IMG/VR virus record: IMGVR_UViG_3300021060_000001
Span: 1-46,328 of that record
Strand: one strand, 5' to 3'
Source: a virus
Length of the DNA stretch: 46,328 nucleotides
Translations under genes and position numbers: made by a program
Notes under the pieces: generated by a model
Databases searched by the model: none
What the model was told of the DNA's origin: nothing
What the model saw: only the letters and a program-made list of their open reading frames with translations
Shown: piece after piece, positions 1 to 46,328 of the stretch
How positions within the stretch are numbered: position 1 is the first letter of the stretch
How the letters are laid out: each line of letters opens with the position of its first letter

Positions 1-127
1 ACAAATGGCCCGTTGAGCCACTACCATCACAATGCGTTTGACAACTTCCGAACTAACAACGACAGCTTCGCAATTGCTATCGACCGACCTGCAAACGAAC
101 CGATCCACTGCTACGAAAATCATGTCG
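1..127. repeat. Left copy of an exact 127-bp terminal overlap (identical to 46202-46328). Marks circular closure of the assembly; unique length 46201 bp.
   Basis: Read directly: acaaatggcccgttgagccactacc...gctacgaaaatcatgtcg occurs at both window ends. It lies inside a CDS, so it is more likely an assembly or permutation overlap than a physical genome end. Confidence 0.95.
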
Positions 128-1074
128 ATCAGAACTACTGTGGCGGGTTTGGCCCGTTCGTCTACGTCGGAAGTCGCGACGCGCGGACAAACTACAACGG
201 CAATCAGTCCAAGCCCGAAGGCATCCACATCTCCTTCAACTCGACGCAGACGCGGAATTTCAGCGTCGTTGTCGAGTGCTGCCTTCTTCTCCGACTGACA
301 GGCAACTCGTTCTGCATCGCGGCCGGAACGACGATGCTTATCCGTCCGAGCGGGCCTGGCATCCTCGATCTGCGCAGCACGTCGAACTGGTACGACGCTA
401 CGGATCAGTTCGTCGGCCCCGTCATCGGGCAGGACAGCGTCTTCGCCAACGGCCCCAATGCGGTGCTTAAGTTCGCTCGGTTCCAGGATTACATCTTCGG
501 CGGCAAGTTCGGCTGCTCGTTCGACAGCTTGACCGATAACGTCGATTTTACCGGCAGCGTCTTCATTCAGATGACGGATACGGGGGCCATCTTCAACCAG
601 TGCAAAAACGTCACCATCGGCGCGACTTTCGAGGGCTGCAATCGGGCGTTCGTGTGCATCGACGGCTCGGCGGGCGGGCCGTTCTTCACCGGCCGGTGCG
701 TGTTCGCCGGCAGCGGCGCGCCCGAGTTTTCGATCTCTGACAAGTCCAGGCTGATCGTCTCGTATGAGACCGCCGGACACAAGCTCGCGCGGAAGTTCCC
801 GTACGTTACGGGAACGAGCAACTTCCCAGCCGCAACAGGCGCCGGAAACGTCGCCGGCTTCATTCTGTTTCCGCACGGGCTGGCCGGCACGCCGAACCTC
901 AACAAATGCCACTGCACCCTACAGGGCCCGCCGTCTGCTTCAGGAGGAGCGGTGTTCCAGGGTGGGACCGCGTTCTTCATCGCGGCGGATGCTACTAACG
1001 TCACGATGGGCGTCTATATCCTTGGCCTAAGCAACCAGGGAAATATCATCTACAACCTCGACTTGAGCATGTAA
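1..1074 (+). CDS. Same tailspike gene, C-terminal beta-helix body (bases 1-127 duplicate 46202-46328)
   Basis: In-frame continuation (TNGPLSHYHHNAFDNF... seen at both ends). Stop TAA at 1072-1074. Repetitive G/N/F-rich beta-helix-like sequence. Confidence 0.8.
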   Translation, partial: TNGPLSHYHHNAFDNFRTNNDSFAIAIDRPANEPIHCYENHVDQNYCGGFGPFVYVGSRDARTNYNGNQSKPEGIHISFNSTQTRNFSVVVECCLLLRLTGNSFCIAAGTTMLIRPSGPGILDLRSTSNWYDATDQFVGPVIGQDSVFANGPNAVLKFARFQDYIFGGKFGCSFDSLTDNVDFTGSVFIQMTDTGAIFNQCKNVTIGATFEGCNRAFVCIDGSAGGPFFTGRCVFAGSGAPEFSISDKSRLIVSYETAGHKLARKFPYVTGTSNFPAATGAGNVAGFILFPHGLAGTPNLNKCHCTLQGPPSASGGAVFQGGTAFFIAADATNVTMGVYILGLSNQGNIIYNLDLSM

Positions 1075-1085
1075 GGACCGAACCC

Positions 1086-1649
1086 ATGGGCCTGCGCGAT
1101 TACCTCAGGATTGGACAAGCCGCGCAGTTGCCCGTGGCGGGCGATGACGTGCCGCTCGTGGCCGTGGTGAACCCGGACGGTAGCACGATCTCGGCCGGCG
1201 GCGGTGGCTCGTCCGGCGGGTCTGTGACCGCGCCGGGCACCGCCGGCGCGCAGGCGCAGACAATCCAGGGCAACGCAGCGGGCGTGCCGGTCCCGGTGTC
1301 GGGGGCGGTCACGACGAGCGTGACGCAGCGCGCGATGCTGTCCGAGGGGTCGAGCACGACGAGCGCCACGGTAAACACGTCGGCGACGATCCTGGCCGCC
1401 GACCCGAACCGGAAGAAGCTGAGCTATCAGAATACCGGGAGCGCGACCATAGCCTTGCGGATCAACGTCGGGGCGGACACGACGGCGGCGAACGCCACGC
1501 CGCCCGCCGCAGGCGCGACGACGGCGAAGCGGATGATCTTCGTCCCTGCCGGCCAATACTACGTCACAGAACCGGACGAGCTGTGCACGGGGCAGATCAA
1601 CACCGCCTCGCTCACGGCGTCTGTCCCGCAGACTTGGGCGGCGAGTTAA
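1086..1649 (+). CDS. Hypothetical virion/fibre-associated protein (187 aa)
   Basis: ATG 11 nt after the tailspike stop. G/S/T/A-rich with a Gly-Ser linker (AGGGGSSGGS). GC-rich third positions. The function call rests on position only. Confidence 0.55.
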   Translation: MGLRDYLRIGQAAQLPVAGDDVPLVAVVNPDGSTISAGGGGSSGGSVTAPGTAGAQAQTIQGNAAGVPVPVSGAVTTSVTQRAMLSEGSSTTSATVNTSATILAADPNRKKLSYQNTGSATIALRINVGADTTAANATPPAAGATTAKRMIFVPAGQYYVTEPDELCTGQINTASLTASVPQTWAAS

Positions 1650-1652
1650 GCC

Positions 1653-2651
1653 ATGGGGTTCCGCTTCAACACCCGCCGGTCGCTCGGGCTCCCTGTCGGG
1701 GGAGGAGGCGCGATCCTGAAGCCGCAGGACGTGTTCGCGACGAGTTTGTATACGGGGAATGGCGGCACGCAGACGATCACGAACGGGGTCGATTTGGCGG
1801 GCAAGGGCGGCTTGGTGTGGGCCAAGCGGCGAGATAGTGCGGGCAACAATTTTCTGCACGACACAGCCCGAGGCGTAGGCAAGTACCTTCTGTCGAACGA
1901 CACCGGGGCGGAGGCTTCGGCCAGCTTCCTGACGGCGTTCAACGTTGACGGCTTCACGGTTGGGTCTTCGCTAACCTCTACTGGCGCGTCTTTCGCCTCG
2001 TGGTCCTTCGCCCGCGCCGCCAAGTTCTTCGATATCGTCACATGGACGGGCGACGGCACGAGCAACAGGCTGATCCCGCACGGTCTTGGTATTCCGCCGG
2101 GTATGGTGGTTGTTAAGCGTCTGGACACGGCTCTGGATTGGCCGGTATCTCATCGCTCGCTGACGGCTCAACAGTTTCTCTTCCTGAATAGCACTGCCTC
2201 TGTAAACGATGGCGGCGGCGAGTATTTCAATGGATCGTCCGCCGCCACAATCACAGTAGGCTCAACATCTCGCACCAACGCATCTGGTGGGCGCTACGTC
2301 GCGTACCTCTTCGCGCACGATCCGAGCGCAGACGGGATTGTGCAGTGTGGGAGCTACGTCGGAAACGCCGATGGTACGCAACCATTCGTAAATCTCGGCT
2401 GGCGACCGCAGTTCGTTATCCTGAAAAGGTCCAGTGGAGCCGCTAATTGGCTGATCTTGGACGCACAGAGGGGCTGGAACTCAAGCGCAGCCAATTTCCT
2501 GCAAGCCAACACGAGCGGGGCTGAAACCTCTCTTTCGGGAGACTATGGCGGGTTTGCGTCATCCGGTTTTCAGGACGGCGGAGCTGCCGGAGGTCTTTAC
2601 GGATCGAACAACACAACCACGATCTACCTCGCCATCCGAGCCCCCTATTAG
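1653..2651 (+). CDS. Putative receptor-binding/tail fibre protein built from three tandem ~100-aa repeats (332 aa)
   Basis: Three internal repeats each contain Y/W-x-G-N/D-G ... hydrophobic-K-R ... N-S/T-x-A ... Y/W-x-F (LYTGNGGTQ.., TWTGDGTSN.., SYVGNADGT..). Lies directly downstream of the tailspike. Confidence 0.6.
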   Translation: MGFRFNTRRSLGLPVGGGGAILKPQDVFATSLYTGNGGTQTITNGVDLAGKGGLVWAKRRDSAGNNFLHDTARGVGKYLLSNDTGAEASASFLTAFNVDGFTVGSSLTSTGASFASWSFARAAKFFDIVTWTGDGTSNRLIPHGLGIPPGMVVVKRLDTALDWPVSHRSLTAQQFLFLNSTASVNDGGGEYFNGSSAATITVGSTSRTNASGGRYVAYLFAHDPSADGIVQCGSYVGNADGTQPFVNLGWRPQFVILKRSSGAANWLILDAQRGWNSSAANFLQANTSGAETSLSGDYGGFASSGFQDGGAAGGLYGSNNTTTIYLAIRAPY

Positions 2652-2663
2652 GACCCGCCAGCC

Positions 2664-3191
2664 ATGCCCCTATCCGGTGGACCGCTCACATTCGAGGAGG
2701 ACGTTCGGCAGATCGTTCAGGGGATGCCCGGCATCCCGACGATCCTCGACGGCTCGTTCCTCGTGGATACCCTGCCCGACCCGGCGGCGAACCTCGGCAA
2801 GTATGCCCGCGTTACCGACCTGTTCGGCTCCACAACCGATCTCGTCCTGGCCGCGCGCACGGGCGCAATGATGTACTGGAAGCCCGTGCGCCCGGTGTTC
2901 GCTGCCAAGCAGACGGTGGCGGCCGACATGACGCTTCAGGCTCTCAAGACGCCCTCGATCCTGTTGCTCGACGGCAACGTTCCGCTCGGCACCACGCGCA
3001 AGCTCACGCTGTCCACGAACATGGCGTTCCCCGGCGCCTCTTTCCGCATCAAGCAGCGCAACACACTGGGGACGATCCTCGGGGCGCTCAACGTCCTGAA
3101 TGTGAACCTCGGGACGCCGGTCGCGATCCTGACTGGCGGATCACAGGAATTCGTGTACGACGTGGTAGATGGTTGGGTTCAGGTAACCTAG
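2664..3191 (+). CDS. Hypothetical protein (175 aa), virion module
   Basis: ORF in the coding-like frame, tightly packed with its neighbours. No motif recognised. Confidence 0.55.
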   Translation: MPLSGGPLTFEEDVRQIVQGMPGIPTILDGSFLVDTLPDPAANLGKYARVTDLFGSTTDLVLAARTGAMMYWKPVRPVFAAKQTVAADMTLQALKTPSILLLDGNVPLGTTRKLTLSTNMAFPGASFRIKQRNTLGTILGALNVLNVNLGTPVAILTGGSQEFVYDVVDGWVQVT

Positions 3192-3200
3192 AGGGATCGC

Positions 3201-3416
3201 ATGTGCATCTTCGGCGGCAAGTCCGCATCTCCCCCACCGCTGCCCCCGCCGCCTCCGCAGGTTCCGACCGCTGGCGACACCGACGTGAACCGCGCCCGCT
3301 CCGACGAGCAGGCGCGGCTGCGGGCTCTCTCCGGTTCTGGGTCCACACTCCTCACTGCCGGCAAGCCCCTGGACGCCATGGGCCAGACCGGCGGCAAAGC
3401 GAAGCTGGGGCAGTAG
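3201..3416 (+). CDS. Small Pro-rich protein with Met-Cys N-terminus (71 aa)
   Basis: GAGGGA lies 5 nt upstream of the ATG. MCIFGGKSASPPPLPPPPPQ... followed by RLRALSGSGSTLLTAG. Resembles small internal virion proteins (weak recollection). Confidence 0.5.
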   Translation: MCIFGGKSASPPPLPPPPPQVPTAGDTDVNRARSDEQARLRALSGSGSTLLTAGKPLDAMGQTGGKAKLGQ

Positions 3417-3418
3417 CG

Positions 3419-3685
3419 ATGCAGATGTTCCATGCCGTCAACTCGGCTCTGAATGGTCATCTGCTTGTCGCCTGGGCGATGGGGCTCAACGCGTTCCTGT
3501 TCCTGGCGCGCGGGTCCGGCCTCGGCCTCATGGGCCTCCTCTGCGGCGCCGTGGCGCTCACGGCGGCCCATGTCGGCTCAGGCCTGGAGCACAGCGGGCG
3601 CGAGGGGCTTGCCACCGCCGCCGCCGCCGCGACGGTCGCAACAGCCCTGGCGTGGCTCCTGTTCATCCTCGCCGCATCCATCTGA
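3419..3685 (+). CDS. Small membrane protein, about 3 TM helices (88 aa)
   Basis: ATG 3419 lies 2 nt after the previous stop. MQMFHAVNSALNGHLLVAWAMGLNAFLFLARG...LAWLLFILAASI is strongly hydrophobic. It is the inner part of track ORF 3173..3685. Confidence 0.55.
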   Translation: MQMFHAVNSALNGHLLVAWAMGLNAFLFLARGSGLGLMGLLCGAVALTAAHVGSGLEHSGREGLATAAAAATVATALAWLLFILAASI

Positions 3686-3694
3686 GGTCCCCGC

Positions 3695-5425
3695 ATGGTC
3701 ATGGTCACGGCAGCACCGACACAGGGCGCGCCCCTGCCGCGACCGTCCGCGCTCGTGCTGGATCTCAAGAGCCAGCCGTTCCGCAAGCGTCTGGAGATGC
3801 TGCGGTCGGAGCGGTCGTTCTACGAGGCCGAGATGCGGGAGGTGTCCCGCTTCATCCGGCCCCGGCGCGGGCGGTTCCTCGGGCAGCGCGGCCAGAAGGA
3901 TGACAACCGGCAGTCGTCGGACATCATCAACACCACGGCGACCATCGCGAGCCGCACGCTCAAGAGCGGAATGCAGTCCGGCGTGTCGAGCCCGGCCCGG
4001 CCGTGGTTCCGCCTCACGACGCCCGATCCTGACCTATCCGAGAACGGCGCGGTAAAGGACTATCTCACGACGGTCGCCCGGCGGATGGCGACGGTGTTTC
4101 AGCGGTCGAACATCTACAACTCGCTCCACACCGGGTACGGCGATCTCGGCGACTTCGGCACGTCCGTGATGATGATCGATGAGGACTATCAGGATGTGAT
4201 CCGGTGCCACACGTACTCGCCCGGCACGTACTTCCTGGCGCTGGACGCGCGCGGCGCGGTGGGCACGATCTATCGCGAGTTCAGCCTGACCGTGATGGCC
4301 TGCGTCGAGCGGTGGGGCCGGCGCGTGTCGCCGACCGTAATGCAGATGTACGACCAGTCGAACTTCGACGCGATGGTGGACATCGTTGAGGCCGTCGAGC
4401 CGAACATGCAGCAGGTGCGCGGCGTGCCCGGCCCGCGCGGGATGCCGTACCTGCGCGTACATTTCGAGAAGAACGCCAACGCCGACACGCTGCTTGACTG
4501 CAAGGGGTGCCACGAGTTCCCCGCGTGTGCCCCCCGCTGGGAAGTGCGCGACGACGACGTGTACGGATACGGGCCGGGCCTGGAGGTGCTGAACGACGTG
4601 AAGGGCCTCCAGCTCATGGAGATCCGCAAGCAGATCATGGTCGATAAGATGGCGACGCCGCCGACGCAGGGCGGCGCCTCCTCGATGCTGAAGATCAATC
4701 ACCGGGCCGGCGGCCACACGTTCACGCCCGACGCGGCGGCGATGCCCGGCGGCAAGCTGATCTCGCCGCTGTACGAGATGAACGGCCAGGGCATCCAAGC
4801 CGTGGCGAGCGAGATCACGCGCTCGGAAAGCCGGATCAAGGACGGGTATTTCTACGATCTGTTCCTGATGTTCGCGCAGTCCGACCGGCGCGAGATCACG
4901 GCCCGCGAGGTGGACGAGCGTCACGAGGAGAAGCTGTTGGCGCTTGGGCCGGTGCTCGAACGGCTGCACAACGAAAACCTCGACCCGGCGATCACGCGCA
5001 CGTTCAACATCATGCACCGCGCCGGCATCCTCCCCGATCCGCCGCAGGAGTTGCAGGGCATGGACCTGAAGGTCCAGTTCATCTCGACCCTGGCGCAGGC
5101 ACAGCGGGCCGTCGCCATCGGCGGGATCGAGAACTGCGCGCGGTTCCTCGGCGGCCTTGCCGGCGTCTTCCCGTCCGTCGTGGACAAGTTCGACGCCGAT
5201 CAGGCGATGGACGAATACGCAGACGCCACGGGCGTGCCGCCGGGGATCATCCTGTCCGACGACAAGGTTGCGGCGATCCGCGCGGACAAGGAAAAGGCGG
5301 CGCAGGGGCAGGCCGCGATTGCCGCCGCCGGCCAGGGCGCGGAACTCGGCCAAACCCTCTCGCAAACCGAGGTGACACCGGATAACATGCTGGGCCAGAT
5401 CTTGGGCGGCGTGGGGGCTGTGTGA
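3695..5425 (+). CDS. Portal (head-tail connector) protein, podovirus type (576 aa)
   Basis: Size, position upstream of scaffold and capsid, and similarity as I recall it to T7-gp8-like connectors (SERSFYEAE..R..RP.RG.F ... YNSLH..Y.DLG.FGT). Confidence 0.85.
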   Translation: MVMVTAAPTQGAPLPRPSALVLDLKSQPFRKRLEMLRSERSFYEAEMREVSRFIRPRRGRFLGQRGQKDDNRQSSDIINTTATIASRTLKSGMQSGVSSPARPWFRLTTPDPDLSENGAVKDYLTTVARRMATVFQRSNIYNSLHTGYGDLGDFGTSVMMIDEDYQDVIRCHTYSPGTYFLALDARGAVGTIYREFSLTVMACVERWGRRVSPTVMQMYDQSNFDAMVDIVEAVEPNMQQVRGVPGPRGMPYLRVHFEKNANADTLLDCKGCHEFPACAPRWEVRDDDVYGYGPGLEVLNDVKGLQLMEIRKQIMVDKMATPPTQGGASSMLKINHRAGGHTFTPDAAAMPGGKLISPLYEMNGQGIQAVASEITRSESRIKDGYFYDLFLMFAQSDRREITAREVDERHEEKLLALGPVLERLHNENLDPAITRTFNIMHRAGILPDPPQELQGMDLKVQFISTLAQAQRAVAIGGIENCARFLGGLAGVFPSVVDKFDADQAMDEYADATGVPPGIILSDDKVAAIRADKEKAAQGQAAIAAAGQGAELGQTLSQTEVTPDNMLGQILGGVGAV

Positions 5426-5727
5426 TGACGACCGAGGTATTGTGGGAGGGCGCGCGGCCGGGGTTGTCTGACGGGCCCGAGGCGCGCCAGGAAGAACAGG
5501 ACGCACTTACGGCCGAGGAGCAGTCCCGAGACGACATGCGCCTCGTGCTCCGTGAGCCGGCAGGGCGCCGCGCCGTCTACGAGATCATCGCCGCGACGGG
5601 CGCGTTCATGCCCGTCCATGGCGAGCGCAACGCCGGCTCGCATGAGGCCGGGCTGCACATCATCGCCCGCGTGAAGGATGCGGGCCTGTCGTACTGGCAT
5701 AAGATGCTTGGGGAGAACGAGCGATGA
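5425..5727 (+). CDS. Hypothetical head-module protein (100 aa)
   Basis: TGATG overlap with the portal stop and ATGA overlap with the scaffold start. An alternative GTG start lies at 5422. Confidence 0.6.
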   Translation: MTTEVLWEGARPGLSDGPEARQEEQDALTAEEQSRDDMRLVLREPAGRRAVYEIIAATGAFMPVHGERNAGSHEAGLHIIARVKDAGLSYWHKMLGENER

Positions 5728-6551
5728 ATACGAACCCGAACCGTGGAGGTTCCATTGCAGCCATCCTCTCTGCCGGCATCGGCCCGCGCATTTATCTGGC
5801 CCCGCCCGACGAGGGTGGCGGCGGCGATGCTGGCGCTGCTGGGGCTGGCGGGGATGGTGCTGGCGGCGCGGCCGGCGCTGGCGATGGAGCCGGAGGAACT
5901 GCTGACGCTGGCGGCGCTGCGGGCGACGGCGCGCAACCCTCGGCCCTGGCTGGCGCACTCGCGACCTCTGCCGAGGGCGCAGCGAAAGCCGCCGAGCCGG
6001 CCGCCGATGACGGCAAGGTGGAAGGCAAGGACAAGGTAAAGCCGGCCGGTGAGGAGCCGCCGCCGGCCGACGACGCCACGCCGAAAGACGTGGATGGCAA
6101 TGCCCTGCCCGAGAAGTACGAGATCAAGATGGCGGACGGCGTCGAGATGGACGCGAAGCTGATGGAGGTGGCCGAGCCGCTGTTCCGCGAGCACAAGATG
6201 AGCCCGGCGCAGGCGCAGGCCATGACCGACCTGTACACCCGCGTGACCGGCGAGGCCATCGCGAAGCATTCCGAGATGGTGAACGGCTGGCTGAACGAAG
6301 CCAAGGCGGACCCGGAGATCGGCGGCGCGAAGTTCGAGGAAAACCTCGCCATGGCGTCGAAGGGGTTCCAGGCGTTCGGAGACGAACGGGCCATGCAAAT
6401 CCTCGACACCTACGGCCTCGGGAACAACCCCAACATCTTGCGTTTATTCACGCGGATCGGTAAGGCTATGGGCGAAGGCGCAACCATCCTGCCCGGTTCG
6501 GGTACGGGTCGCGTGTCCGACGCACAGGCACTATACCCGAACATGAAGTAG
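5724..6551 (+). CDS. Scaffolding protein (275 aa) with a Gly/Ala/Asp low-complexity N-terminal region
   Basis: Lies between portal and major capsid. Has a GGGGDAGAAGAGGDGAGGAAGAGDGAGG tract followed by a helical, charged C-terminal half. Confidence 0.65.
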   Translation: MNTNPNRGGSIAAILSAGIGPRIYLAPPDEGGGGDAGAAGAGGDGAGGAAGAGDGAGGTADAGGAAGDGAQPSALAGALATSAEGAAKAAEPAADDGKVEGKDKVKPAGEEPPPADDATPKDVDGNALPEKYEIKMADGVEMDAKLMEVAEPLFREHKMSPAQAQAMTDLYTRVTGEAIAKHSEMVNGWLNEAKADPEIGGAKFEENLAMASKGFQAFGDERAMQILDTYGLGNNPNILRLFTRIGKAMGEGATILPGSGTGRVSDAQALYPNMK

Positions 6552-6579
6552 CGTCCGGGGGGACAAAGCAGCTCTGAAG

Positions 6580-6600
6580 CCTCACGCATCATTCGTGAGG
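6580..6600 (+). promoter_or_regulatory. Hairpin CCTCACG-catcatt-CGTGAGG abutting the capsid gene start; its 3' arm contains the only SD-like GAGG
   Basis: Read directly. Lies 2 nt before ATG 6603 and 8 nt before ATG 6609. Confidence 0.4.
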
Positions 6601-6602
6601 TT

Positions 6603-7598
6603 ATGAAAATGGCAGTCGTCGGTTCCCTGGTCATGACGCTCGCGGATGTGAGCAAGACCCTCGACCCCAACGGGTCGGTCGCTCGCATCATCGAAATTCT
6701 GAACCAGCAGAACGAGATGCTGGAAGATATCCTGTGGATGGAGTGCAACGGCGGCGACACGCACACGTCGGCCATTCGCACGGGCCTCCCTGCCGGCACG
6801 TGGCGTATGCTCTACCAGGGCGTCCAGCCCGCCAAGACCACGCGCGCGCAGGTCAAGGATACGGTCGGGATGCTGGAGAACTACTCCGAGCCCGATAAGA
6901 AGCTCATCGACCTAGCCAAGGATGGCGCGGCGCTCCGCCTCTCGGAAGCGCGCGGCATCATGGAGGGCATGAACCAGCAGATGCAACAGGCGTTCCTCTA
7001 CGGTAATCAGAACGTCGTGCCGCAGATGTTCACCGGCTTCTCGCCCCGCTACAACTCGCTGTCGGCGGGCACTGGCGCGAACATCATCGACGCGGGCGGC
7101 ACCGGCCTCGACAACACCTCGATCTGGTACGTGGTGTGGGGCGAGGATACATGCTTCGGCCTCTACCCGCGCGGCGTCCCAGGCGGCCTCAAGCACCGCG
7201 ACCTCGGCGAGGACACGAAGACCCTCTCGGACGGGTCGATGTATCAGGTTCTCCGCGACCACTTCGAGTGGCACGCCGGCATGGGCCTCCGCGACTGGCG
7301 CTATGTCGTCCGCATCGCGAACATCGACGTGTCGGACCTGACCACGGACGTGACGAAGCTCAAGGCACTCGTCGGCCTGATGATCCAGGCGTCCGAGACG
7401 ATCCGCTTCTCTGGCATGGGCCGCGCCGCGTGGTACATGAACCGCAACACGGCGTCGAAGCTCCGGCAGGCGATCCTCGAAAAGGTCGGTCTCAACCTGA
7501 CCTGGGAGACCGTGGCCGGCAAGAAGGTCATGATGTTCGACGGCGTGCCGATCCGGCGCGTGGAGCAAATCTTGAACACCGAGGCACGCGTCCAGTAA
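6603..7598 (+). CDS. Major capsid protein (331 aa), HK97-fold, BPP-1/epsilon15-like type
   Basis: Position after the scaffold, size, and sequence character. An alternative start at ATG 6609 is better spaced from GAGG (6597-6600). Confidence 0.85.
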   Translation: MKMAVVGSLVMTLADVSKTLDPNGSVARIIEILNQQNEMLEDILWMECNGGDTHTSAIRTGLPAGTWRMLYQGVQPAKTTRAQVKDTVGMLENYSEPDKKLIDLAKDGAALRLSEARGIMEGMNQQMQQAFLYGNQNVVPQMFTGFSPRYNSLSAGTGANIIDAGGTGLDNTSIWYVVWGEDTCFGLYPRGVPGGLKHRDLGEDTKTLSDGSMYQVLRDHFEWHAGMGLRDWRYVVRIANIDVSDLTTDVTKLKALVGLMIQASETIRFSGMGRAAWYMNRNTASKLRQAILEKVGLNLTWETVAGKKVMMFDGVPIRRVEQILNTEARVQ

Positions 7599-7721
7599 CG
7601 CAAGGGATGGCGCGCCGGCCGCCGCCGGCAGAGGACGGGAGAGGTGGGTAGCCTGCGGGTCCGCCTCCCGATCCCCGAGTGGGTGGAAGGCCCACAGCCC
7701 ATTTCTCCGAGCGAGGCTCGC

Positions 7722-7973
7722 ATGTCGGATCAGCACCAGGGCCTGCCAGTCGCAGGTTACAACCCGCAGACCGCCGACAAGGTGGGGATTGTCAACGCGA
7801 ACAAGGCCCTGGAGGAGCGATGCCTGCGCGCCGCCGAGGCGATCCGCGATACGGAAGGCATGGACGGTCGCATGGCCGCCCTCGCTATCACCGGGCTTCA
7901 GCAGTCCTTCATGTGGCTCAACCGGGCTGTCTTCCAGCCGGGGCGTATTGCCCTTCCGGAAGACGCCGAGTAA
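7722..7973 (+). CDS. Small helical protein (83 aa), paralogue-like to 43541-43762
   Basis: GAGG lies 5 nt upstream of ATG 7722. The upstream part of track ORF 7644..7973 is structured RNA-like sequence. Shares the motif D-x-R/T...A/S-x-x-MW-x-N-x-A with the ORF upstream of terL. Confidence 0.55.
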   Translation: MSDQHQGLPVAGYNPQTADKVGIVNANKALEERCLRAAEAIRDTEGMDGRMAALAITGLQQSFMWLNRAVFQPGRIALPEDAE

Positions 7974-8001
7974 CCACCGTTCACCGCGAGGCTCGCACGC
8001 C

Positions 8002-8436
8002 ATGATCCTTTCCAAGCAGGACGAATTCTCCGACCGTCAGGTCATCACTGCCACCGCCGCGTCGGTGAACCAACTCGACATGGGTCCGCCCGCCTACACC
8101 GGCAACAGCGTTGGCACCGACCGGGGCGGCCAGATCTTCTTCGACGTGTTCACCGACTTCACGGCGGCCGGCGCGGCGACGCTCACGGTGTCCGTGCGCT
8201 CGGCCGACACTGCCGACATGGTGACGGGCGTCACGATCCACTCGACCTCGGCCGCCATCCCGGTCGCGTCCCTGAAGAAGGGGATCTCGATGCGCTCGCT
8301 GAACCTCCTGGCCCGCGTGCCCGAGAACGCCAAGCGGTACGTGGATCTCGTCTACACGGTCGCCAACGGCCCGTTCACGGCCGGCGCGCTCTCGGCCCGC
8401 CTGACCAACGGCCTGCCCAACAGCGTCGGCGCCTAA
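8002..8436 (+). CDS. Capsid cement/decoration protein candidate (144 aa, Bbp16-like by recollection)
   Basis: ATG 8002 lies inside track ORF 7789..8436. MILSKQDEFSDRQVITATAASVNQLDMG... is beta-rich and lies just downstream of the capsid gene. Confidence 0.5.
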   Translation: MILSKQDEFSDRQVITATAASVNQLDMGPPAYTGNSVGTDRGGQIFFDVFTDFTAAGAATLTVSVRSADTADMVTGVTIHSTSAAIPVASLKKGISMRSLNLLARVPENAKRYVDLVYTVANGPFTAGALSARLTNGLPNSVGA

Positions 8437-8492
8437 GCGCCTTCGCCACTCGCACCCGCCGCCCTGCCGGCTACAGACCTGAGGACACGATC

Positions 8493-9101
8493 ATGAGCGA
8501 CCAGCGGCAGAAGCAGGCGGACGAAGCTCGCGCCAAGGCCCGCGAGGCGGCCGAGAAGTCCGGCGTCCAGGCGCAGAAGGCGCAGGGCAAGGACGAGCGC
8601 GGTGTTGAGGAGCAGGCCATCGGCGCCCGCCAGGAGCCCGACGAGATCGCGCGAGACACTGCCGCCATGCAGGGCCGATCCGGCGTCGAGGGTCTTGACC
8701 CGTCCGAGCCGAAGGACACGCTGCTTGCCAGCCCCGGCGCGCAGTTCGACCCGGCCGCTGTCGCCCGCACGCCCGGCACCGGCATCACGTCCGCGCCGCT
8801 CGGCCAGCCGGTCCCACTGTCGCTCACGTCGAACCAGCGCACCCCGGACCCGTACGAGTTCGAGGACGGCGAAAACACGACCTGGGGCAAAGACGAGCGC
8901 ACCGGCAAGGTGATCCGTCCGCGCACGTACCCGGAACTCGAAAATCAGGACGTGCTGGTTACGAAGTCTGCGTACTACCTCGACGCGATCCGCAACGAGG
9001 GCGAGATCATCCGGAACTATTCCGGCCCGCTCGCCTCATGGATGCAGCCGCTCGATGCGCGCGGCCAGGAGATCCCGCGCAATCGGTTCAAGCTGGCCTG
9101 A
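8493..9101 (+). CDS. Hypothetical virion-module protein (202 aa) with a charged, disordered N-terminus
   Basis: GAGGA SD upstream of the ATG. No motif recognised. Confidence 0.6.
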   Translation: MSDQRQKQADEARAKAREAAEKSGVQAQKAQGKDERGVEEQAIGARQEPDEIARDTAAMQGRSGVEGLDPSEPKDTLLASPGAQFDPAAVARTPGTGITSAPLGQPVPLSLTSNQRTPDPYEFEDGENTTWGKDERTGKVIRPRTYPELENQDVLVTKSAYYLDAIRNEGEIIRNYSGPLASWMQPLDARGQEIPRNRFKLA

Positions 9102-9155
9102 TTGGCCGGCGGCGGGCTCGGCCCGAACTGAGGGCGATACAGACGAGGGCGAGAC

Positions 9156-10088
9156 GTGGCAGCTTCTGAAATTGAGATCTGCAACCTCGCCCTCGGCCAT
9201 CTACGCCAAAACACCATCACGGCGTTCAACAACCTGAGCCCGGCCGCCAAGCAGGCGAGCATCTTCTACCGGCAGGCCATCGATACGGCGATCCGCGCCT
9301 TCGACTGGCCGTTCGCCCGGTCTTACGCCCCCGGCACCCGTGCCGATGTGGCGTGCCCGCCGGGCTGGATCTACGCTTACGAGACTCCCGCCGATTGCCT
9401 GTGCCTGCGCGAGATCGCGCGGCCGAACCGGCTCGACCCGATCATCCCCTATCACATCGCGCGGGTATCAGGCCGGTCGGTGATCTTCACCAATTGCGCG
9501 GCCCCGGTGTTCCGTTACTCGGCCCGCGTGACGGATGTGGCCGATTACGACGTGGAGTTCGTAGAAGCCGCCGCCTACACCCTAGCGATGGCGCTCGCCA
9601 TGCCGCTCACGGGCAAGATCTCGCTCGTGGACGCCATGCGTAAACTCGCGGCCGGTGTCGTGGCGCAGGCGCAGGTGGACGCGGCAAACGAGGACACGAA
9701 CGACATCGGCGAGGACCCGGTGCCGGACTGGCTCGGCGTGCGCGGCATCCCGAGCCTGACGCGGGCTGAGCGGGCGCAAGGCGCCATGTACGGGGCTCAC
9801 GTCGGACCGCTGGCGGTTCACTACCTTCCGAACGAAAGCGGCGCCCCTGCCCCCGCCATGCTAACGGGATCACCGTCCGAGCTTGAGGCCGCATACGTGC
9901 CGGGGCTGACGGCGCCGCTCGAGCCGCCCATGCCGATCCTTGGCAGTTCGGACTTCACCGTCGCGGTCGATGGAAAGCGCGAAGGCTACGCCGGACAGGA
10001 CGTGGACGGTGATGGCGATCTCGACAACTTCGACGCCCTGCTCGCGCTGATATCGGCCGGCATGGGTGGTAGTGGACAAGAGGGTTAA
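9156..10088 (+). CDS. Head-tail adaptor / tail tubular protein A-like (310 aa) with a C-terminal extension carrying a DxDxDG loop
   Basis: GTG start. N-terminal EICNLALGHLRQNTI resembles the gp11-type xxNxALxxIG motif. Lies upstream of the nozzle gene. DVDGDGDLDNFD near the C-terminus. Confidence 0.6.
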   Translation: MAASEIEICNLALGHLRQNTITAFNNLSPAAKQASIFYRQAIDTAIRAFDWPFARSYAPGTRADVACPPGWIYAYETPADCLCLREIARPNRLDPIIPYHIARVSGRSVIFTNCAAPVFRYSARVTDVADYDVEFVEAAAYTLAMALAMPLTGKISLVDAMRKLAAGVVAQAQVDAANEDTNDIGEDPVPDWLGVRGIPSLTRAERAQGAMYGAHVGPLAVHYLPNESGAPAPAMLTGSPSELEAAYVPGLTAPLEPPMPILGSSDFTVAVDGKREGYAGQDVDGDGDLDNFDALLALISAGMGGSGQEG

Positions 10089-10090
10089 GC

Positions 10091-11350
10091 GTGGCCGATC
10101 TGATCCTTGAGCGCATCCAAGAGCGCCGCTCCGTCGATGCCGGGTATCGTCCGCCGACGACGGGGCCGCGCGCCCTGCGGCAGGGCGAGCCGTTCGTGAA
10201 CCTGACGGACCTCAAGCGGTGCATTGGCAAGGGCGACGGGACGTTCATCGAATATTCCCTCTACCAAGATGCGCAGCAGCAGGCGGCCCAATCCGGCGCG
10301 GTGAACGTCATGGATGGGTTCGTGAGCGAGGTGCAGCTTGCGGCCGGCGAAAACGTGGCGCCGAAAGTTGCGGAAGCGGCGGCGTTCGCCCGAGCGAATG
10401 GGCGGCGCGCGCTTTTCTTCCCGGCCCACGCACGGACGTTCCTGCTGAACGGTCCGACCATTGATATCAGTGGTCTGCGAGTTTACGGCCTGTCGAGCGG
10501 TAGCGCCCTGGGGTCTCGGCTGAAGACCGAGGCGGCCGTGAGCACGTTCGCCACGGTATCGGCGCACGCAACCGTCGAGAACCTGGGGATGGAGCACTAC
10601 GGCTCTGCCGGCCTGATGATCGACCTTATCCAGACGGAAGGCGATCTTGTCCGCAACTGCAACCTCGTGTCGCTGAATAACACGAACCAGGGCGCTTTGA
10701 TCCGCATCGGCGGCTCGAATTCGTACGTGGACGACTGCACGATCTCGAATTTCTCGCCGGGCCAGTACAGCATCCTATTCACGCGAACGGCCTCGCGCAT
10801 CCTTATCAACAGCGCCGTGCGGCGGACGTATTTCGGCGGCCCCGGCGCTGGTATTAGCATCGGCGCGGCGCCGGGGCAGGCGCGACCTGAGGGTATCACA
10901 ATTTCGCAGTGCAACAGCGTCCTTACGGGCGGGCCGTTGGTCGAACTGTCCTCGTGTCTCAATTTCCGCATGACGGACAACATGGTGGACCAGGGGCCGG
11001 CGAGCGGGGCTATATTGCTCGGCCCGGCCGGTCAGGGCATCATGGGCGTGTCCATCGTCGGGAACTACATCTCGAACGCCTCGGGAGGCAACAACGGCGG
11101 CGGCATCGTTCATGTCGGTTCGGGTGCGGCCAGCCTAACTGGCATGGTCGTAATGGGGAACGAGTTCGGGTACTGCAACACCGGGGCCTCGTTCGGTCAG
11201 AACGCTTCGCTGATCTCGTTCGTGGGGAACTACTTCCACGACATGCTGACCGGCATTAGCGTAGCTTTGTTTGATAACGCTCAGGCAAAGTTTGGAGAAA
11301 GCAACCTTCTCGGCCCCGGCGTTGTTGGCCTAACCACAATCGGGTCCTGA
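10091..11350 (+). CDS. Second parallel beta-helix tail protein (419 aa), putative tailspike/depolymerase
   Basis: GTG start 6 nt after GAGGG. Repeated PbH1-like turns (VRNCNLVS, VDDCTISN, ITISQCNS, VSIVGNYISN, MVVMGNEFG, ISFVGNYFHD). Confidence 0.65.
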   Translation: MADLILERIQERRSVDAGYRPPTTGPRALRQGEPFVNLTDLKRCIGKGDGTFIEYSLYQDAQQQAAQSGAVNVMDGFVSEVQLAAGENVAPKVAEAAAFARANGRRALFFPAHARTFLLNGPTIDISGLRVYGLSSGSALGSRLKTEAAVSTFATVSAHATVENLGMEHYGSAGLMIDLIQTEGDLVRNCNLVSLNNTNQGALIRIGGSNSYVDDCTISNFSPGQYSILFTRTASRILINSAVRRTYFGGPGAGISIGAAPGQARPEGITISQCNSVLTGGPLVELSSCLNFRMTDNMVDQGPASGAILLGPAGQGIMGVSIVGNYISNASGGNNGGGIVHVGSGAASLTGMVVMGNEFGYCNTGASFGQNASLISFVGNYFHDMLTGISVALFDNAQAKFGESNLLGPGVVGLTTIGS

Positions 11351-11351
11351 T

Positions 11352-13451
11352 ATGCCCAAGAAGCTCCAAGCGTCGTTTACAGGCGGGGAACTCGACCCCA
11401 AGCTTCACGCGCGCGTGGATCTGGCGAAGTACGCTACGGGCGCGGCCAAACTCACGAACTGGATCGTGCATCCCTACGGGGGCGCCTCGAACCGTCCGGG
11501 TCTGGAATTCGTTGCGGCGTGCGGCGGGTCGGCCACGACGGTTCGTCTCGTGGAATTCCAGCTTTCGCCGAACGATACGTGCGTGCTGGAGTTCGGCGAC
11601 GGGTACATGCGCGTACTTCGCCGGGGCGCGCTGATCCTGAAGGACGGGGTTCCCTATTCGATCCAGACGCCGTATGGCGCCGACGTGGTGAAGGGCCTGC
11701 GGTTCGAGCAGTCGAACGACGTTCTCAAGATCACGACGCAGGCGTACCGGCCGCAGAACCTATCCCGGTTCGCGCTCGATGACTGGCGGTTCTCGGATAT
11801 CGTGGTGACACCCGCTGTCCCGGCGCCGAACGACCTGGAGGGAAAGGCGAACGACCGCCCTCTGGCGACAGATGGAAGTGAGGCTCGGTATAACTTTCCG
11901 AGCACGTACACGGTTACGTCGATAGACGCACTTACTGGACGCGAAAGTGCACCGTCGTCTTTCGTCACGATCCAGAACGATCTAACCCTGCGAGGGTTCA
12001 ACAACGAGATCCGGTTTACTAAGGTAAACGGCGCATCGTCTTACAACCTTTACAAGCAGGATAAGACGATTTTCGGTATCATAGGAACTCTTTTCCAGGA
12101 TCAGCCCCCAGGAAGCGACGGAAAGATCGGGTATCAGGACGCGAACGTTTCGCCAGATACATCGAACGGAGTTCCACAACAGAAAGACCCATTCAACGGG
12201 GAGGGCAACTGGCCTCGCGCGTCGGCGTACTTTCAGCAGCGCGTCGTTCTTGGCGGCCCTGCAAACAAGGCGAACCAAATCAACCTTTCGCAGTCCGGCG
12301 ATTTCAACAACTTCAACACCTCGTTCCCGACGCGGGATAGCGACGCGATTACGTTCGCGCTCGCCGCCCGTCAGCGCCAGGACGTTCTATTCTTCATTGC
12401 CGTGGAGGATCTGATCGTCTTCACCACGTCGGGAGAGTGGCGCGTGCGCGGGAACGATCAGGGCACGATCACGCCGAGCGCTGTCGATGCTCGTCAGCAG
12501 TCGTCGTATGGGTGCGCTGAGAACGTCCAGCCGCTCATCGTTCAGGACGATATCGTGTTCGTCCAGGCGAAGGGGCAGACGGTCCGTTCCATCGCGTACG
12601 ATTTCGGGCAAAACAAGTATCGAGGCGTGAACCTATCCCTGCTTGCCGGCCATCTGTTTGAGGGGCGAACCATCGTCCAGATGGCGTACGCGCAGGTCCC
12701 GCACTCGACCATGATGTTCATCATGAGCGACGGCGGCGCACTGTCGTTCACCTACCTCAAAGACGAAGAAGTCTGGGCGTGGTCGCCCCACGTCACCGAT
12801 GGCATTTTCGAGAGTGTTGCCGCCGTCGCAGAGGGCGAGGAGGACGTATTCTATTTCGTCGTTCGGCGCACGGTCCAGGGGCAGCAGGTCCGGTATATCG
12901 AGCGCCGCCGGTCCCGCCGAATGGACAACATTTTCCAGTCGTTCTTCGTGGACAGCGGCCTGCAATATCTCGGGCCTACCACGTCGAGTGTGTCGGGGCT
13001 CGGGCACCTTGAGGGCCGGCAGGTTGTTGGGGTCGTGAACGGCCGGGTCGTCCAGGGCCTGACGGTCGTGAACGGCCGGGTCGATTTGCCGTTCCCCGGC
13101 GAGGCGATTGCGCTCGGCCTGTACTATGGCTCGGAACTGGAGACGCTGGACCTCGACGTGGGGAACGTCTCGCTGAACGGCGAACTTCGGAATATCCAGA
13201 AGATCGTCGTCCACGTTGAGAAGACAGCCGGATTGCTGCACACCGCGACCGGGAACGACGGCCTGTACGGTCACGACGTGCGCGGCGACGAGGGCGAGGA
13301 AGCGCCCGGCGGCCTGTTCACGGGCTCGTATGAGGCGAAGGTGGACGGTGATTGGAACAACAACGGGCGCGTGCGCTTCTCTGTCGCCCTAACGCCTGCT
13401 ACGATCCTCGCCGTGGTTCCTCAATTCGAGGCGGGGGGAGATGCAGAATGA
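11352..13451 (+). CDS. Tail tubular protein B / nozzle (699 aa) with a low-GC FN3-like insertion
   Basis: N-terminus SFTGGELDPKLHARVDLAKY...GGASNRPG resembles gp12-type nozzle proteins. Size and position agree. The insertion carries VNGASSYNLYKQ. Confidence 0.7.
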   Translation: MPKKLQASFTGGELDPKLHARVDLAKYATGAAKLTNWIVHPYGGASNRPGLEFVAACGGSATTVRLVEFQLSPNDTCVLEFGDGYMRVLRRGALILKDGVPYSIQTPYGADVVKGLRFEQSNDVLKITTQAYRPQNLSRFALDDWRFSDIVVTPAVPAPNDLEGKANDRPLATDGSEARYNFPSTYTVTSIDALTGRESAPSSFVTIQNDLTLRGFNNEIRFTKVNGASSYNLYKQDKTIFGIIGTLFQDQPPGSDGKIGYQDANVSPDTSNGVPQQKDPFNGEGNWPRASAYFQQRVVLGGPANKANQINLSQSGDFNNFNTSFPTRDSDAITFALAARQRQDVLFFIAVEDLIVFTTSGEWRVRGNDQGTITPSAVDARQQSSYGCAENVQPLIVQDDIVFVQAKGQTVRSIAYDFGQNKYRGVNLSLLAGHLFEGRTIVQMAYAQVPHSTMMFIMSDGGALSFTYLKDEEVWAWSPHVTDGIFESVAAVAEGEEDVFYFVVRRTVQGQQVRYIERRRSRRMDNIFQSFFVDSGLQYLGPTTSSVSGLGHLEGRQVVGVVNGRVVQGLTVVNGRVDLPFPGEAIALGLYYGSELETLDLDVGNVSLNGELRNIQKIVVHVEKTAGLLHTATGNDGLYGHDVRGDEGEEAPGGLFTGSYEAKVDGDWNNNGRVRFSVALTPATILAVVPQFEAGGDAE

Positions 13452-13914
13452 GTTGGTGGTTCGTCCCGCTGCTGACGGTGATGTGGATCTGTTTGCTGGC
13501 GTGCTACGCGGTGTCGATCTTCGGGAGATCGCTGCAACGTCGCTTGCTCCTCCGGCAGGTGCGATTGCTCGGTGCCTTGCCGCCTCTGACCGGACATGGG
13601 TCGGGCTCCTTGACGGGGAGCCTATGTTTATATCGGGCATATCCCGTGCCAACTTCATGTCTGCCCGTAGGGCTCCATGGCTCCTCGGTACGCCCCTGAT
13701 CGACACGAACCCCCGGCCGTTCCTGCGGTACACGCGGGCGGCGATGCCAGGGCTGCTGGCGGCGCATCCGTGGATGGAGAACCACATCGACGCCCGGTCC
13801 ACGCGGACGATTGCGTGGCTGCGGTGGCTGGGTTTCGTGATACATGATGCGAAACCCTACGGCGCCCTCGGCCGCCCGTTCCACCGCTTCTCGATAGGAG
13901 GCCCCCATTTGTGA
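13441..13914 (+). CDS. DUF2833/GNAT-fold-like internal virion protein (157 aa, gp13-position)
   Basis: VRPAADGDVDLFAGVLRGVDLREI...PWLLGT...ENHIDARSTRTIAWLRWLGF pattern as I recall it for DUF2833. Overlaps the nozzle stop by 11 nt. Confidence 0.5.
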   Translation: MQNELVVRPAADGDVDLFAGVLRGVDLREIAATSLAPPAGAIARCLAASDRTWVGLLDGEPMFISGISRANFMSARRAPWLLGTPLIDTNPRPFLRYTRAAMPGLLAAHPWMENHIDARSTRTIAWLRWLGFVIHDAKPYGALGRPFHRFSIGGPHL

Positions 13915-14419
13915 AATCGCGACCCTCTCGGCCATCGCCGGTATCGTCGGGACGGGCGTGTCGGCGCTCGGCGCGATCCAGCAGGGGCAGGCCCAATCGC
14001 AGGCGGCGAAGTATCAGGCCGCCGTGGATCGCAACAACTCGATCCTGGCGCAGCGGTCAGCCGCCGACGCCGTGGAGCGCGGCAAGGAAGCCGAGGCGAC
14101 CCAGCGCCGGAAGACGACGATCACGCTCGCCCGTCAGCGCGCGGCGGTGGCGTCGAGCGGCATCGAACTCGACACGGGCTCGCCCCTGGATATCCTCGGC
14201 GACACGGCGCAGTTCGGCGAACTCGATGCGCAGACGGTGCGTGGGAACACGGAACGCGAGCGGCTGGGATACGAGGCGCAGGGGAGCAACTTCCGCGCGT
14301 CTGCCGGCCTCAACGACATGAAGGCGTCGAGCGCCAAGACCGCCGGGATGATCGGCGCGACAAGCTCGCTTCTGTCCGGGGCCACGTCGGTTGCGGGCAA
14401 CTGGTATAAGATGAAGTGA
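13907..14419 (+). CDS. Small ejectosome/core protein. Proposed ATT start at 13907; the first canonical start is GTG 13958 (153 aa).
   Basis: Frame opens after TAG 13895-13897. AGGAGG (13896-13901) lies 5 nt upstream of ATT. The extra 17 codons encode the hydrophobic ICEIATLSAIAGIVGTG with GC-rich third positions. The body contains ...ARQRAAVASSGIELDTGSPLDILGD.... Confidence 0.5.
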   Translation: MCEIATLSAIAGIVGTGVSALGAIQQGQAQSQAAKYQAAVDRNNSILAQRSAADAVERGKEAEATQRRKTTITLARQRAAVASSGIELDTGSPLDILGDTAQFGELDAQTVRGNTERERLGYEAQGSNFRASAGLNDMKASSAKTAGMIGATSSLLSGATSVAGNWYKMK

Positions 14420-14420
14420 T

Positions 14421-14487
14421 GCGGGCGAATATCCACCCTCACGGTTAGGATAGCCCCTGCGCGCAGGGAGCCCTCGCTGCCGCCCGC
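14421..14487 (+). other. Structured intergenic element: outer stem GCGGGCG/CGCCCGC enclosing the 14-bp palindrome CCCTGCGCGCAGGG, flanked by TAGGATA direct repeats
   Basis: Read directly in the 88-nt gap between 14419 and 14508. Confidence 0.35.
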
Positions 14488-14507
14488 ATCTCGGATAGGA
14501 TACTGCA

Positions 14508-17500
14508 ATGGCGATCCAAGTTCCAGCCGTCACGAACCGCAGCGTCCAGACGGAGCGCGCCCCGAACCAGTTCCAGTCCGACGCGGGCGCGACGCCCGAC
14601 GCCTTCGGCGGGCTTGAGGGTCGCGCGCTTCAGGGGCTCGGCGGTGCGGCCATGCAGGGCGCGAGCGTCCTCAACGATGTGGCGCAACAGCGAAAGGCCG
14701 AGGACGACACCCGGACCGTGCTGGCGGCGACGAACAGCCTTCAGGACCGCAAGCGCGAGTTCGACTACGGCAAGGATGGGCAGGGCGGGGAGCTTGCGCG
14801 CCAGGGCCTCGACGCGCTCGGTGGCGAGCAGCGCACGGTCGAGTTCTTCAAGGCGACCACGGCGGACATCGCGTCGAAACTGACCGACCCGAAACAGAAA
14901 CTCGTGTTCGACAAGGTGGTCTCGCAACAGCGCGACGCGAGCCTCGACACCGTGGCCCGGCGCGCGGCCGACGAGCGGATCAAGGGCGCGACCATCGTCG
15001 CCAAGACCACGCTCGATCTCGCGTCCAAGGCGGCCGTCGATGACGCCCACTCGGATAAGACCGCTGACGCGCAACTGAACCTGGGCCTTGCCGCGATCCG
15101 GTCGAACATTACGGGCCAGCCGAAAGAGGCCGTCGAGGCGGCGGCGGCCGAGTTCCGGTCCCAGCTACAGACGCAGCGGATCGCGCGCGTCGCCGTGGAC
15201 AGCCCGTCGCAGGCCGCAGCGATGTACGAGCGGCTGAAGCCGCAGATCGCGGGCGCCGACCACATCAAGGTCGAAAAGCTCCTAGAGCCGATGCGCGCCC
15301 GCCAGGAAGGGCAGGCTATCGCGAGCGAGATCACGGGCGCGCCCGGCCCGGCGACGCGGCAGGTGGCCGCCGTGGCCCTCGCCACTGCGCCGCCGCTGGT
15401 TCAGGCTGTGGCCGGCGTCGAGAGTTCGGGCAACCCGAACGCGGTCTCGCCGAAGGGTGCGGCCGGCGTGATGCAGGTGATGCCCGAGACAGCGCGCGAG
15501 ATCTCGGCGAAGCTCGGCGACGGACTGATCGGGCCGGACACGCCGCCGGCCGAGATCAAGCGCATCCTCGCGGACCCGGCCGTGGGCCGGCGGTACGGCA
15601 CGGACTACCTCAAGACACAGCTACAGCGGTTCGGCGGTGACGTGCCGACCGCGCTCGTGGCGTACAACGCCGGCCCGGCCGCGGCGGAACGCTGGCTGAA
15701 AGAGCGCAAGGGGCCGAACGACCTCTCGTCCCTGCCGGCAGAGACACAGAAGTACGTCCCCAAAGTCATGTCCCGGCTGGCGGACGCACAGGGCGGTGGG
15801 CCGTCCGAGGTGGGCGGCAAGCCCGACGTGTTCAACACCGTCCGCATGGGCGCGTTGCCACCGCCCGGTCAGAAGATGACGGCCGACAATTGGTCGCTGA
15901 AGTTCTACAAGCCCGCCGATCTCCTTGCGCCGACCGGGGGCGGGCGCCAGATCGACGCGCGGGCGGCGACCATGGCCGACGCGCTCGGATCGCAGTTCTT
16001 CGAGAAGACGGGCATCCGTATCGGCGTGAACGACGTGAACGACAACCCCGGCACGGCGGGCAAGCGGCGCGGGGCGAGCGACCCCGGCGACAACCCGCAC
16101 GTCTCGGACAGTCAGCACCTTCACGGGAAGGCATTCGATTTTCAGATCCAGAGCTTGAACGAAGCGCAGAAGGCGCAGTTCTTGCAGATCGCGCGACAGG
16201 TCGGCTTTTCGGGGGTGGGGTTCTATGAAGGAAAATCCGGGCACCTCCACTTGGATACGGGCAAGCCGCGCTCGTGGGGAACGATGCCCAAATGGGCCGG
16301 CGGCTCCATGGCTGTCCCGGCGCTCGGGGTCTCGGATATGGCAGTCGCGCCCACTCTCGGCGGTCTTCCGGTTCCCCCCTCCATGCGTGCGGCTGCGGGC
16401 GGCACGGCAACGGGCGCAGCACGACCAGTTAGTGGCGGCCCTGCTGGAACGGGTACATCCTTCCTGCCGCCTGCACTGACCGCCGACGCCCGCGACCTCA
16501 TTGGCACGCCGACGCCCACGGTCTCTTCCGTGGCGGCGGGGGCTTCGTTCGGCGCTGGCCAGCCGGGCGGCATGGTTCCGGCGCCGGTCGCGTCCTCGAT
16601 CCGCCTGCCCGACGACTTCGACGCGCAGTCCTGGCGGGATGCCGTCTCGTCCGACCCGCGCCTCGACAGCCCGGCGAAACAGGCGGCGGCCCGGTCGGCC
16701 GTCGAGCGCGAGATCCGTGCGCGCGAGGGACAAAAGAAGTCCGCCTTGCGCGACCTGAGATCCGAGGCGATCCGCACCGTTCAGGGCGGCAAGGGCTCGG
16801 ACGACCTGCCGCCCGAGATCTATTCCGCGCTGCTGGAAGCCGACCCGAAGTTCGTCACCGACACCCTGCCGGCGATGGAAGACCGGATCAGGAAGCGGAA
16901 GGATAAGACCGACCCGGAGGCGTACCATGAACTCGCGCTCATGGATGACGCCAAGCTCGCCGATCTCGACCTCACGGCGTGGCGCGCGCGGCTGTCGCAG
17001 GGCGATTACGAGAAGTTCAGCGACCGACAGAAGGCGGCAGGCAAGGCGACCGTCGAGGACGCCAACCGCTGGGATGGTATCCAGACTCGGCAGGCCCTCG
17101 CGAACAACGCTCTCAAGTCCGCCGGGATCTTCCCCGACAAGGACGACGCCGAGGCGAACCGCCGGGCGGGGATTTTCTACGGCAGGCTGGACACGGCGGT
17201 TGCCGCGTTCAAGGCCGAGAACAAGCGCGAGATGAGGCCGGCAGAGTTGCAGGAGACGCTCACGAACCTCCTCACGCCGATCAATGCGGGCGATTGGACG
17301 GGAAAGACGCAATACCTGTTCGAGCAGGGCACGGCCGGCGAGAACGCATTCCGCCGCGCGAACCAACTCCCCTTGGTCGGCACCACGGGGAGCGTCGCCC
17401 CGGCGCGCAAGCTTGAGGAGATCCCGCAGGCGAGCCTGCAAACGCTCCTCGACAACCACACGGCCATGCGCGGCGTGGCGCCGACCCCGACGCAGGCGAT

Positions 17501-17738
17501 GCAATTTTACAACGACGGCGTGGCCTTGGAGACCGGGCGCGACCCGAAACCGGACGGTCCGACGCGCACGGAAATCATCTCGGTCCTGCGCCGCAAGTTC
17601 GGCGCCGCGATCCAGACGGACGCCTCGCGTTCCGCCGAGTTCGAGGCTAAGATACAGGACACCTACAACCGGACGCTCCGGTCCCTTCTGACGCCCAAGC
17701 CGGCGGCGACGACCGCCCCGGTGGCAATCCCCTTCTGA
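14508..17738 (+). CDS. Internal virion/ejection protein with lytic transglycosylase (SLT) and peptidase M15A domains (1076 aa)
   Basis: SLT motifs: GVESSGNPNAVSPKGAAGVMQVMP and VAYNAGPAAAERW. M15A zinc motifs: SQHLHGKAFDFQI and GVGFYEGKSGHLHLDTG. Confidence 0.85.
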   Translation: MAIQVPAVTNRSVQTERAPNQFQSDAGATPDAFGGLEGRALQGLGGAAMQGASVLNDVAQQRKAEDDTRTVLAATNSLQDRKREFDYGKDGQGGELARQGLDALGGEQRTVEFFKATTADIASKLTDPKQKLVFDKVVSQQRDASLDTVARRAADERIKGATIVAKTTLDLASKAAVDDAHSDKTADAQLNLGLAAIRSNITGQPKEAVEAAAAEFRSQLQTQRIARVAVDSPSQAAAMYERLKPQIAGADHIKVEKLLEPMRARQEGQAIASEITGAPGPATRQVAAVALATAPPLVQAVAGVESSGNPNAVSPKGAAGVMQVMPETAREISAKLGDGLIGPDTPPAEIKRILADPAVGRRYGTDYLKTQLQRFGGDVPTALVAYNAGPAAAERWLKERKGPNDLSSLPAETQKYVPKVMSRLADAQGGGPSEVGGKPDVFNTVRMGALPPPGQKMTADNWSLKFYKPADLLAPTGGGRQIDARAATMADALGSQFFEKTGIRIGVNDVNDNPGTAGKRRGASDPGDNPHVSDSQHLHGKAFDFQIQSLNEAQKAQFLQIARQVGFSGVGFYEGKSGHLHLDTGKPRSWGTMPKWAGGSMAVPALGVSDMAVAPTLGGLPVPPSMRAAAGGTATGAARPVSGGPAGTGTSFLPPALTADARDLIGTPTPTVSSVAAGASFGAGQPGGMVPAPVASSIRLPDDFDAQSWRDAVSSDPRLDSPAKQAAARSAVEREIRAREGQKKSALRDLRSEAIRTVQGGKGSDDLPPEIYSALLEADPKFVTDTLPAMEDRIRKRKDKTDPEAYHELALMDDAKLADLDLTAWRARLSQGDYEKFSDRQKAAGKATVEDANRWDGIQTRQALANNALKSAGIFPDKDDAEANRRAGIFYGRLDTAVAAFKAENKREMRPAELQETLTNLLTPINAGDWTGKTQYLFEQGTAGENAFRRANQLPLVGTTGSVAPARKLEEIPQASLQTLLDNHTAMRGVAPTPTQAMQFYNDGVALETGRDPKPDGPTRTEIISVLRRKFGAAIQTDASRSAEFEAKIQDTYNRTLRSLLTPKPAATTAPVAIPF

Positions 17739-17746
17739 GGTACACC

Positions 17747-20700
17747 ATGGCGGGCATGTTCGACGCGGCTGTTGACGAGATTGCAGCCGGCGAGGACAAG
17801 GCCGCCCGCGCCGCCGCGCCGGGATCGACGCTCGAGCCGCCCGCGCCGACGGTCGCGCCCGCGCAGAACCCCGGCGACGTGCTGCCGGGCCTGCCCGCCG
17901 ATCTGGCGACGCCCGCGCCCGCTCCCATGTTGCCCGGTCCGGCGCAGGATTTGGCGCCGACGGTCGCGCCGACGGTCCAGGCCGCCCCGGCGGCGCGGGG
18001 CATGTTCGACGCAGCGGTTGAGGAGATCGCGACGGAGGACACAAGCCGGCTGTCGTCGGCGCTGGAAACGGCCCGCACGCAGGACCCGGTGCGCTACACG
18101 GAAGCGGCTCGGATTGCCGAACGCGATGGCCTCCCGCTTGAGTTCGTTACGCAGAACTTGGACGACCTCAAGACGCGCGCCACCGCGAACGACATGCGCA
18201 AGAGCTTAGAGGCAAGCCCCCGCCTGAAGCAATGGTTTCTGACGGGCGACAACGCGAACACGGTCAAGCTGGACGATCTGCACAAGCTGTCCGGTCTCGG
18301 CTGGCTCATGGAAGCGACCGGCGCGCAGTGGTCGGACGGGTGGGATCAGCGTCAGTCGGCGGACATCCGGTATCGGCAGATCTTCGGCCGGGCAACACCG
18401 GAGGAGATCGCGCGCGCCGACGTGGCGGACCGGGCTGAGAAGCGGGATTACGGCTCGACCGGGTTCTTTCAGGGCGCCATCCCAGCCCTTGCCGGCCAAC
18501 TCCCTAACATGGCCGGCGGGCTGCTCGCGGGTATCCAGGCGGCCCCGTACGCGGCGACGCTGGGCACGGCGGTCGGCGCGTCGGTCGGTTCGCTCGCGGG
18601 CGGCATTGGGACCGTGCCGGGCGCTGTGGCCGGGTTCGGCTCGGGCGTCGCCACGGGCATGATCCAGGGCCGCGCGACGGACAGCTTCAAGCAGGAAGCC
18701 GGCGGGGCATACAGCGAGTTCCTACAGATCAAGGGCGACAACGGCGAGCGCGTGGACCCGGAGGTGGCGAAGGGCGCGGCGCTGATCGCGGGCGCGGCGA
18801 ACGCAGCCCTGGAAACCATCGGCGAGGCGGCGCTTGAGCGGCTCGTGCCGGGTCTCGACAAGTACGGCGTCGGCGCGCTACTGCGGAACGGCTCGCGCGA
18901 GGTGCTGAAGGAGGCGATCAAGCGGCCGTCCATCGCCGCCGTGCTTAAGTCGTTCGGCGGGAACGTCGCGCGCGGCGGGGCGACGGAGATCGGGACGGAA
19001 GTCCTGCAAGAGGCCGTGACGATCATGTCTCGGATCGCGACGGAGAAGAACAGCGCGGGCGAGTTCCAGCCCATGGAGGCTGCCGAGATCTCGTCGCGCC
19101 TCGTGGAGACGGCGGAACAGACAGCGCAGGCCATGCTGATCCTGACGCCGGCCCTGGGCTCGACCCGGCTCGGGCGCGACCTGACCGTGTGGAAGCGCAG
19201 CGAGGATATGCGTGCGATCTACCAGGGGGCGAACGAGGCGGCGGCGACGACCGAACTCAGGACCCGCGCGCCGGAAAAGTACCTTGATGCGGTGAAGTCG
19301 TTCCTCGGCGACGGCAAGGCCAGCGACACGGTGTACGTGTCCACGGACAAGCTGACCGAACTGTTTCAGTCGATGGATTTGTCGCCGGCCGATCTGGACG
19401 CGCGGATCGACGGGTTCTCGGCGCGGTATGCGGAGGCCCTGGCGACCGGGAACGACACGCACATCGACATGGCCGCGTTCCAAACGCACATCGCTGGCAC
19501 GCCGCTGGGCGAGGCGCTGATCGAACATCAGCGGTGGCACCCGGAACTCGCGACGGTGGCCGAGGCGCGCGACGCCCTGGCCGAGGCGCGGTCCGCGCAG
19601 GACAGCATGCTTGAGGAGGCGCTGAACGCGGCGAAGGCGGACGCGGCGAAGGCGGCCCCGCGCAAGCAAGTCGAGGACAGCGTGTACGCGATGCTCGTCA
19701 ACATCGGTGAAAGCCCCTCGACGGCGCGGGCGCAGGCGGTGTTGCAGGGCGCGTTCTTCGGGACGATGGGCGAGCGGGCCGGGATCGACCCGGTGCAGTT
19801 GTTCAACGACCAGGGCCTCGACATTCGCCGGGCGATGCCGGACGGGCTGGACTACCGGAAGACGGATGAACTCGATTTCGCTCTGGACGCGATCCGCAAG
19901 GGCGACGCGGAACGGGCCGGCAAGCTGCGTCGGAAGGGCCAGGGCGCGAGCCTCGGGTCGTTCCTGAAGTCGAGGGGCGGCCTGCGCGAGACCGACGCCT
20001 TTGCCGGCGAACTCCGCGCGCGAGACCTGAAGGGCGGACTGCGTGCGAAGGAAGGCGCCGGTCTCGATCTCGATAGCGCCTCGCTCGCGGCGGCCGAGGC
20101 CGGGTACTTCCCGAACGCGGTGAACGATGACGGCACGATCAACCGCGAGGGGCTGGTCGAGGCCCTGTTGTCCGCCGTGGATGAGGAGACCGCCGGCCGC
20201 CCGCTGTTCACGCTGCGGCCGGACGAAGTGCAGATCGACACCCGGCTCGCGCGCGTGGAGGCGCTGGCGGAGGAGATGGCGGCGCTCGGCCTCGACACGG
20301 CGTCGATGACGAACGACGAAATCCGCACCGAACTCATGAAGGCGTCCAGCCCGAACGCGACTGAGGGGGCGTTGTTTCAGGAGGCGAAGCCACGCCCGGC
20401 CTGGATGGAGGAGATCCTTAGCAAGAGCCACAAGCGCGACGCGGTGGCGAAGCGGGCTGCTGAGGCCGGCGGCACGGTGCGGCTCAAGAACCCGGACGGG
20501 CGCGTTGCTGCGGCCGGGCCGGATATGTCGGCGCCGGGCGGGTTTCGGCTGACCCGGTTCGATAGCGAGGGGCCGGTTGGGCACACGGAACACGCATCGT
20601 TGGAGGAGGCGGTTCGCGAGGGGATGCGGAACGGCTACCAGCCGGCGGCCGAGTTCTTCCAATCCACCGACCTCGCCGGTCCGCAGGCGGACAAGCGCGG

Positions 20701-23700
20701 CTCGATCCAGTTCCAGGGCGAGCGCACGGTCATCAACCTGTTCCAGGCGGCGAACCTCTCGACGTTTCTGCACGAAAGCGCCCACCTGTTCCTTGAGGTG
20801 AGCAAACAGGTGGCGGAACGGCCCGTCGAGCCCGGCGCGAACGATGTGATCCGTGACGACTGGCGCACGGTTCTGGCCTACATCGGCGCCAAGGAAGGCG
20901 AGGCGATCCCGCGCGAGGCGCACGAGAAGTTCGCCAAGGCGTTCGAGACGTATCTTTCCGAGGGGCGCGCACCGTCCGACGAACTGCGCGGCGTGTTCGA
21001 GCGGTTCAAGTCGTGGATGCTCCGGGTCTATCGCGGCGTCCAGCGCGCGGTCGGCCTGCCGGCCATCTCGCCCGAGATCCGCGACGTGTTCGACCGGATG
21101 CTCGCGACGGATCAAGAAATCGCCGAGGTGCAGTCCGACCGGGCGGTGCGCCCGATGTTCGCCGACGCCGCTGCGGCGGGCGTGACGGACGTGCAGTGGG
21201 CGAAGATGGTCAAGGCGGCCGAAGCCGCTACAGACGCCGCCAAGGGCACGCTGATGGCCCGCATGATGGGCGAGCGGGCGCGGGAACAGACGGCCGAGTG
21301 GAAGGCGCAGAAGGAAGCGATCCGCGCCGAGGTGGTGGACGACCTGTCACAACGCCCGGTCTATCAGGTCCAGCACTACATCCGCACGGGCGAGATCCTG
21401 AACAGCACCGAGACCGTGCCGCCGGACATCGGCGAACGTCGCCTCGACCGGGCGTGGCTCGTGAACCACTTCGGCAAGGATGTTCTGTCGCGCCTGCCCA
21501 AGCAGTCCGGCCGTCTCGTCTACGTCGAGAAGGGCGGGATCAGCCCCGACGAAATGGCTGACTGGTTCGGCTTCACGTCCGGCGAGCACATGATCGGTGA
21601 GATGCTGTCGGCCGTCCCGTACCAGCGCGCCGTCGTGGCGCGCACCGACGAACTCATGCGCGAGCGCAACGGCGACTTGCTGTCCAATCAGGCGGCGGTT
21701 GCCGAGGCTGCGGCGACGGCTTTCCACAACGACGTGCGGGCGCCGTTCCTCGAACTCGAATTGCAGGCGCTCGCGTCGAAGGCCAAGATCAAGGCCGGCA
21801 AGGTGCTGCCGCAGAAGGTTGCCCGCCAGATGGCCCGCGATCTGATCCGGGGGAAGAAGGCCAGCGAGGCCGGGCGCGTGGCCGTGTTCGCCAGGGCGCG
21901 CGACAAGGCGGCGCGCGCGGCCGAGACGGCGATGCTCCGCGAGGACTGGACGGCGGCGGCGGAGGCCAAGCGGCAACAGATTTTCAACCACTACCTGACC
22001 CTGGAAGCGCAGTCGGCGCGCGACGAGGCCGAAGCGATCCGGCGGTACCTCGACAAGTTCTCGGACCGGAAGCGGCCGGGCGGCGTGGACCCGGACTATC
22101 TCGACCAGATCGAGGGCATCCTTGAGCGGTTCGAGTTCAAGCGAGCGACGAGCCTGCCGGCCATTGAGCGGCGCAAGACCCTGGCCGCGTTCGTGGCTGA
22201 AGCGGAGGCGCGCGGCGACGCGCTGCTGATCCCGCAAGACCTTCTCGATAAGGCGGCGCTCACGTCCTACAAAGACATGACCATGGAAGACCTCGACGCC
22301 CTGCGCGACGTGGTGAAGAACGTCGAGCACCTGGGCCGGCTGAAGAACCGTCTGTTGGAAAAGGGCCGGCTCGTGTCGTTCGAACGGACCCGCGACGAGT
22401 TGGTGGCGCAGGCGCGCAAGACGCCGACGAAGAAGGCGCAGAAGTACCGGAACCCGACAGGGTGGGAGCGGTTCGCGAACGGCGTCGCGGGCGTGGATGC
22501 GTACCTGCTGAAGATGGAACAGGTGTTCCAGTGGCTCGATTTCGGCGATGCCAGCGGTCCGTTCTCGCGGATCGTGTTCGGCAAGTTCGTGGAGGCGCAG
22601 AACCGCAAGAGCGAGATGCAGCTTGCCGTGTCGGCGAAGCTGAAGACGATCCTCGACGGCCTCGACGCCGGGTATCTGAACGAGCGCAAGGCGGTCCCAG
22701 CGCGCCCCGAGTTGTCGTTCCTGCGCTCGGAACTCTACGCCATCGCGCTCAACCAGGGCACGGAAAGCAACCGCGCCAAGGTCCTCAAAGGCGAGACCTC
22801 GGCGACTAACTCGTTCCGGTCTGAGGATGAGATGAACTCGGCGCTGTCCCTCCTCACAAAGGAAGATTGGGACCGGGTGCAGTCCATGTGGGATGTGCTT
22901 GAGGGGTTCTGGCCTGAGACCGCCGCGCTTGAGCGCCGGCTGACCGGCGTCGAGCCGCCGAGGCTGGAGCGTCGCAAGGTCGCTACGGCGTTCGGTGAGT
23001 ATGCGGGCGGGTACTACCCGATGGTGTACGACCCGGCGCAGGCGTTCGACGTGCAGCAGCGGTCCGACAAGGAGCTCGATGCGCAGTTCGACAACACCAC
23101 GTTCTCGCGGCCGGCAGTCGCGCACGGGTTCACGAAGGCCCGCGTCGAGAACTACGCGCGGCCGATCTTGCTGGACCTGCGCGCGCTCACGGGGCACATC
23201 GACAAGGCAATCCAGAACATCACGCACCGCGAGCCCGTGCGCGATGCGCTGAAGCTCATCACCGACCCGACGTTGCAGGCGTCGCTCATCGAGACGATGG
23301 GCCGCCCGGTCTATCAGGAGATGTACAAGTGGCTCGACCGGATCGCGAAGGACCGGGGCGAGCCGCCGGCCAACGCGACCGTAGCGCGGGTGCTGTCCGG
23401 GGCGCGCGCGAACATCAGCCTGTACGCTATGGGGTTCCGGCTGACCACGGCACTCTCACAATTCGCCGGCTGGTCGAACTCGCTGGAGAAAGTGCGACCG
23501 GGGTTCCTCGCGTCCGGTTTGTACGAGATGACGTTCCGCCCGCGTGAAACGTGGGATCTGATTTCGTCCAAGTCGGGCGAGATGCGCGACCGCACGAATA
23601 ACCTCGACCGCGACGTGCGCTCGGCGCTTGCCCGGCTTGAGGGCAAGACCGGCGCCGTCGATGCGTTCAAACGGCACGCGTTCTTCTTCACGGCGATGGC

Positions 23701-24436
23701 AGATCGCATGGTTGCCGGCCCGACGTGGCTCGGCGCGTACAACCAGCACCTCGCCACGTACCCGACCGACGAAGCCGGGGCCGTGCGCTCAGGCGACGCG
23801 GCAGTACGGCTGACGCAGGGGGCTGGCGCAGCGAAAGACCTGTCCTCGATTATGGGAAATAAGAACGAGGCGCTTCAGGTCTATACGATGTTCTATTCGT
23901 ATTTTAACCTGTACTATAATCGCCTGCGCACACTCGGCCGCGACACTCGCGTTATGCTTCGCGACGGCGATTACGAGGACATTCCGCACTTGCTCGCGCG
24001 GTCCCTAGCTCTCGTGATCTTGCCGGCCGTGATGGCGGACGCGCTCGTGGGCAAGTGGAAGGACGAAGACGAGACCGTCGCGTGGTGGGCGTTCCGGAAG
24101 GCGAGCCTGTACCCGCTGATGTCCGTGCCCATCGCCCGCGATATCGCCGGATCTCTCGATAGCGGCCTCGCCTACCAGATGTCCCCGCTCGCTCGGTTCG
24201 GCGAGCTGGCGACGAAGCTGGCGCAGGACGCGAACAAGGTCGCGCAGGGCGAACAGGTAGAAGGGCGGATGGTTGCCAAGCGCGCGGCGGAACTTGCCGG
24301 GTATACGTTCGGCCTGCCGCTTGGGCAGACGGTTGGCACGGCGTCGAACGTGTGGCAAGGGTTGGAACAGAACGATTTCAAGACGCGCGATCTGTTGTTC
24401 GGCCGCCGTGCGTTTGGGGACACCCGCGATCAGTAG
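17747..24436 (+). CDS. Giant virion/ejection protein (2229 aa) with a zincin-like HExxH motif
   Basis: One uninterrupted coding-like ORF. Duplicated N-terminal GMFDAAV[DE]EIA motif. Glycine-zipper hydrophobic segment (GLLAGIQAAPYAATLGTAVGASVGSLAGGIGTVPGAVAGFGSG). FLHESAHLF at aa 1009-1013, with HEKFAKAFETYLSEG downstream. Confidence 0.8.
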   Translation: MAGMFDAAVDEIAAGEDKAARAAAPGSTLEPPAPTVAPAQNPGDVLPGLPADLATPAPAPMLPGPAQDLAPTVAPTVQAAPAARGMFDAAVEEIATEDTSRLSSALETARTQDPVRYTEAARIAERDGLPLEFVTQNLDDLKTRATANDMRKSLEASPRLKQWFLTGDNANTVKLDDLHKLSGLGWLMEATGAQWSDGWDQRQSADIRYRQIFGRATPEEIARADVADRAEKRDYGSTGFFQGAIPALAGQLPNMAGGLLAGIQAAPYAATLGTAVGASVGSLAGGIGTVPGAVAGFGSGVATGMIQGRATDSFKQEAGGAYSEFLQIKGDNGERVDPEVAKGAALIAGAANAALETIGEAALERLVPGLDKYGVGALLRNGSREVLKEAIKRPSIAAVLKSFGGNVARGGATEIGTEVLQEAVTIMSRIATEKNSAGEFQPMEAAEISSRLVETAEQTAQAMLILTPALGSTRLGRDLTVWKRSEDMRAIYQGANEAAATTELRTRAPEKYLDAVKSFLGDGKASDTVYVSTDKLTELFQSMDLSPADLDARIDGFSARYAEALATGNDTHIDMAAFQTHIAGTPLGEALIEHQRWHPELATVAEARDALAEARSAQDSMLEEALNAAKADAAKAAPRKQVEDSVYAMLVNIGESPSTARAQAVLQGAFFGTMGERAGIDPVQLFNDQGLDIRRAMPDGLDYRKTDELDFALDAIRKGDAERAGKLRRKGQGASLGSFLKSRGGLRETDAFAGELRARDLKGGLRAKEGAGLDLDSASLAAAEAGYFPNAVNDDGTINREGLVEALLSAVDEETAGRPLFTLRPDEVQIDTRLARVEALAEEMAALGLDTASMTNDEIRTELMKASSPNATEGALFQEAKPRPAWMEEILSKSHKRDAVAKRAAEAGGTVRLKNPDGRVAAAGPDMSAPGGFRLTRFDSEGPVGHTEHASLEEAVREGMRNGYQPAAEFFQSTDLAGPQADKRGSIQFQGERTVINLFQAANLSTFLHESAHLFLEVSKQVAERPVEPGANDVIRDDWRTVLAYIGAKEGEAIPREAHEKFAKAFETYLSEGRAPSDELRGVFERFKSWMLRVYRGVQRAVGLPAISPEIRDVFDRMLATDQEIAEVQSDRAVRPMFADAAAAGVTDVQWAKMVKAAEAATDAAKGTLMARMMGERAREQTAEWKAQKEAIRAEVVDDLSQRPVYQVQHYIRTGEILNSTETVPPDIGERRLDRAWLVNHFGKDVLSRLPKQSGRLVYVEKGGISPDEMADWFGFTSGEHMIGEMLSAVPYQRAVVARTDELMRERNGDLLSNQAAVAEAAATAFHNDVRAPFLELELQALASKAKIKAGKVLPQKVARQMARDLIRGKKASEAGRVAVFARARDKAARAAETAMLREDWTAAAEAKRQQIFNHYLTLEAQSARDEAEAIRRYLDKFSDRKRPGGVDPDYLDQIEGILERFEFKRATSLPAIERRKTLAAFVAEAEARGDALLIPQDLLDKAALTSYKDMTMEDLDALRDVVKNVEHLGRLKNRLLEKGRLVSFERTRDELVAQARKTPTKKAQKYRNPTGWERFANGVAGVDAYLLKMEQVFQWLDFGDASGPFSRIVFGKFVEAQNRKSEMQLAVSAKLKTILDGLDAGYLNERKAVPARPELSFLRSELYAIALNQGTESNRAKVLKGETSATNSFRSEDEMNSALSLLTKEDWDRVQSMWDVLEGFWPETAALERRLTGVEPPRLERRKVATAFGEYAGGYYPMVYDPAQAFDVQQRSDKELDAQFDNTTFSRPAVAHGFTKARVENYARPILLDLRALTGHIDKAIQNITHREPVRDALKLITDPTLQASLIETMGRPVYQEMYKWLDRIAKDRGEPPANATVARVLSGARANISLYAMGFRLTTALSQFAGWSNSLEKVRPGFLASGLYEMTFRPRETWDLISSKSGEMRDRTNNLDRDVRSALARLEGKTGAVDAFKRHAFFFTAMADRMVAGPTWLGAYNQHLATYPTDEAGAVRSGDAAVRLTQGAGAAKDLSSIMGNKNEALQVYTMFYSYFNLYYNRLRTLGRDTRVMLRDGDYEDIPHLLARSLALVILPAVMADALVGKWKDEDETVAWWAFRKASLYPLMSVPIARDIAGSLDSGLAYQMSPLARFGELATKLAQDANKVAQGEQVEGRMVAKRAAELAGYTFGLPLGQTVGTASNVWQGLEQNDFKTRDLLFGRRAFGDTRDQ

Positions 24437-24439
24437 GGG

Positions 24440-25579
24440 ATGACGATGAGCCTGTTCACCGACAAGGCCCCGGCGATCATGCGGGACCTCATGGCGGCCT
24501 TCGCGCTGGGCGAGGACGATGCCGCCGCCATCGTCGGGAACCTTGGGCACGAGAGCGGCGGGTTCAAGTTCCTGCAAGAGAAGAAGCCCCTCGTGCCGGG
24601 CAGCCGGGGCGGGTGGGGTTGGGCGCAGTGGACCGGCCCGCGCCGCCGCGCGTTCGAGGCGTGGGTCGCGGCGAAGGGACTCGATCCGGCGGGCGACGAG
24701 GCGAACCTTGGGTTCCTCGTCCACGAACTGCGCACGAGTGAGGCCAAGGCGATCCCGGCGGTGAAGGCCGCGCGCGGCTTGGAAGCCAAGGTGAAGGCGT
24801 TCGAGGCGGCGTTCGAGCGGGCCGGCGTCAAGCACTACCCATCTCGGATCAAGTACGCGGAACAGGCATTGGCCGCCTACAAGGGCGGCGCGCCTGCCCT
24901 GGCGCCGGTCAAGCGCCCGGCCGCGCCTCGTCGCTGGGCCGAAGACACGCTCGCCGTGTTCGAGATCCGCGCTGTGCAGGAGCGCCTGCGCGCGCTCGGG
25001 TATTTCATGGTCGGCAAGGTCGATGGCGATTGGGGCACGTCCACCACGGCGGCGGTGATCGCACTACAGACGCAGGCAGGCATCACGGCAGACGGGCACT
25101 ACGGCCCCGAGACTAAGGCCGCGCTCGCCGACGACGCGAACAAGCGGGTGGTCCCGGCGGCGCGGGCGAACACGACGGCCAAGGATCTGCGGAACCAGGG
25201 CTCGACTATTGCTATCGAGGGCAACCGGGTCACGTGGACTTCGGCGCTCGGTCTGGTCGCCGCCCTGGTCGCCGCCGCGCACGCCGCCTACACCGCGCCG
25301 GCAGAGTTGCCGTTCGGCTCCTCGATCTTCCTCGGGCTCGTCCCGCCGCCGTTCGGCTCGATCCTCTCGGCCGTGGCGCCGTACCTGCTGGCGTTCATTC
25401 CCCTGGCATACAACGCGCTTGCGGCGCAGGGCATCGTCCGGGCGCGGGTCGTTGCGGAACAGACGGGATTGCATAACGGCGAGCCGTCGCCGGCCCCGAC
25501 GACCGAAGAGGAACCATCCGACGCGCCGCCCCTTGGTGGCCTGCTGGGGTCTCTGTTCGGCCGGGGTCGGAAGTCGTGA
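24440..25579 (+). CDS. Lysozyme-like muramidase with a PG_binding_1 domain and C-terminal transmembrane segments (379 aa); endolysin or virion lysin
   Basis: GNLGHESGGFKFLQE...GGWGWAQWTGPRR (phage tail lysozyme-type motif). VQERLRALGYFMVGKVDGDWGTSTTAAVIALQTQAGITADGHYGPETKAAL (PG-binding repeat). Hydrophobic WTSALGLVAALVAAAHAAY and FGSILSAVAPYLLAFIPLAY. Confidence 0.75.
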   Translation: MTMSLFTDKAPAIMRDLMAAFALGEDDAAAIVGNLGHESGGFKFLQEKKPLVPGSRGGWGWAQWTGPRRRAFEAWVAAKGLDPAGDEANLGFLVHELRTSEAKAIPAVKAARGLEAKVKAFEAAFERAGVKHYPSRIKYAEQALAAYKGGAPALAPVKRPAAPRRWAEDTLAVFEIRAVQERLRALGYFMVGKVDGDWGTSTTAAVIALQTQAGITADGHYGPETKAALADDANKRVVPAARANTTAKDLRNQGSTIAIEGNRVTWTSALGLVAALVAAAHAAYTAPAELPFGSSIFLGLVPPPFGSILSAVAPYLLAFIPLAYNALAAQGIVRARVVAEQTGLHNGEPSPAPTTEEEPSDAPPLGGLLGSLFGRGRKS

Positions 25580-26037
25580 AGCAGAACCACACCGCGACCG
25601 CCATGCACATGACGCGGCCTCTCGAATGGCTGCTCGCTATGTGCATGGTGACGTGGGGCGTGACGCTGCTGCGGCCCGATCCGTACTTCGACCTGCCGGC
25701 CTATCGCGTGATGTCCACAGTGATGCGCGAGACGAGTTGGGGCGCAGGCGCCGTGTGTTTCGGCATGGTCCGGTGTCTCGCCTTGGCGATCAACGGGTGG
25801 TGGATACGGACGCCGCTACTTCGGTTCGCCGGATGTCTCGTCGGCGGCATGTGCTGGCTGTCCATCGGCTTCCTGATGTACGCCGGGTCTGTGGTGGAAG
25901 ACAGCCGTCTTCCTGCCGGGATGGGCTTCTATGCCGTGTTTTTTGTATTCGAGGGCTGGTGTACGCTCGCGACCGGATACGACATGAACAAGACGGGCGC
26001 GTTGTCCGCCGGAGCATTGAAGAAAAATGTCCGCTGA
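25576..26037 (+). CDS. Four-TM membrane protein, holin candidate (153 aa)
   Basis: GTGA overlap with the lysin gene. Four hydrophobic helices. The call rests on position. Confidence 0.5.
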   Translation: MKQNHTATAMHMTRPLEWLLAMCMVTWGVTLLRPDPYFDLPAYRVMSTVMRETSWGAGAVCFGMVRCLALAINGWWIRTPLLRFAGCLVGGMCWLSIGFLMYAGSVVEDSRLPAGMGFYAVFFVFEGWCTLATGYDMNKTGALSAGALKKNVR

Positions 26038-26413
26038 CGACGTGAAGCCCTGGATCGACATGCTCGTTACGTTGCTGTCGGCCGGTGGACTTGGGGGCAT
26101 TTTCCTAGCGGTGCTGGGGTGGATGAAGGCCAAGCATGAACGGCCCGCGCATATCGCGCCGGACCCGAGCATGGGTTCGGGCGCGCTCGCCCAGCTTGGC
26201 GGCATGGTCATGGGCCGGCAGACGGGTGAGGAAATCATCCTCGCGCTGAACGCCATCGCTGCGTCTCAGGACCGCTGCACGCTCGTACGAGAGAAAGAGA
26301 TCCGGGTGGCGCAGGAGCTTTCGGACGTGCGCCACCGGGAGATGCGGACCCTGAACGATCACCTCGACACGCTGTGTGACCGGCTTAAGAATTTGCCGGG
26401 GTGTGGGGCTTAG
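26027..26413 (+). CDS. N-terminal TM plus coiled-coil protein (128 aa); i-spanin-like or other lysis accessory
   Basis: WIDMLVTLLSAGGLGGIFLAVLGW TM followed by a helical, charged region. Last gene of the plus-strand late block. Confidence 0.45.
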   Translation: MSADDVKPWIDMLVTLLSAGGLGGIFLAVLGWMKAKHERPAHIAPDPSMGSGALAQLGGMVMGRQTGEEIILALNAIAASQDRCTLVREKEIRVAQELSDVRHREMRTLNDHLDTLCDRLKNLPGCGA

Positions 26414-26555
26414 GCGGTGGTGTAAGCCATGCGGTATGCGCGTCTTCATCCTGCGACACAAGCTCGTAACCGTCCGCGACAAGCTGCGTCAGGATTGCAT
26501 CCATCATCGTCGTTTTGCCCGAACCTTGCGGGCCTCTCAGTTCGATCGTTATCAT
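26385..26555 (-). CDS. 56-aa Walker-A-only mini-ORF (truncated P-loop NTPase or miniprotein)
   Basis: Below the track cut-off; I translated it by hand. AGGAGA lies 8 nt upstream of ATG 26555. Product MITIELRGPQGSGKTTMMDAILTQLVADGYELVSQDEDAHTAWLTPPPKPHTPANS. Stop TAA (rc) at 26385-26387. Overlaps 26027-26413 convergently by 29 nt. Confidence 0.4.
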   Translation of the reverse strand: MITIELRGPQGSGKTTMMDAILTQLVADGYELVSQDEDAHTAWLTPPPKPHTPANS

Positions 26556-26575
26556 CTCTCGTCTCTCCTGTGGTG

Positions 26576-26596
26576 GGGGCGCGACACGCGCGCCCC
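26576..26596. other. GC hairpin GGGGCGCG-acacg-CGCGCCCC between the 128-aa ORF and the mini P-loop ORF
   Basis: Read directly. No U-tract on either strand. Could act on transcripts from either direction. Confidence 0.4.
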
Positions 26597-26602
26597 TGGT
26601 AA

Positions 26603-26989
26603 TTACGCCCGACGACGACGGCTCGATCCGCCCGTCGCGGCTTCCTCAACGGCGTCGGACTGCTCCTCGCCGACGCTGCCCGGCCCGGTTTCCTGCGGAT
26701 CGGCCGCGTCGGGGACGACCGTCTCGACCGTCACCTCGCCCGCCTGCCCGGCGCTCGCTTCCTCGATCTCTGCCGGCGTCGGGCCTGCCTCGGCCGCCGC
26801 GCGGGAGGTGAACCGATGCTCGACCTTGAGCACGTCCACGCCGGGGAGTGCCGCCAGGGCGGCGATGCCGTGCCCGTCCTCGGCCGAAAGGATTGCATTC
26901 GACACCGCGATCTGGCTGCGGGTGCTGCCCTTCTCGACGGGGACGAACACGCGCAGGGTCACGACTGCACCGACTTCACGCTTTGCCAT
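26603..26989 (-). CDS. Hypothetical protein (128 aa): small beta-rich N-domain, long acidic tail, basic RRRRA end
   Basis: ORF immediately downstream of recT on the same strand. No motif recognised. Confidence 0.6.
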   Translation of the reverse strand: MAKREVGAVVTLRVFVPVEKGSTRSQIAVSNAILSAEDGHGIAALAALPGVDVLKVEHRFTSRAAAEAGPTPAEIEEASAGQAGEVTVETVVPDAADPQETGPGSVGEEQSDAVEEAATGGSSRRRRA

Positions 26990-27001
26990 GGGTGTCTCTC
27001 C

Positions 27002-27973
27002 TCAGAACCGATCTGCATCATCAGCGGCCGGGGCGTCCCGGTCCGCATCCATCGGGATCTCGCCCGTCTCCGGGTCGTGATCCTCTACGACCTCCGCGTC
27101 TTCCACGGGGGGCGATCCTTTATCCTGGCTGGCCTGCTGGCGGGCTTGGCGCAGCTTCTCGCGCCCGGCGCCTGCGCGCTTGGCCGGGGCCGCTGGCGGG
27201 GCATCCTCGCCGTCGTGTTCGATCTCGTCGCCTTCGCTGCGGTAGAGATCGTCCACGCGGCCGAACATCTGCGCGGTCTCGCTGTCGAACGGAAGCTGTT
27301 TCGAGTGGCGGCGCAGGACGGTCTTCTTCGCCATCTCGATTGTGTCGGTCTTCCAGATCCCGGCGAGGTTGCCTTCCCGATCCGTGTTCTTCGACTGCCG
27401 GCGAGCGATAGCCATGATCTCGGACCAGCGCATGACTTCGACCGAACGGTGGCCGCCTGCCATGGTCACGACGGAGTATGCTGCGACCGGCGGGCCAAGA
27501 TCACCGACGAGGAGCGGCCGGTGGATCAGGCGGGGTTCCGTGCCTTCTTGATACTCGAACGCCCCGGCGTCGAGCTCGGCTTGGTAGACGACCGAGACGG
27601 TGAGCACAGACACCATGCCCGAGTTGAAGATGCGGCGGCGCAGACCCGCGACCATGGGGATGTACTGCGCCTCGCGCGCCACGGTCTCCCACTTGCCGGT
27701 TTGCCGGTCCTTCTCGCGCTTGTTGTAGATCACAAGGGCGGCTTCGCGCCCGTCAAGCACGAGACCATCGGCGGCGGCCTTGCTGCACGCGTCGATGACG
27801 GACGCGGGCGTGCATTCGAGAAGCTCGCGGTTCCGGCGGATCGCGTCTTGGACGACCCGGACGAACTTCTTGACCGGGATGTTTGCCGGCAGGTTGGCTG
27901 TGAACGACGGCGCTGCGGCCTCAAGGGCGCCCTGTATTGCCAGGGCGCGGCTCTGCTGGGGGCTGTCAGCCAT
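27002..27973 (-). CDS. recT: RecT-family single-strand annealing recombinase (323 aa) with an acidic C-terminal tail ending in Phe
   Basis: RecT-like core (IPMVAGLRRR..., GIWKTDTIEMAKKTVLRRHSKQLP). Adjacent to the exonuclease. C-terminus ...DAPAADDADRF. Confidence 0.85.
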   Translation of the reverse strand: MADSPQQSRALAIQGALEAAAPSFTANLPANIPVKKFVRVVQDAIRRNRELLECTPASVIDACSKAAADGLVLDGREAALVIYNKREKDRQTGKWETVAREAQYIPMVAGLRRRIFNSGMVSVLTVSVVYQAELDAGAFEYQEGTEPRLIHRPLLVGDLGPPVAAYSVVTMAGGHRSVEVMRWSEIMAIARRQSKNTDREGNLAGIWKTDTIEMAKKTVLRRHSKQLPFDSETAQMFGRVDDLYRSEGDEIEHDGEDAPPAAPAKRAGAGREKLRQARQQASQDKGSPPVEDAEVVEDHDPETGEIPMDADRDAPAADDADRF

Positions 27974-27975
27974 GG

Positions 27976-28830
27976 CTAGTTCTCCTCAGGCGTGGTGTGG
28001 CGGTAGGCCCAGCGCGGGATGTCCAGCGGCTCGGGATCGTCGGGGTAGCCGGGCCATGCGTGAACGAGCGGCATGTCGAGGGCCTCGCGTTCCATGCACT
28101 GTGCGTACGTGGCGAGCGCGCGGCGGTAGACGGCGCGGCCTTCCTCGACGGCGGCAGGCTTGAGTTCGTAGCAGGACACGATGAACGGCGCGGTCTTCTC
28201 GATGACCACGAAGATGAAGGCGTCGGGCAGGTGGGGCCGGGTCGTCTGGGCGCGCGTCGCCTCGGACCAGATGTGAGAATAGAACGCCTCCTGCACATGA
28301 TAACCGAAATTGGCGGTCGCCCTAGCGAACTCCTCGCGACCGCCGGCCTGCGCCGTCTTCAGGTCCAGAATGATGTTGTGCCCCTCGTGATAGCCGTCCG
28401 GCCGACACCGGCACAGCACGCCGGTCTCAGGGTCTACGGCGTACCCGCTGGCCTCGATCATGGCGCCCTTGCGCAGGTCGCGCAGGGTACCCGAGCGGTC
28501 GGCGCTGTCGCGAATGCGCAGAACCTTGGCGTACTCGCTCTCGGGCAGAAGCAGGGCGCCGAAGTGATCGGCCTGCAACTGCGCGTCCTTCCACTTGTTG
28601 CCGCGCCGATCCTCGGGGCCGCACATGACGGCGGAGGCAAGGCGCTCGGGCTCCAGTACGGCGATGTGCGCGGCAGTGCCGAGATCGAACGCGGCGGTGT
28701 CCTTGCGCTCGCCGAACTTGTAGTGGGCAGGGGTGGACTTGGCGATAGTCCAGAGGCCGCTTTTGGAAACGCCGGGGCCGGCGTGGTAGTCTTCGGAGGA
28801 CAGGTTGAGGTGGATGCCTGGGGCGGTCAT
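27976..28830 (-). CDS. PD-(D/E)XK exonuclease, RecE/exodeoxyribonuclease VIII-like (284 aa)
   Basis: N-terminal LSSEDYHAGPGVSKSGL. Catalytic-type RPDGY...IILDLKTA and QEAFY (QxxxY) motifs. Paired with recT. Confidence 0.8.
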   Translation of the reverse strand: MTAPGIHLNLSSEDYHAGPGVSKSGLWTIAKSTPAHYKFGERKDTAAFDLGTAAHIAVLEPERLASAVMCGPEDRRGNKWKDAQLQADHFGALLLPESEYAKVLRIRDSADRSGTLRDLRKGAMIEASGYAVDPETGVLCRCRPDGYHEGHNIILDLKTAQAGGREEFARATANFGYHVQEAFYSHIWSEATRAQTTRPHLPDAFIFVVIEKTAPFIVSCYELKPAAVEEGRAVYRRALATYAQCMEREALDMPLVHAWPGYPDDPEPLDIPRWAYRHTTPEEN

Positions 28831-28865
28831 GGGTTCGCTCGCGGTGTGAGGATGGGAGGGGCAGA

Positions 28866-29204
28866 CTAGAACGGGATGGCCTCGTTATCGTCCACCAGAT
28901 CGGCGTCCTCGAACGCGGGCGTCGGCGCGGCCAGGGCTGGAACGGGCGGCAGACCGGCAGTGGATGCGGGCTCGAACTTGGCCCACGCCTTGGCGAGGGC
29001 GGCGTCGAAAGTTTCGCCGAACTGCGAAGAGATTTCCAGCTTAACGCCATCGCGCTCAGCCTGAAGCTGGCACAGCCATTCCTTGCCAGCCTTCTCCCAT
29101 GAGTTGCGCCTGTGACGCCCGATCACGACGCCGATATCCTGCGCGTCGCACGCTTCCAAAATCTCTCTCGTGGTTTTCATCGCTTCAGTTCCTTGTTGTC
29201 CCAT
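28866..29204 (-). CDS. Small protein with an SSB-like acidic C-terminal tip ...DDNEAIPF (112 aa, or 104 aa from ATG 29180)
   Basis: First gene of the exonuclease/recT operon. ATG 29180 has AAGGAA 9 nt upstream. Pro/Ala linker, then EDADLVDDNEAIPF followed by the stop (TAG rc 28866-28868). Confidence 0.65.
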   Translation of the reverse strand: MGQQGTEAMKTTREILEACDAQDIGVVIGRHRRNSWEKAGKEWLCQLQAERDGVKLEISSQFGETFDAALAKAWAKFEPASTAGLPPVPALAAPTPAFEDADLVDDNEAIPF

Positions 29205-29222
29205 CGCTACCTAAAACCATGT

Positions 29223-29251
29223 TTGACGCAGCGTCAAGCGGGGATTATGAT
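29223..29251 (+). promoter_or_regulatory. Sigma70-like promoter TTGACG-17 nt-TATGAT whose -35 lies in the palindromic operator TTGACGCAGCGTCAA (site S1)
   Basis: Read directly. Perfect inverted arms TTGACG/CGTCAA at 29223-29237 and TATGAT at 29246-29251. Sits in the 71-bp divergent intergenic region between 29204(-) and 29276(+). Confidence 0.6.
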
Positions 29252-29275
29252 CGGCGTCGAAATGGAGGGGCTGAT

Positions 29276-29596
29276 ATGCCAGTGGAAAGTACGCCGGTCG
29301 AACGGCTTTTGGCGCTGTTCAATACGCGCACACGGAAGGGCTGCATTCGGCCAATTCAAGAGCGCAACAACGGCATGTCACAATTCGCCCAAAAAAGCGG
29401 CATCGACATCTCGGTTGTTTCACGCTGGCGCCACGGCAAGGCATCTGTGCCTGCCGGCCGCATACCGACGAGCTACAACCAGCGCATCATCGAGACGTTC
29501 GACCGCGAGGGGATCTCGCGCACGAACCTCATCGGCATCCTCGACCCGCATCATTGCGAGGCGTGCGGGGCTGTGGTGTCGGGAGTGGAGAAGTGA
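29276..29596 (+). CDS. XRE/Cro-like helix-turn-helix regulator (106 aa)
   Basis: GGAGGGG lies 5 nt upstream of ATG 29276, inside track ORF 29099..29596. HTH-like MSQFAQKSGIDISVVSRWRHGK. Lies next to operator S1. Confidence 0.7.
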   Translation: MPVESTPVERLLALFNTRTRKGCIRPIQERNNGMSQFAQKSGIDISVVSRWRHGKASVPAGRIPTSYNQRIIETFDREGISRTNLIGILDPHHCEACGAVVSGVEK

Positions 29597-31050
29597 GCGG
29601 CGTTACGCTCAGGCCGTATCAGGTGGAGGGCGTGGATAAGATCCGCGCCGCCCTGCGCGGGAACGACGCCGTGTTGTTCCAGGCGCCGACCGGCGCGGGC
29701 AAGACGCAGGTCGTCGCGTACATGATGCGCGCTGCCGTCGCGAAGGGCGGGCGCCCCTGGTTTATCGTGCATCGCGACTTCCTCGTGGACCAAACGAGCA
29801 AGACCCTCTCGCGCGTCGGGGTCGATCATGCGTTCATCGCCGCCGGCCGCCCGTGGAACCCGTGGAAGCCGGCGCAGATCTGCGCCATCGACACGCTACG
29901 GTCCCGCCTCGAACGGGTGCCGCCGGAGCGCCTGCCGACCGTCGTATTCGTGGATGAGGCGCACCACGCCTGCGCCGCGACGTGGCTCCGGGTCCTGCGG
30001 TGGCTGATGGAGCGTGGATGCAAGGTCGTCGGCGTGTCAGCGACGCCCGAGCGCCTGGACGGCAAAGGCTTGGATGAGTTCTTCCAGGCCATGATCCCCG
30101 GCCCCTCCGTGGAGTGGCTGATCGAACAGGGATATCTCTCTCGGTACACAGCCTTCGCGCCGACCATGCCCGATCTGTCCGGCGTCGGATCGCGGGGCGG
30201 AGACTTCAAGACCGACGAACTGAACAAGGTAATGGATAAGGACGTGCTCGTCGGGAACATGGTCGGGCATTACAAGACCCTCGCGGCGGGGAAGCGGGCC
30301 GTCTATTTCTGCGTGTCCATCGCGCACAGCCAGCACGTCGCCAAAGCGTTCCGCGATGCCGGGGTGTCAGCGGTCCACCTCGACGGATCGTCGCCGTGGG
30401 ACGAACGCAGGGCCGCAGCGCGCGGCATGGCAATCGGGGAGATCGACGTTATCACGAACGTGGCCCTGTTCGGAGAGGGGTACGATCTTGCGGCGCAGGC
30501 CGGCATGGATGTGACGATTGAGGCCGTTGGTCTCGCCCGGCCGACGCAATCCCTCGCCATGTACATGCAGCAGGTCGGCCGCGCACTGCGGCCCAAGCTC
30601 GATCCGGCGATCATCCTCGACCACGCCGGGAACGTGATGCGCCACGGCCTGCCCGACGACGAGCGGGTGTGGAGTCTGGAGGGCAAGAAGAAGAGCGCGA
30701 AGAAGGCTTCACAGCTTGCCGGCCCGGCTCCGCGCGTGTGCCTCGCGTGTTTCGCTCAGGTCCGCGCGAACTCGCCTGTGTGCACCAACTGCGGCGCGCC
30801 GTTTGGGGGAGGCGACCGCATTCTTGAGGAGAACGACGACGAACTCGTGCCGGTGAATGCCGAGGAGATGAAGCGTCAGCGGAAAATGCAGGAGCACGCG
30901 GCGGAGACGCTAGAGGATTTGATCGAGGTTGGCAGGGCGCGCGGGTACGACAAGCCCGAGCGATGGGCCAGTCACCTCTGGACGGCCCGTCAGCGCGGGC
31001 GTCGCGGTCTCGACGTGGATGCCCAAGCGGCGGCGCAACGCCGATGGTGA
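29593..31050 (+). CDS. SF2 DEAD/DEAH-box helicase with a C-terminal CxxC...CxxC zinc ribbon (485 aa from GTG 29593)
   Basis: Motif I FQAPTGAGKT, motif II VFVDEAHH, motif III VSATP, motif VI QQVGRALR. CLACFAQVRANSPVCTNCG. GTGA overlap with the HTH gene. Confidence 0.9.
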   Translation: MSGVTLRPYQVEGVDKIRAALRGNDAVLFQAPTGAGKTQVVAYMMRAAVAKGGRPWFIVHRDFLVDQTSKTLSRVGVDHAFIAAGRPWNPWKPAQICAIDTLRSRLERVPPERLPTVVFVDEAHHACAATWLRVLRWLMERGCKVVGVSATPERLDGKGLDEFFQAMIPGPSVEWLIEQGYLSRYTAFAPTMPDLSGVGSRGGDFKTDELNKVMDKDVLVGNMVGHYKTLAAGKRAVYFCVSIAHSQHVAKAFRDAGVSAVHLDGSSPWDERRAAARGMAIGEIDVITNVALFGEGYDLAAQAGMDVTIEAVGLARPTQSLAMYMQQVGRALRPKLDPAIILDHAGNVMRHGLPDDERVWSLEGKKKSAKKASQLAGPAPRVCLACFAQVRANSPVCTNCGAPFGGGDRILEENDDELVPVNAEEMKRQRKMQEHAAETLEDLIEVGRARGYDKPERWASHLWTARQRGRRGLDVDAQAAAQRRW

Positions 31051-31382
31051 GCCATCTCCACCGCGAAATGGCGATCTATATGATCCGCGACGGGTGCACG
31101 GACGGCGTAATCGCGCGCGTGCTCGGGCTGACGATGGAGGAAGTCAGGCACTGCGGGTGGCTGATCCACGAGCGAGCGCGCTGGCATTCACGGCAGCGCA
31201 AGAAGAAAGAGGCCCGGTTCGCTGCCGCCATGGCCTCGCACGAACGACGGCTGGCGTGGATGGCGGAAAAGAGGGCACGAGATGTCGAACGAACGCGCGA
31301 TCATGAACCCGTTGCTGCTGGCGGCGACGAAGGCGGGGCACAGATGGTTCCGTCAGAACGTCGCGAAGGCGTGGGTCGGTAA
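31044..31382 (+). CDS. Small HTH (sigma-r4/LuxR-like) protein (112 aa); 3' end overlaps the next gene out of frame
   Basis: ATG 31044 overlaps the helicase stop. DGCTDGVIARVLGLTMEEVRH resembles an HTH. No stop in this frame until 31382. Confidence 0.45.
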   Translation: MVSHLHREMAIYMIRDGCTDGVIARVLGLTMEEVRHCGWLIHERARWHSRQRKKKEARFAAAMASHERRLAWMAEKRARDVERTRDHEPVAAGGDEGGAQMVPSERREGVGR

Positions 31383-31662
31383 GGTGCTGCGCCACACGGG
31401 CCAAACGCTCACGCTGGAGAATGCGCGCGTGCTGCACGCCGGGCTGTGTGTCGGGTCCGGGGACGTGATCGGCTGGACGCGGCGCGAGATCACCCCGGAC
31501 ATGGTGGGCCAGACGGTGGCGGTGTTCACGAGCGTCGAGATCAAGACGGGTAAGACAGCGGTCCGGCCGGAGCAGGAAGCGTTCCGGCGGGCCGTCGTGG
31601 AGGCCGGCGGCATCGCGGGGATCGTGCGTTCCGTCGAGGAAGGCGAGAAGCTTTTCAAATGA
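31282..31662 (+). CDS. VRR-NUC domain nuclease (126 aa)
   Basis: AAGAGGG SD upstream of the ATG. GSGDVIGWT...FTSVEIKTGKTAVRPEQEAFRRAVVEAGGIAGIVRSVEE matches the VRR-NUC D...E-x-K core as I recall it. Confidence 0.75.
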   Translation: MSNERAIMNPLLLAATKAGHRWFRQNVAKAWVGKVLRHTGQTLTLENARVLHAGLCVGSGDVIGWTRREITPDMVGQTVAVFTSVEIKTGKTAVRPEQEAFRRAVVEAGGIAGIVRSVEEGEKLFK

Positions 31663-31664
31663 GA

Positions 31665-31708
31665 GAGGCCGGATGCGAGAACCCCGTTAAGGGTGCGTAT
31701 CCGGCCTC
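31665..31708 (+). terminator. 10-bp-stem hairpin (GAGGCCGGAT...ATCCGGCCTC) 3 nt after the VRR-NUC stop; no U-tract
   Basis: Read directly. The inner ACCC/GGGT pairing extends the structure. Confidence 0.45.
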
Positions 31709-31824
31709 AATGTCGCCTTGTCTCTCAGCCGACGCCGTCACGCAAATCATTTTTATCTAAGTCAGAGCGATTGCGTGTGCTCTTCCTAAAATCGACAATA
31801 CCATCCGCACACATCACGTCAACT

Positions 31825-31862
31825 AAAAACCCCGCCGAACCGGGCGTCCGGCTGGCGGGGTT
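31825..31862 (-). terminator. Rho-independent terminator of the long minus-strand operon
   Basis: On the minus strand: AACCCCGCC, loop (with inner CCGG/CCGG), GGCGGGGTT, followed by TTTTT. Lies 47 nt downstream of the 31909 stop. Confidence 0.75.
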
Positions 31863-31908
31863 CTCGCGGAGGGGGGACAACGCGGTGGCTCTGAAACCAC
31901 GCGCGTAT

Positions 31909-32136
31909 TTATCCCTGTCCGGCGTCCTTAGTCAACCGCTCGGCTGCAATCGCCGCGCGGATCGTGGCTTCGTGCTCGTGCATGAACGCGAGCGTCGCGC
32001 GCACGGCGTCGAGGACGCGCAGATGGTAGTCCGTCAGCCGGTCGTCACAGTACGGTTCGGACAGCATCTTGCGGGCGCCCCATGACAGGGCGTCGAGCGT
32101 ACTGATCTGGTTGACTAGGCTGTGGCGCTCGGTCAT
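31909..32136 (-). CDS. Hypothetical protein (75 aa), last gene of the minus-strand early operon
   Basis: ATG 32136 forms an ATGA overlap with the upstream 59-aa ORF. It is the inner part of track ORF 31909..32205. Confidence 0.5.
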   Translation of the reverse strand: MTERHSLVNQISTLDALSWGARKMLSEPYCDDRLTDYHLRVLDAVRATLAFMHEHEATIRAAIAAERLTKDAGQG

Positions 32137-32312
32137 TGCGGCGGCGCCGGAAGATCGAACCAGTGCGTTACGTTGATGTAAATATCTCCGTCCCAGTCGC
32201 GCCAAAATCCCTCTCGGAACCTAAGCATAACTGGTCCTTCGTATTCGTTTGTAAGGCACGGTATTTCTCTACCGTCCTTCGGCGCGCTATCAATCGTACG
32301 CCAATCGGTCAT
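32133..32312 (-). CDS. DUF551-like small protein (59 aa)
   Basis: Below the track cut-off; I translated it by hand. MTDWRTIDSAPKDGREIPCL...INVTHWFDLPAPPQ. ATGA overlaps at both ends (primase stop and next start). Confidence 0.6.
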   Translation of the reverse strand: MTDWRTIDSAPKDGREIPCLTNEYEGPVMLRFREGFWRDWDGDIYINVTHWFDLPAPPQ

Positions 32313-34702
32313 CCCTGAACCCTCCGATAAACCCGCTTCTGCACGCCGCCGATCCTGGCGCGGTGCATCTCGTACCCGCGCTGCTTCAGGTGGGCGACGA
32401 TCCTGATTTCGTGCTCATGCCGGCGTTGATGTGTCGGGATCTGCAACAGGCCCATGATCTGCGCCGTCGTGAACCCGTCGCCGACGTACGTGTCCAGGAA
32501 CGCATCAATCTCGCTTGCCCACGGGTCCTCCTGGTACCGGAGGCGCTGCACCTGGGCGGCGTGCTCGTTCTCGTCGCCCTGCAACCACCACGGCTCGCCG
32601 GCACGGTAGAGGTGGACGGCCTCGGCCCATAGCTGGTCACTGTCTCGGCGCAGGGCGGCGATGTCGATGTCTCCCTGGACCATGACCGGCCAGAACCGGC
32701 GGGCGCCTGTCGCGTCCTTCAGGTATCCCCGGCCGGACGGGTTCACGGTCCCGGCGAGGATACAGCGGCGCGGCATGTCGGTGACGATTTTGCCGTACGG
32801 CAGGCGGATCGCATCGACTTTGCGGGCGACCCACTTTTTGATCGTCTCGGCGTCGGCCTTGTTCAGCGCGTCGAGTTCCGCAATCTCCACGATCACGTTC
32901 CCCTGAAGCTGCATCACCGCGTCTTTCGACCCGATATCGCCCACGTCGTCTGTGAAGAACCGTTGCCCGTTCATAGTCCCGAGGATTTCAAGGGCGGTGG
33001 ATTTCATTTTGCCCTGCGCGCCCTCGATGATGAGCATGTTGTCCACCTTCTCGCCGGTCCGGTTGTCCGAGAGGTTCCGCGCAACACCCGCGATCAACCA
33101 TCGCATTCCAAACACGCGCTCGATCCCGTGGCTTGTCTCGACCACGCCGAGGTAATGAGTGAGCCAGCCGGGCTGTTCGTCACCGCCGAGTAGGCGCGGA
33201 ACACCATCCCATTCCAGGCTCTCGAAATAGTCGCGGACCGGATCGAACCCATGCGCCTCGGCCGCGCTCATGAGGGCAATGCCGGTGCTGCTGTGCGTCG
33301 GCGTGAGGCCGTTCTTTTCGAGCCAGCCCATGGCCCGCGTCACGTCGTTGTCCAGCATCTTCCGGGGCGTCCAGCGTCCGCGCTCGCGCTCCCACGGTGG
33401 AGCCTTGGTGAACGTGACCTCGTTCGAGAAGCGGTTAAGGGTCAGCACGCCGCGCATCATCTCGTGGTGCTCGAAGAACGCGACAAAATTCGCCATGAGC
33501 TTCGGCTTGGGAATGCTGTCCTCGTTTAGGATGAGATGCGCATAGATCCCGCCCGTATCGTCGCGCGGCGGGCGGCGCTTCTTCACCGGGAGCGGGACCA
33601 CGTTTGTGTCGGTCGTGCGGATCTGCGGGACCGGTTCGGGCGCACTGAGCGGGGCGCTGACGGGCTCGATCGACGGCGGGGCATCCGTGGCGGGCTCGGC
33701 CTCGAACGGCCACAGGCGGGCACGGGGGCGTGCCCATTCGAGGCACTGCCGGCCGGTCCAGCCCTCGGCCTCAGCGTCGGCGATGTCCCAGCCTTTCGCG
33801 AGCGTCGGATCGGGCTCGATCACTTTTATCGACCGGGCGCCGGCCGCGTCGGCAAGCTCGGCGAGCCGGTGCGCGGTCTTCACACCGGGCTCGTCGTTAT
33901 CCGGCCAGATCACCACGTCGCGCCCGTCGAGGCAGGCCCACGCGGTTTTGTCCACGTTCTGCGTGCCGCCAACCCACGACAGGTTCACGAGCGACGGCAA
34001 CAGGCGCTCGCCCGCGTCGGCGCACTTCTCGCCTTCCGTGATGAGTACCTGCCCCGTGGCGTTCCGCGCGAGGCGGTCCAGGCCGTACGGGCGCCGACCC
34101 GACTGCTGCATCGGGCGGTGACACCATCCGGTCTGACCGGTCTCTTCGTTCACGCACCACATGATGCAGGGCGTGAGCTTCTTCCCCTCAATCTCGACCC
34201 GCAGGACGTGGGCGTACGCCTTTCCGTCCACGGTCCGATACGTGTGGACCATCGTCGGGGTGTACGTGGTCGTGGGCTTTTCGGGGCGCTTCGGGTTGAA
34301 CAGGGGCGGCGTTCGTTTGCCGGCAGAGATCGCAGGGGCGTCATCCGGAGGCAGGCGAGCGACCCACGCAGCGTACAGGTCAACCGTCGAGATCCGAGGC
34401 GACGCCGCTTGTCGATCCGAGCCCGTGCGCTCGCCGCCAAGGATCGCGCAGGCGCCCGTGAAATCCTCGCCGTCCCATTGCTGGACGAAATCGATCACGT
34501 CGCCTTCCACGCCGCACCCTTGGCACTTGAATTCCTGCGTGCCCTTCTTTCCGGGGTAGATCTGGAACGAGGCGGTGCGTTCGCTGTGAAAGGGACAGCA
34601 CCCGATCCACTCGTTCCCATCGCGCTTGAGTTCGATGCCGCGCTTCGGGAGGTATTCCGACAGCGGGTTGTCTCGCCTGATGGCGTCGGTGTCATACTTC
34701 AC
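32309..34702 (-). CDS. Primase/helicase: CHC2 zinc finger + Toprim + VirE-type P-loop NTPase (797 aa)
   Basis: CCPFHSERTASF...CQGCG (zf-CHC2). VLITEGEKCADA...VIWPDNDEPG (Toprim). IIEGAQGKMKSTALEIL (Walker A). Confidence 0.9.
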   Translation of the reverse strand: MKYDTDAIRRDNPLSEYLPKRGIELKRDGNEWIGCCPFHSERTASFQIYPGKKGTQEFKCQGCGVEGDVIDFVQQWDGEDFTGACAILGGERTGSDRQAASPRISTVDLYAAWVARLPPDDAPAISAGKRTPPLFNPKRPEKPTTTYTPTMVHTYRTVDGKAYAHVLRVEIEGKKLTPCIMWCVNEETGQTGWCHRPMQQSGRRPYGLDRLARNATGQVLITEGEKCADAGERLLPSLVNLSWVGGTQNVDKTAWACLDGRDVVIWPDNDEPGVKTAHRLAELADAAGARSIKVIEPDPTLAKGWDIADAEAEGWTGRQCLEWARPRARLWPFEAEPATDAPPSIEPVSAPLSAPEPVPQIRTTDTNVVPLPVKKRRPPRDDTGGIYAHLILNEDSIPKPKLMANFVAFFEHHEMMRGVLTLNRFSNEVTFTKAPPWERERGRWTPRKMLDNDVTRAMGWLEKNGLTPTHSSTGIALMSAAEAHGFDPVRDYFESLEWDGVPRLLGGDEQPGWLTHYLGVVETSHGIERVFGMRWLIAGVARNLSDNRTGEKVDNMLIIEGAQGKMKSTALEILGTMNGQRFFTDDVGDIGSKDAVMQLQGNVIVEIAELDALNKADAETIKKWVARKVDAIRLPYGKIVTDMPRRCILAGTVNPSGRGYLKDATGARRFWPVMVQGDIDIAALRRDSDQLWAEAVHLYRAGEPWWLQGDENEHAAQVQRLRYQEDPWASEIDAFLDTYVGDGFTTAQIMGLLQIPTHQRRHEHEIRIVAHLKQRGYEMHRARIGGVQKRVYRRVQG

Positions 34703-34754
34703 AGGAAATCCGCCCGCTGTCCCCGGCCGCTCGGATTACGCGATCCCTGGCGGA

Positions 34755-35108
34755 TCACCAAATGAGCGAGGCAAGGACGTAGCCGACGAAACAGGCTTGC
34801 GCGATGATGACGGCGCAGGTCCCGAGCACGATGAACAGACGGTCTCGGTCTGCGGCGCGGGTGATTTCGTCGTCGGTGGGCTCCACGGGATCGTACCTTT
34901 CGGACAGGTCCACGAACTGTTGATCGTGGATCATACGCGAGGCGATGTCGTCGGGGTAGCCGGTCCAGGCCGGGTCAGCGAATCGGCGCGTGTCGTTCGC
35001 CGGCAGGGTGATGCGGTTCGGGCTCGTCGTCGCGAACACTTCCAATGGCCTACCGGCCAATTCGGAAAGGTCGGCTTCATCGAACAGCGGTGCGTATGTG
35101 GTGGTCAT
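34755..35108 (-). CDS. Hypothetical protein with a C-terminal TM anchor (117 aa)
   Basis: GAGGGGA SD upstream. C-terminal LFIVLGTCAVIIAQACFVGYVLASLIW. Confidence 0.6.
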   Translation of the reverse strand: MTTTYAPLFDEADLSELAGRPLEVFATTSPNRITLPANDTRRFADPAWTGYPDDIASRMIHDQQFVDLSERYDPVEPTDDEITRAADRDRLFIVLGTCAVIIAQACFVGYVLASLIW

Positions 35109-35125
35109 CGTTTTCCCCTCTAAAG

Positions 35126-35215
35126 TTAAAGCTCACCGCGCGCCCACAGGTGCAGGGTGTAGAGTATGGCCGCTCCAAGCGCCCAGAATAGCAGGATTGC
35201 GAGGATGCCCTTCAT
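35126..35215 (-). CDS. 29-aa hydrophobic micropeptide candidate
   Basis: I translated it by hand: MKGILAILLFWALGAAILYTLHLWARGEL. ATGA overlap with the upstream gene's stop. Confidence 0.35.
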   Translation of the reverse strand: MKGILAILLFWALGAAILYTLHLWARGEL

Positions 35216-35403
35216 GGCCCGACGTACCGGGTGCACATGAGACGGGAACGGCTGAAATCATAGTACGCGCGGGCGCCGGTCCCAGGGTCTCGGGCCTCGA
35301 CGCATGACGTGCCAATGATCTTTACTTCGATTGGCATCGTGCTCGGTCCGATACGACCGATTAGGGCTTTCGCGGCGCGCTTCAGGGCCTCGTTCTTATC
35401 CAT
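35212..35403 (-). CDS. Hypothetical small protein (63 aa)
   Basis: GGGGGA lies 5 nt upstream of ATG 35403. It is the inner part of track ORF 35212..35433. Confidence 0.5.
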   Translation of the reverse strand: MDKNEALKRAAKALIGRIGPSTMPIEVKIIGTSCVEARDPGTGARAYYDFSRSRLMCTRYVGP

Positions 35404-35464
35404 GGTCGTCCCCCTTGATGGTTCCCGCCGCACGACTGCGCGGCGGGTTCACAATCGCGCTAAC

Positions 35465-35479
35465 TTGACGTCGCGTCAA
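35465..35479. promoter_or_regulatory. Operator site S2, TTGACGTCGCGTCAA (perfect TTGACG/CGTCAA arms), in an internal intergenic gap of the minus-strand operon
   Basis: Read directly. Flanked by C/G to give CTTGACG-TCG-CGTCAAG. A hairpin CCCGCCGC...GCGGCGGG lies between it and the next start codon. Confidence 0.5.
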
Positions 35480-35515
35480 GTAGCTGTTGGGGCGCGTCGT
35501 ATACAGCCCGCGCCC

Positions 35516-36127
35516 TTAGCCATCGGTCCGGCCTCCGGGGGTGGTCGGCGGGGCGGGCAGGGGCTGCCAGTGGGTCGCGACCTGAATGCCCTCAAGCTCG
35601 ACCTCGCGGACATCGCCGCTGTCGTCTAGAACGACCCAACGCCCCTCGTCCCACCAAGCGCCGGGTTGGCGCCATTGTAGATCGGCGAGGTGATCGACCA
35701 TCCACAGATCGACCTCCGTCTCATCCTTCGGCGCCGTCTCGATGGGCTGCCAGCCCTCAGCCCGTGCGGAGGCGACAGCCTCGGATAGGGTGGTGGGATC
35801 GATGAGGCGGCCGGCGCGGAAGGCGTTGACCAAGGCGACGATGAAGGTGGCGTTGGCCTCCGACACCGCATCCCATGCGCGGAACCACTCGTCGTCACTC
35901 TCCTCGTGGATCATGCCGACCGTGCTGTTGTGGCTCTCGAACAGGACGCCGGGCTTGCCGTAGCGGGTCTCCGCTTCGGTCATGATGACGGCGGTGTCGT
36001 AACCCTCGCTGGTGTCCTCGCTCGAGCCATAGGACCCGTCCGACTTCTCGGCCTCGGCGAACCACGGCCCTGCGGTCGCCGCCTCGGAAAGCTCCCGCAA
36101 GCTCGGCGCGCTCGTTGTCTCAGCCAT
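35516..36127 (-). CDS. Ead/Ea22-like N-domain plus DUF551-like C-domain protein (203 aa)
   Basis: LSEAATAGPWFAE near the N-terminus. GWQPIETAPKDETEVDLW...ATHWQPLPAPP at the C-terminus. The ATG 36127 start is preferred over 36169. Confidence 0.6.
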   Translation of the reverse strand: MAETTSAPSLRELSEAATAGPWFAEAEKSDGSYGSSEDTSEGYDTAVIMTEAETRYGKPGVLFESHNSTVGMIHEESDDEWFRAWDAVSEANATFIVALVNAFRAGRLIDPTTLSEAVASARAEGWQPIETAPKDETEVDLWMVDHLADLQWRQPGAWWDEGRWVVLDDSGDVREVELEGIQVATHWQPLPAPPTTPGGRTDG

Positions 36128-36701
36128 GGGGTTGCTCCTTCGGAGAGAGGGTTTCGAGGAGGCGTGCAACCGCGCGCTCGCGGGCGACTCGGTAGCCGCC
36201 GTTGCCGTCCGGCCTATCGACGCCGTACTCGGCGTTCCAGCCCTCCGCAGAGATGTCGAAGCCTGCGTCGAATGCCTTAGCCAGGGCCGCCTCCATCCCC
36301 TCCTTGAGGCGGGTGTTCTCGGCTTCGGCGGCGAGGGCGCGGCGCTCGGCGCCCTGAGCGGCCTCCCGGCACTCGTCGCAGATTACGGTGATAATCCGCG
36401 CGGCGCTTTCATCGACGCTGGCCGCCTTCCATCTCTCGTGGATGGCAAGCAGTGTCATCGCCTGTCCGAGGGCTTCGCCTGCAAGTGCAGCGCATCCATC
36501 CCGCTCGGCGATGAGCAAGGCGAGGGGGCCGGCGATGAGGGCGTCGGCCTTGGAAAGCGACTTGTCGCGGTAGATGACCGCCGCTACGTACATCCGCCCG
36601 TCGGGACGATCTTTCCAATCGTCCCACACCCGCCATGCATCAGGATCAATACACCTCGCCAGCGCCTCGCGCAGGCCGTTCCGGTCTTCGGGGGCGTTCA
36701 T
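36120..36701 (-). CDS. Hypothetical protein (193 aa)
   Basis: ATGA overlap with the upstream gene. Coding-like frame. No motif recognised. Confidence 0.6.
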   Translation of the reverse strand: MNAPEDRNGLREALARCIDPDAWRVWDDWKDRPDGRMYVAAVIYRDKSLSKADALIAGPLALLIAERDGCAALAGEALGQAMTLLAIHERWKAASVDESAARIITVICDECREAAQGAERRALAAEAENTRLKEGMEAALAKAFDAGFDISAEGWNAEYGVDRPDGNGGYRVARERAVARLLETLSPKEQPHG

Positions 36702-37078
36702 GCGGAGGCCCTAAAAATCGAGAGAACAGCGCCGTTGACGAGAATGTGCAGGGTGTTGTCGGCGACGATAAGCAGCCAGACGGACAGCCAGGCCGGCACA
36801 TCGTCGCCGTAGCCGGTGGCCGTCACCGGCCCGCGCGCACCGTTCTTCGCCCAGACCACGAACCGGGCGAGCCGCCAGCGGTCCACGATGAAGTGCGTGA
36901 CGCAGATCAGTGCGAGCGCCACCGGGCTCCACGTGATGAAGGCGAACGGCAGCGTGTAGGTGACGGCGTGCACTGCCGCTGCGACGCTGTTGCGGGTCTT
37001 CTCCGTCGCCATCCAGTGCGACTGAAGGAGGTAGTCGCCCACGAGATGGGCCACGATCTGGTCTGCGGTGAAGATCAT
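36698..37078 (-). CDS. DUF3307-like membrane protein (126 aa)
   Basis: HLVGDYLLQSHWMATEK motif plus hydrophobic helices. TGATG overlap with the upstream gene (alternative GTG start at 37081). Confidence 0.6.
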   Translation of the reverse strand: MIFTADQIVAHLVGDYLLQSHWMATEKTRNSVAAAVHAVTYTLPFAFITWSPVALALICVTHFIVDRWRLARFVVWAKNGARGPVTATGYGDDVPAWLSVWLLIVADNTLHILVNGAVLSIFRASA

Positions 37079-38316
37079 CACGCCCGGCCTCCGTCAGCGG
37101 CCGGTGCGGCGGCGATCATGACGCGATAGATATCCGCAACTGAGATGGCGGCCTGCTTTTGATGGGCGACCAGGATCTCCTCTTCGCCAATCTCGACCAT
37201 GATTTCGTTCGGCTCGCGCGGCACCAGCACGAACCCGTCTCCTGGCCGTGCCGCTGGAGCGATGGAGAGGGCGGCGAACTCCGGGCGCTGAAGCACGCGG
37301 TCTACGATTTCTTGGACGGCGCCGTACCTGTCGCAATGCTCGTCCACGTCGTCGCCGGGGGCGTGGGTCCAGGCAAGGCCCATCACCTCGGCCGCGACGG
37401 CGCTTGCTAGATCGGGGACGTACTCGTCTGAGCCGAACAGGGCTTCCACCCCTGCCGGTGTCTCGGCCTTGGGCGGTTGGCAGGTGAGGGACTTTAGACC
37501 CTCATGAATTGCTCGAAGTTGGTCGTCGCTCGGCCTATCCTGAAGCGAGATTAGGACGGCTCTGTCGTTGTCGAACATGCGAGACACGCCAACTACCTTC
37601 ACGGCCTCCCGCACCCCCGTCTCGTCTTCACCCGCCGGGGCGGGTTGGGCGAGGCGTGTCTTCACGACCAGGGTCCCGCCGAACAAGGCATGCAGCATTC
37701 GAGCGTCTTCGGGAATATTGTCGATTGCCTCCTGGGGCGTGGCCCCCACCCCGGCATCCGGCGTCTTGGGGTCTGCCGGGGTGAGGGCGGCGAGACGATT
37801 GCGGGACTGATTCACCCGGATCAGGATGCGCCCGGCCTCCTCGCGCAGGCGGGCTTGCACGTCGGGAGGCGTGATCGTGACCCGCCGGCCGTTGCCCCGA
37901 TAGCCATCATCATCGGGGTGCGTCGGCCACGTTGCGCACTTGTCGTATCCGCGCTCCTCGTGGAGGTGTTCGGCGAGTTCCTCGATCTCGCGCTCGCGGT
38001 CCACCCCCGCCGCGACCGGCCCTTGTACGGCGGGTTGCGGGCTGGCGAGGGCGGGTAGAAGCGCGAGAACGGCAGTTGCAGCCTCTTCGACGCCGCGCAC
38101 CTCAAATGGGTCGGGGGTCTGCGTATATACGGCACCTCGGATTGCATCCTCAACCGCCTCCCGCAGGCCCGCCCCCTCTCCCTCAGGTGGGGTGAAGAGG
38201 AGCGCGGCGGCGGTGTTGAGGGCGGCCGTCGAAACGTGGTTCCAGCTATGGAGAACGCGCGCCTGCCGCAGCGCATCCGCGAGCTTCTGGCCGTCTTCGG
38301 TCAACTTCGTCGTCAT
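37078..38316 (-). CDS. Hypothetical protein (412 aa)
   Basis: GGAGGGGA lies 4 nt upstream of ATG 38316. ATGA overlap with the upstream gene's stop. No motif recognised. Confidence 0.65.
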   Translation of the reverse strand: MTTKLTEDGQKLADALRQARVLHSWNHVSTAALNTAAALLFTPPEGEGAGLREAVEDAIRGAVYTQTPDPFEVRGVEEAATAVLALLPALASPQPAVQGPVAAGVDREREIEELAEHLHEERGYDKCATWPTHPDDDGYRGNGRRVTITPPDVQARLREEAGRILIRVNQSRNRLAALTPADPKTPDAGVGATPQEAIDNIPEDARMLHALFGGTLVVKTRLAQPAPAGEDETGVREAVKVVGVSRMFDNDRAVLISLQDRPSDDQLRAIHEGLKSLTCQPPKAETPAGVEALFGSDEYVPDLASAVAAEVMGLAWTHAPGDDVDEHCDRYGAVQEIVDRVLQRPEFAALSIAPAARPGDGFVLVPREPNEIMVEIGEEEILVAHQKQAAISVADIYRVMIAAAPAADGGRA

Positions 38317-38807
38317 TTCGTCCCCTCCGTAACTTGATCGCACGTCAACCTATCACACGCCACCAGTTCGTCAAACCGGGCGGCGCTCTCGGCATCCATG
38401 TACCAGCCGTGGATCGACCAGTTCCGTATCGTAACGCCGGCTTTCTTCAGCGTTGTCCGCGCGCGGTGGACGGCCGAATACACGCTCTGCTCCGCCCGTG
38501 GCCCCTCGGGGCGCTGACGATCATACATGCTGTCCCAGATCTCGCGGCGATCCGCCTGTCGCGGATGTGCTTCACGGATCGCCAGAGCGGCTCTCCAGGC
38601 CAAGTTCGACATTCCGAGCGGGTTCGGGGCCGGCACGACGGGCACGTCTGCGTACACGCCTCCGAACTGACGCCCCCGGCACGCCAGAACCTTGAGCGAG
38701 TTTTTCGATCTGCCGAGGGTGTCCGCGATCTCTTTCCACGGCACGCGCTGGGACCGCATCCAGCGAATGCGTTCGGCGTGTTCGAGCGGGTGGATCTGGC
38801 GGGTCAT
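38313..38807 (-). CDS. Putative DNA-binding regulator (164 aa): N-terminal HTH plus a winged-helix-like C-terminal part
   Basis: RIRWMRSQRVPWKEIADTLGRSKNSLKVL (HTH-like). SVYSAVHRARTTLKKAGVTIRNWSIHGWYM (OmpR-like wing pattern). Confidence 0.5.
   Translation of the reverse strand: MTRQIHPLEHAERIRWMRSQRVPWKEIADTLGRSKNSLKVLACRGRQFGGVYADVPVVPAPNPLGMSNLAWRAALAIREAHPRQADRREIWDSMYDRQRPEGPRAEQSVYSAVHRARTTLKKAGVTIRNWSIHGWYMDAESAARFDELVACDRLTCDQVTEGTK
38334..38348. promoter_or_regulatory. Operator-like site S4, TTGATCGCACGTCAA (degenerate left arm), just upstream of the 38316 start and inside the end of the preceding CDS
   Basis: Read directly. Same spacing and same right arm as S1 and S2. Confidence 0.3.
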
Positions 38808-39271
38808 CGCGGCATTCTCCAGGCTAACACCACCACCCGGCGCAGTCGGTTCGCGCCGCGCCCCTTCCCCGGCACCATCTCGTCGCTCACGACCTCGACC
38901 TCACCGGCCTCGATCATCGCCTCGGCGGCAATCATCCGCGCGGCTTCATCCTCGCTCACGCTCACGGTCGCGCCAGGCTTCAGCGCGTTTTTCAGCACCG
39001 CCCGCTCACGCTCTACGGTATCCGCGTGCGGCTTCGACTTCGGGCGCGGGCGTATGACCGGCTCGACGTACACCTTCGCGTGCCGCGTCGTGTACATCGT
39101 GCGGTCGCCCTCATCCTCGATCACGAAAAACCACGCGCTGAACGGCCACTTCTCCAGCGTGTCTCGATACCGCTCCAGCACGGTTCCCAGCCGCCATTCG
39201 GCCCCGCGCCTGTACCGCACGCGGCTCCCGATCCTGACGGGCTCCGGCTTCCAGTTATCGAGCGTTTTCAT
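38804..39271 (-). CDS. Hypothetical protein (155 aa)
   Basis: ATGA overlaps at both ends. No motif recognised. Confidence 0.6.
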   Translation of the reverse strand: MKTLDNWKPEPVRIGSRVRYRRGAEWRLGTVLERYRDTLEKWPFSAWFFVIEDEGDRTMYTTRHAKVYVEPVIRPRPKSKPHADTVERERAVLKNALKPGATVSVSEDEAARMIAAEAMIEAGEVEVVSDEMVPGKGRGANRLRRVVVLAWRMPR

Positions 39272-40308
39272 ATCCGGTCCTCCCCAATCCGCGCTATCGC
39301 CAGCGTCCGCCGCATCCGACGTGTGTTCTCGCCGGCCACCATCCTCCCCGCCTGGACGCGGGACACTTCGTCGCTCAGCTTCCGCACCAACCCGTCTTCG
39401 ACCAGGGCGAGCGCCGCCGCCAGCCGCACCGGCTGATCGTCCGTCACCTTCACAGGCAGGCCGGTCATCACCAGCGCCATCAACGCCTGTTTCTGCCGGC
39501 GGACCTGTCCGTCCTTCAGCGCCGGGCTCTGCGGAGCCTTTGCGCGCACCGGCCGGCTATCCTCTCTCGGCGGCGGCTTCAGCTTCAGCCGGTCCATCAG
39601 CGCCAACGCCAATTCCCGGCTTTCGGGCAGGGTCCGGCTTTTCGGGGCCAGCACCTGTTTCAATCGGGCATACGCCATCCGTAACTGCCGTCCGGTCAAC
39701 TCGTCACCGCGCTCAACCAACAACCGCACGCGTTCCAGCGACATCGTTTTCTGACGCGTCTCGCCCGGCGCCCGCACCTCGACCGGCGTGCGGATCGCAT
39801 ACCGACCCTTCCGCGTCACTGGCTTGTGCGCAGTCACCATCGCTCGCGAGTGCGCCATCCTCATATGCGCCGCCTCTCGCCGCGCGTCGTACACGTCCGC
39901 CGGCAGGATACCCTGGTCCTCGTCTAGCCTCAGCTTCACCATGTCCCGCGCGGCCATGTACGCAGCGGACATCCGCACGAACCCACGCTTGGCGTGCTCG
40001 ACGTACGGACATCTCAGTTCGGCGACCTCGTACACGTACGCTCGCCGCATCCCGAAAAACGCGGCGACGGACCCGGTGACGGGGGCGCGACCGTTCATGA
40101 TTTGGCTCAGATGCGCCACGGACAGCCCCACGTCGGCCGCGAACTCGGCCGTGGTCGAATAGGTCAGGGATACCCTATGCAACTCATCCGTGATTGATGA
40201 CGCGTCAAACAACCCGGCAGGAAGGGTGGGGGTAAATCCACCCCCAGGATCGCCGATGGGGTCGGGCTGCAACTCACAATCCGATGGAGGATCATTCAGC
40301 GATTTCAT
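39268..40308 (-). CDS. HTH-containing early protein (346 aa), first gene of the leftward early operon
   Basis: GGAGGT lies 7 nt upstream of ATG 40308 (the ATG at 40314 is only 1 nt from the SD). XRE-like TTAEFAADVGLSVAHLSQIMNGRAPVT. Confidence 0.65.
   Translation of the reverse strand: MKSLNDPPSDCELQPDPIGDPGGGFTPTLPAGLFDASSITDELHRVSLTYSTTAEFAADVGLSVAHLSQIMNGRAPVTGSVAAFFGMRRAYVYEVAELRCPYVEHAKRGFVRMSAAYMAARDMVKLRLDEDQGILPADVYDARREAAHMRMAHSRAMVTAHKPVTRKGRYAIRTPVEVRAPGETRQKTMSLERVRLLVERGDELTGRQLRMAYARLKQVLAPKSRTLPESRELALALMDRLKLKPPPREDSRPVRAKAPQSPALKDGQVRRQKQALMALVMTGLPVKVTDDQPVRLAAALALVEDGLVRKLSDEVSRVQAGRMVAGENTRRMRRTLAIARIGEDRI
40194..40208. promoter_or_regulatory. Operator-like site S3, TTGATGACGCGTCAA, about 100 nt inside the 5' end of the 39268-40308 CDS
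   Basis: Read directly. One mismatch from the TTGACG arm. Confidence 0.3.
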
Positions 40309-40502
40309 ATACATAACCTCCGCTGGGCTTCCATAAACACACGTACCTCGATGTTTTTAAAAGACCTCTATGCGTAACATAGATTTGCCGGGCGCCATCG
40401 GTATATATCAGCTTGTATCATAATGGCAAGCTACCAAAACAATGTTACTAAGAACATCTCGAATCTCTACTACTCAGTGAACTCAGTATGTAAGATATTG
40501 AT

Positions 40503-40569
40503 ATGATTGAGGTTTTTGATGAATTAGGGGTGGTTAGTATTGAAATCATTGAGGTTTTCGGTTTTGATG
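40503..40569. repeat. Iteron-like direct repeats: ATGATTGAGGTTTTTGATG (40503-40521) and ATCATTGAGGTTTTC-GGTTTTGATG (40545-40569)
   Basis: Read directly. GGTTTT occurs three times (40511, 40553, 40560). Confidence 0.45.
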
Positions 40570-40631
40570 TAGATGTGGGAAAATTTCTCACTTATTACAT
40601 ACCGACCGGACGGTCTGGGAAATCAGTCCTG

Positions 40632-40646
40632 TTGATCCTTCGTCAA
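40632..40646. promoter_or_regulatory. Operator-like site S5, TTGATCCTTCGTCAA, 40 nt upstream of the first rightward early ORF
   Basis: Read directly. Same architecture as S1-S4. Confidence 0.4.
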
Positions 40647-40685
40647 GTTTGTGGTGTGGTGGGTGGGTTGATGGAGGGGGATGGG

Positions 40686-40778
40686 ATGATGAACAGGATT
40701 GGATTGGCCGTCGTTGGCGGCGCTTTTGGAGGGCTCGTCGTGGTCCTCGGCGAACTCCTGATCGAGGCGAGCAAGTGA
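40686..40778 (+). CDS. 30-aa hydrophobic peptide candidate (MMNRIGLAVVGGAFGGLVVVLGELLIEASK)
   Basis: GGAGGGGGA lies 5 nt upstream of ATG 40686. It is the GC-rich 3' part of track ORF 40503..40778, whose AT-rich 5' part is the repeat region. Confidence 0.35.
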   Translation: MMNRIGLAVVGGAFGGLVVVLGELLIEASK

Positions 40779-41017
40779 TGGCCGTGTGGTCGCGTCCGGT
40801 GGTGTGGGAGCGGCGGAACAGGGGCCGTGTCGTCCTGCACGATCTTGTGCCTCCGCAGGCCCATAGCGTGGACGAGTTCTGCGAACTCTCGCGCCGCCGC
40901 TCCCGCCCCTTCCCAAGCCAGCCAGGGCCGCTCAACACCCCTGCCGGCCTCAAGCCGATGATCGACCTGATGCAGCGGGCCAGGGACCGCGAGACGTATG
41001 GAGGGGCCTGTGACTGA
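40778..41017 (+). CDS. Hypothetical basic early protein (79 aa)
   Basis: TGATG overlap with the preceding peptide ORF. It is the inner part of track ORF 40649..41017. Confidence 0.5.
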   Translation: MAVWSRPVVWERRNRGRVVLHDLVPPQAHSVDEFCELSRRRSRPFPSQPGPLNTPAGLKPMIDLMQRARDRETYGGACD

Positions 41018-41201
41018 GACAGAAATGCTTAAGTCTGCTTCTGATGCCATTGCAGAAACAATTATGTCGTTTGAGGATACTTATAGCACGCAAGAATATA
41101 AATATCAGGGCAAAAGATTTATTGACGTAGATGGGGCCATTGATATCGAGGCAATAGCCTCTGCTGTGATTGCGGCTATAGCTGGAGCGACCGATGACTG
41201 A
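40998..41201 (+). CDS. Low-GC, strongly acidic small early protein (58-67 aa; start at ATG 40998, GTG 41010 or ATG 41025)
   Basis: 22 G+C in the 60 nt 41041-41100. The version from ATG 41025 has 11 Asp/Glu against 4 Lys/Arg in 58 aa. Confidence 0.5.
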   Translation: MEGPVTETEMLKSASDAIAETIMSFEDTYSTQEYKYQGKRFIDVDGAIDIEAIASAVIAAIAGATDD

Positions 41202-41457
41202 GATGCGCGAGTGGTGGGCGAACTACTACCCCGAGGCGGATGGGGTGTTCAAAATTGGCGGCAAGTTCAAGTCGCGGCGTGGCGCTGAGCAGTTTCAGGG
41301 CTATCGCGCCGCATTCCGCATCCACGTCCGCCTCAAGCCTGAGGGCGCGCCGAAGCGGTACATGGGTCCTCGGAACCGCAGGGCGTGGGAGGATATGCCC
41401 GAGGTGTGTCGTAAAATAGTGAAGTGCTACGGCAGAGATCCGAGGGACATCGCATGA
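41194..41457 (+). CDS. Hypothetical basic early protein (87 aa)
   Basis: Overlaps the previous stop. Coding-like frame. Confidence 0.6.
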   Translation: MTEMREWWANYYPEADGVFKIGGKFKSRRGAEQFQGYRAAFRIHVRLKPEGAPKRYMGPRNRRAWEDMPEVCRKIVKCYGRDPRDIA

Positions 41458-41699
41458 CCCGCCTCGGAGAAACCGCCGTCGTGTCCGGCCTCGTCGGCTC
41501 GAACGACGTAATCGACCGCCTGCGCGCCACGAGCGCTTGTGTCATGAAGCTCAACACCAAGCGCGGCGTGATCTGGCACTACAGCGACAATCTCAGGCGC
41601 ATCCGTGCGTCTGTGGCCGAGCGTCTCGTCGGCAAGGGCATCCTCGTCGCGCGTGAGGCGTCAGGGCAGTCGTTTGAATTGGGGGAGAAGTGGAGATGA
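41454..41699 (+). CDS. Hypothetical early protein (81 aa)
   Basis: ATGA overlap at 41454. It is the inner part of track ORF 41424..41699. Confidence 0.6.
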   Translation: MTRLGETAVVSGLVGSNDVIDRLRATSACVMKLNTKRGVIWHYSDNLRRIRASVAERLVGKGILVAREASGQSFELGEKWR

Positions 41700-41839
41700 G
41701 ACCAGATTTCGTTGGGGGCATCGCTCTTGCGTTTGCGATCTTCGTCGCGGCACTGTTCGTCGTCACACTTCCGACATGCGGCCCAAACCAAGTCATGGTT
41801 CGCGGCGTGTTCATGCCGGTGTGTGTCGTCTCTCGGTGA
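41696..41839 (+). CDS. 47-aa small membrane protein candidate
   Basis: I translated it by hand: MRPDFVGGIALAFAIFVAALFVVTLPTCGPNQVMVRGVFMPVCVVSR. ATGA overlap with the previous gene. Confidence 0.45.
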   Translation: MRPDFVGGIALAFAIFVAALFVVTLPTCGPNQVMVRGVFMPVCVVSR

Positions 41840-41895
41840 GCTTGCCCCATCCTGGCGAGGGTGATACGCCTGCGCCTTCCTCCCTGGATCACCTC

Positions 41896-41925
41896 GCCCC
41901 GCCCTCACCGGCGGGGCTTTTCTTT
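41896..41925 (+). terminator. Rho-independent terminator ending the rightward early operon
   Basis: GCCCCGCC-ctcacc-GGCGGGGC followed by TTTTCTTT. Confidence 0.8.
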
Positions 41926-41957
41926 GCGCGCGACGGTGTGTAGATTGGGAAGGTCAC

Positions 41958-42007
41958 GACCTGACACAGGAACGCTGTGGTGGCGCTGCAAAAGGTCAGG
42001 TCTTTTC
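41958..42007 (+). terminator. Second stem-loop of the late leader (GACCTGAC...GTCAGGTC + TTTTC), 29-nt loop
   Basis: Read directly. An alternative small hairpin, GGTC-ac-GACC, overlaps the 5' arm. Confidence 0.35.
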
Positions 42008-42010
42008 ATC

Positions 42011-42053
42011 GAGCCCCGGAAATGCGTTTGGACGCGCCGGGGCTCTTTCATTT
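42011..42053 (+). terminator. Third stem-loop of the late leader (GAGCCCCGG...CCGGGGCTC + TTTCATTT)
   Basis: 9-bp GC-rich stem, 17-nt loop and T-rich tail. Ends 15 nt before the RBS and start of the first late ORF. Confidence 0.55.
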
Positions 42054-42067
42054 CCGAGGGGGAAACC

Positions 42068-42331
42068 ATGGCGTTCGAGAGATCCACACCGCTGGCGAAG
42101 TCGTCGCGTGAGCCGGTAAAGAAGCCGTTCATTCCGCGCGGCCATTTGAACATCAAGCCGGAAGACGTGATCGCGCGACACGCCGATGGAACGGTTACGG
42201 TATCTTCGGCGAACGCTGAGTTCCGCCGCACGTATCACCGGGCCTCACTCGTCGGTGAGGATGCTGAGACGGGATGGGTTACGATCCTGGCCACACCCTC
42301 GACCGTCGTCACTTGGGACTGCATCGCATGA
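42068..42331 (+). CDS. Hypothetical protein (87 aa), first ORF of the packaging/late block
   Basis: GAGGGGGA upstream of ATG 42068. It is the inner part of track ORF 41861..42331. Confidence 0.6.
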   Translation: MAFERSTPLAKSSREPVKKPFIPRGHLNIKPEDVIARHADGTVTVSSANAEFRRTYHRASLVGEDAETGWVTILATPSTVVTWDCIA

Positions 42332-42471
42332 TCGATTTCATGACCGCTCTATCGTCCAACCCATGGACCACGTTCTGGCTTGGCATCATCATCATGAGCG
42401 TGGCATCGTCCGTCAGCACATGCGTTATCGGCATCGTCGCCGCCATCACATCGCGAGCACCGCGTCCATGA
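42328..42471 (+). CDS. 47-aa membrane protein candidate
   Basis: ATGA overlap. WTTFWLGIIIMSVASSVSTCVIGIVAAI is hydrophobic. Confidence 0.45.
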   Translation: MIDFMTALSSNPWTTFWLGIIIMSVASSVSTCVIGIVAAITSRAPRP

Positions 42472-43073
42472 CCAGCCCGCTCGCCAACATCGAGGCCGAA
42501 GAACTCCTCGACGTCCAGCTGACCGACTTGTCCGAGACGGAGCGCCTGTTCGTCATGGCCTACATGCGGACCCGGTCGGCGACGCGGGCCCTGCGTGAAA
42601 CCGGCGTCGAGCGCGCCGCAGCCACGGCGCCCCAGATGCTGAAGCGCGAGCGTGTGCGGACCGTGATCGCGGCCCTTACGGCGCGTCGGATGGAGCGCCT
42701 GCAGGTCACGCCGGCCAAGATCGAGGAGGAGCTTGCCAAGGTCGCGTTCGCCACTCTCGGGGCCGTGATGCGCATCCAGGAGGACGGCACGGCGTATCTC
42801 GACCTGAGCGACGCGGACGACGTGACCCTTGCCGGCCTGAAGTCGTTCAAGTGCGAGATCGAGCACAAGCCCGGCGACGACCCGGACAATCCGAAGGCGG
42901 TCCTGAAGATGGAGGCGCACCTGTGGCCCAAGGTCGAGGCCCTTGGAAAGCTCGCGCAAATCCATAAGATGATCTCGGGCGACACGCAGGTTGCGGTCAC
43001 GGTGGACGTGGCCGACGTGCTACGGGCGCGTAGACGAGCGGCAGCGGGGTTGCCGCCAGTGGAGGGGAACTGA
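42468..43073 (+). CDS. terS: Terminase small subunit (201 aa)
   Basis: ATGA overlap at 42468. LTDLSETERLFVMAYMRTRSATRALRETG resembles the N-terminal HTH of Terminase_2-type small subunits. Lies upstream of terL. Confidence 0.7.
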   Translation: MTSPLANIEAEELLDVQLTDLSETERLFVMAYMRTRSATRALRETGVERAAATAPQMLKRERVRTVIAALTARRMERLQVTPAKIEEELAKVAFATLGAVMRIQEDGTAYLDLSDADDVTLAGLKSFKCEIEHKPGDDPDNPKAVLKMEAHLWPKVEALGKLAQIHKMISGDTQVAVTVDVADVLRARRRAAAGLPPVEGN

Positions 43074-43207
43074 TGACGTTACAGGATTTCAAAAACCAGA
43101 TAGCCGAGATTGTCGCGGAAGCTCTTGCCGATGGCCTGACGCCGGCCGGTCTTCTTCAGGCGGCCCTTGAGGAAGAAGCCCGCACGCTCGACGGTGATGA
43201 CCTATGA
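43073..43207 (+). CDS. 44-aa acidic small ORF candidate
   Basis: I translated it by hand: MTLQDFKNQIAEIVAEALADGLTPAGLLQAALEEEARTLDGDDL. TGATG and ATGA overlaps with its neighbours. Confidence 0.4.
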   Translation: MTLQDFKNQIAEIVAEALADGLTPAGLLQAALEEEARTLDGDDL

Positions 43208-43530
43208 TCGTCTCCGAAGGCGGCACGATCCTCGCCATCGACACGACTGGCGGCATGGTCCTGTTCGAGGGTCCTGACGGCAAGGTCCAGACCGTCCACA
43301 TCAAGCAGTGGTTCGGGGTGAACGGCAAGCAGGTCTCGGGTCCCGAACTCGCGCTCACGTTCGCGTTCGAGGTGGACGGCTTCGACCGGCACGGCATCCC
43401 CGTGACGCAGCGATACGACGGGCGCCTCGAGGGCCTGGGCGCGCCGATCCCCCGGAACGCGGACGGCTCGTTCGGCACGCGCCGGGCGATGGAACTGAAC
43501 GAGCGCGTGATGCGCGATTATGCAAGGTAA
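43204..43530 (+). CDS. Hypothetical protein (108 aa)
   Basis: Track ORF in a coding-like frame. No motif recognised. Confidence 0.6.
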   Translation: MIVSEGGTILAIDTTGGMVLFEGPDGKVQTVHIKQWFGVNGKQVSGPELALTFAFEVDGFDRHGIPVTQRYDGRLEGLGAPIPRNADGSFGTRRAMELNERVMRDYAR

Positions 43531-43540
43531 GGGCACTGAG

Positions 43541-43762
43541 ATGAAGACCCACGCCTCGACGTACGAGTATCTGAAGCCGACCGACGAGCAGATGGAGACT
43601 ATGGCTCGCGTCCGCGCGGCGGCAAAGGCATTCAACGATGTCCTCGACGCCGAACTTCCGGACGGACCCGATAAGACGTTCGTGATCCGGTCGCACCGCT
43701 CGAACGCGATGTGGGCTAACGTCGCGATCACGCGTCAGGCAGACGGCACGCCGCGCGAGTGA
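43541..43762 (+). CDS. Small helical protein (73 aa), paralogue-like to 7722-7973
   Basis: ATG 43541 lies downstream of AAGGG (alternative ATG at 43520). YEYLKPTDEQ...DKTFVIRSHRSNAMWANVAI. Confidence 0.55.
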   Translation: MKTHASTYEYLKPTDEQMETMARVRAAAKAFNDVLDAELPDGPDKTFVIRSHRSNAMWANVAITRQADGTPRE

Positions 43763-45294
43763 GCGAGCTATCCGACCACGATCTCGCAATCGACATGGCG
43801 GACCTGTGGGATAATCCCCTCGGGTTCGTTCTCTACAACTATGGGTGGGGCGAAGGTGACTTACTGCATCACCCAGGTCCCGACGTTTGGCAGGTCGATT
43901 TCCTCGCCGAGTGGGGTGAGGATATCCGCAAACGTGGGTTCGACGGCTCCCGTTCAGTGCTGCCCATGCGGTATTCGACACGCGCTGGTCACGGCGTTGG
44001 TAAGAGCGGCCTCGTGGCCTGGATCGTTGACTTCATCCAATCCACCCGGCCCCATTCCAAGGGCATCGTAACCGCGAACTCGTCGCCGCAGCTTGAGACC
44101 AAAACGTGGTCCGAGATCGGCAAGTGGCACAAGCGCGGCCTGACCCAACGCTGGTTCAACTTCTCGGCATCCAAGGGCAACCTGCGCCGCGTCCACAGGC
44201 AGCATCCCGGCACATGGCGGTGTGACGCGATCCCGTGGCGGAAGGAGACCCCCGAGGCTTTTGCCGGCCAGCACGCGGTGGACAGCACGTCCTACTACAT
44301 CAACGACGAGGCGAGCGCGATCGAGCGCAACATTTTCGAGACGCAAGACGGCGGTCTGACGGACGGCGAACCGATGCAGTTCCTGTTCGGGAATGCCACG
44401 CGAAACAGCGGGTATTTCTACGACACGCACATGAACAGCAAAATCCGGCGCCTGTACCGCTGCTTCAAGGTGGACAGTCGCGAGGCTCGCATCCCGAATA
44501 AAGGCAAGCTCGCGGAGGACGTGGAGACCTATGGCGAAGACAGCGACTATATTCGCGTCAAGATACGTGGTGAGTTTCCCCGGCAGGCCACGGACCAGTT
44601 CATTGCGACGGAAGATGTTGAGTCTGCGCGCAAGCGCGAGCCACTATCGAACATCACAGACCCTCTTATTTACGGCGTTGACATCGGTCATACGGGAGGG
44701 GATGAGACCGTTATTTATCGGCGACGTGGTAACGATGCGCGTACACTACCGCCTGTCATCATGCGTCCGGAAGGTGGTCGCAAAGATTGGCTGATGTTCG
44801 TCGCCGGCAAGATTGCAGAACTCGCACTTGTGGACATGCCCGATGCGATATTCATTGACGGTGGCGGAGTGGGGGCCGGAGTACCGGAGCGCCTTGAACA
44901 ACTCAACGTTCCGGGTGTTGTGCCGATCTATTTCGGAGGGCGCTCGCCGTCGACTAAATACGTCAACCGTGGCTCATATATGTATGGGTGTACGAGGGAA
45001 TGGATTGAAGGCAACGGAGCATTACCTGACGATGACATTCTGCAGGTGCAACTCACAACACGCGAATACTTCTACCACGACGTGAAGAACGCGATCATGC
45101 TCGAAAGCAAGGACGACATGCGCAAGCGCGAGGGCACGACGGGCGGCGGCCACGCCTCGCCGGATCGCGCCGACGCCCTGGCGCTCACGTTTGCCATGCC
45201 GGTCGGGCCGCGCGAGGTAAAGAAGACCCGTGCGGAGTTCCACCGCGAGCCTATGCAGGACACGGAAGACGCGGTATATCGGCCGAGCGTCTAG
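43759..45294 (+). CDS. terL: Terminase large subunit (511 aa)
   Basis: Walker A STRAGHGVGKSG and Walker B YYINDEAS. C-terminal nuclease-like half. GTGA overlap with the upstream ORF. Confidence 0.9.
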   Translation: MSELSDHDLAIDMADLWDNPLGFVLYNYGWGEGDLLHHPGPDVWQVDFLAEWGEDIRKRGFDGSRSVLPMRYSTRAGHGVGKSGLVAWIVDFIQSTRPHSKGIVTANSSPQLETKTWSEIGKWHKRGLTQRWFNFSASKGNLRRVHRQHPGTWRCDAIPWRKETPEAFAGQHAVDSTSYYINDEASAIERNIFETQDGGLTDGEPMQFLFGNATRNSGYFYDTHMNSKIRRLYRCFKVDSREARIPNKGKLAEDVETYGEDSDYIRVKIRGEFPRQATDQFIATEDVESARKREPLSNITDPLIYGVDIGHTGGDETVIYRRRGNDARTLPPVIMRPEGGRKDWLMFVAGKIAELALVDMPDAIFIDGGGVGAGVPERLEQLNVPGVVPIYFGGRSPSTKYVNRGSYMYGCTREWIEGNGALPDDDILQVQLTTREYFYHDVKNAIMLESKDDMRKREGTTGGGHASPDRADALALTFAMPVGPREVKKTRAEFHREPMQDTEDAVYRPSV

Positions 45295-45328
45295 GGGGAC
45301 AGCGCGACACGCCGCAGTTGGGGGCGAG

Positions 45329-46328
45329 ATGTCGCGTTTCACGGATCAGACCACGCAGCCGGCGATCAAGCGCCAGACGAACGATGGTCTTGGCCGTTCT
45401 CCGCAGCAGCAGGCTTTCCGACTTCTCCTGATCGAACTTCTGCGCGAGCTTGGCGGCGGCGGTTCTGGTGGACCAATCACCGCATCGCAGATCATCGACA
45501 GCACGGTATCCGGGCGAGCGATCCTCACCAGCCTGCCGGCAGACGCGCGAACGGCACTCGAACTCGGGACGGCGGCTCGCCTGAACGTCGGCGTCTCGGG
45601 CGGCGTCGCGGCCTATGATGACCCGCGTATCGGTTCTGGCGGCGGCGGCGCGCCGTCTACGGTAACAGCTTCGCAGATCAGCGATAGCAGCACTTCCGGC
45701 CGCTCTGTCCTGACCGGCACAGCCGCGCAGGCACGTGCCGCCCTTGGCATCGCATTCGGCGTCACGGCCGGCACGTACGCAGCGGGTGACGATGCGCGGT
45801 TCGCGGCTATCGGCTCGAACGGCTCGGTGGACCCGAAAGCCTACGGCGCCAAGGGCGACGGCGTGACCGACGACAGCGCTGCGTGGCAGGCCGCAGCCAA
45901 TACCGGAAAGACGATCACGCCGTCTGACGGCGACTACATCATCAACACCACGGTGACGCTGCCGGGGTTCTCTACGATTTTCCGGCCTGGGCACGGCCTG
46001 AACCGCAAAGTCATCATCCGCACCACGGCGAACGTCGACACCTTTGTCGCGACCGGCACCGATGGCAGTATTTCGGGCGTCGCCTTCTACCACACCGGGA
46101 ACGGGCGCTGTTTCAAGCAGGGTAATAACGCGTCCTGGCATATATTTAACTGCTACTTCAACGCCAACAACAATGGCTCCGTGCCGTGCGACATCATCAA
46201 CACAAATGGCCCGTTGAGCCACTACCATCACAATGCGTTTGACAACTTCCGAACTAACAACGACAGCTTCGCAATTGCTATCGACCGACCTGCAAACGAA
46301 CCGATCCACTGCTACGAAAATCATGTCG
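45329..46328 (+). CDS. Tailspike/tail fibre with pectate-lyase-type right-handed beta-helix, N-terminal part. No stop before the window end; continues in frame across the circular junction to 1074 (about 648 aa in total).
   Basis: ATG 45329 lies 35 nt after the terL stop. Two ~33-aa N-terminal repeats (ITASQIIDSTVSGRAILT... and VTASQISDSSTSGRSVLT...). DPKAYGAKGDGVTDDSAAWQAA motif is typical of Pectate_lyase_3 tailspikes. The frame matches ORF 13..1074 after subtracting 46201. Confidence 0.8.
   Translation, partial: MSRFTDQTTQPAIKRQTNDGLGRSPQQQAFRLLLIELLRELGGGGSGGPITASQIIDSTVSGRAILTSLPADARTALELGTAARLNVGVSGGVAAYDDPRIGSGGGGAPSTVTASQISDSSTSGRSVLTGTAAQARAALGIAFGVTAGTYAAGDDARFAAIGSNGSVDPKAYGAKGDGVTDDSAAWQAAANTGKTITPSDGDYIINTTVTLPGFSTIFRPGHGLNRKVIIRTTANVDTFVATGTDGSISGVAFYHTGNGRCFKQGNNASWHIFNCYFNANNNGSVPCDIINTNGPLSHYHHNAFDNFRTNNDSFAIAIDRPANEPIHCYENHV
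46202..46328. repeat. Right copy of the 127-bp terminal overlap
   Basis: Base-for-base identical to 1-127. Confidence 0.95.

Follow-up and report, generated by a model that had tools for sequence, protein, structure and literature searches.

The largest ORF of the window (the whole 46,328-nucleotide stretch of viral DNA analyzed here) encodes a giant protein that, judged from its sequence, is the polyvalent internal-virion protein of a podovirus resembling BPP-1 and epsilon15, and it belongs to a kind already known, the phage polyvalent proteins (Iyer 2017, PMC5512222). Most likely it is packaged, alongside the SLT/M15 protein, within the capsid core and is ejected into the cell upon infection. 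New here is a hydrophobic-[F/Y]-Q motif that brackets the payload cassettes of this protein family. It is proposed that the HExxH domain of the packaged and ejected protein would bind metal and process its own polypeptide at these F-Q junctions, an account to which we give about an even chance; the domain probably trims the giant protein rather than attacking the host. The features are collected in Table 1.

Table 1. Features of the giant gene and its neighbors (positions in the window)
Feature	Position (nt)	Strand	Evidence
Small internal virion protein gene	13441..13914	+	phrog_308, E = 1.8e-32
SLT transglycosylase + M15 peptidase internal protein gene, 1076 aa	14508..17738	+	Pfam SLT 8e-23, Peptidase_M15; NCBIfam matches
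Polyvalent internal-virion (ejection) protein gene, 2229 aa	17747..24436	+	Single ORF, 2229 codons; full-length phrog_9880 match; 77 homologues incl. BPP-1 Bbp10
N-terminal repeat copy 1, GMFDAAVDEIA, aa 3-13	17753..17785	+	Translation; paired copy in homologues
Pro/Ala-rich spacer, aa 14-84	17786..17998	+	71 aa, 28% Ala, 23% Pro
N-terminal repeat copy 2, GMFDAAVEEIA, aa 85-95	17999..18031	+	Translation
LPD22 domain, aa 104-194	18056..18328	+	Pfam PF18834, E = 2.2e-15, above gathering score
Glycine-zipper segment, aa 258-308	18518..18670	+	Composition, GxxxG periodicity; weak DUF6861 matches
Conserved L-F-Q motif within N-module, aa 539-541	19361..19369	+	F-Q pair kept in 13-15/22 diverse relatives
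Junction motif 1, L876-F877-Q878, end of N-module	20372..20380	+	Motif scan, homologue alignment
Payload cassette, variable slot, aa 879-969, small uncharacterized domain	20381..20653	+	No counterpart in P0002; homologue P0226
Junction motif 2, F970-F971-Q972	20654..20662	+	~10 residues ahead of HExxH domain
LPD1-like HExxH (zincin-type) domain, aa 982-1132	20690..21142	+	Conservation; AlphaFold2; hhalign vs LPD1; found in 12,399 protein clusters
H1009-E-S-A-H1013 motif	20771..20785	+	H, E, H invariant in 75 aligned homologues
H1059-E1060...E1067 helix, candidate third metal ligand	20921..20947	+	E1060 100%, E1067 95% conserved
Nearly all-helical C-module, aa 1133-2229	21143..24433	+	Conserved in BPP-1, AF, CP2, Caulobacter, Vibrio phages
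Most hydrophobic helix, possible membrane segment, aa ~2083-2102	23993..24052	+	Kyte-Doolittle maximum 1.93
Phage_lysozyme2 + PG_binding_1 protein gene	24440..25579	+	Neighbor of giant gene

The initial annotation had described the ORF as the largest gene of the genome and placed it in an ejectosome position after the SLT/M15 protein. Its coordinates and size check out, and the position is upheld by the domains of the upstream gene and by gene order: nozzle, small internal virion protein, SLT-peptidase, and giant protein follow one another in the window, in BPP-1, and in Cobetia Carin1. The GAGG ribosome-binding site of the giant gene overlaps the stop codon of the gene before it. The ejectosome genes of T7 (gp14/15/16) and cyanophage A4 (gp26-gp29) likewise follow the nozzle and a small internal protein and include a partner with transglycosylase and peptidase domains, and the solved A4 pre-ejectosome contains an SLT-peptidase and giant proteins. 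No sequence similarity was found between the window protein and A4 gp26 or gp27, nor any fold match in a PDB library that by its dates should include both T7 and A4. The homologue gp35 of the CP2-like phage PhiXacm4-11 is regarded as a core protein, and in phi24B the polyvalent protein gp47 is an abundant virion component.

The family has a common layout consisting of an N-module, a variable payload slot, the HExxH domain, and a constant helical C-module of ~1100 aa running from the HExxH domain to the C-terminus (1097 aa in the window). BPP-1 Bbp10 and CP2 ORF24/PhiXacm4-11 gp35 are true homologues with ~28-31% identity over aa ~980-2200 and a shared gene order, but their N-modules are too diverged for tblastn. 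Bbp10 also has LPD22, a duplicated N-terminal FDAAVAG peptide, the motif HESGH, and F-Q motifs around its cargo, whereas its slot holds a PBECR1 nuclease instead of the uncharacterized 94-aa domain of the window protein. Among the homologues there are ART-PolyVal, ddrB-ParB, PBECR1/3/5, LPD3, LPD23, GNAT, SNF2, and Zeta-toxin domains, and these, together with LPD22, bear out the earlier view of a polyvalent-type protein. The proteins described by Iyer et al. (2017, PMC5512222) are similarly giant, multidomain, and encoded among virion genes; they carry LPD22, their orthologues swap ART, PBECR, ParB-like, and GNAT domains, and their HExxH domain is a hub that was proposed to process the polypeptide. 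They differ in that neither a cleavage or linker motif nor a fixed chassis of slot, HExxH domain, and 1100-aa C-module was defined, and the HExxH domain of the window protein matches no Pfam metallopeptidase model.

Within the N-module, the duplication of GMFDAAV[D/E]EIA around a Pro/Ala spacer, noted in the initial annotation, was confirmed. The two DNA copies (starting at 17753 and 17999, 246 nt apart) are 88% identical, the repeat score is far above that of shuffled sequences (z = 14.6), and the copies co-vary as a pair in ~15 homologues and Bbp10. The glycine zipper was confirmed as well: the Gly/Ala stretch is present (25% Gly and 20% Ala over aa 250-320, without charged residues from aa 265 to 306) and has nine GxxxG steps at aa 258-304. 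Its hydropathy is only moderate (Kyte-Doolittle maximum 1.3). DUF6861 matches this segment weakly in the window protein and its homologues alike. The C-module is modeled by AlphaFold2 with a pLDDT of 80, and no fold match to it was found in the PDB library.

The payload slot is delimited by short motifs. The 94-aa cassette of the window protein is flanked by LFQ878 and FFQ972, and a 93%-identical homologue (P0002) lacks this cassette exactly between the two F-Q codon pairs. The sole relative of the cassette is a stand-alone 83-aa protein (P0226, 58% identity). The pattern hydrophobic-[F/Y]-Q occurs nine times in the window protein where 1.2 matches are expected; among third residues Gln shows the strongest enrichment (2.5-fold), and the position of the motif peaks sharply 31-50 aa upstream of HExxH. 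In an independent set, the motif was found at 55 of 153 HExxH domain instances against a background of 0.07. REF[YF]Q terminates each cassette in four homologues (P0004, P0006, P0010, and P0011), P0006 has LPD23 and GNAT placed exactly between such motifs, and in BPP-1 the PBECR1 domain (643-729) is bracketed by LFQ589 and FYQ768. In about half of the family, the junction carries only the looser pattern hydrophobic-x-Q, and in P0002 the junction reads ALF-S, without Gln. In relatives containing an ART domain, the final strand of that domain is where the motif falls, so the motif could mark the end of a structural domain or be a linker for recombination. The variable cassettes, not the HExxH domain, are the effector candidates, which means ART, PBECR, GNAT, and ParB-like domains in relatives and the 94-aa domain in the window.

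As the constant core of the family, the HExxH domain always lies directly downstream of the variable slot. It had been suggested that HESAH is gluzincin-like and that a downstream Glu could be the third ligand, and poor conservation of the region in homologues was named as a possible refutation. The region is conserved: HESAH is the sole HExxH in the protein (chance expectation ~0.018), is kept in 75/76 homologues, and H1009, E1010, H1013, and E1060 are invariant in those aligned, so the motif is functionally constrained. HEKFAKAFETYLSEGRAPS begins at aa 1059, and the proposed downstream Glu is also real, with E1060 invariant, E1067 conserved to 95%, and both on a predicted helix. The AlphaFold2 model (pLDDT 88) has a beta-hairpin that leads into the HExxH helix; the Glu sits on a helix further along the chain. 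By hhalign comparison the domain is a remote homologue of LPD1 (PF18796; probability 95%, E = 3e-8), the alignment spanning a strand, the HExxH helix, and the E..A.AFE.Y helix; the counterpart of E1060...E1067 is the E..A.R.FE motif, which is invariant in LPD1. A member of LPD1, gp47 of Stx phage phi24B, is a polyvalent protein packaged in the virion. The two differ in that the Pfam match to LPD1 is sub-threshold (best E = 0.015, 4/40 members), LPD1 has HEWFH and a different N-terminal half, and its own activity is undemonstrated. The gluzincin assignment was not supported as put forward, since the domain could be placed in no characterized gluzincin family and has no significant similarity to any characterized peptidase: no Pfam model covers the region, metallopeptidase models included, a PDB sequence search gave nothing significant (best E = 0.09), and Foldseek of the model against the PDB gave no match. 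The weak PDB matches (Spartan, lethal factor, and FtsH) are zincins in every case and align at the motif.

These features are consistent with a modular delivery vehicle. An N-module with a duplicated peptide that may serve in docking, LPD22, and the glycine zipper would be followed by a slot with one 94-aa cargo, the LPD1-like HExxH...E zincin-type domain, and the helical C-module. Since the HExxH domain belongs to the fixed core and not to the variable effectors, self-processing at the junctions is the best reading. The domain would be a metal-dependent peptidase that cuts its own polyprotein at or near LFQ878, FFQ972, and perhaps LFQ541, which would separate cargo and N-module from the C-module either ahead of packaging or once the protein has been ejected. 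MARTX toxins, which are unrelated in sequence and offer an analogy of function only, combine a translocation chassis and swappable effector cassettes with an internal protease that, once the toxin is delivered, cleaves between the cassettes; they differ in that the protease is an InsP6-activated cysteine protease and the toxins are secreted, not virion-borne. In some proteins the HExxH domain is present in 2-4 copies among other domains, and Iyer et al. describe the same for processing metallopeptidases (PMC5512222).

Proteolysis is not a given, since the N4 virion RNA polymerase (gp50), which has an HExxH domain and a like layout, is packaged unprocessed and ejected. It consists of a membrane-associated N-domain, the cargo (an RNAP), the HExxH-bearing C1, and a ~1125-aa all-alpha C2 without structural relatives, and its C-terminal domain is required for packaging and is an allosteric regulator that represses the RNAP. 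It is conceivable, at perhaps one chance in four, that the HExxH domain and C-module of the window protein are similarly a non-proteolytic chassis for encapsidation, ejection, or regulation, with a structural metal site and F-Q motifs that are domain ends or recombination linkers. The window C-module is likewise all-alpha without a fold match, and the precise absence of the cassette in P0002 fits linker-mediated recombination. However, hhalign does not demonstrate homology to the N4 C-terminal domain (probability 4% for C1, 1% for C2), and the Glu that is the general base of HExxH does not vary across the family, which is unexpected if the metal site is purely structural.

The initial annotation took the HExxH domain for an injected protease that acts on host proteins in takeover or anti-defense. 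The invariant motif, the zincin-like modeled fold, and the probable delivery of the protein into the cell agree with this, and Iyer et al. allow that polyvalent-protein metallopeptidases act after transfer (PMC5512222). We nevertheless consider it unlikely. The domain is constant with a fixed position and neighbors, whereas the adjoining slot swaps conflict-type effectors, and the junction motif lies at a fixed distance upstream of HExxH. That the domain is conserved in phages whose hosts are as far apart as Bordetella, Xanthomonas, Caulobacter, Vibrio, and cyanobacteria argues against one host-specific target. A housekeeping or processing role is easier to reconcile with a constant family core.

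If the junctions are cut, the enzyme could be another protease of prohead or host origin, which appears improbable. Prohead proteases are established in the processing of internal proteins in other phages, such as T4 (gp21) and phiKZ (gp175), and a gene at 5724-6551 matches a PHROG labeled 'protease'. However, this gene occupies the scaffold position, searches of Pfam, NCBIfam, and the PDB revealed no signature of a protease in it, and the motif tracks with the HExxH domain at a fixed spacing in thousands of diverse proteins. Least probable is a peptidoglycan peptidase that aids the ejectosome across the periplasm, as the phi24B authors proposed similarly for the gp47 metallopeptidase: the giant gene is flanked by lytic genes and some relatives are labeled 'lysin' or 'lysis protein' in GenBank, but no experiment was found behind the 'lysin' and 'crystallin' labels, whose records give no supporting evidence, the HExxH domain has no similarity to M15, M23, or other murein peptidase families, and SLT, M15, and lysozyme activities are already encoded by the neighboring genes.

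The giant gene (17747-24436, + strand) is an intact open reading frame of 2229 aa, with a GAGG ribosome-binding site that overlaps the stop of the gene before it. Its product is one of the polyvalent proteins of phages that have a zincin-like hub. Pfam places LPD22 (PF18834), whose definition comes from polyvalent proteins (Iyer et al. 2017, PMC5512222), at aa 104-194 with E = 2.2e-15 (a score of 57 bits, the cutoff being 28.6), so this large polypeptide carries a catalogued polyvalent-associated domain. Its orthologues also mix unrelated conflict-type domains in varying architectures. In 77 database homologues, the domains found in the region from the N-terminal part to the HExxH domain are LPD23, ART-PolyVal, ddrB-ParB, PBECR1/3/5, LPD3, GNAT, SNF2 helicase and Zeta toxin.

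Residues ~980-2220 are conserved at 27-33% identity (tblastn) in Bbp10 of BPP-1, and likewise in Pseudomonas phage AF, Xanthomonas phage CP2, and Caulobacter, Vibrio, Nostoc/Microcystis and Octadecabacter phages. The giant gene had no nucleotide match in the phage collection, and none was found among PDB sequences by phmmer with the whole protein or by family-profile searches. Mapping of the matched segments divides the protein into an N-module, a variable slot, the HExxH domain and a C-module, whose positions are listed in the table. The distance from the HExxH to the C-terminus is ~1100 aa in nearly all members, even those with no detectable C-module similarity. The C-module is modelled as almost all-helical (pLDDT 80) and has neither a fold match in the PDB (Foldseek) nor a PDB sequence match. 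Few phage proteins are as large or as poorly understood as the giant polyvalent proteins, and the family described here is abundant and includes that of the model phage BPP-1. In GenBank the homologues are labelled 'crystallin beta/gamma motif-containing protein', 'lysin', 'lysis protein' or 'coil containing protein', names that apparently derive from a motif or from the gene neighbourhood and are probably misleading.

Positions of the features discussed (q, residues of the giant protein)
Feature	Position	Remark
N-terminal peptide repeat	copy 1 17753-17785, copy 2 17999-18031	window
N-module	q~75-880	matched-segment mapping
Variable slot	q880-972	matched-segment mapping
HExxH domain	q982-1132	matched-segment mapping
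C-module	q1133-2220	matched-segment mapping
Small internal virion protein	13441-13914	window
SLT + M15 protein, 1076 aa	14508-17738	window, before the giant gene
Lysozyme + PG-binding protein (Phage_lysozyme2 + PG_binding)	24440-25579	window, after the giant gene
P0226 gene (free-standing cassette relative)	L004 (locus of P0226) 6001-6252	sits on an 11.5-kb contig

The window is approximately an entire podovirus genome (~46 kb) with a T7-type portal, a GP7-type (epsilon15/BPP-1-like) capsid protein, an adaptor, a nozzle, replication genes and a terminase. The order nozzle, small internal protein, SLT-peptidase and giant protein is common to the window, Bordetella phage BPP-1 (bbp13, bbp12, bbp11 and bbp10) and Cobetia phage Carin1. 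The giant protein resembles the ejectosome proteins T7 gp16 and cyanophage A4 gp26-gp27 in its position after the nozzle and a small internal protein and beside a lytic internal protein. The pre-ejectosome of A4, a solved pentameric assembly, combines two giant proteins with an SLT plus M23 protein and a small helical one. The authors who described the CP2-like phage PhiXacm4-11 treated gp33/34/35 as analogues of the T7 core proteins gp14/15/16 and reported that gp35 (2300 aa) is without a structural relative. The polyvalent protein gp47 of phi24B (2811 aa) is abundant in virions and invisible by cryo-EM. By gene position and precedent, it is well supported that the giant protein would be an internal, ejected protein. 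Homology to A4 gp26/gp27 was rejected, as BLASTP returned no match, and no likeness to T7 gp16 or A4 gp26-gp27 was found with the family profile against PDB sequences or by Foldseek of the C-module. A literature search for virion proteomics of the family (Bbp10, Carin1 and the 'crystallin' proteins) found none.

The four features that the initial annotation had pointed out in the giant protein were each found where it had placed them. Two copies of the peptide GMFDAAV[D/E]EIA lie at aa 3-13 and aa 85-95, separated by a spacer with 28% Ala and 23% Pro; at DNA level they share 88% identity at a distance of 246 nt. Both copies are retained in ~15 relatives and co-vary within each protein (for example PGLYDAAVDEI with PGLYDAAVGEI, and NPFDAYGDAIV with DPFDAIGDRIV), the copies within one protein being more alike than copies across proteins, a pattern of concerted change. 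In Bbp10 the pair is NEFDAAVAGTLG at aa 3-14 and DPFDAAVAGVL at aa 24-34, with the cores NEFDAAVAG and DPFDAAVAG. The duplicated peptide is a feature of the family. An internal translation start at M86 was ruled out, since the second copy is without Met in most homologues. As a guess, the two copies may be identical docking peptides joined by a flexible linker. The Gly/Ala-rich segment at aa 250-320 contains an uncharged run (265-306) and also nine GxxxG steps, and its hydrophobicity is only moderate.

HESAH at 1009-1013 is the sole HExxH in the giant protein (~0.018 expected by chance), and HEKFAKAFETYLSEGRAPS begins at aa 1059. The initial annotation would have given up its reading had this region not been conserved in homologues; the motif is present in 75 of 76. 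Residues H1009, E1010, H1013, E1060, A1063, Y1069, G1073 and P1076 are invariant, and E1067 (95%), W1090, Y1095, D1116 and R1117 are nearly so. An AlphaFold2 model of the domain from a 40-sequence alignment (pLDDT 88, pTM 0.78) gives the order beta-hairpin, HExxH helix, short helix, a helix with E1060 and E1067, and two further helices. The conserved HExxH lies on a predicted helix (27-47 of the model), as in a zincin, and both E1060 and E1067, the candidate third-ligand Glu residues, lie on the predicted helix 79-95. Zincins have a mixed beta-sheet with an edge strand directly ahead of the active-site helix; in the model only a two-strand hairpin is predicted before the HExxH helix. The modelled layout is compatible with a minimal zincin.

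The initial annotation had proposed an injected giant protein with a gluzincin-like HExxH motif, a reading that is supported in part. Membership of the polyvalent proteins is borne out by LPD22. For the HExxH domain, Pfam, PDB profile and Foldseek searches gave no significant match to a characterised zincin or gluzincin. Pfam at permissive E-values found no metallopeptidase family in 40 domain members or 10 extended divergent segments, and NCBIfam found nothing on the giant protein. PDB profile matches to the domain were weak, with three zincins aligned on the motif (Spartan 0.088, lethal factor 0.41 and FtsH 1.2), and Foldseek of the model gave nothing better than E = 2 in the PDB and only unannotated homologues in BFVD. 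A Pfam match to LPD1 (PF18796) below threshold was seen in 4 of 40 family members (best E = 0.015), and phi24B gp47 carries HEWFH...E-MAARAFERYV; an LPD1 alignment was therefore built. Compared by hhalign, the HExxH family and LPD1 matched with a probability of 95.1% (E = 3.2e-8) over 81 columns spanning the strand, the HExxH helix and the E..A.AFE.Y helix. From this profile match, we infer that the HExxH domain is a remote homologue of LPD1 and not a member of it. LPD1 is itself uncharacterised, some of its members being labelled "CLCA_X family" by NCBI, and its profile has no match in the PDB.

When 1.84 billion representatives were searched with the profile, 12,399 clusters matched the HExxH domain, and for 6,095 of these the match was at E <= 1e-30. 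The proteins are mostly 2000-3500 aa, and some have 2-4 copies of the domain. Among the giant proteins P0078-P0084, P0096, P0120 and P0151 such copies are spread along the chain; in P0079 they lie near aa 833, 1267, 1544 and 1970.

The slot between the N-module and the HExxH domain is bracketed by short F-Q motifs. With a slash at the junction, the window reads ...GALFQ878/EAKPRP...(cassette)...AAEFFQ972/STDLAGPQADKRGS, and the 93%-identical homologue P0002 reads GALF/SADLAGPQPDKRGS; the DNA of P0002 lacks exactly the stretch between the two F-Q codon pairs. Other homologues bracket other domains in the same way: P0004 (ALFQ/FAGE..LPD23..REFYQ/TAG), P0006 (ALFQ/..LPD23..REFYQ/TTG..GNAT..REFYQ/TTG) and P0010 (ALFQ/..ParB-like..ELFQ/TTG). 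By Pfam coordinates, every domain of P0006 falls exactly between motifs. In Bbp10, PBECR1 (643-729) lies between LFQ589 and FYQ768, and FYQ768 is 31 residues before HESGH797. The pattern [LFMIVY][FYW]Q occurs 9 times in the giant protein against 1.2 expected, and Gln is the most enriched of the 20 residues at the third position (2.5-fold, N-terminal parts of the family). The motif shows a sharp peak 31-50 residues upstream of the HExxH. A strict motif lies at most 48 residues upstream in 55 of 153 domain instances, taken from independent 50%-identity clusters, against a background of 0.07; these motifs are concentrated at positions -5 to -2 relative to the profile start, where most other instances have hydrophobic-x-Q. 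An extra F-Q at q540-541 is conserved across the N-module. Iyer et al. (PMC5512222) mention no such junction motif, and the regularity of slot, junction motif and chassis is, as far as we found, undescribed.

The cassette of the window is 94 aa long (aa 879-969 and the tail AAEFFQ) and has no match in Pfam. Its sole database relative is P0226, a free-standing protein of 83 aa with 58% identity, whose gene lies in an array of small ORFs adjoining a ParB_N/HTH_ParB gene. This similarity suggests that the slot took up what was once a stand-alone accessory gene. A compositionally foreign insert was rejected, since GC and GC3 of the cassette are within the range of the gene. The surroundings of P0226 look like part of a different mobile element, an early or accessory region.

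The F-Q pattern has the form to be expected of cleavage sites in a polyprotein. Structural domain ends would fit as well, because the pattern coincides with the last ART strand in ART-containing relatives, and the motifs could equally mark recombination linkers. We consider it most likely that the giant protein would be a delivery vehicle packaged in the capsid, with the HExxH domain as a built-in processing peptidase that cuts it at the F-Q junctions; the host-directed effectors would be the variable cassettes and not the HExxH domain.

The main rival is the N4 paradigm, in which a protein of the same layout is packaged without processing and the cargo is under the control of its C-terminal domain, as in the N4 vRNAP. 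That protein has a membrane N-domain, a cargo, an HExxH C1 domain and a 1125-aa all-alpha C2 domain without structural relatives. Against 57 non-redundant Schitoviridae C-terminal domain sequences, homology was not demonstrable: hhalign gave 4% at most (C1 4%, C2 1%, whole 0.3%), and Foldseek against the PDB library (to April 2026) found no likeness to the N4 C-terminal domain. The HExxH of the giant protein and that of C1 align in register. As this alignment is not significant and C2 gave nothing, the parallel is architectural only. Three other readings are less likely: that the domain is an effector protease with host proteins as targets, that it is a murein peptidase, and that the junctions are cut by another protease.

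The processing reading may be extended, tentatively and with more doubt than belief, to the BPP-1-like podoviruses as a whole. These would carry in the capsid a self-processing, MARTX-like effector polyprotein, whose HExxH domain frees cargos at hydrophobic-[F/Y]-Q junctions and whose slot captures free-standing genes. The chassis would consist of the N-module with its glycine zipper, the LPD1-like HExxH peptidase and the 1100-aa helical module, and would bring exchangeable cargo domains to the inside of the cell; early genes that stand alone, such as that of the 83-aa cassette relative, would enter the slot by gaining an F-Q junction. If true, this would provide a sequence rule from which both the cargo and the cleavage map of thousands of giant phage proteins could be read. 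The fixed chassis, cargo slot and recurring motif make the "processing metallopeptidase" idea of Iyer et al. directly testable, and they flag the slot contents, including the 94-aa domain of the window, as candidate injected effectors or anti-defence proteins.

Several further observations concern the slot. The ART cassettes of homologues such as P0021, P0053 and P0074 start directly after an F-Q motif (..YFQ/PAFHGSP.. and ..LFQ/SAWHGSP..) and close in ..FVIFDD..I..YYQ. Other members have a second recurrent tail, ..QIKSA.GN.G.FDP....IL.Q, ahead of the HExxH domain. In P0004, P0006, P0008, P0009 and P0011-P0014 the LPD23 region has an HExxH of its own after it (LHEIAHAIQH), with a GEVEARN helix further downstream (for example P0006 aa 886-1170), so the cargo slot of these relatives holds an additional HExxH domain of another kind.

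Elsewhere in the window, the gene at 5724-6551, between the portal and capsid genes, matches PHROG 458, which bears the label 'protease'. That it encodes a prohead protease was rejected, as no protease signature was found in Pfam, NCBIfam or the PDB; the gene probably encodes a scaffolding protein. PHROG, Pfam and NCBIfam gave no match for two ORFs of the structural module, 10091-11350 (419 aa), which lies between adaptor and nozzle, and 13911-14321 (136 aa), which follows the small internal virion protein. The gene next downstream of the giant gene encodes Phage_lysozyme2 and PG_binding in the window and Phage_lysozyme (PF00959) and PG_binding in the close relative that encodes P0002 (L006 9268-10452); judged by these domain matches, the catalytic domain appears to have been exchanged and the binding domain kept.

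What the first reader, a model, noticed from the sequence alone, without database searches (positions are those of the whole stretch)
28866..29204. Small protein heading the RecE/RecT operon ends in an SSB-type acidic ...IPF tip; RecT also ends acidic+Phe
The first gene of the exonuclease/recT operon encodes a 104-112-aa protein. It has a ~70-aa globular N-terminus, a Pro/Ala linker (STAGLPPVPALAAPTPA) and a C-terminus EDADLVDDNEAIPF immediately before the stop. An acidic run ending in I-P-F at the extreme C-terminus is the architecture of the bacterial SSB tip (E. coli ...DDDIPF). That tip docks ExoI, RecQ, PriA, the chi subunit, RecO and others. T7 gp2.5 also needs an acidic tail with a terminal Phe. 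This protein is too short for a normal OB-fold SSB and does not look like one. The RecT two genes downstream (27002-27973) also ends ...DAPAADDADRF. Two proteins of one recombination operon therefore carry SSB-tip-like tails. Possible roles are a decoy or adaptor that plugs into the host SSB interactome (recruiting or blocking host nucleases/helicases), a handle for the phage exonuclease/RecT, or an unusually small new ssDNA-binding fold.
Basis: partly seen in the sequence, partly recalled or inferred. Interest (0 to 1): 0.75.

Follow-up and report, generated by a model that had tools for sequence, protein, structure and literature searches.

The report
Phage mini-protein carrying an SSB tail
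A 104-residue phage protein ahead of the exonuclease/RecT genes has a small non-SSB domain plus a flexible tail that copies the docking tip of the bacterial DNA-binding hub protein SSB, which suggests phages hand out this "ticket" on many different proteins to plug into host DNA replication and repair.

Summary
The gene at 28866-29204(-) is real, but its start is most likely ATG 29180 (104 aa). It ends ...FEDADLVDDNEAIPF-stop and heads a DUF3799 (RecE-like) exonuclease/RecT operon.

The protein belongs to a small family (16 distinct sequences) found only in metagenomic phage contigs. Nine members end in an acidic run plus [IMV][PLV]F; several end in DDEIPF, the alpha-proteobacterial SSB tip. 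Five keep only an upstream [ED]DAx[FYL] motif.

The N-domain is predicted to be alpha-beta-beta-beta-alpha (dsRBD-like), not an OB fold, and is neutral to acidic. A new mini-SSB is therefore unlikely.

RecT's tail is a portable module. Sister phages swapped the exonuclease and annealase core for YqaJ plus an OB-like protein but kept the same last ~27 residues.

The divergent neighbour is a RadD-like helicase. E. coli RadD is activated by the SSB tip, and homologous helicases in other phages carry DDEIPF at their own C-terminus.

In two samples, 63 of 236 viral ORFs ending in DD[DE]IPF were not SSBs.

Best reading (confidence ~0.5): a free-standing SSB-tip adaptor that docks into SSB-tip pockets. 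The receptor is unproven. I found no literature precedent. Interest 0.7.

The parts
28866..29180 (-). Small-protein gene: 104 codons plus the TAG stop at 28866-28868. It is the first gene of the leftward exonuclease/RecT operon.
   Evidence: Homologues were found. It has no Pfam, PHROG or PADLOC hit.
28959..29180 (-). N-domain, residues 1-74. It is predicted to be alpha-beta-beta-beta(-beta)-alpha (dsRBD-like topology), not an OB fold, and has net charge -1.
   Evidence: AlphaFold2 model: H4-13, E17-23, E34-43, E46-49, E53-55, H58-74, with block pLDDT of 66-86. Foldseek best hits are dsRBDs, hibernation factors and T7 gp1.2, all weak. Charge was computed.
28911..28958 (-). Disordered Pro/Ala linker, residues 75-90 (AGLPPVPALAAPTPAF), containing the family-conserved G-[LI]-P ... 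A-P motif.
   Evidence: pLDDT is below 60 and falls below 50 at residues 78-86. G76 and P78 are nearly invariant. P86 is invariant in alignment A2.
28869..28910 (-). Bipartite acidic tail, residues 91-104: motif 1 is EDADL, motif 2 is DDNEAIPF-COOH (the SSB-tip-like end).
   Evidence: Relatives end in DDEIPF, GDDIPF, QEDIPF, DDDMPF, SDDILF or VDDVVF. LDDEIPF is the alpha-proteobacterial SSB-C7 (PMC13490951).
29181..29204 (-). In-frame upstream extension from ATG 29204, probably untranslated. It contains the AAGGAA ribosome-binding site at 29189-29194.
   Evidence: The ATG at 29204 is absent in L001, L012 and L005, whereas the RBS and ATG 29180 are conserved.
29223..29237 (.). Palindrome TTGACGCTGCGTCAA between the divergent operons. 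It supplies a TTGACG -35-like hexamer on each strand. The TTGAC is conserved in all six sister phages.
27976..28830 (-). RecE-like PD-(D/E)XK exonuclease (DUF3799 / exonuclease VIII family).
   Evidence: In sister phages it is replaced by a YqaJ exonuclease.
27002..27973 (-). RecT annealase with an acidic, low-complexity C-terminal extension of about 88 residues beyond the Pfam RecT domain match (residues 36-235).
27005..27085 (-). Portable RecT tail module, residues 297-323 (EDHDPETGEIPMDADRDAPAADDADRF). DNA homology with sister phages resumes here after the swapped cassette.
   Evidence: homology to L011 breaks at 28858 and resumes at 27085. RecT 287-323 is 70-73% identical to the C-terminus of the unrelated phrog_11517 protein of L010/L011.
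27089..27103 (-). RecT motif 1 (EDAEV within VEDAEVV), the same motif class as EDADL in the small protein.
   Evidence: It is also present in the L005 RecT.
29554..31050 (+). RadD-like SF2 helicase (ResIII + Helicase_C + zinc ribbon), transcribed divergently from the small gene. It is the candidate phage-encoded receptor or partner of the tail.
   Evidence: Pfam and PHROG hits. Its best PDB sequence hit is E. coli RadD, E 2.4e-16. Pocket residues were compared. Homologous helicases carry DDEIPF in cis.
29237..29557 (+). 106-aa gene with a weak HTH-like match, first gene of the rightward operon. It overlaps the helicase start.
   Evidence: Gene calls on the source contig. The HTH_3 match is weak, E 0.012.

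Best explanation
**What it is.** The gene encodes a free-standing carrier of an SSB-type tip. It has three parts:
- a ~74-residue, non-OB, slightly acidic alpha/beta domain;
- a disordered Pro/Ala linker;
- a bipartite acidic-aromatic tail whose end copies the C-terminal tip of the host SSB.

**What is shown.** The architecture, the conservation of the tail, the non-OB prediction and the genomic associations are shown by the analyses here.

**Inferred mechanism.**
- The terminal ...IPF-COOH and the upstream acidic residues dock into the hydrophobic pocket and basic rim that SSB-interacting proteins use to read the SSB tip.
- The N-domain contacts a protein, not DNA.
- The protein thus supplies in trans the tag that other phages fuse in cis to their replication and recombination proteins, most often to a helicase homologous to the one encoded next door.

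**Most likely wiring.**
- The protein works with the adjacent RadD-like helicase.
- Either its tip occupies the helicase's RadD-type SSB pocket, or its N-domain binds the helicase and lends it a tip.
- Through the same tip it connects phage recombination and replication intermediates to SSB-tip readers: host proteins such as the Pol III chi subunit, PriA, RecQ and DnaG, and possibly the phage RecT.

**RecT.** RecT, or the OB-like protein that replaces it in sister phages, carries a second, related tail ([DE]D[DE]xR[FI]). This tail is inherited with the phage backbone and not with the annealase core, which suggests it is read by a backbone-encoded or host partner.
For: **Tail conservation**
- Nine of 16 family members end in an acidic run plus [IMV][PLV]F, and six end in exact IPF. 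This is despite 30-45% N-domain identity and unalignable linkers.
- DDEIPF matches the alpha-proteobacterial SSB tip (PMC13490951).

**N-domain**
- It is not an OB fold: no Pfam hit, an alpha-beta3-alpha model, and dsRBD-type fold hits only.
- It is neutral to acidic in all members.

**Independence from the exonuclease/annealase type**
- The same gene heads DUF3799+RecT cassettes (window, L005) and YqaJ+phrog_11517 cassettes (L001, L010, L011, L012).
- The cassette boundaries lie just after the small gene's stop and inside the annealase tail.

**Helicase link**
- The neighbour's best PDB sequence hit is RadD.
- RadD ATPase is stimulated by the SSB-Ct peptide through a pocket framed by R21, R49 and R145 (PMC10238739).
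- The five phage helicases aligned keep R21, have K at position 145, and keep the hydrophobic character at positions 20, 44, 113 and 147.
- Eleven of 117 sampled viral ORFs ending in DDEIPF are helicases 27-31% identical to the window helicase.
- Those 11 loci contain no homologue of the small protein, whereas all 7 control loci do.
- In a second lineage the small gene starts 2 nt after a UvrD-like helicase gene.

**Generality and known biology**
- 63 of 236 sampled viral ORFs ending in DD[DE]IPF are not SSBs. They include an ERF annealase, a weak Cas4-like nuclease match, a Prim-Pol primase-helicase and many small proteins.
- SSB-tip reading by phage annealases is established for RecT and Redbeta (10.1101/2020.04.14.041095; PMC6393309).
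Against: - There is no binding or structural evidence for any receptor.
- Five close relatives lack a terminal IPF (they end ...DDADYAEVL...EDADFREV or ...EDAEFEEIY), and two lack an acidic-hydrophobic tip altogether. A canonical SSB-tip pocket cannot therefore be the only reader.
- The third basic residue of the RadD pocket (R49) does not align, so pocket conservation is only suggestive.
- SSB tips occur on more than 30 unrelated scaffold clusters across the two samples, so the helicase link is not exclusive.
- The AlphaFold model has moderate confidence (mean pLDDT 71.5 from 9 sequences), and every fold match is weak (E at or above 0.003).
- The host is unknown.
Confidence: 0.5

Rival explanations
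1. **Competitive decoy with a Gam-like role.** The protein is made early and abundantly. Its SSB tip saturates the SSB-tip pockets of host nucleases and helicases (RecJ, RecQ, ExoI-type enzymes, PriA, RecG). This uncouples them from SSB-coated DNA and protects the 3' ssDNA intermediates made by the phage exonuclease. The N-domain adds avidity or specificity.
For: - It is the first gene of the recombination operon, next to a conserved promoter-like region. This is the position gam holds in lambda (own knowledge).
- The tip is identical to host-type SSB tips in relatives.
- It is independent of the exonuclease/annealase type.
- SSB-tip readers bind such peptides with Kd from 0.1 to 10 uM (PMC6393309; PMC10238739).
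Against: - Close relatives that have lost the terminal IPF would be non-functional decoys.
- A micromolar peptide would have to outcompete the many tips of host SSB.
- Other phages put the same tip on helicases, annealases and primases. That looks like recruitment, not inhibition.
- There is no similarity to Gam or RacC and no PADLOC hit.
Confidence: 0.2
2. **Minimal non-OB DNA-binding protein (a surrogate SSB).** The N-domain binds ssDNA or DNA ends and the tail then acts exactly as in SSB. This would serve a phage that has no recognisable OB-fold SSB.
For: - The overall layout (core, disordered linker, acidic tip) is that of SSB.
- No SSB or DNA polymerase was recognised among the window proteins screened, which were the non-structural genes.
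- The dsRBD-like fold class includes nucleic-acid binders.
Against: - N-domain net charge is -4 to +1 and pI is about 5-6 in most members, which is atypical for a nucleic-acid-binding domain.
- There is no dsRBD sequence signature.
- The gene is kept in sister phages that do encode an OB-like tailed protein.
Confidence: 0.08
3. **Generic acidic tail not read by SSB-tip pockets.** The tail would be an intramolecular or electrostatic element (autoinhibition, DNA mimicry, solubility), or a phage-internal handle analogous to the T7 gp2.5/gp4 tails. The IPF ending would be incidental in some lineages.
For: - The endings vary (EVL, EIY, REV) and the shared motif 1, [ED]DAx[FYL], is not the SSB tip.
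- The RecT and OB-like tails end in R[FI], not PF.
- In L010, L001 and L012 the last codons overlap the start region of the next gene, which constrains them.
Against: - Exact DDEIPF or GDDIPF in the most divergent members is hard to explain without selection for the SSB-tip code.
- The chance of a given C-terminal tripeptide is about 1e-4 (own estimate from residue frequencies).
- The pattern-based survey shows the exact host tip recurring on many phage DNA-metabolism proteins.
Confidence: 0.12

Closest known systems
C-terminal tip of bacterial SSB (SSB-Ct, e.g. E. coli MDFDDDIPF; alpha-proteobacterial LDDEIPF)
   Same: A disordered Pro-rich linker is followed by an acidic run ending in I-P-F with a free carboxylate. 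There is also an upstream acidic-aromatic element, comparable to the D-F in MDFDDDIPF. Relatives carry the exact DDEIPF.
   Different: The tail sits on a ~74-residue alpha-beta3-alpha domain with no OB fold and no basic surface. The window protein has DDNEAIPF rather than DD[DE]IPF. Some relatives lack the PF end.
Acidic, Phe-terminated tails of phage T7 gp2.5 (SSB) and gp4 (helicase-primase) (own knowledge)
   Same: Several proteins of one phage DNA-metabolism set share an acidic tail with a terminal aromatic residue. These tails are portable and are thought to be read by a common partner. Here the proteins are the small protein, RecT and the OB-like protein.
   Different: The T7 tails are read by the phage's own polymerase, and this phage has no recognisable polymerase. 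The small protein's tip copies the host SSB tip rather than a phage-specific code.
SSB-Ct reading by phage annealases (RecT family, lambda Redbeta C-terminal domain) and the lambda Exo-Redbeta interface
   Same: The setting is a recombination operon in which an annealase is known to read the last 7-9 residues of SSB (10.1101/2020.04.14.041095; PMC6393309). In lambda a Phe of the exonuclease uses the pocket proposed for the SSB Phe.
   Different: Here the tip is presented by a separate small protein, and RecT itself carries an acidic tail. No interaction has been tested.
E. coli RadD-SSB (SF2 ATPase activated by the SSB-Ct peptide; PMC10238739)
   Same: The neighbouring phage helicase's best PDB sequence hit is RadD (E 2.4e-16), and it has a zinc ribbon like RadD. 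It keeps R21, has K at position 145, and keeps hydrophobic character at the pocket positions.
   Different: Identity is only ~28%. The R49 equivalent is ambiguous. RadD's C-terminal domain is absent. In other phages this helicase type carries the tip itself.
lambda Gam / Rac RacC (small first gene of a Red/RecET operon)
   Same: It is a small protein encoded immediately upstream of the exonuclease.
   Different: There is no sequence relation (no Pfam hit; hhalign probability 0.1% to RacC). RacC has no SSB-like tail.

Membership tests
Bacterial SSB (Pfam PF00436) | N-terminal OB-fold ssDNA-binding domain | tested here: not met
   No Pfam or PHROG hit at E up to 0.1. The AlphaFold2 model is alpha-beta-beta-beta-alpha. 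Foldseek returns dsRBD-type folds, not OB folds.
Bacterial SSB (Pfam PF00436) | Intrinsically disordered Pro/Gly-rich linker after the core | tested here: met
   In residues 75-104, 10-residue block-mean pLDDT is 47-60, with residues 78-86 below 50. The sequence is Pro/Ala-rich (GLPPVPALAAPTPA).
Bacterial SSB (Pfam PF00436) | Acidic C-terminal tip ending in [IL]-P-F-COOH | tested here: met
   The protein ends ...DDNEAIPF-stop. Six of 16 family members end in IPF and nine of 16 in an acidic run plus [IMV][PLV]F.
Bacterial SSB (Pfam PF00436) | Homotetramer that binds ssDNA | not testable with these tools
   This needs biochemistry. The N-domain charge of -4 to +1 argues against strong DNA binding.
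T7 gp2.5-type phage SSB | OB-fold core plus an acidic tail with a terminal aromatic residue | tested here: not met
   The tail feature is met but the core is not an OB fold. The phrog_11517 protein of sister phages fits this layout better: it has a beta-barrel with weak OB-fold matches and an acidic tail.
dsRBD (double-stranded RNA-binding domain, PF00035) | alpha-beta-beta-beta-alpha topology of about 70 residues | tested here: inconclusive
   The predicted topology matches. The best Foldseek hits are dsRBDs, but with E 0.003-0.3 and TM about 0.4-0.5.
dsRBD (double-stranded RNA-binding domain, PF00035) | Sequence signature and a basic RNA-binding surface | tested here: not met
   No Pfam hit. 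Net charge is -1 and pI is 5.8.
lambda Gam / RacC-type first gene of Red/RecET operons | Sequence or profile similarity | tested here: not met
   No Pfam or PHROG family hit. hhalign against RacC gives probability 0.1%.
RecT family (for the gene at 27002-27973) | RecT domain PF03837 | tested here: met
   E 4.6e-26 over residues 36-235. phrog_148 matches with E 5.9e-42.
RadD-like SF2 helicase (for the gene at 29554-31050) | SF2 motor domains plus a zinc ribbon | tested here: met
   ResIII E 1.5e-18, Helicase_C E 2.5e-7, DZR_2 E 9.6e-5. The best PDB sequence hit is RadD 6jde/7r7j, E 2.4e-16.
RadD-like SF2 helicase (for the gene at 29554-31050) | SSB-Ct pocket: R21, R49 and R145 around a hydrophobic pocket (PMC10238739) | tested here: inconclusive
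   R21 is R in all five phage helicases and R145 is K in all five. R49 aligns to G or C, with a K or R one residue upstream inside a 3-residue insertion. F20 becomes L, L44 becomes M, L113 becomes V and L147 becomes V.
RadD-like SF2 helicase (for the gene at 29554-31050) | RadD C-terminal domain | tested here: not met
   The phage protein is 498 aa against 586 aa for RadD, and the alignment has long gaps over RadD's C-terminal region.

The most novel reading that the evidence does not exclude
**Proposed general strategy.** Phages use the host SSB tip as a portable address label. They fuse it to helicases, annealases, nucleases, primases and many tiny proteins to wire their DNA-metabolism proteins into the host SSB interactome.

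**In this lineage.** The label may have been split off as a stand-alone subunit that serves, or switches on, a RadD-like helicase. A second, backbone-linked tail code marks whichever ssDNA-annealing or ssDNA-binding core sits in the recombination cassette.

**Why it would be new.** In the literature I could search, this would be the first case of viral short-linear-motif mimicry of the bacterial SSB hub on non-SSB scaffolds.
Probability: 0.35. Interest if true: 0.85.

Novelty: new variant of a known kind. Interest (0 to 1): 0.7.

Why it matters
**Why the SSB tip matters.** The last residues of SSB are the docking hub for about 20 bacterial replication, repair and recombination enzymes. They also set the host range of RecT-type recombineering proteins.

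**What a stand-alone tip carrier would provide:**
- a natural tool and probe for the SSB interactome;
- a candidate accessory factor that could make RecET-type recombineering systems portable or more efficient;
- a possible natural regulator of RadD-like helicases, whose cellular role is still unclear;
- evidence that motif mimicry of a host hub protein, familiar from eukaryotic viruses, is also common in phages.

**Further consequences.**
- The portable annealase tail gives a direct handle on how phage recombination modules are exchanged without losing their connections.
- The survey result is easy to extend into a catalogue: about a quarter of the sampled viral ORFs ending in DD[DE]IPF are not SSBs.

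Tried and rejected
- **Plain short OB-fold SSB.** Rejected.
- **Relation to RacC, the positional analogue in the Rac prophage.** Rejected. RacC has no tail and hhalign probability is 0.1%.
- **Split-off N-terminal part of a longer RecE-type exonuclease.** The exonuclease matches only positions 135-409 of phrog_412, but the small protein has no PHROG hit at all.
- **Known defence or anti-defence component.** No PADLOC hit.
- **Homologues in cultured phages, prophages or reference genomes.** None in 50,697 INPHARED phage records. None in one genome for each of 185,579 GTDB species. The family is metagenome-only.
- **PDB sequence relatives.** None below E 0.18.
- **Variant tails (EVL, EIY) as frameshift or assembly artefacts hiding an IPF.** Rejected. 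No alternative frame encodes IPF.
- **N-domain fused to the tip-bearing helicases or to other DDEIPF proteins.** No hmmsearch hit.
- **Covariation between small-protein tail type and exonuclease/annealase type, or helicase pocket residues.** No pattern in the six syntenic phages.
- **Host identification.** No tRNA genes, and only distant isolate relatives that infect Ralstonia, Pseudomonas and Xanthomonas. The phrog_11517 family points to Methylobacterium and Roseomonas prophages, but the host remains unknown.
- **Literature precedent for a non-SSB phage protein with an SSB tip.** Six searches found none.
Full report
**1. The observation**

The ORF at 28866..29204 on the minus strand is real and ends atc-ccg-ttc-tag, which is I-P-F-stop. 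The annotated 112-aa form starts at ATG 29204. The true start is most likely ATG 29180 (104 aa, MKTTREIL...), for four reasons:
- Every homologue begins there.
- Gene callers on the source contigs chose it.
- An AAGGAA ribosome-binding site lies 8 nt upstream.
- The ATG at 29204 is not conserved in sister phages.

The two downstream genes are a DUF3799/exonuclease VIII-type nuclease and a RecT. RecT ends ...DAPAADDADRF.

The tails are unusual within the window:
- Of 44 predicted proteins, only these two have an acid-rich C-terminus.
- Of 650 ORF segments of at least 40 aa, only this one ends in an acidic run plus [ILMV][PLV]F.

**2. The family and its tail**

The protein has no Pfam, PHROG or PADLOC hit. 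It has no PDB sequence relative. It has no homologue in cultured phages or in one genome for each of 185,579 GTDB species.

Searches of 5.8 billion and 1.8 billion protein sets, plus IMG/VR, gave 16 distinct members, all from metagenomic phage contigs. Features conserved across the family:
- N-domain residues R22, W35, G45, A61, A65, W66 and F69.
- A G-[LI]-P ... A-P motif in the linker.

The rest of the linker does not align, yet the ends are conserved:

| Ending | Members |
|---|---|
| ...DDNEAIPF | window |
| ...EDNERIPF | L011 |
| GDDIPF | P0008 |
| DDEIPF | P0010, P0011 |
| QEDIPF | P0012 |
| DDDMPF | P0007 |
| SDDILF | P0013 |
| VDDVVF | P0006/L012 |

DDEIPF is the alpha-proteobacterial SSB tip. 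LDDEIPF was found in 5,795 of 18,841 assemblies (PMC13490951).

The tail is bipartite. Motif 1 is [ED]-D-A-x-[FYL] (EDADL in the window protein). Motif 2 is the SSB-like end.
- Five close relatives keep only motif 1 followed by 3-4 residues (DDADY-AEVL, EDADF-REV, EDAEF-EEIY).
- Two members have neither motif.
- The variant ends are not frameshift artefacts. In L010, L001 and L012 the last codons overlap the start region of the next gene.

**3. The N-domain**

An AlphaFold2 model built from a nine-sequence alignment has mean pLDDT 71.5 (block means 66-86 over the domain). It predicts helix 4-13, strands 17-23, 34-43, 46-49 and 53-55, and helix 58-74, followed by disorder.

Foldseek against the PDB and BFVD returns dsRBDs, ribosome hibernation factors and T7 gp1.2. 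All matches are weak (E 0.003-0.3, TM about 0.4-0.5), and none is an OB fold.

The domain has net charge -4 to +1 (pI about 5-6 in most members) in all 16 members. This argues for a protein-binding rather than a nucleic-acid-binding role.

**4. Context and the cassette swap**

Six syntenic phages carry the small gene as the first gene of the leftward operon: the window (also held as L003/L004), L001/L002, L005/L006, L010, L011 and L012. In all of them it is transcribed divergently from an HTH-like gene and an SF2 helicase.
- In the window and L005 the small gene is followed by DUF3799+RecT.
- In L001, L010, L011 and L012 it is followed by a YqaJ exonuclease plus a 206-215-aa phrog_11517 protein.

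At the DNA level, homology between the window and L011 runs from 31656 to 28858, through the small gene's stop. It then breaks and resumes at 27085, which lies inside the last ~27 codons of RecT.

As a result, the RecT tail EDHDPETGEIPMDADRDAPAADDADRF is 70-73% identical to the tail of the unrelated phrog_11517 protein, EEDHDPETGEVPMSADRDEPAADDDRF. Other members of the annealase slot end in DETDEDRI (L005 RecT) and AVDDDMRI (L001).

The annealase-slot tail is therefore a portable module. It travels with the phage backbone and not with the exonuclease/annealase cassette.

RecT also has a motif 1 (VEDAEVV). In the 13,469 aa of predicted window proteins, this motif class occurs only in RecT and the small protein.

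**5. The RecT substitute**

The phrog_11517 protein models confidently (pLDDT 90). It has a beta-barrel at residues 22-125, three helices and a disordered acidic tail. The best fold matches are OB folds (Trbp111, MetRS-C, EMAP2, ligase OB, Teb1), but they are weak (E above 0.1).

The family has at least 3,237 members, all unannotated. It includes Methylobacterium, Methylorubrum and Roseomonas sequences. In cultured phages it sits next to exonucleases. Close members end in DDDRI, DDEVF or DDDRF, and distant ones carry a DDDFPGF motif.

Three unrelated cores in this lineage therefore carry related acidic-aromatic tails: the dsRBD-like domain, RecT and the OB-like protein.

**6. Candidate readers of the tail**

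- *Annealases.* RecT-family proteins recognise the last 7 residues of host SSB (10.1101/2020.04.14.041095). Redbeta binds the SSB-Ct peptide with Kd about 11 uM, against 98 nM for ExoI (PMC6393309).
- *The divergently encoded helicase.* It has ResIII, Helicase_C and a zinc ribbon. Its best PDB sequence hit is E. coli RadD (E 2.4e-16). RadD's ATPase is stimulated by the SSB-Ct peptide independently of DNA, through a hydrophobic pocket framed by R21, R49 and R145 (PMC10238739). In the five phage helicases aligned:
  - R21 is kept.
  - Position 145 is K.
  - Positions 20, 44, 113 and 147 stay hydrophobic.
  - R49 is ambiguous, with a K or R one residue upstream inside an insertion.
- *Host SSB-tip readers in general.* No SSB or DNA polymerase was recognised among the non-structural window proteins screened. 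The phage probably relies on the host replisome.

**7. A survey that generalises the finding**

I scanned IMG/VR for DNA encoding DDEIPF-stop, using a GC-rich codon pattern and taking the first 120 hits. This gave 117 ORFs.
- 76 match an iterated OB-SSB HMM seeded with residues 1-115 of E. coli SSB.
- 41 do not, and they fall into 23 clusters.

The largest non-SSB class is 11 SF2 helicases with the same ResIII + Helicase_C + zinc-ribbon architecture. They are 27-31% identical to the window helicase. Other non-SSB proteins include an ERF annealase, a weak Cas4/PD-(D/E)XK-like nuclease match, DUF6511 proteins and several unrelated 63-138-aa proteins.

A second scan for DDDIPF-TAA with AT-rich codons gave 119 ORFs, of which 97 are SSB-like and 22 are not. 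The 22 include a Prim-Pol/PriCT-2/DUF5906 primase-helicase, a DUF4062/TIR-like protein and more small proteins.

None of these proteins is homologous to the window protein. The 11 loci whose helicase carries the tip in cis contain no homologue of the small protein, whereas all 7 control loci do. In another lineage (L008/L009) the small gene starts 2 nt after a UvrD-like helicase gene.

From the pattern's information content, I estimate only a few chance matches in the whole collection. The recurrence is therefore due to selection.

**8. Mechanism**

*Shown:*
- The architecture.
- The conservation of the tail.
- The non-OB, non-basic core.
- Independence from the exonuclease/annealase type.
- The association with helicases.
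- The wide use of exact SSB tips on non-SSB phage proteins.

*Inferred:*
- The tip docks in SSB-tip pockets.
- The protein supplies in trans what other phages fuse in cis.
- The RadD-like helicase is the prime phage partner, and host SSB-tip readers are the likely further targets.

I put this adaptor model at about 0.5. The rivals are a Gam-like decoy of host nucleases and helicases (0.2), a generic or phage-internal acidic tail not read by SSB pockets (0.12), and a minimal non-OB DNA binder (0.08).

The main weak points:
- There is no interaction evidence.
- The terminal IPF is lost in close relatives.
- The RadD pocket is only partly conserved.
- Structural confidence is moderate.
- The host is unknown.

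**9. Comparison with what is known, and novelty**

- The tail works like the SSB tip, but the protein fails the defining OB-fold test for SSB membership.
- It resembles the shared acidic tails of T7 gp2.5 and gp4 in logic (own knowledge).
- It occupies the position of Gam or RacC but is unrelated to them.
- Six literature searches found no description of a non-SSB phage protein carrying an SSB tip.

I rate it a new variant of a known kind: motif mimicry of a known hub tip on new scaffolds.

**10. Limits of the survey**
- The two samples are each the first 120 matches to a codon-restricted pattern.
- My HMM may miss divergent SSBs. Several of the 130-225-aa 'non-SSB' proteins could be atypical SSBs.
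- ORF starts were taken as the first start codon after the preceding stop.

Noticed in passing
IMG/VR loci L016-L135 and L136-L255 (e.g. L036:8177-9865, L130:5498-6412, L236:1250-3523, L243:2100-3041, L021:7546-7761): Exact host-type SSB tips (DDEIPF or DDDIPF before the stop) end many non-SSB phage proteins. In total, 63 of 236 sampled ORFs fail an iterated OB-SSB HMM. They include 11 RadD-like SF2 helicases, an ERF annealase, a weak Cas4-like nuclease match, a Prim-Pol/PriCT-2 primase-helicase, a DUF4062/TIR-like protein, DUF6511 proteins and at least 15 unrelated proteins shorter than 140 aa.
   Followed up: partly
window 27085-28857 versus L011 6327-7609 (also L010, L001, L012): Sister phages have exchanged the whole exonuclease plus annealase-core cassette: DUF3799+RecT on one side, YqaJ+phrog_11517 on the other. 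One junction lies just after the small gene's stop. The other lies inside the annealase gene, leaving the last ~27 codons (the acidic tail) with the backbone.
   Followed up: yes
L001:7028-7648 (P0015) and homologues P0016-P0134: phrog_11517 is a large unannotated family (at least 3,237 proteins), found in Methylobacterium, Methylorubrum and Roseomonas genomes and next to exonucleases in Arthrobacter, Gordonia and Vibrio phages. It models at pLDDT 90 as a beta-barrel with weak OB-fold matches, a three-helix domain and an acidic tail. It occupies the RecT slot, so it is probably an ssDNA-binding or annealing protein.
   Followed up: partly
window 29223-29237: The perfect palindrome TTGACGCTGCGTCAA lies between the divergent early operons. 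It gives a TTGACG -35-like hexamer on both strands, and the TTGAC is conserved in all six sister phages. It looks like a shared operator/promoter for the adjacent HTH-like gene at 29237-29557.
   Followed up: partly
window 26603-26989 (-): A 128-aa protein directly after RecT is conserved in all six sister phages regardless of cassette type (41-88% identity). It has no family hit, an acidic C-terminal half and an ...SSRRRRA end. Its function is unknown.
   Followed up: no
window 26385-26555 (-): A 56-aa ORF consists of little more than a Walker A P-loop (GPQGSGKT) with weak AAA/NTPase hits. It may be a remnant or a mini-NTPase. It is present in the window and L003/L004 but was not seen in the other sister loci.
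   Followed up: no
window 14508-17738 (+): The 1076-aa structural-region protein also ends ...APVAIPF, but with no acidic run. It is probably a coincidence and serves as a caution that IPF alone is not diagnostic.
   Followed up: no
L008:1-1891 and L009:1-1819: In a different phage lineage the small-protein homologue (P0012, tail QEDIPF) starts 2 nt after the stop of a UvrD-like SF1 helicase gene (TAAGATG). This suggests translational coupling with a helicase.
   Followed up: partly
window 17747-24436 (+): A 2229-aa protein with an LPD22 domain lies just upstream of a lysozyme/PG_binding gene (24440-25579). This is a giant virion-associated or polyvalent protein typical of this phage group.
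   Followed up: no
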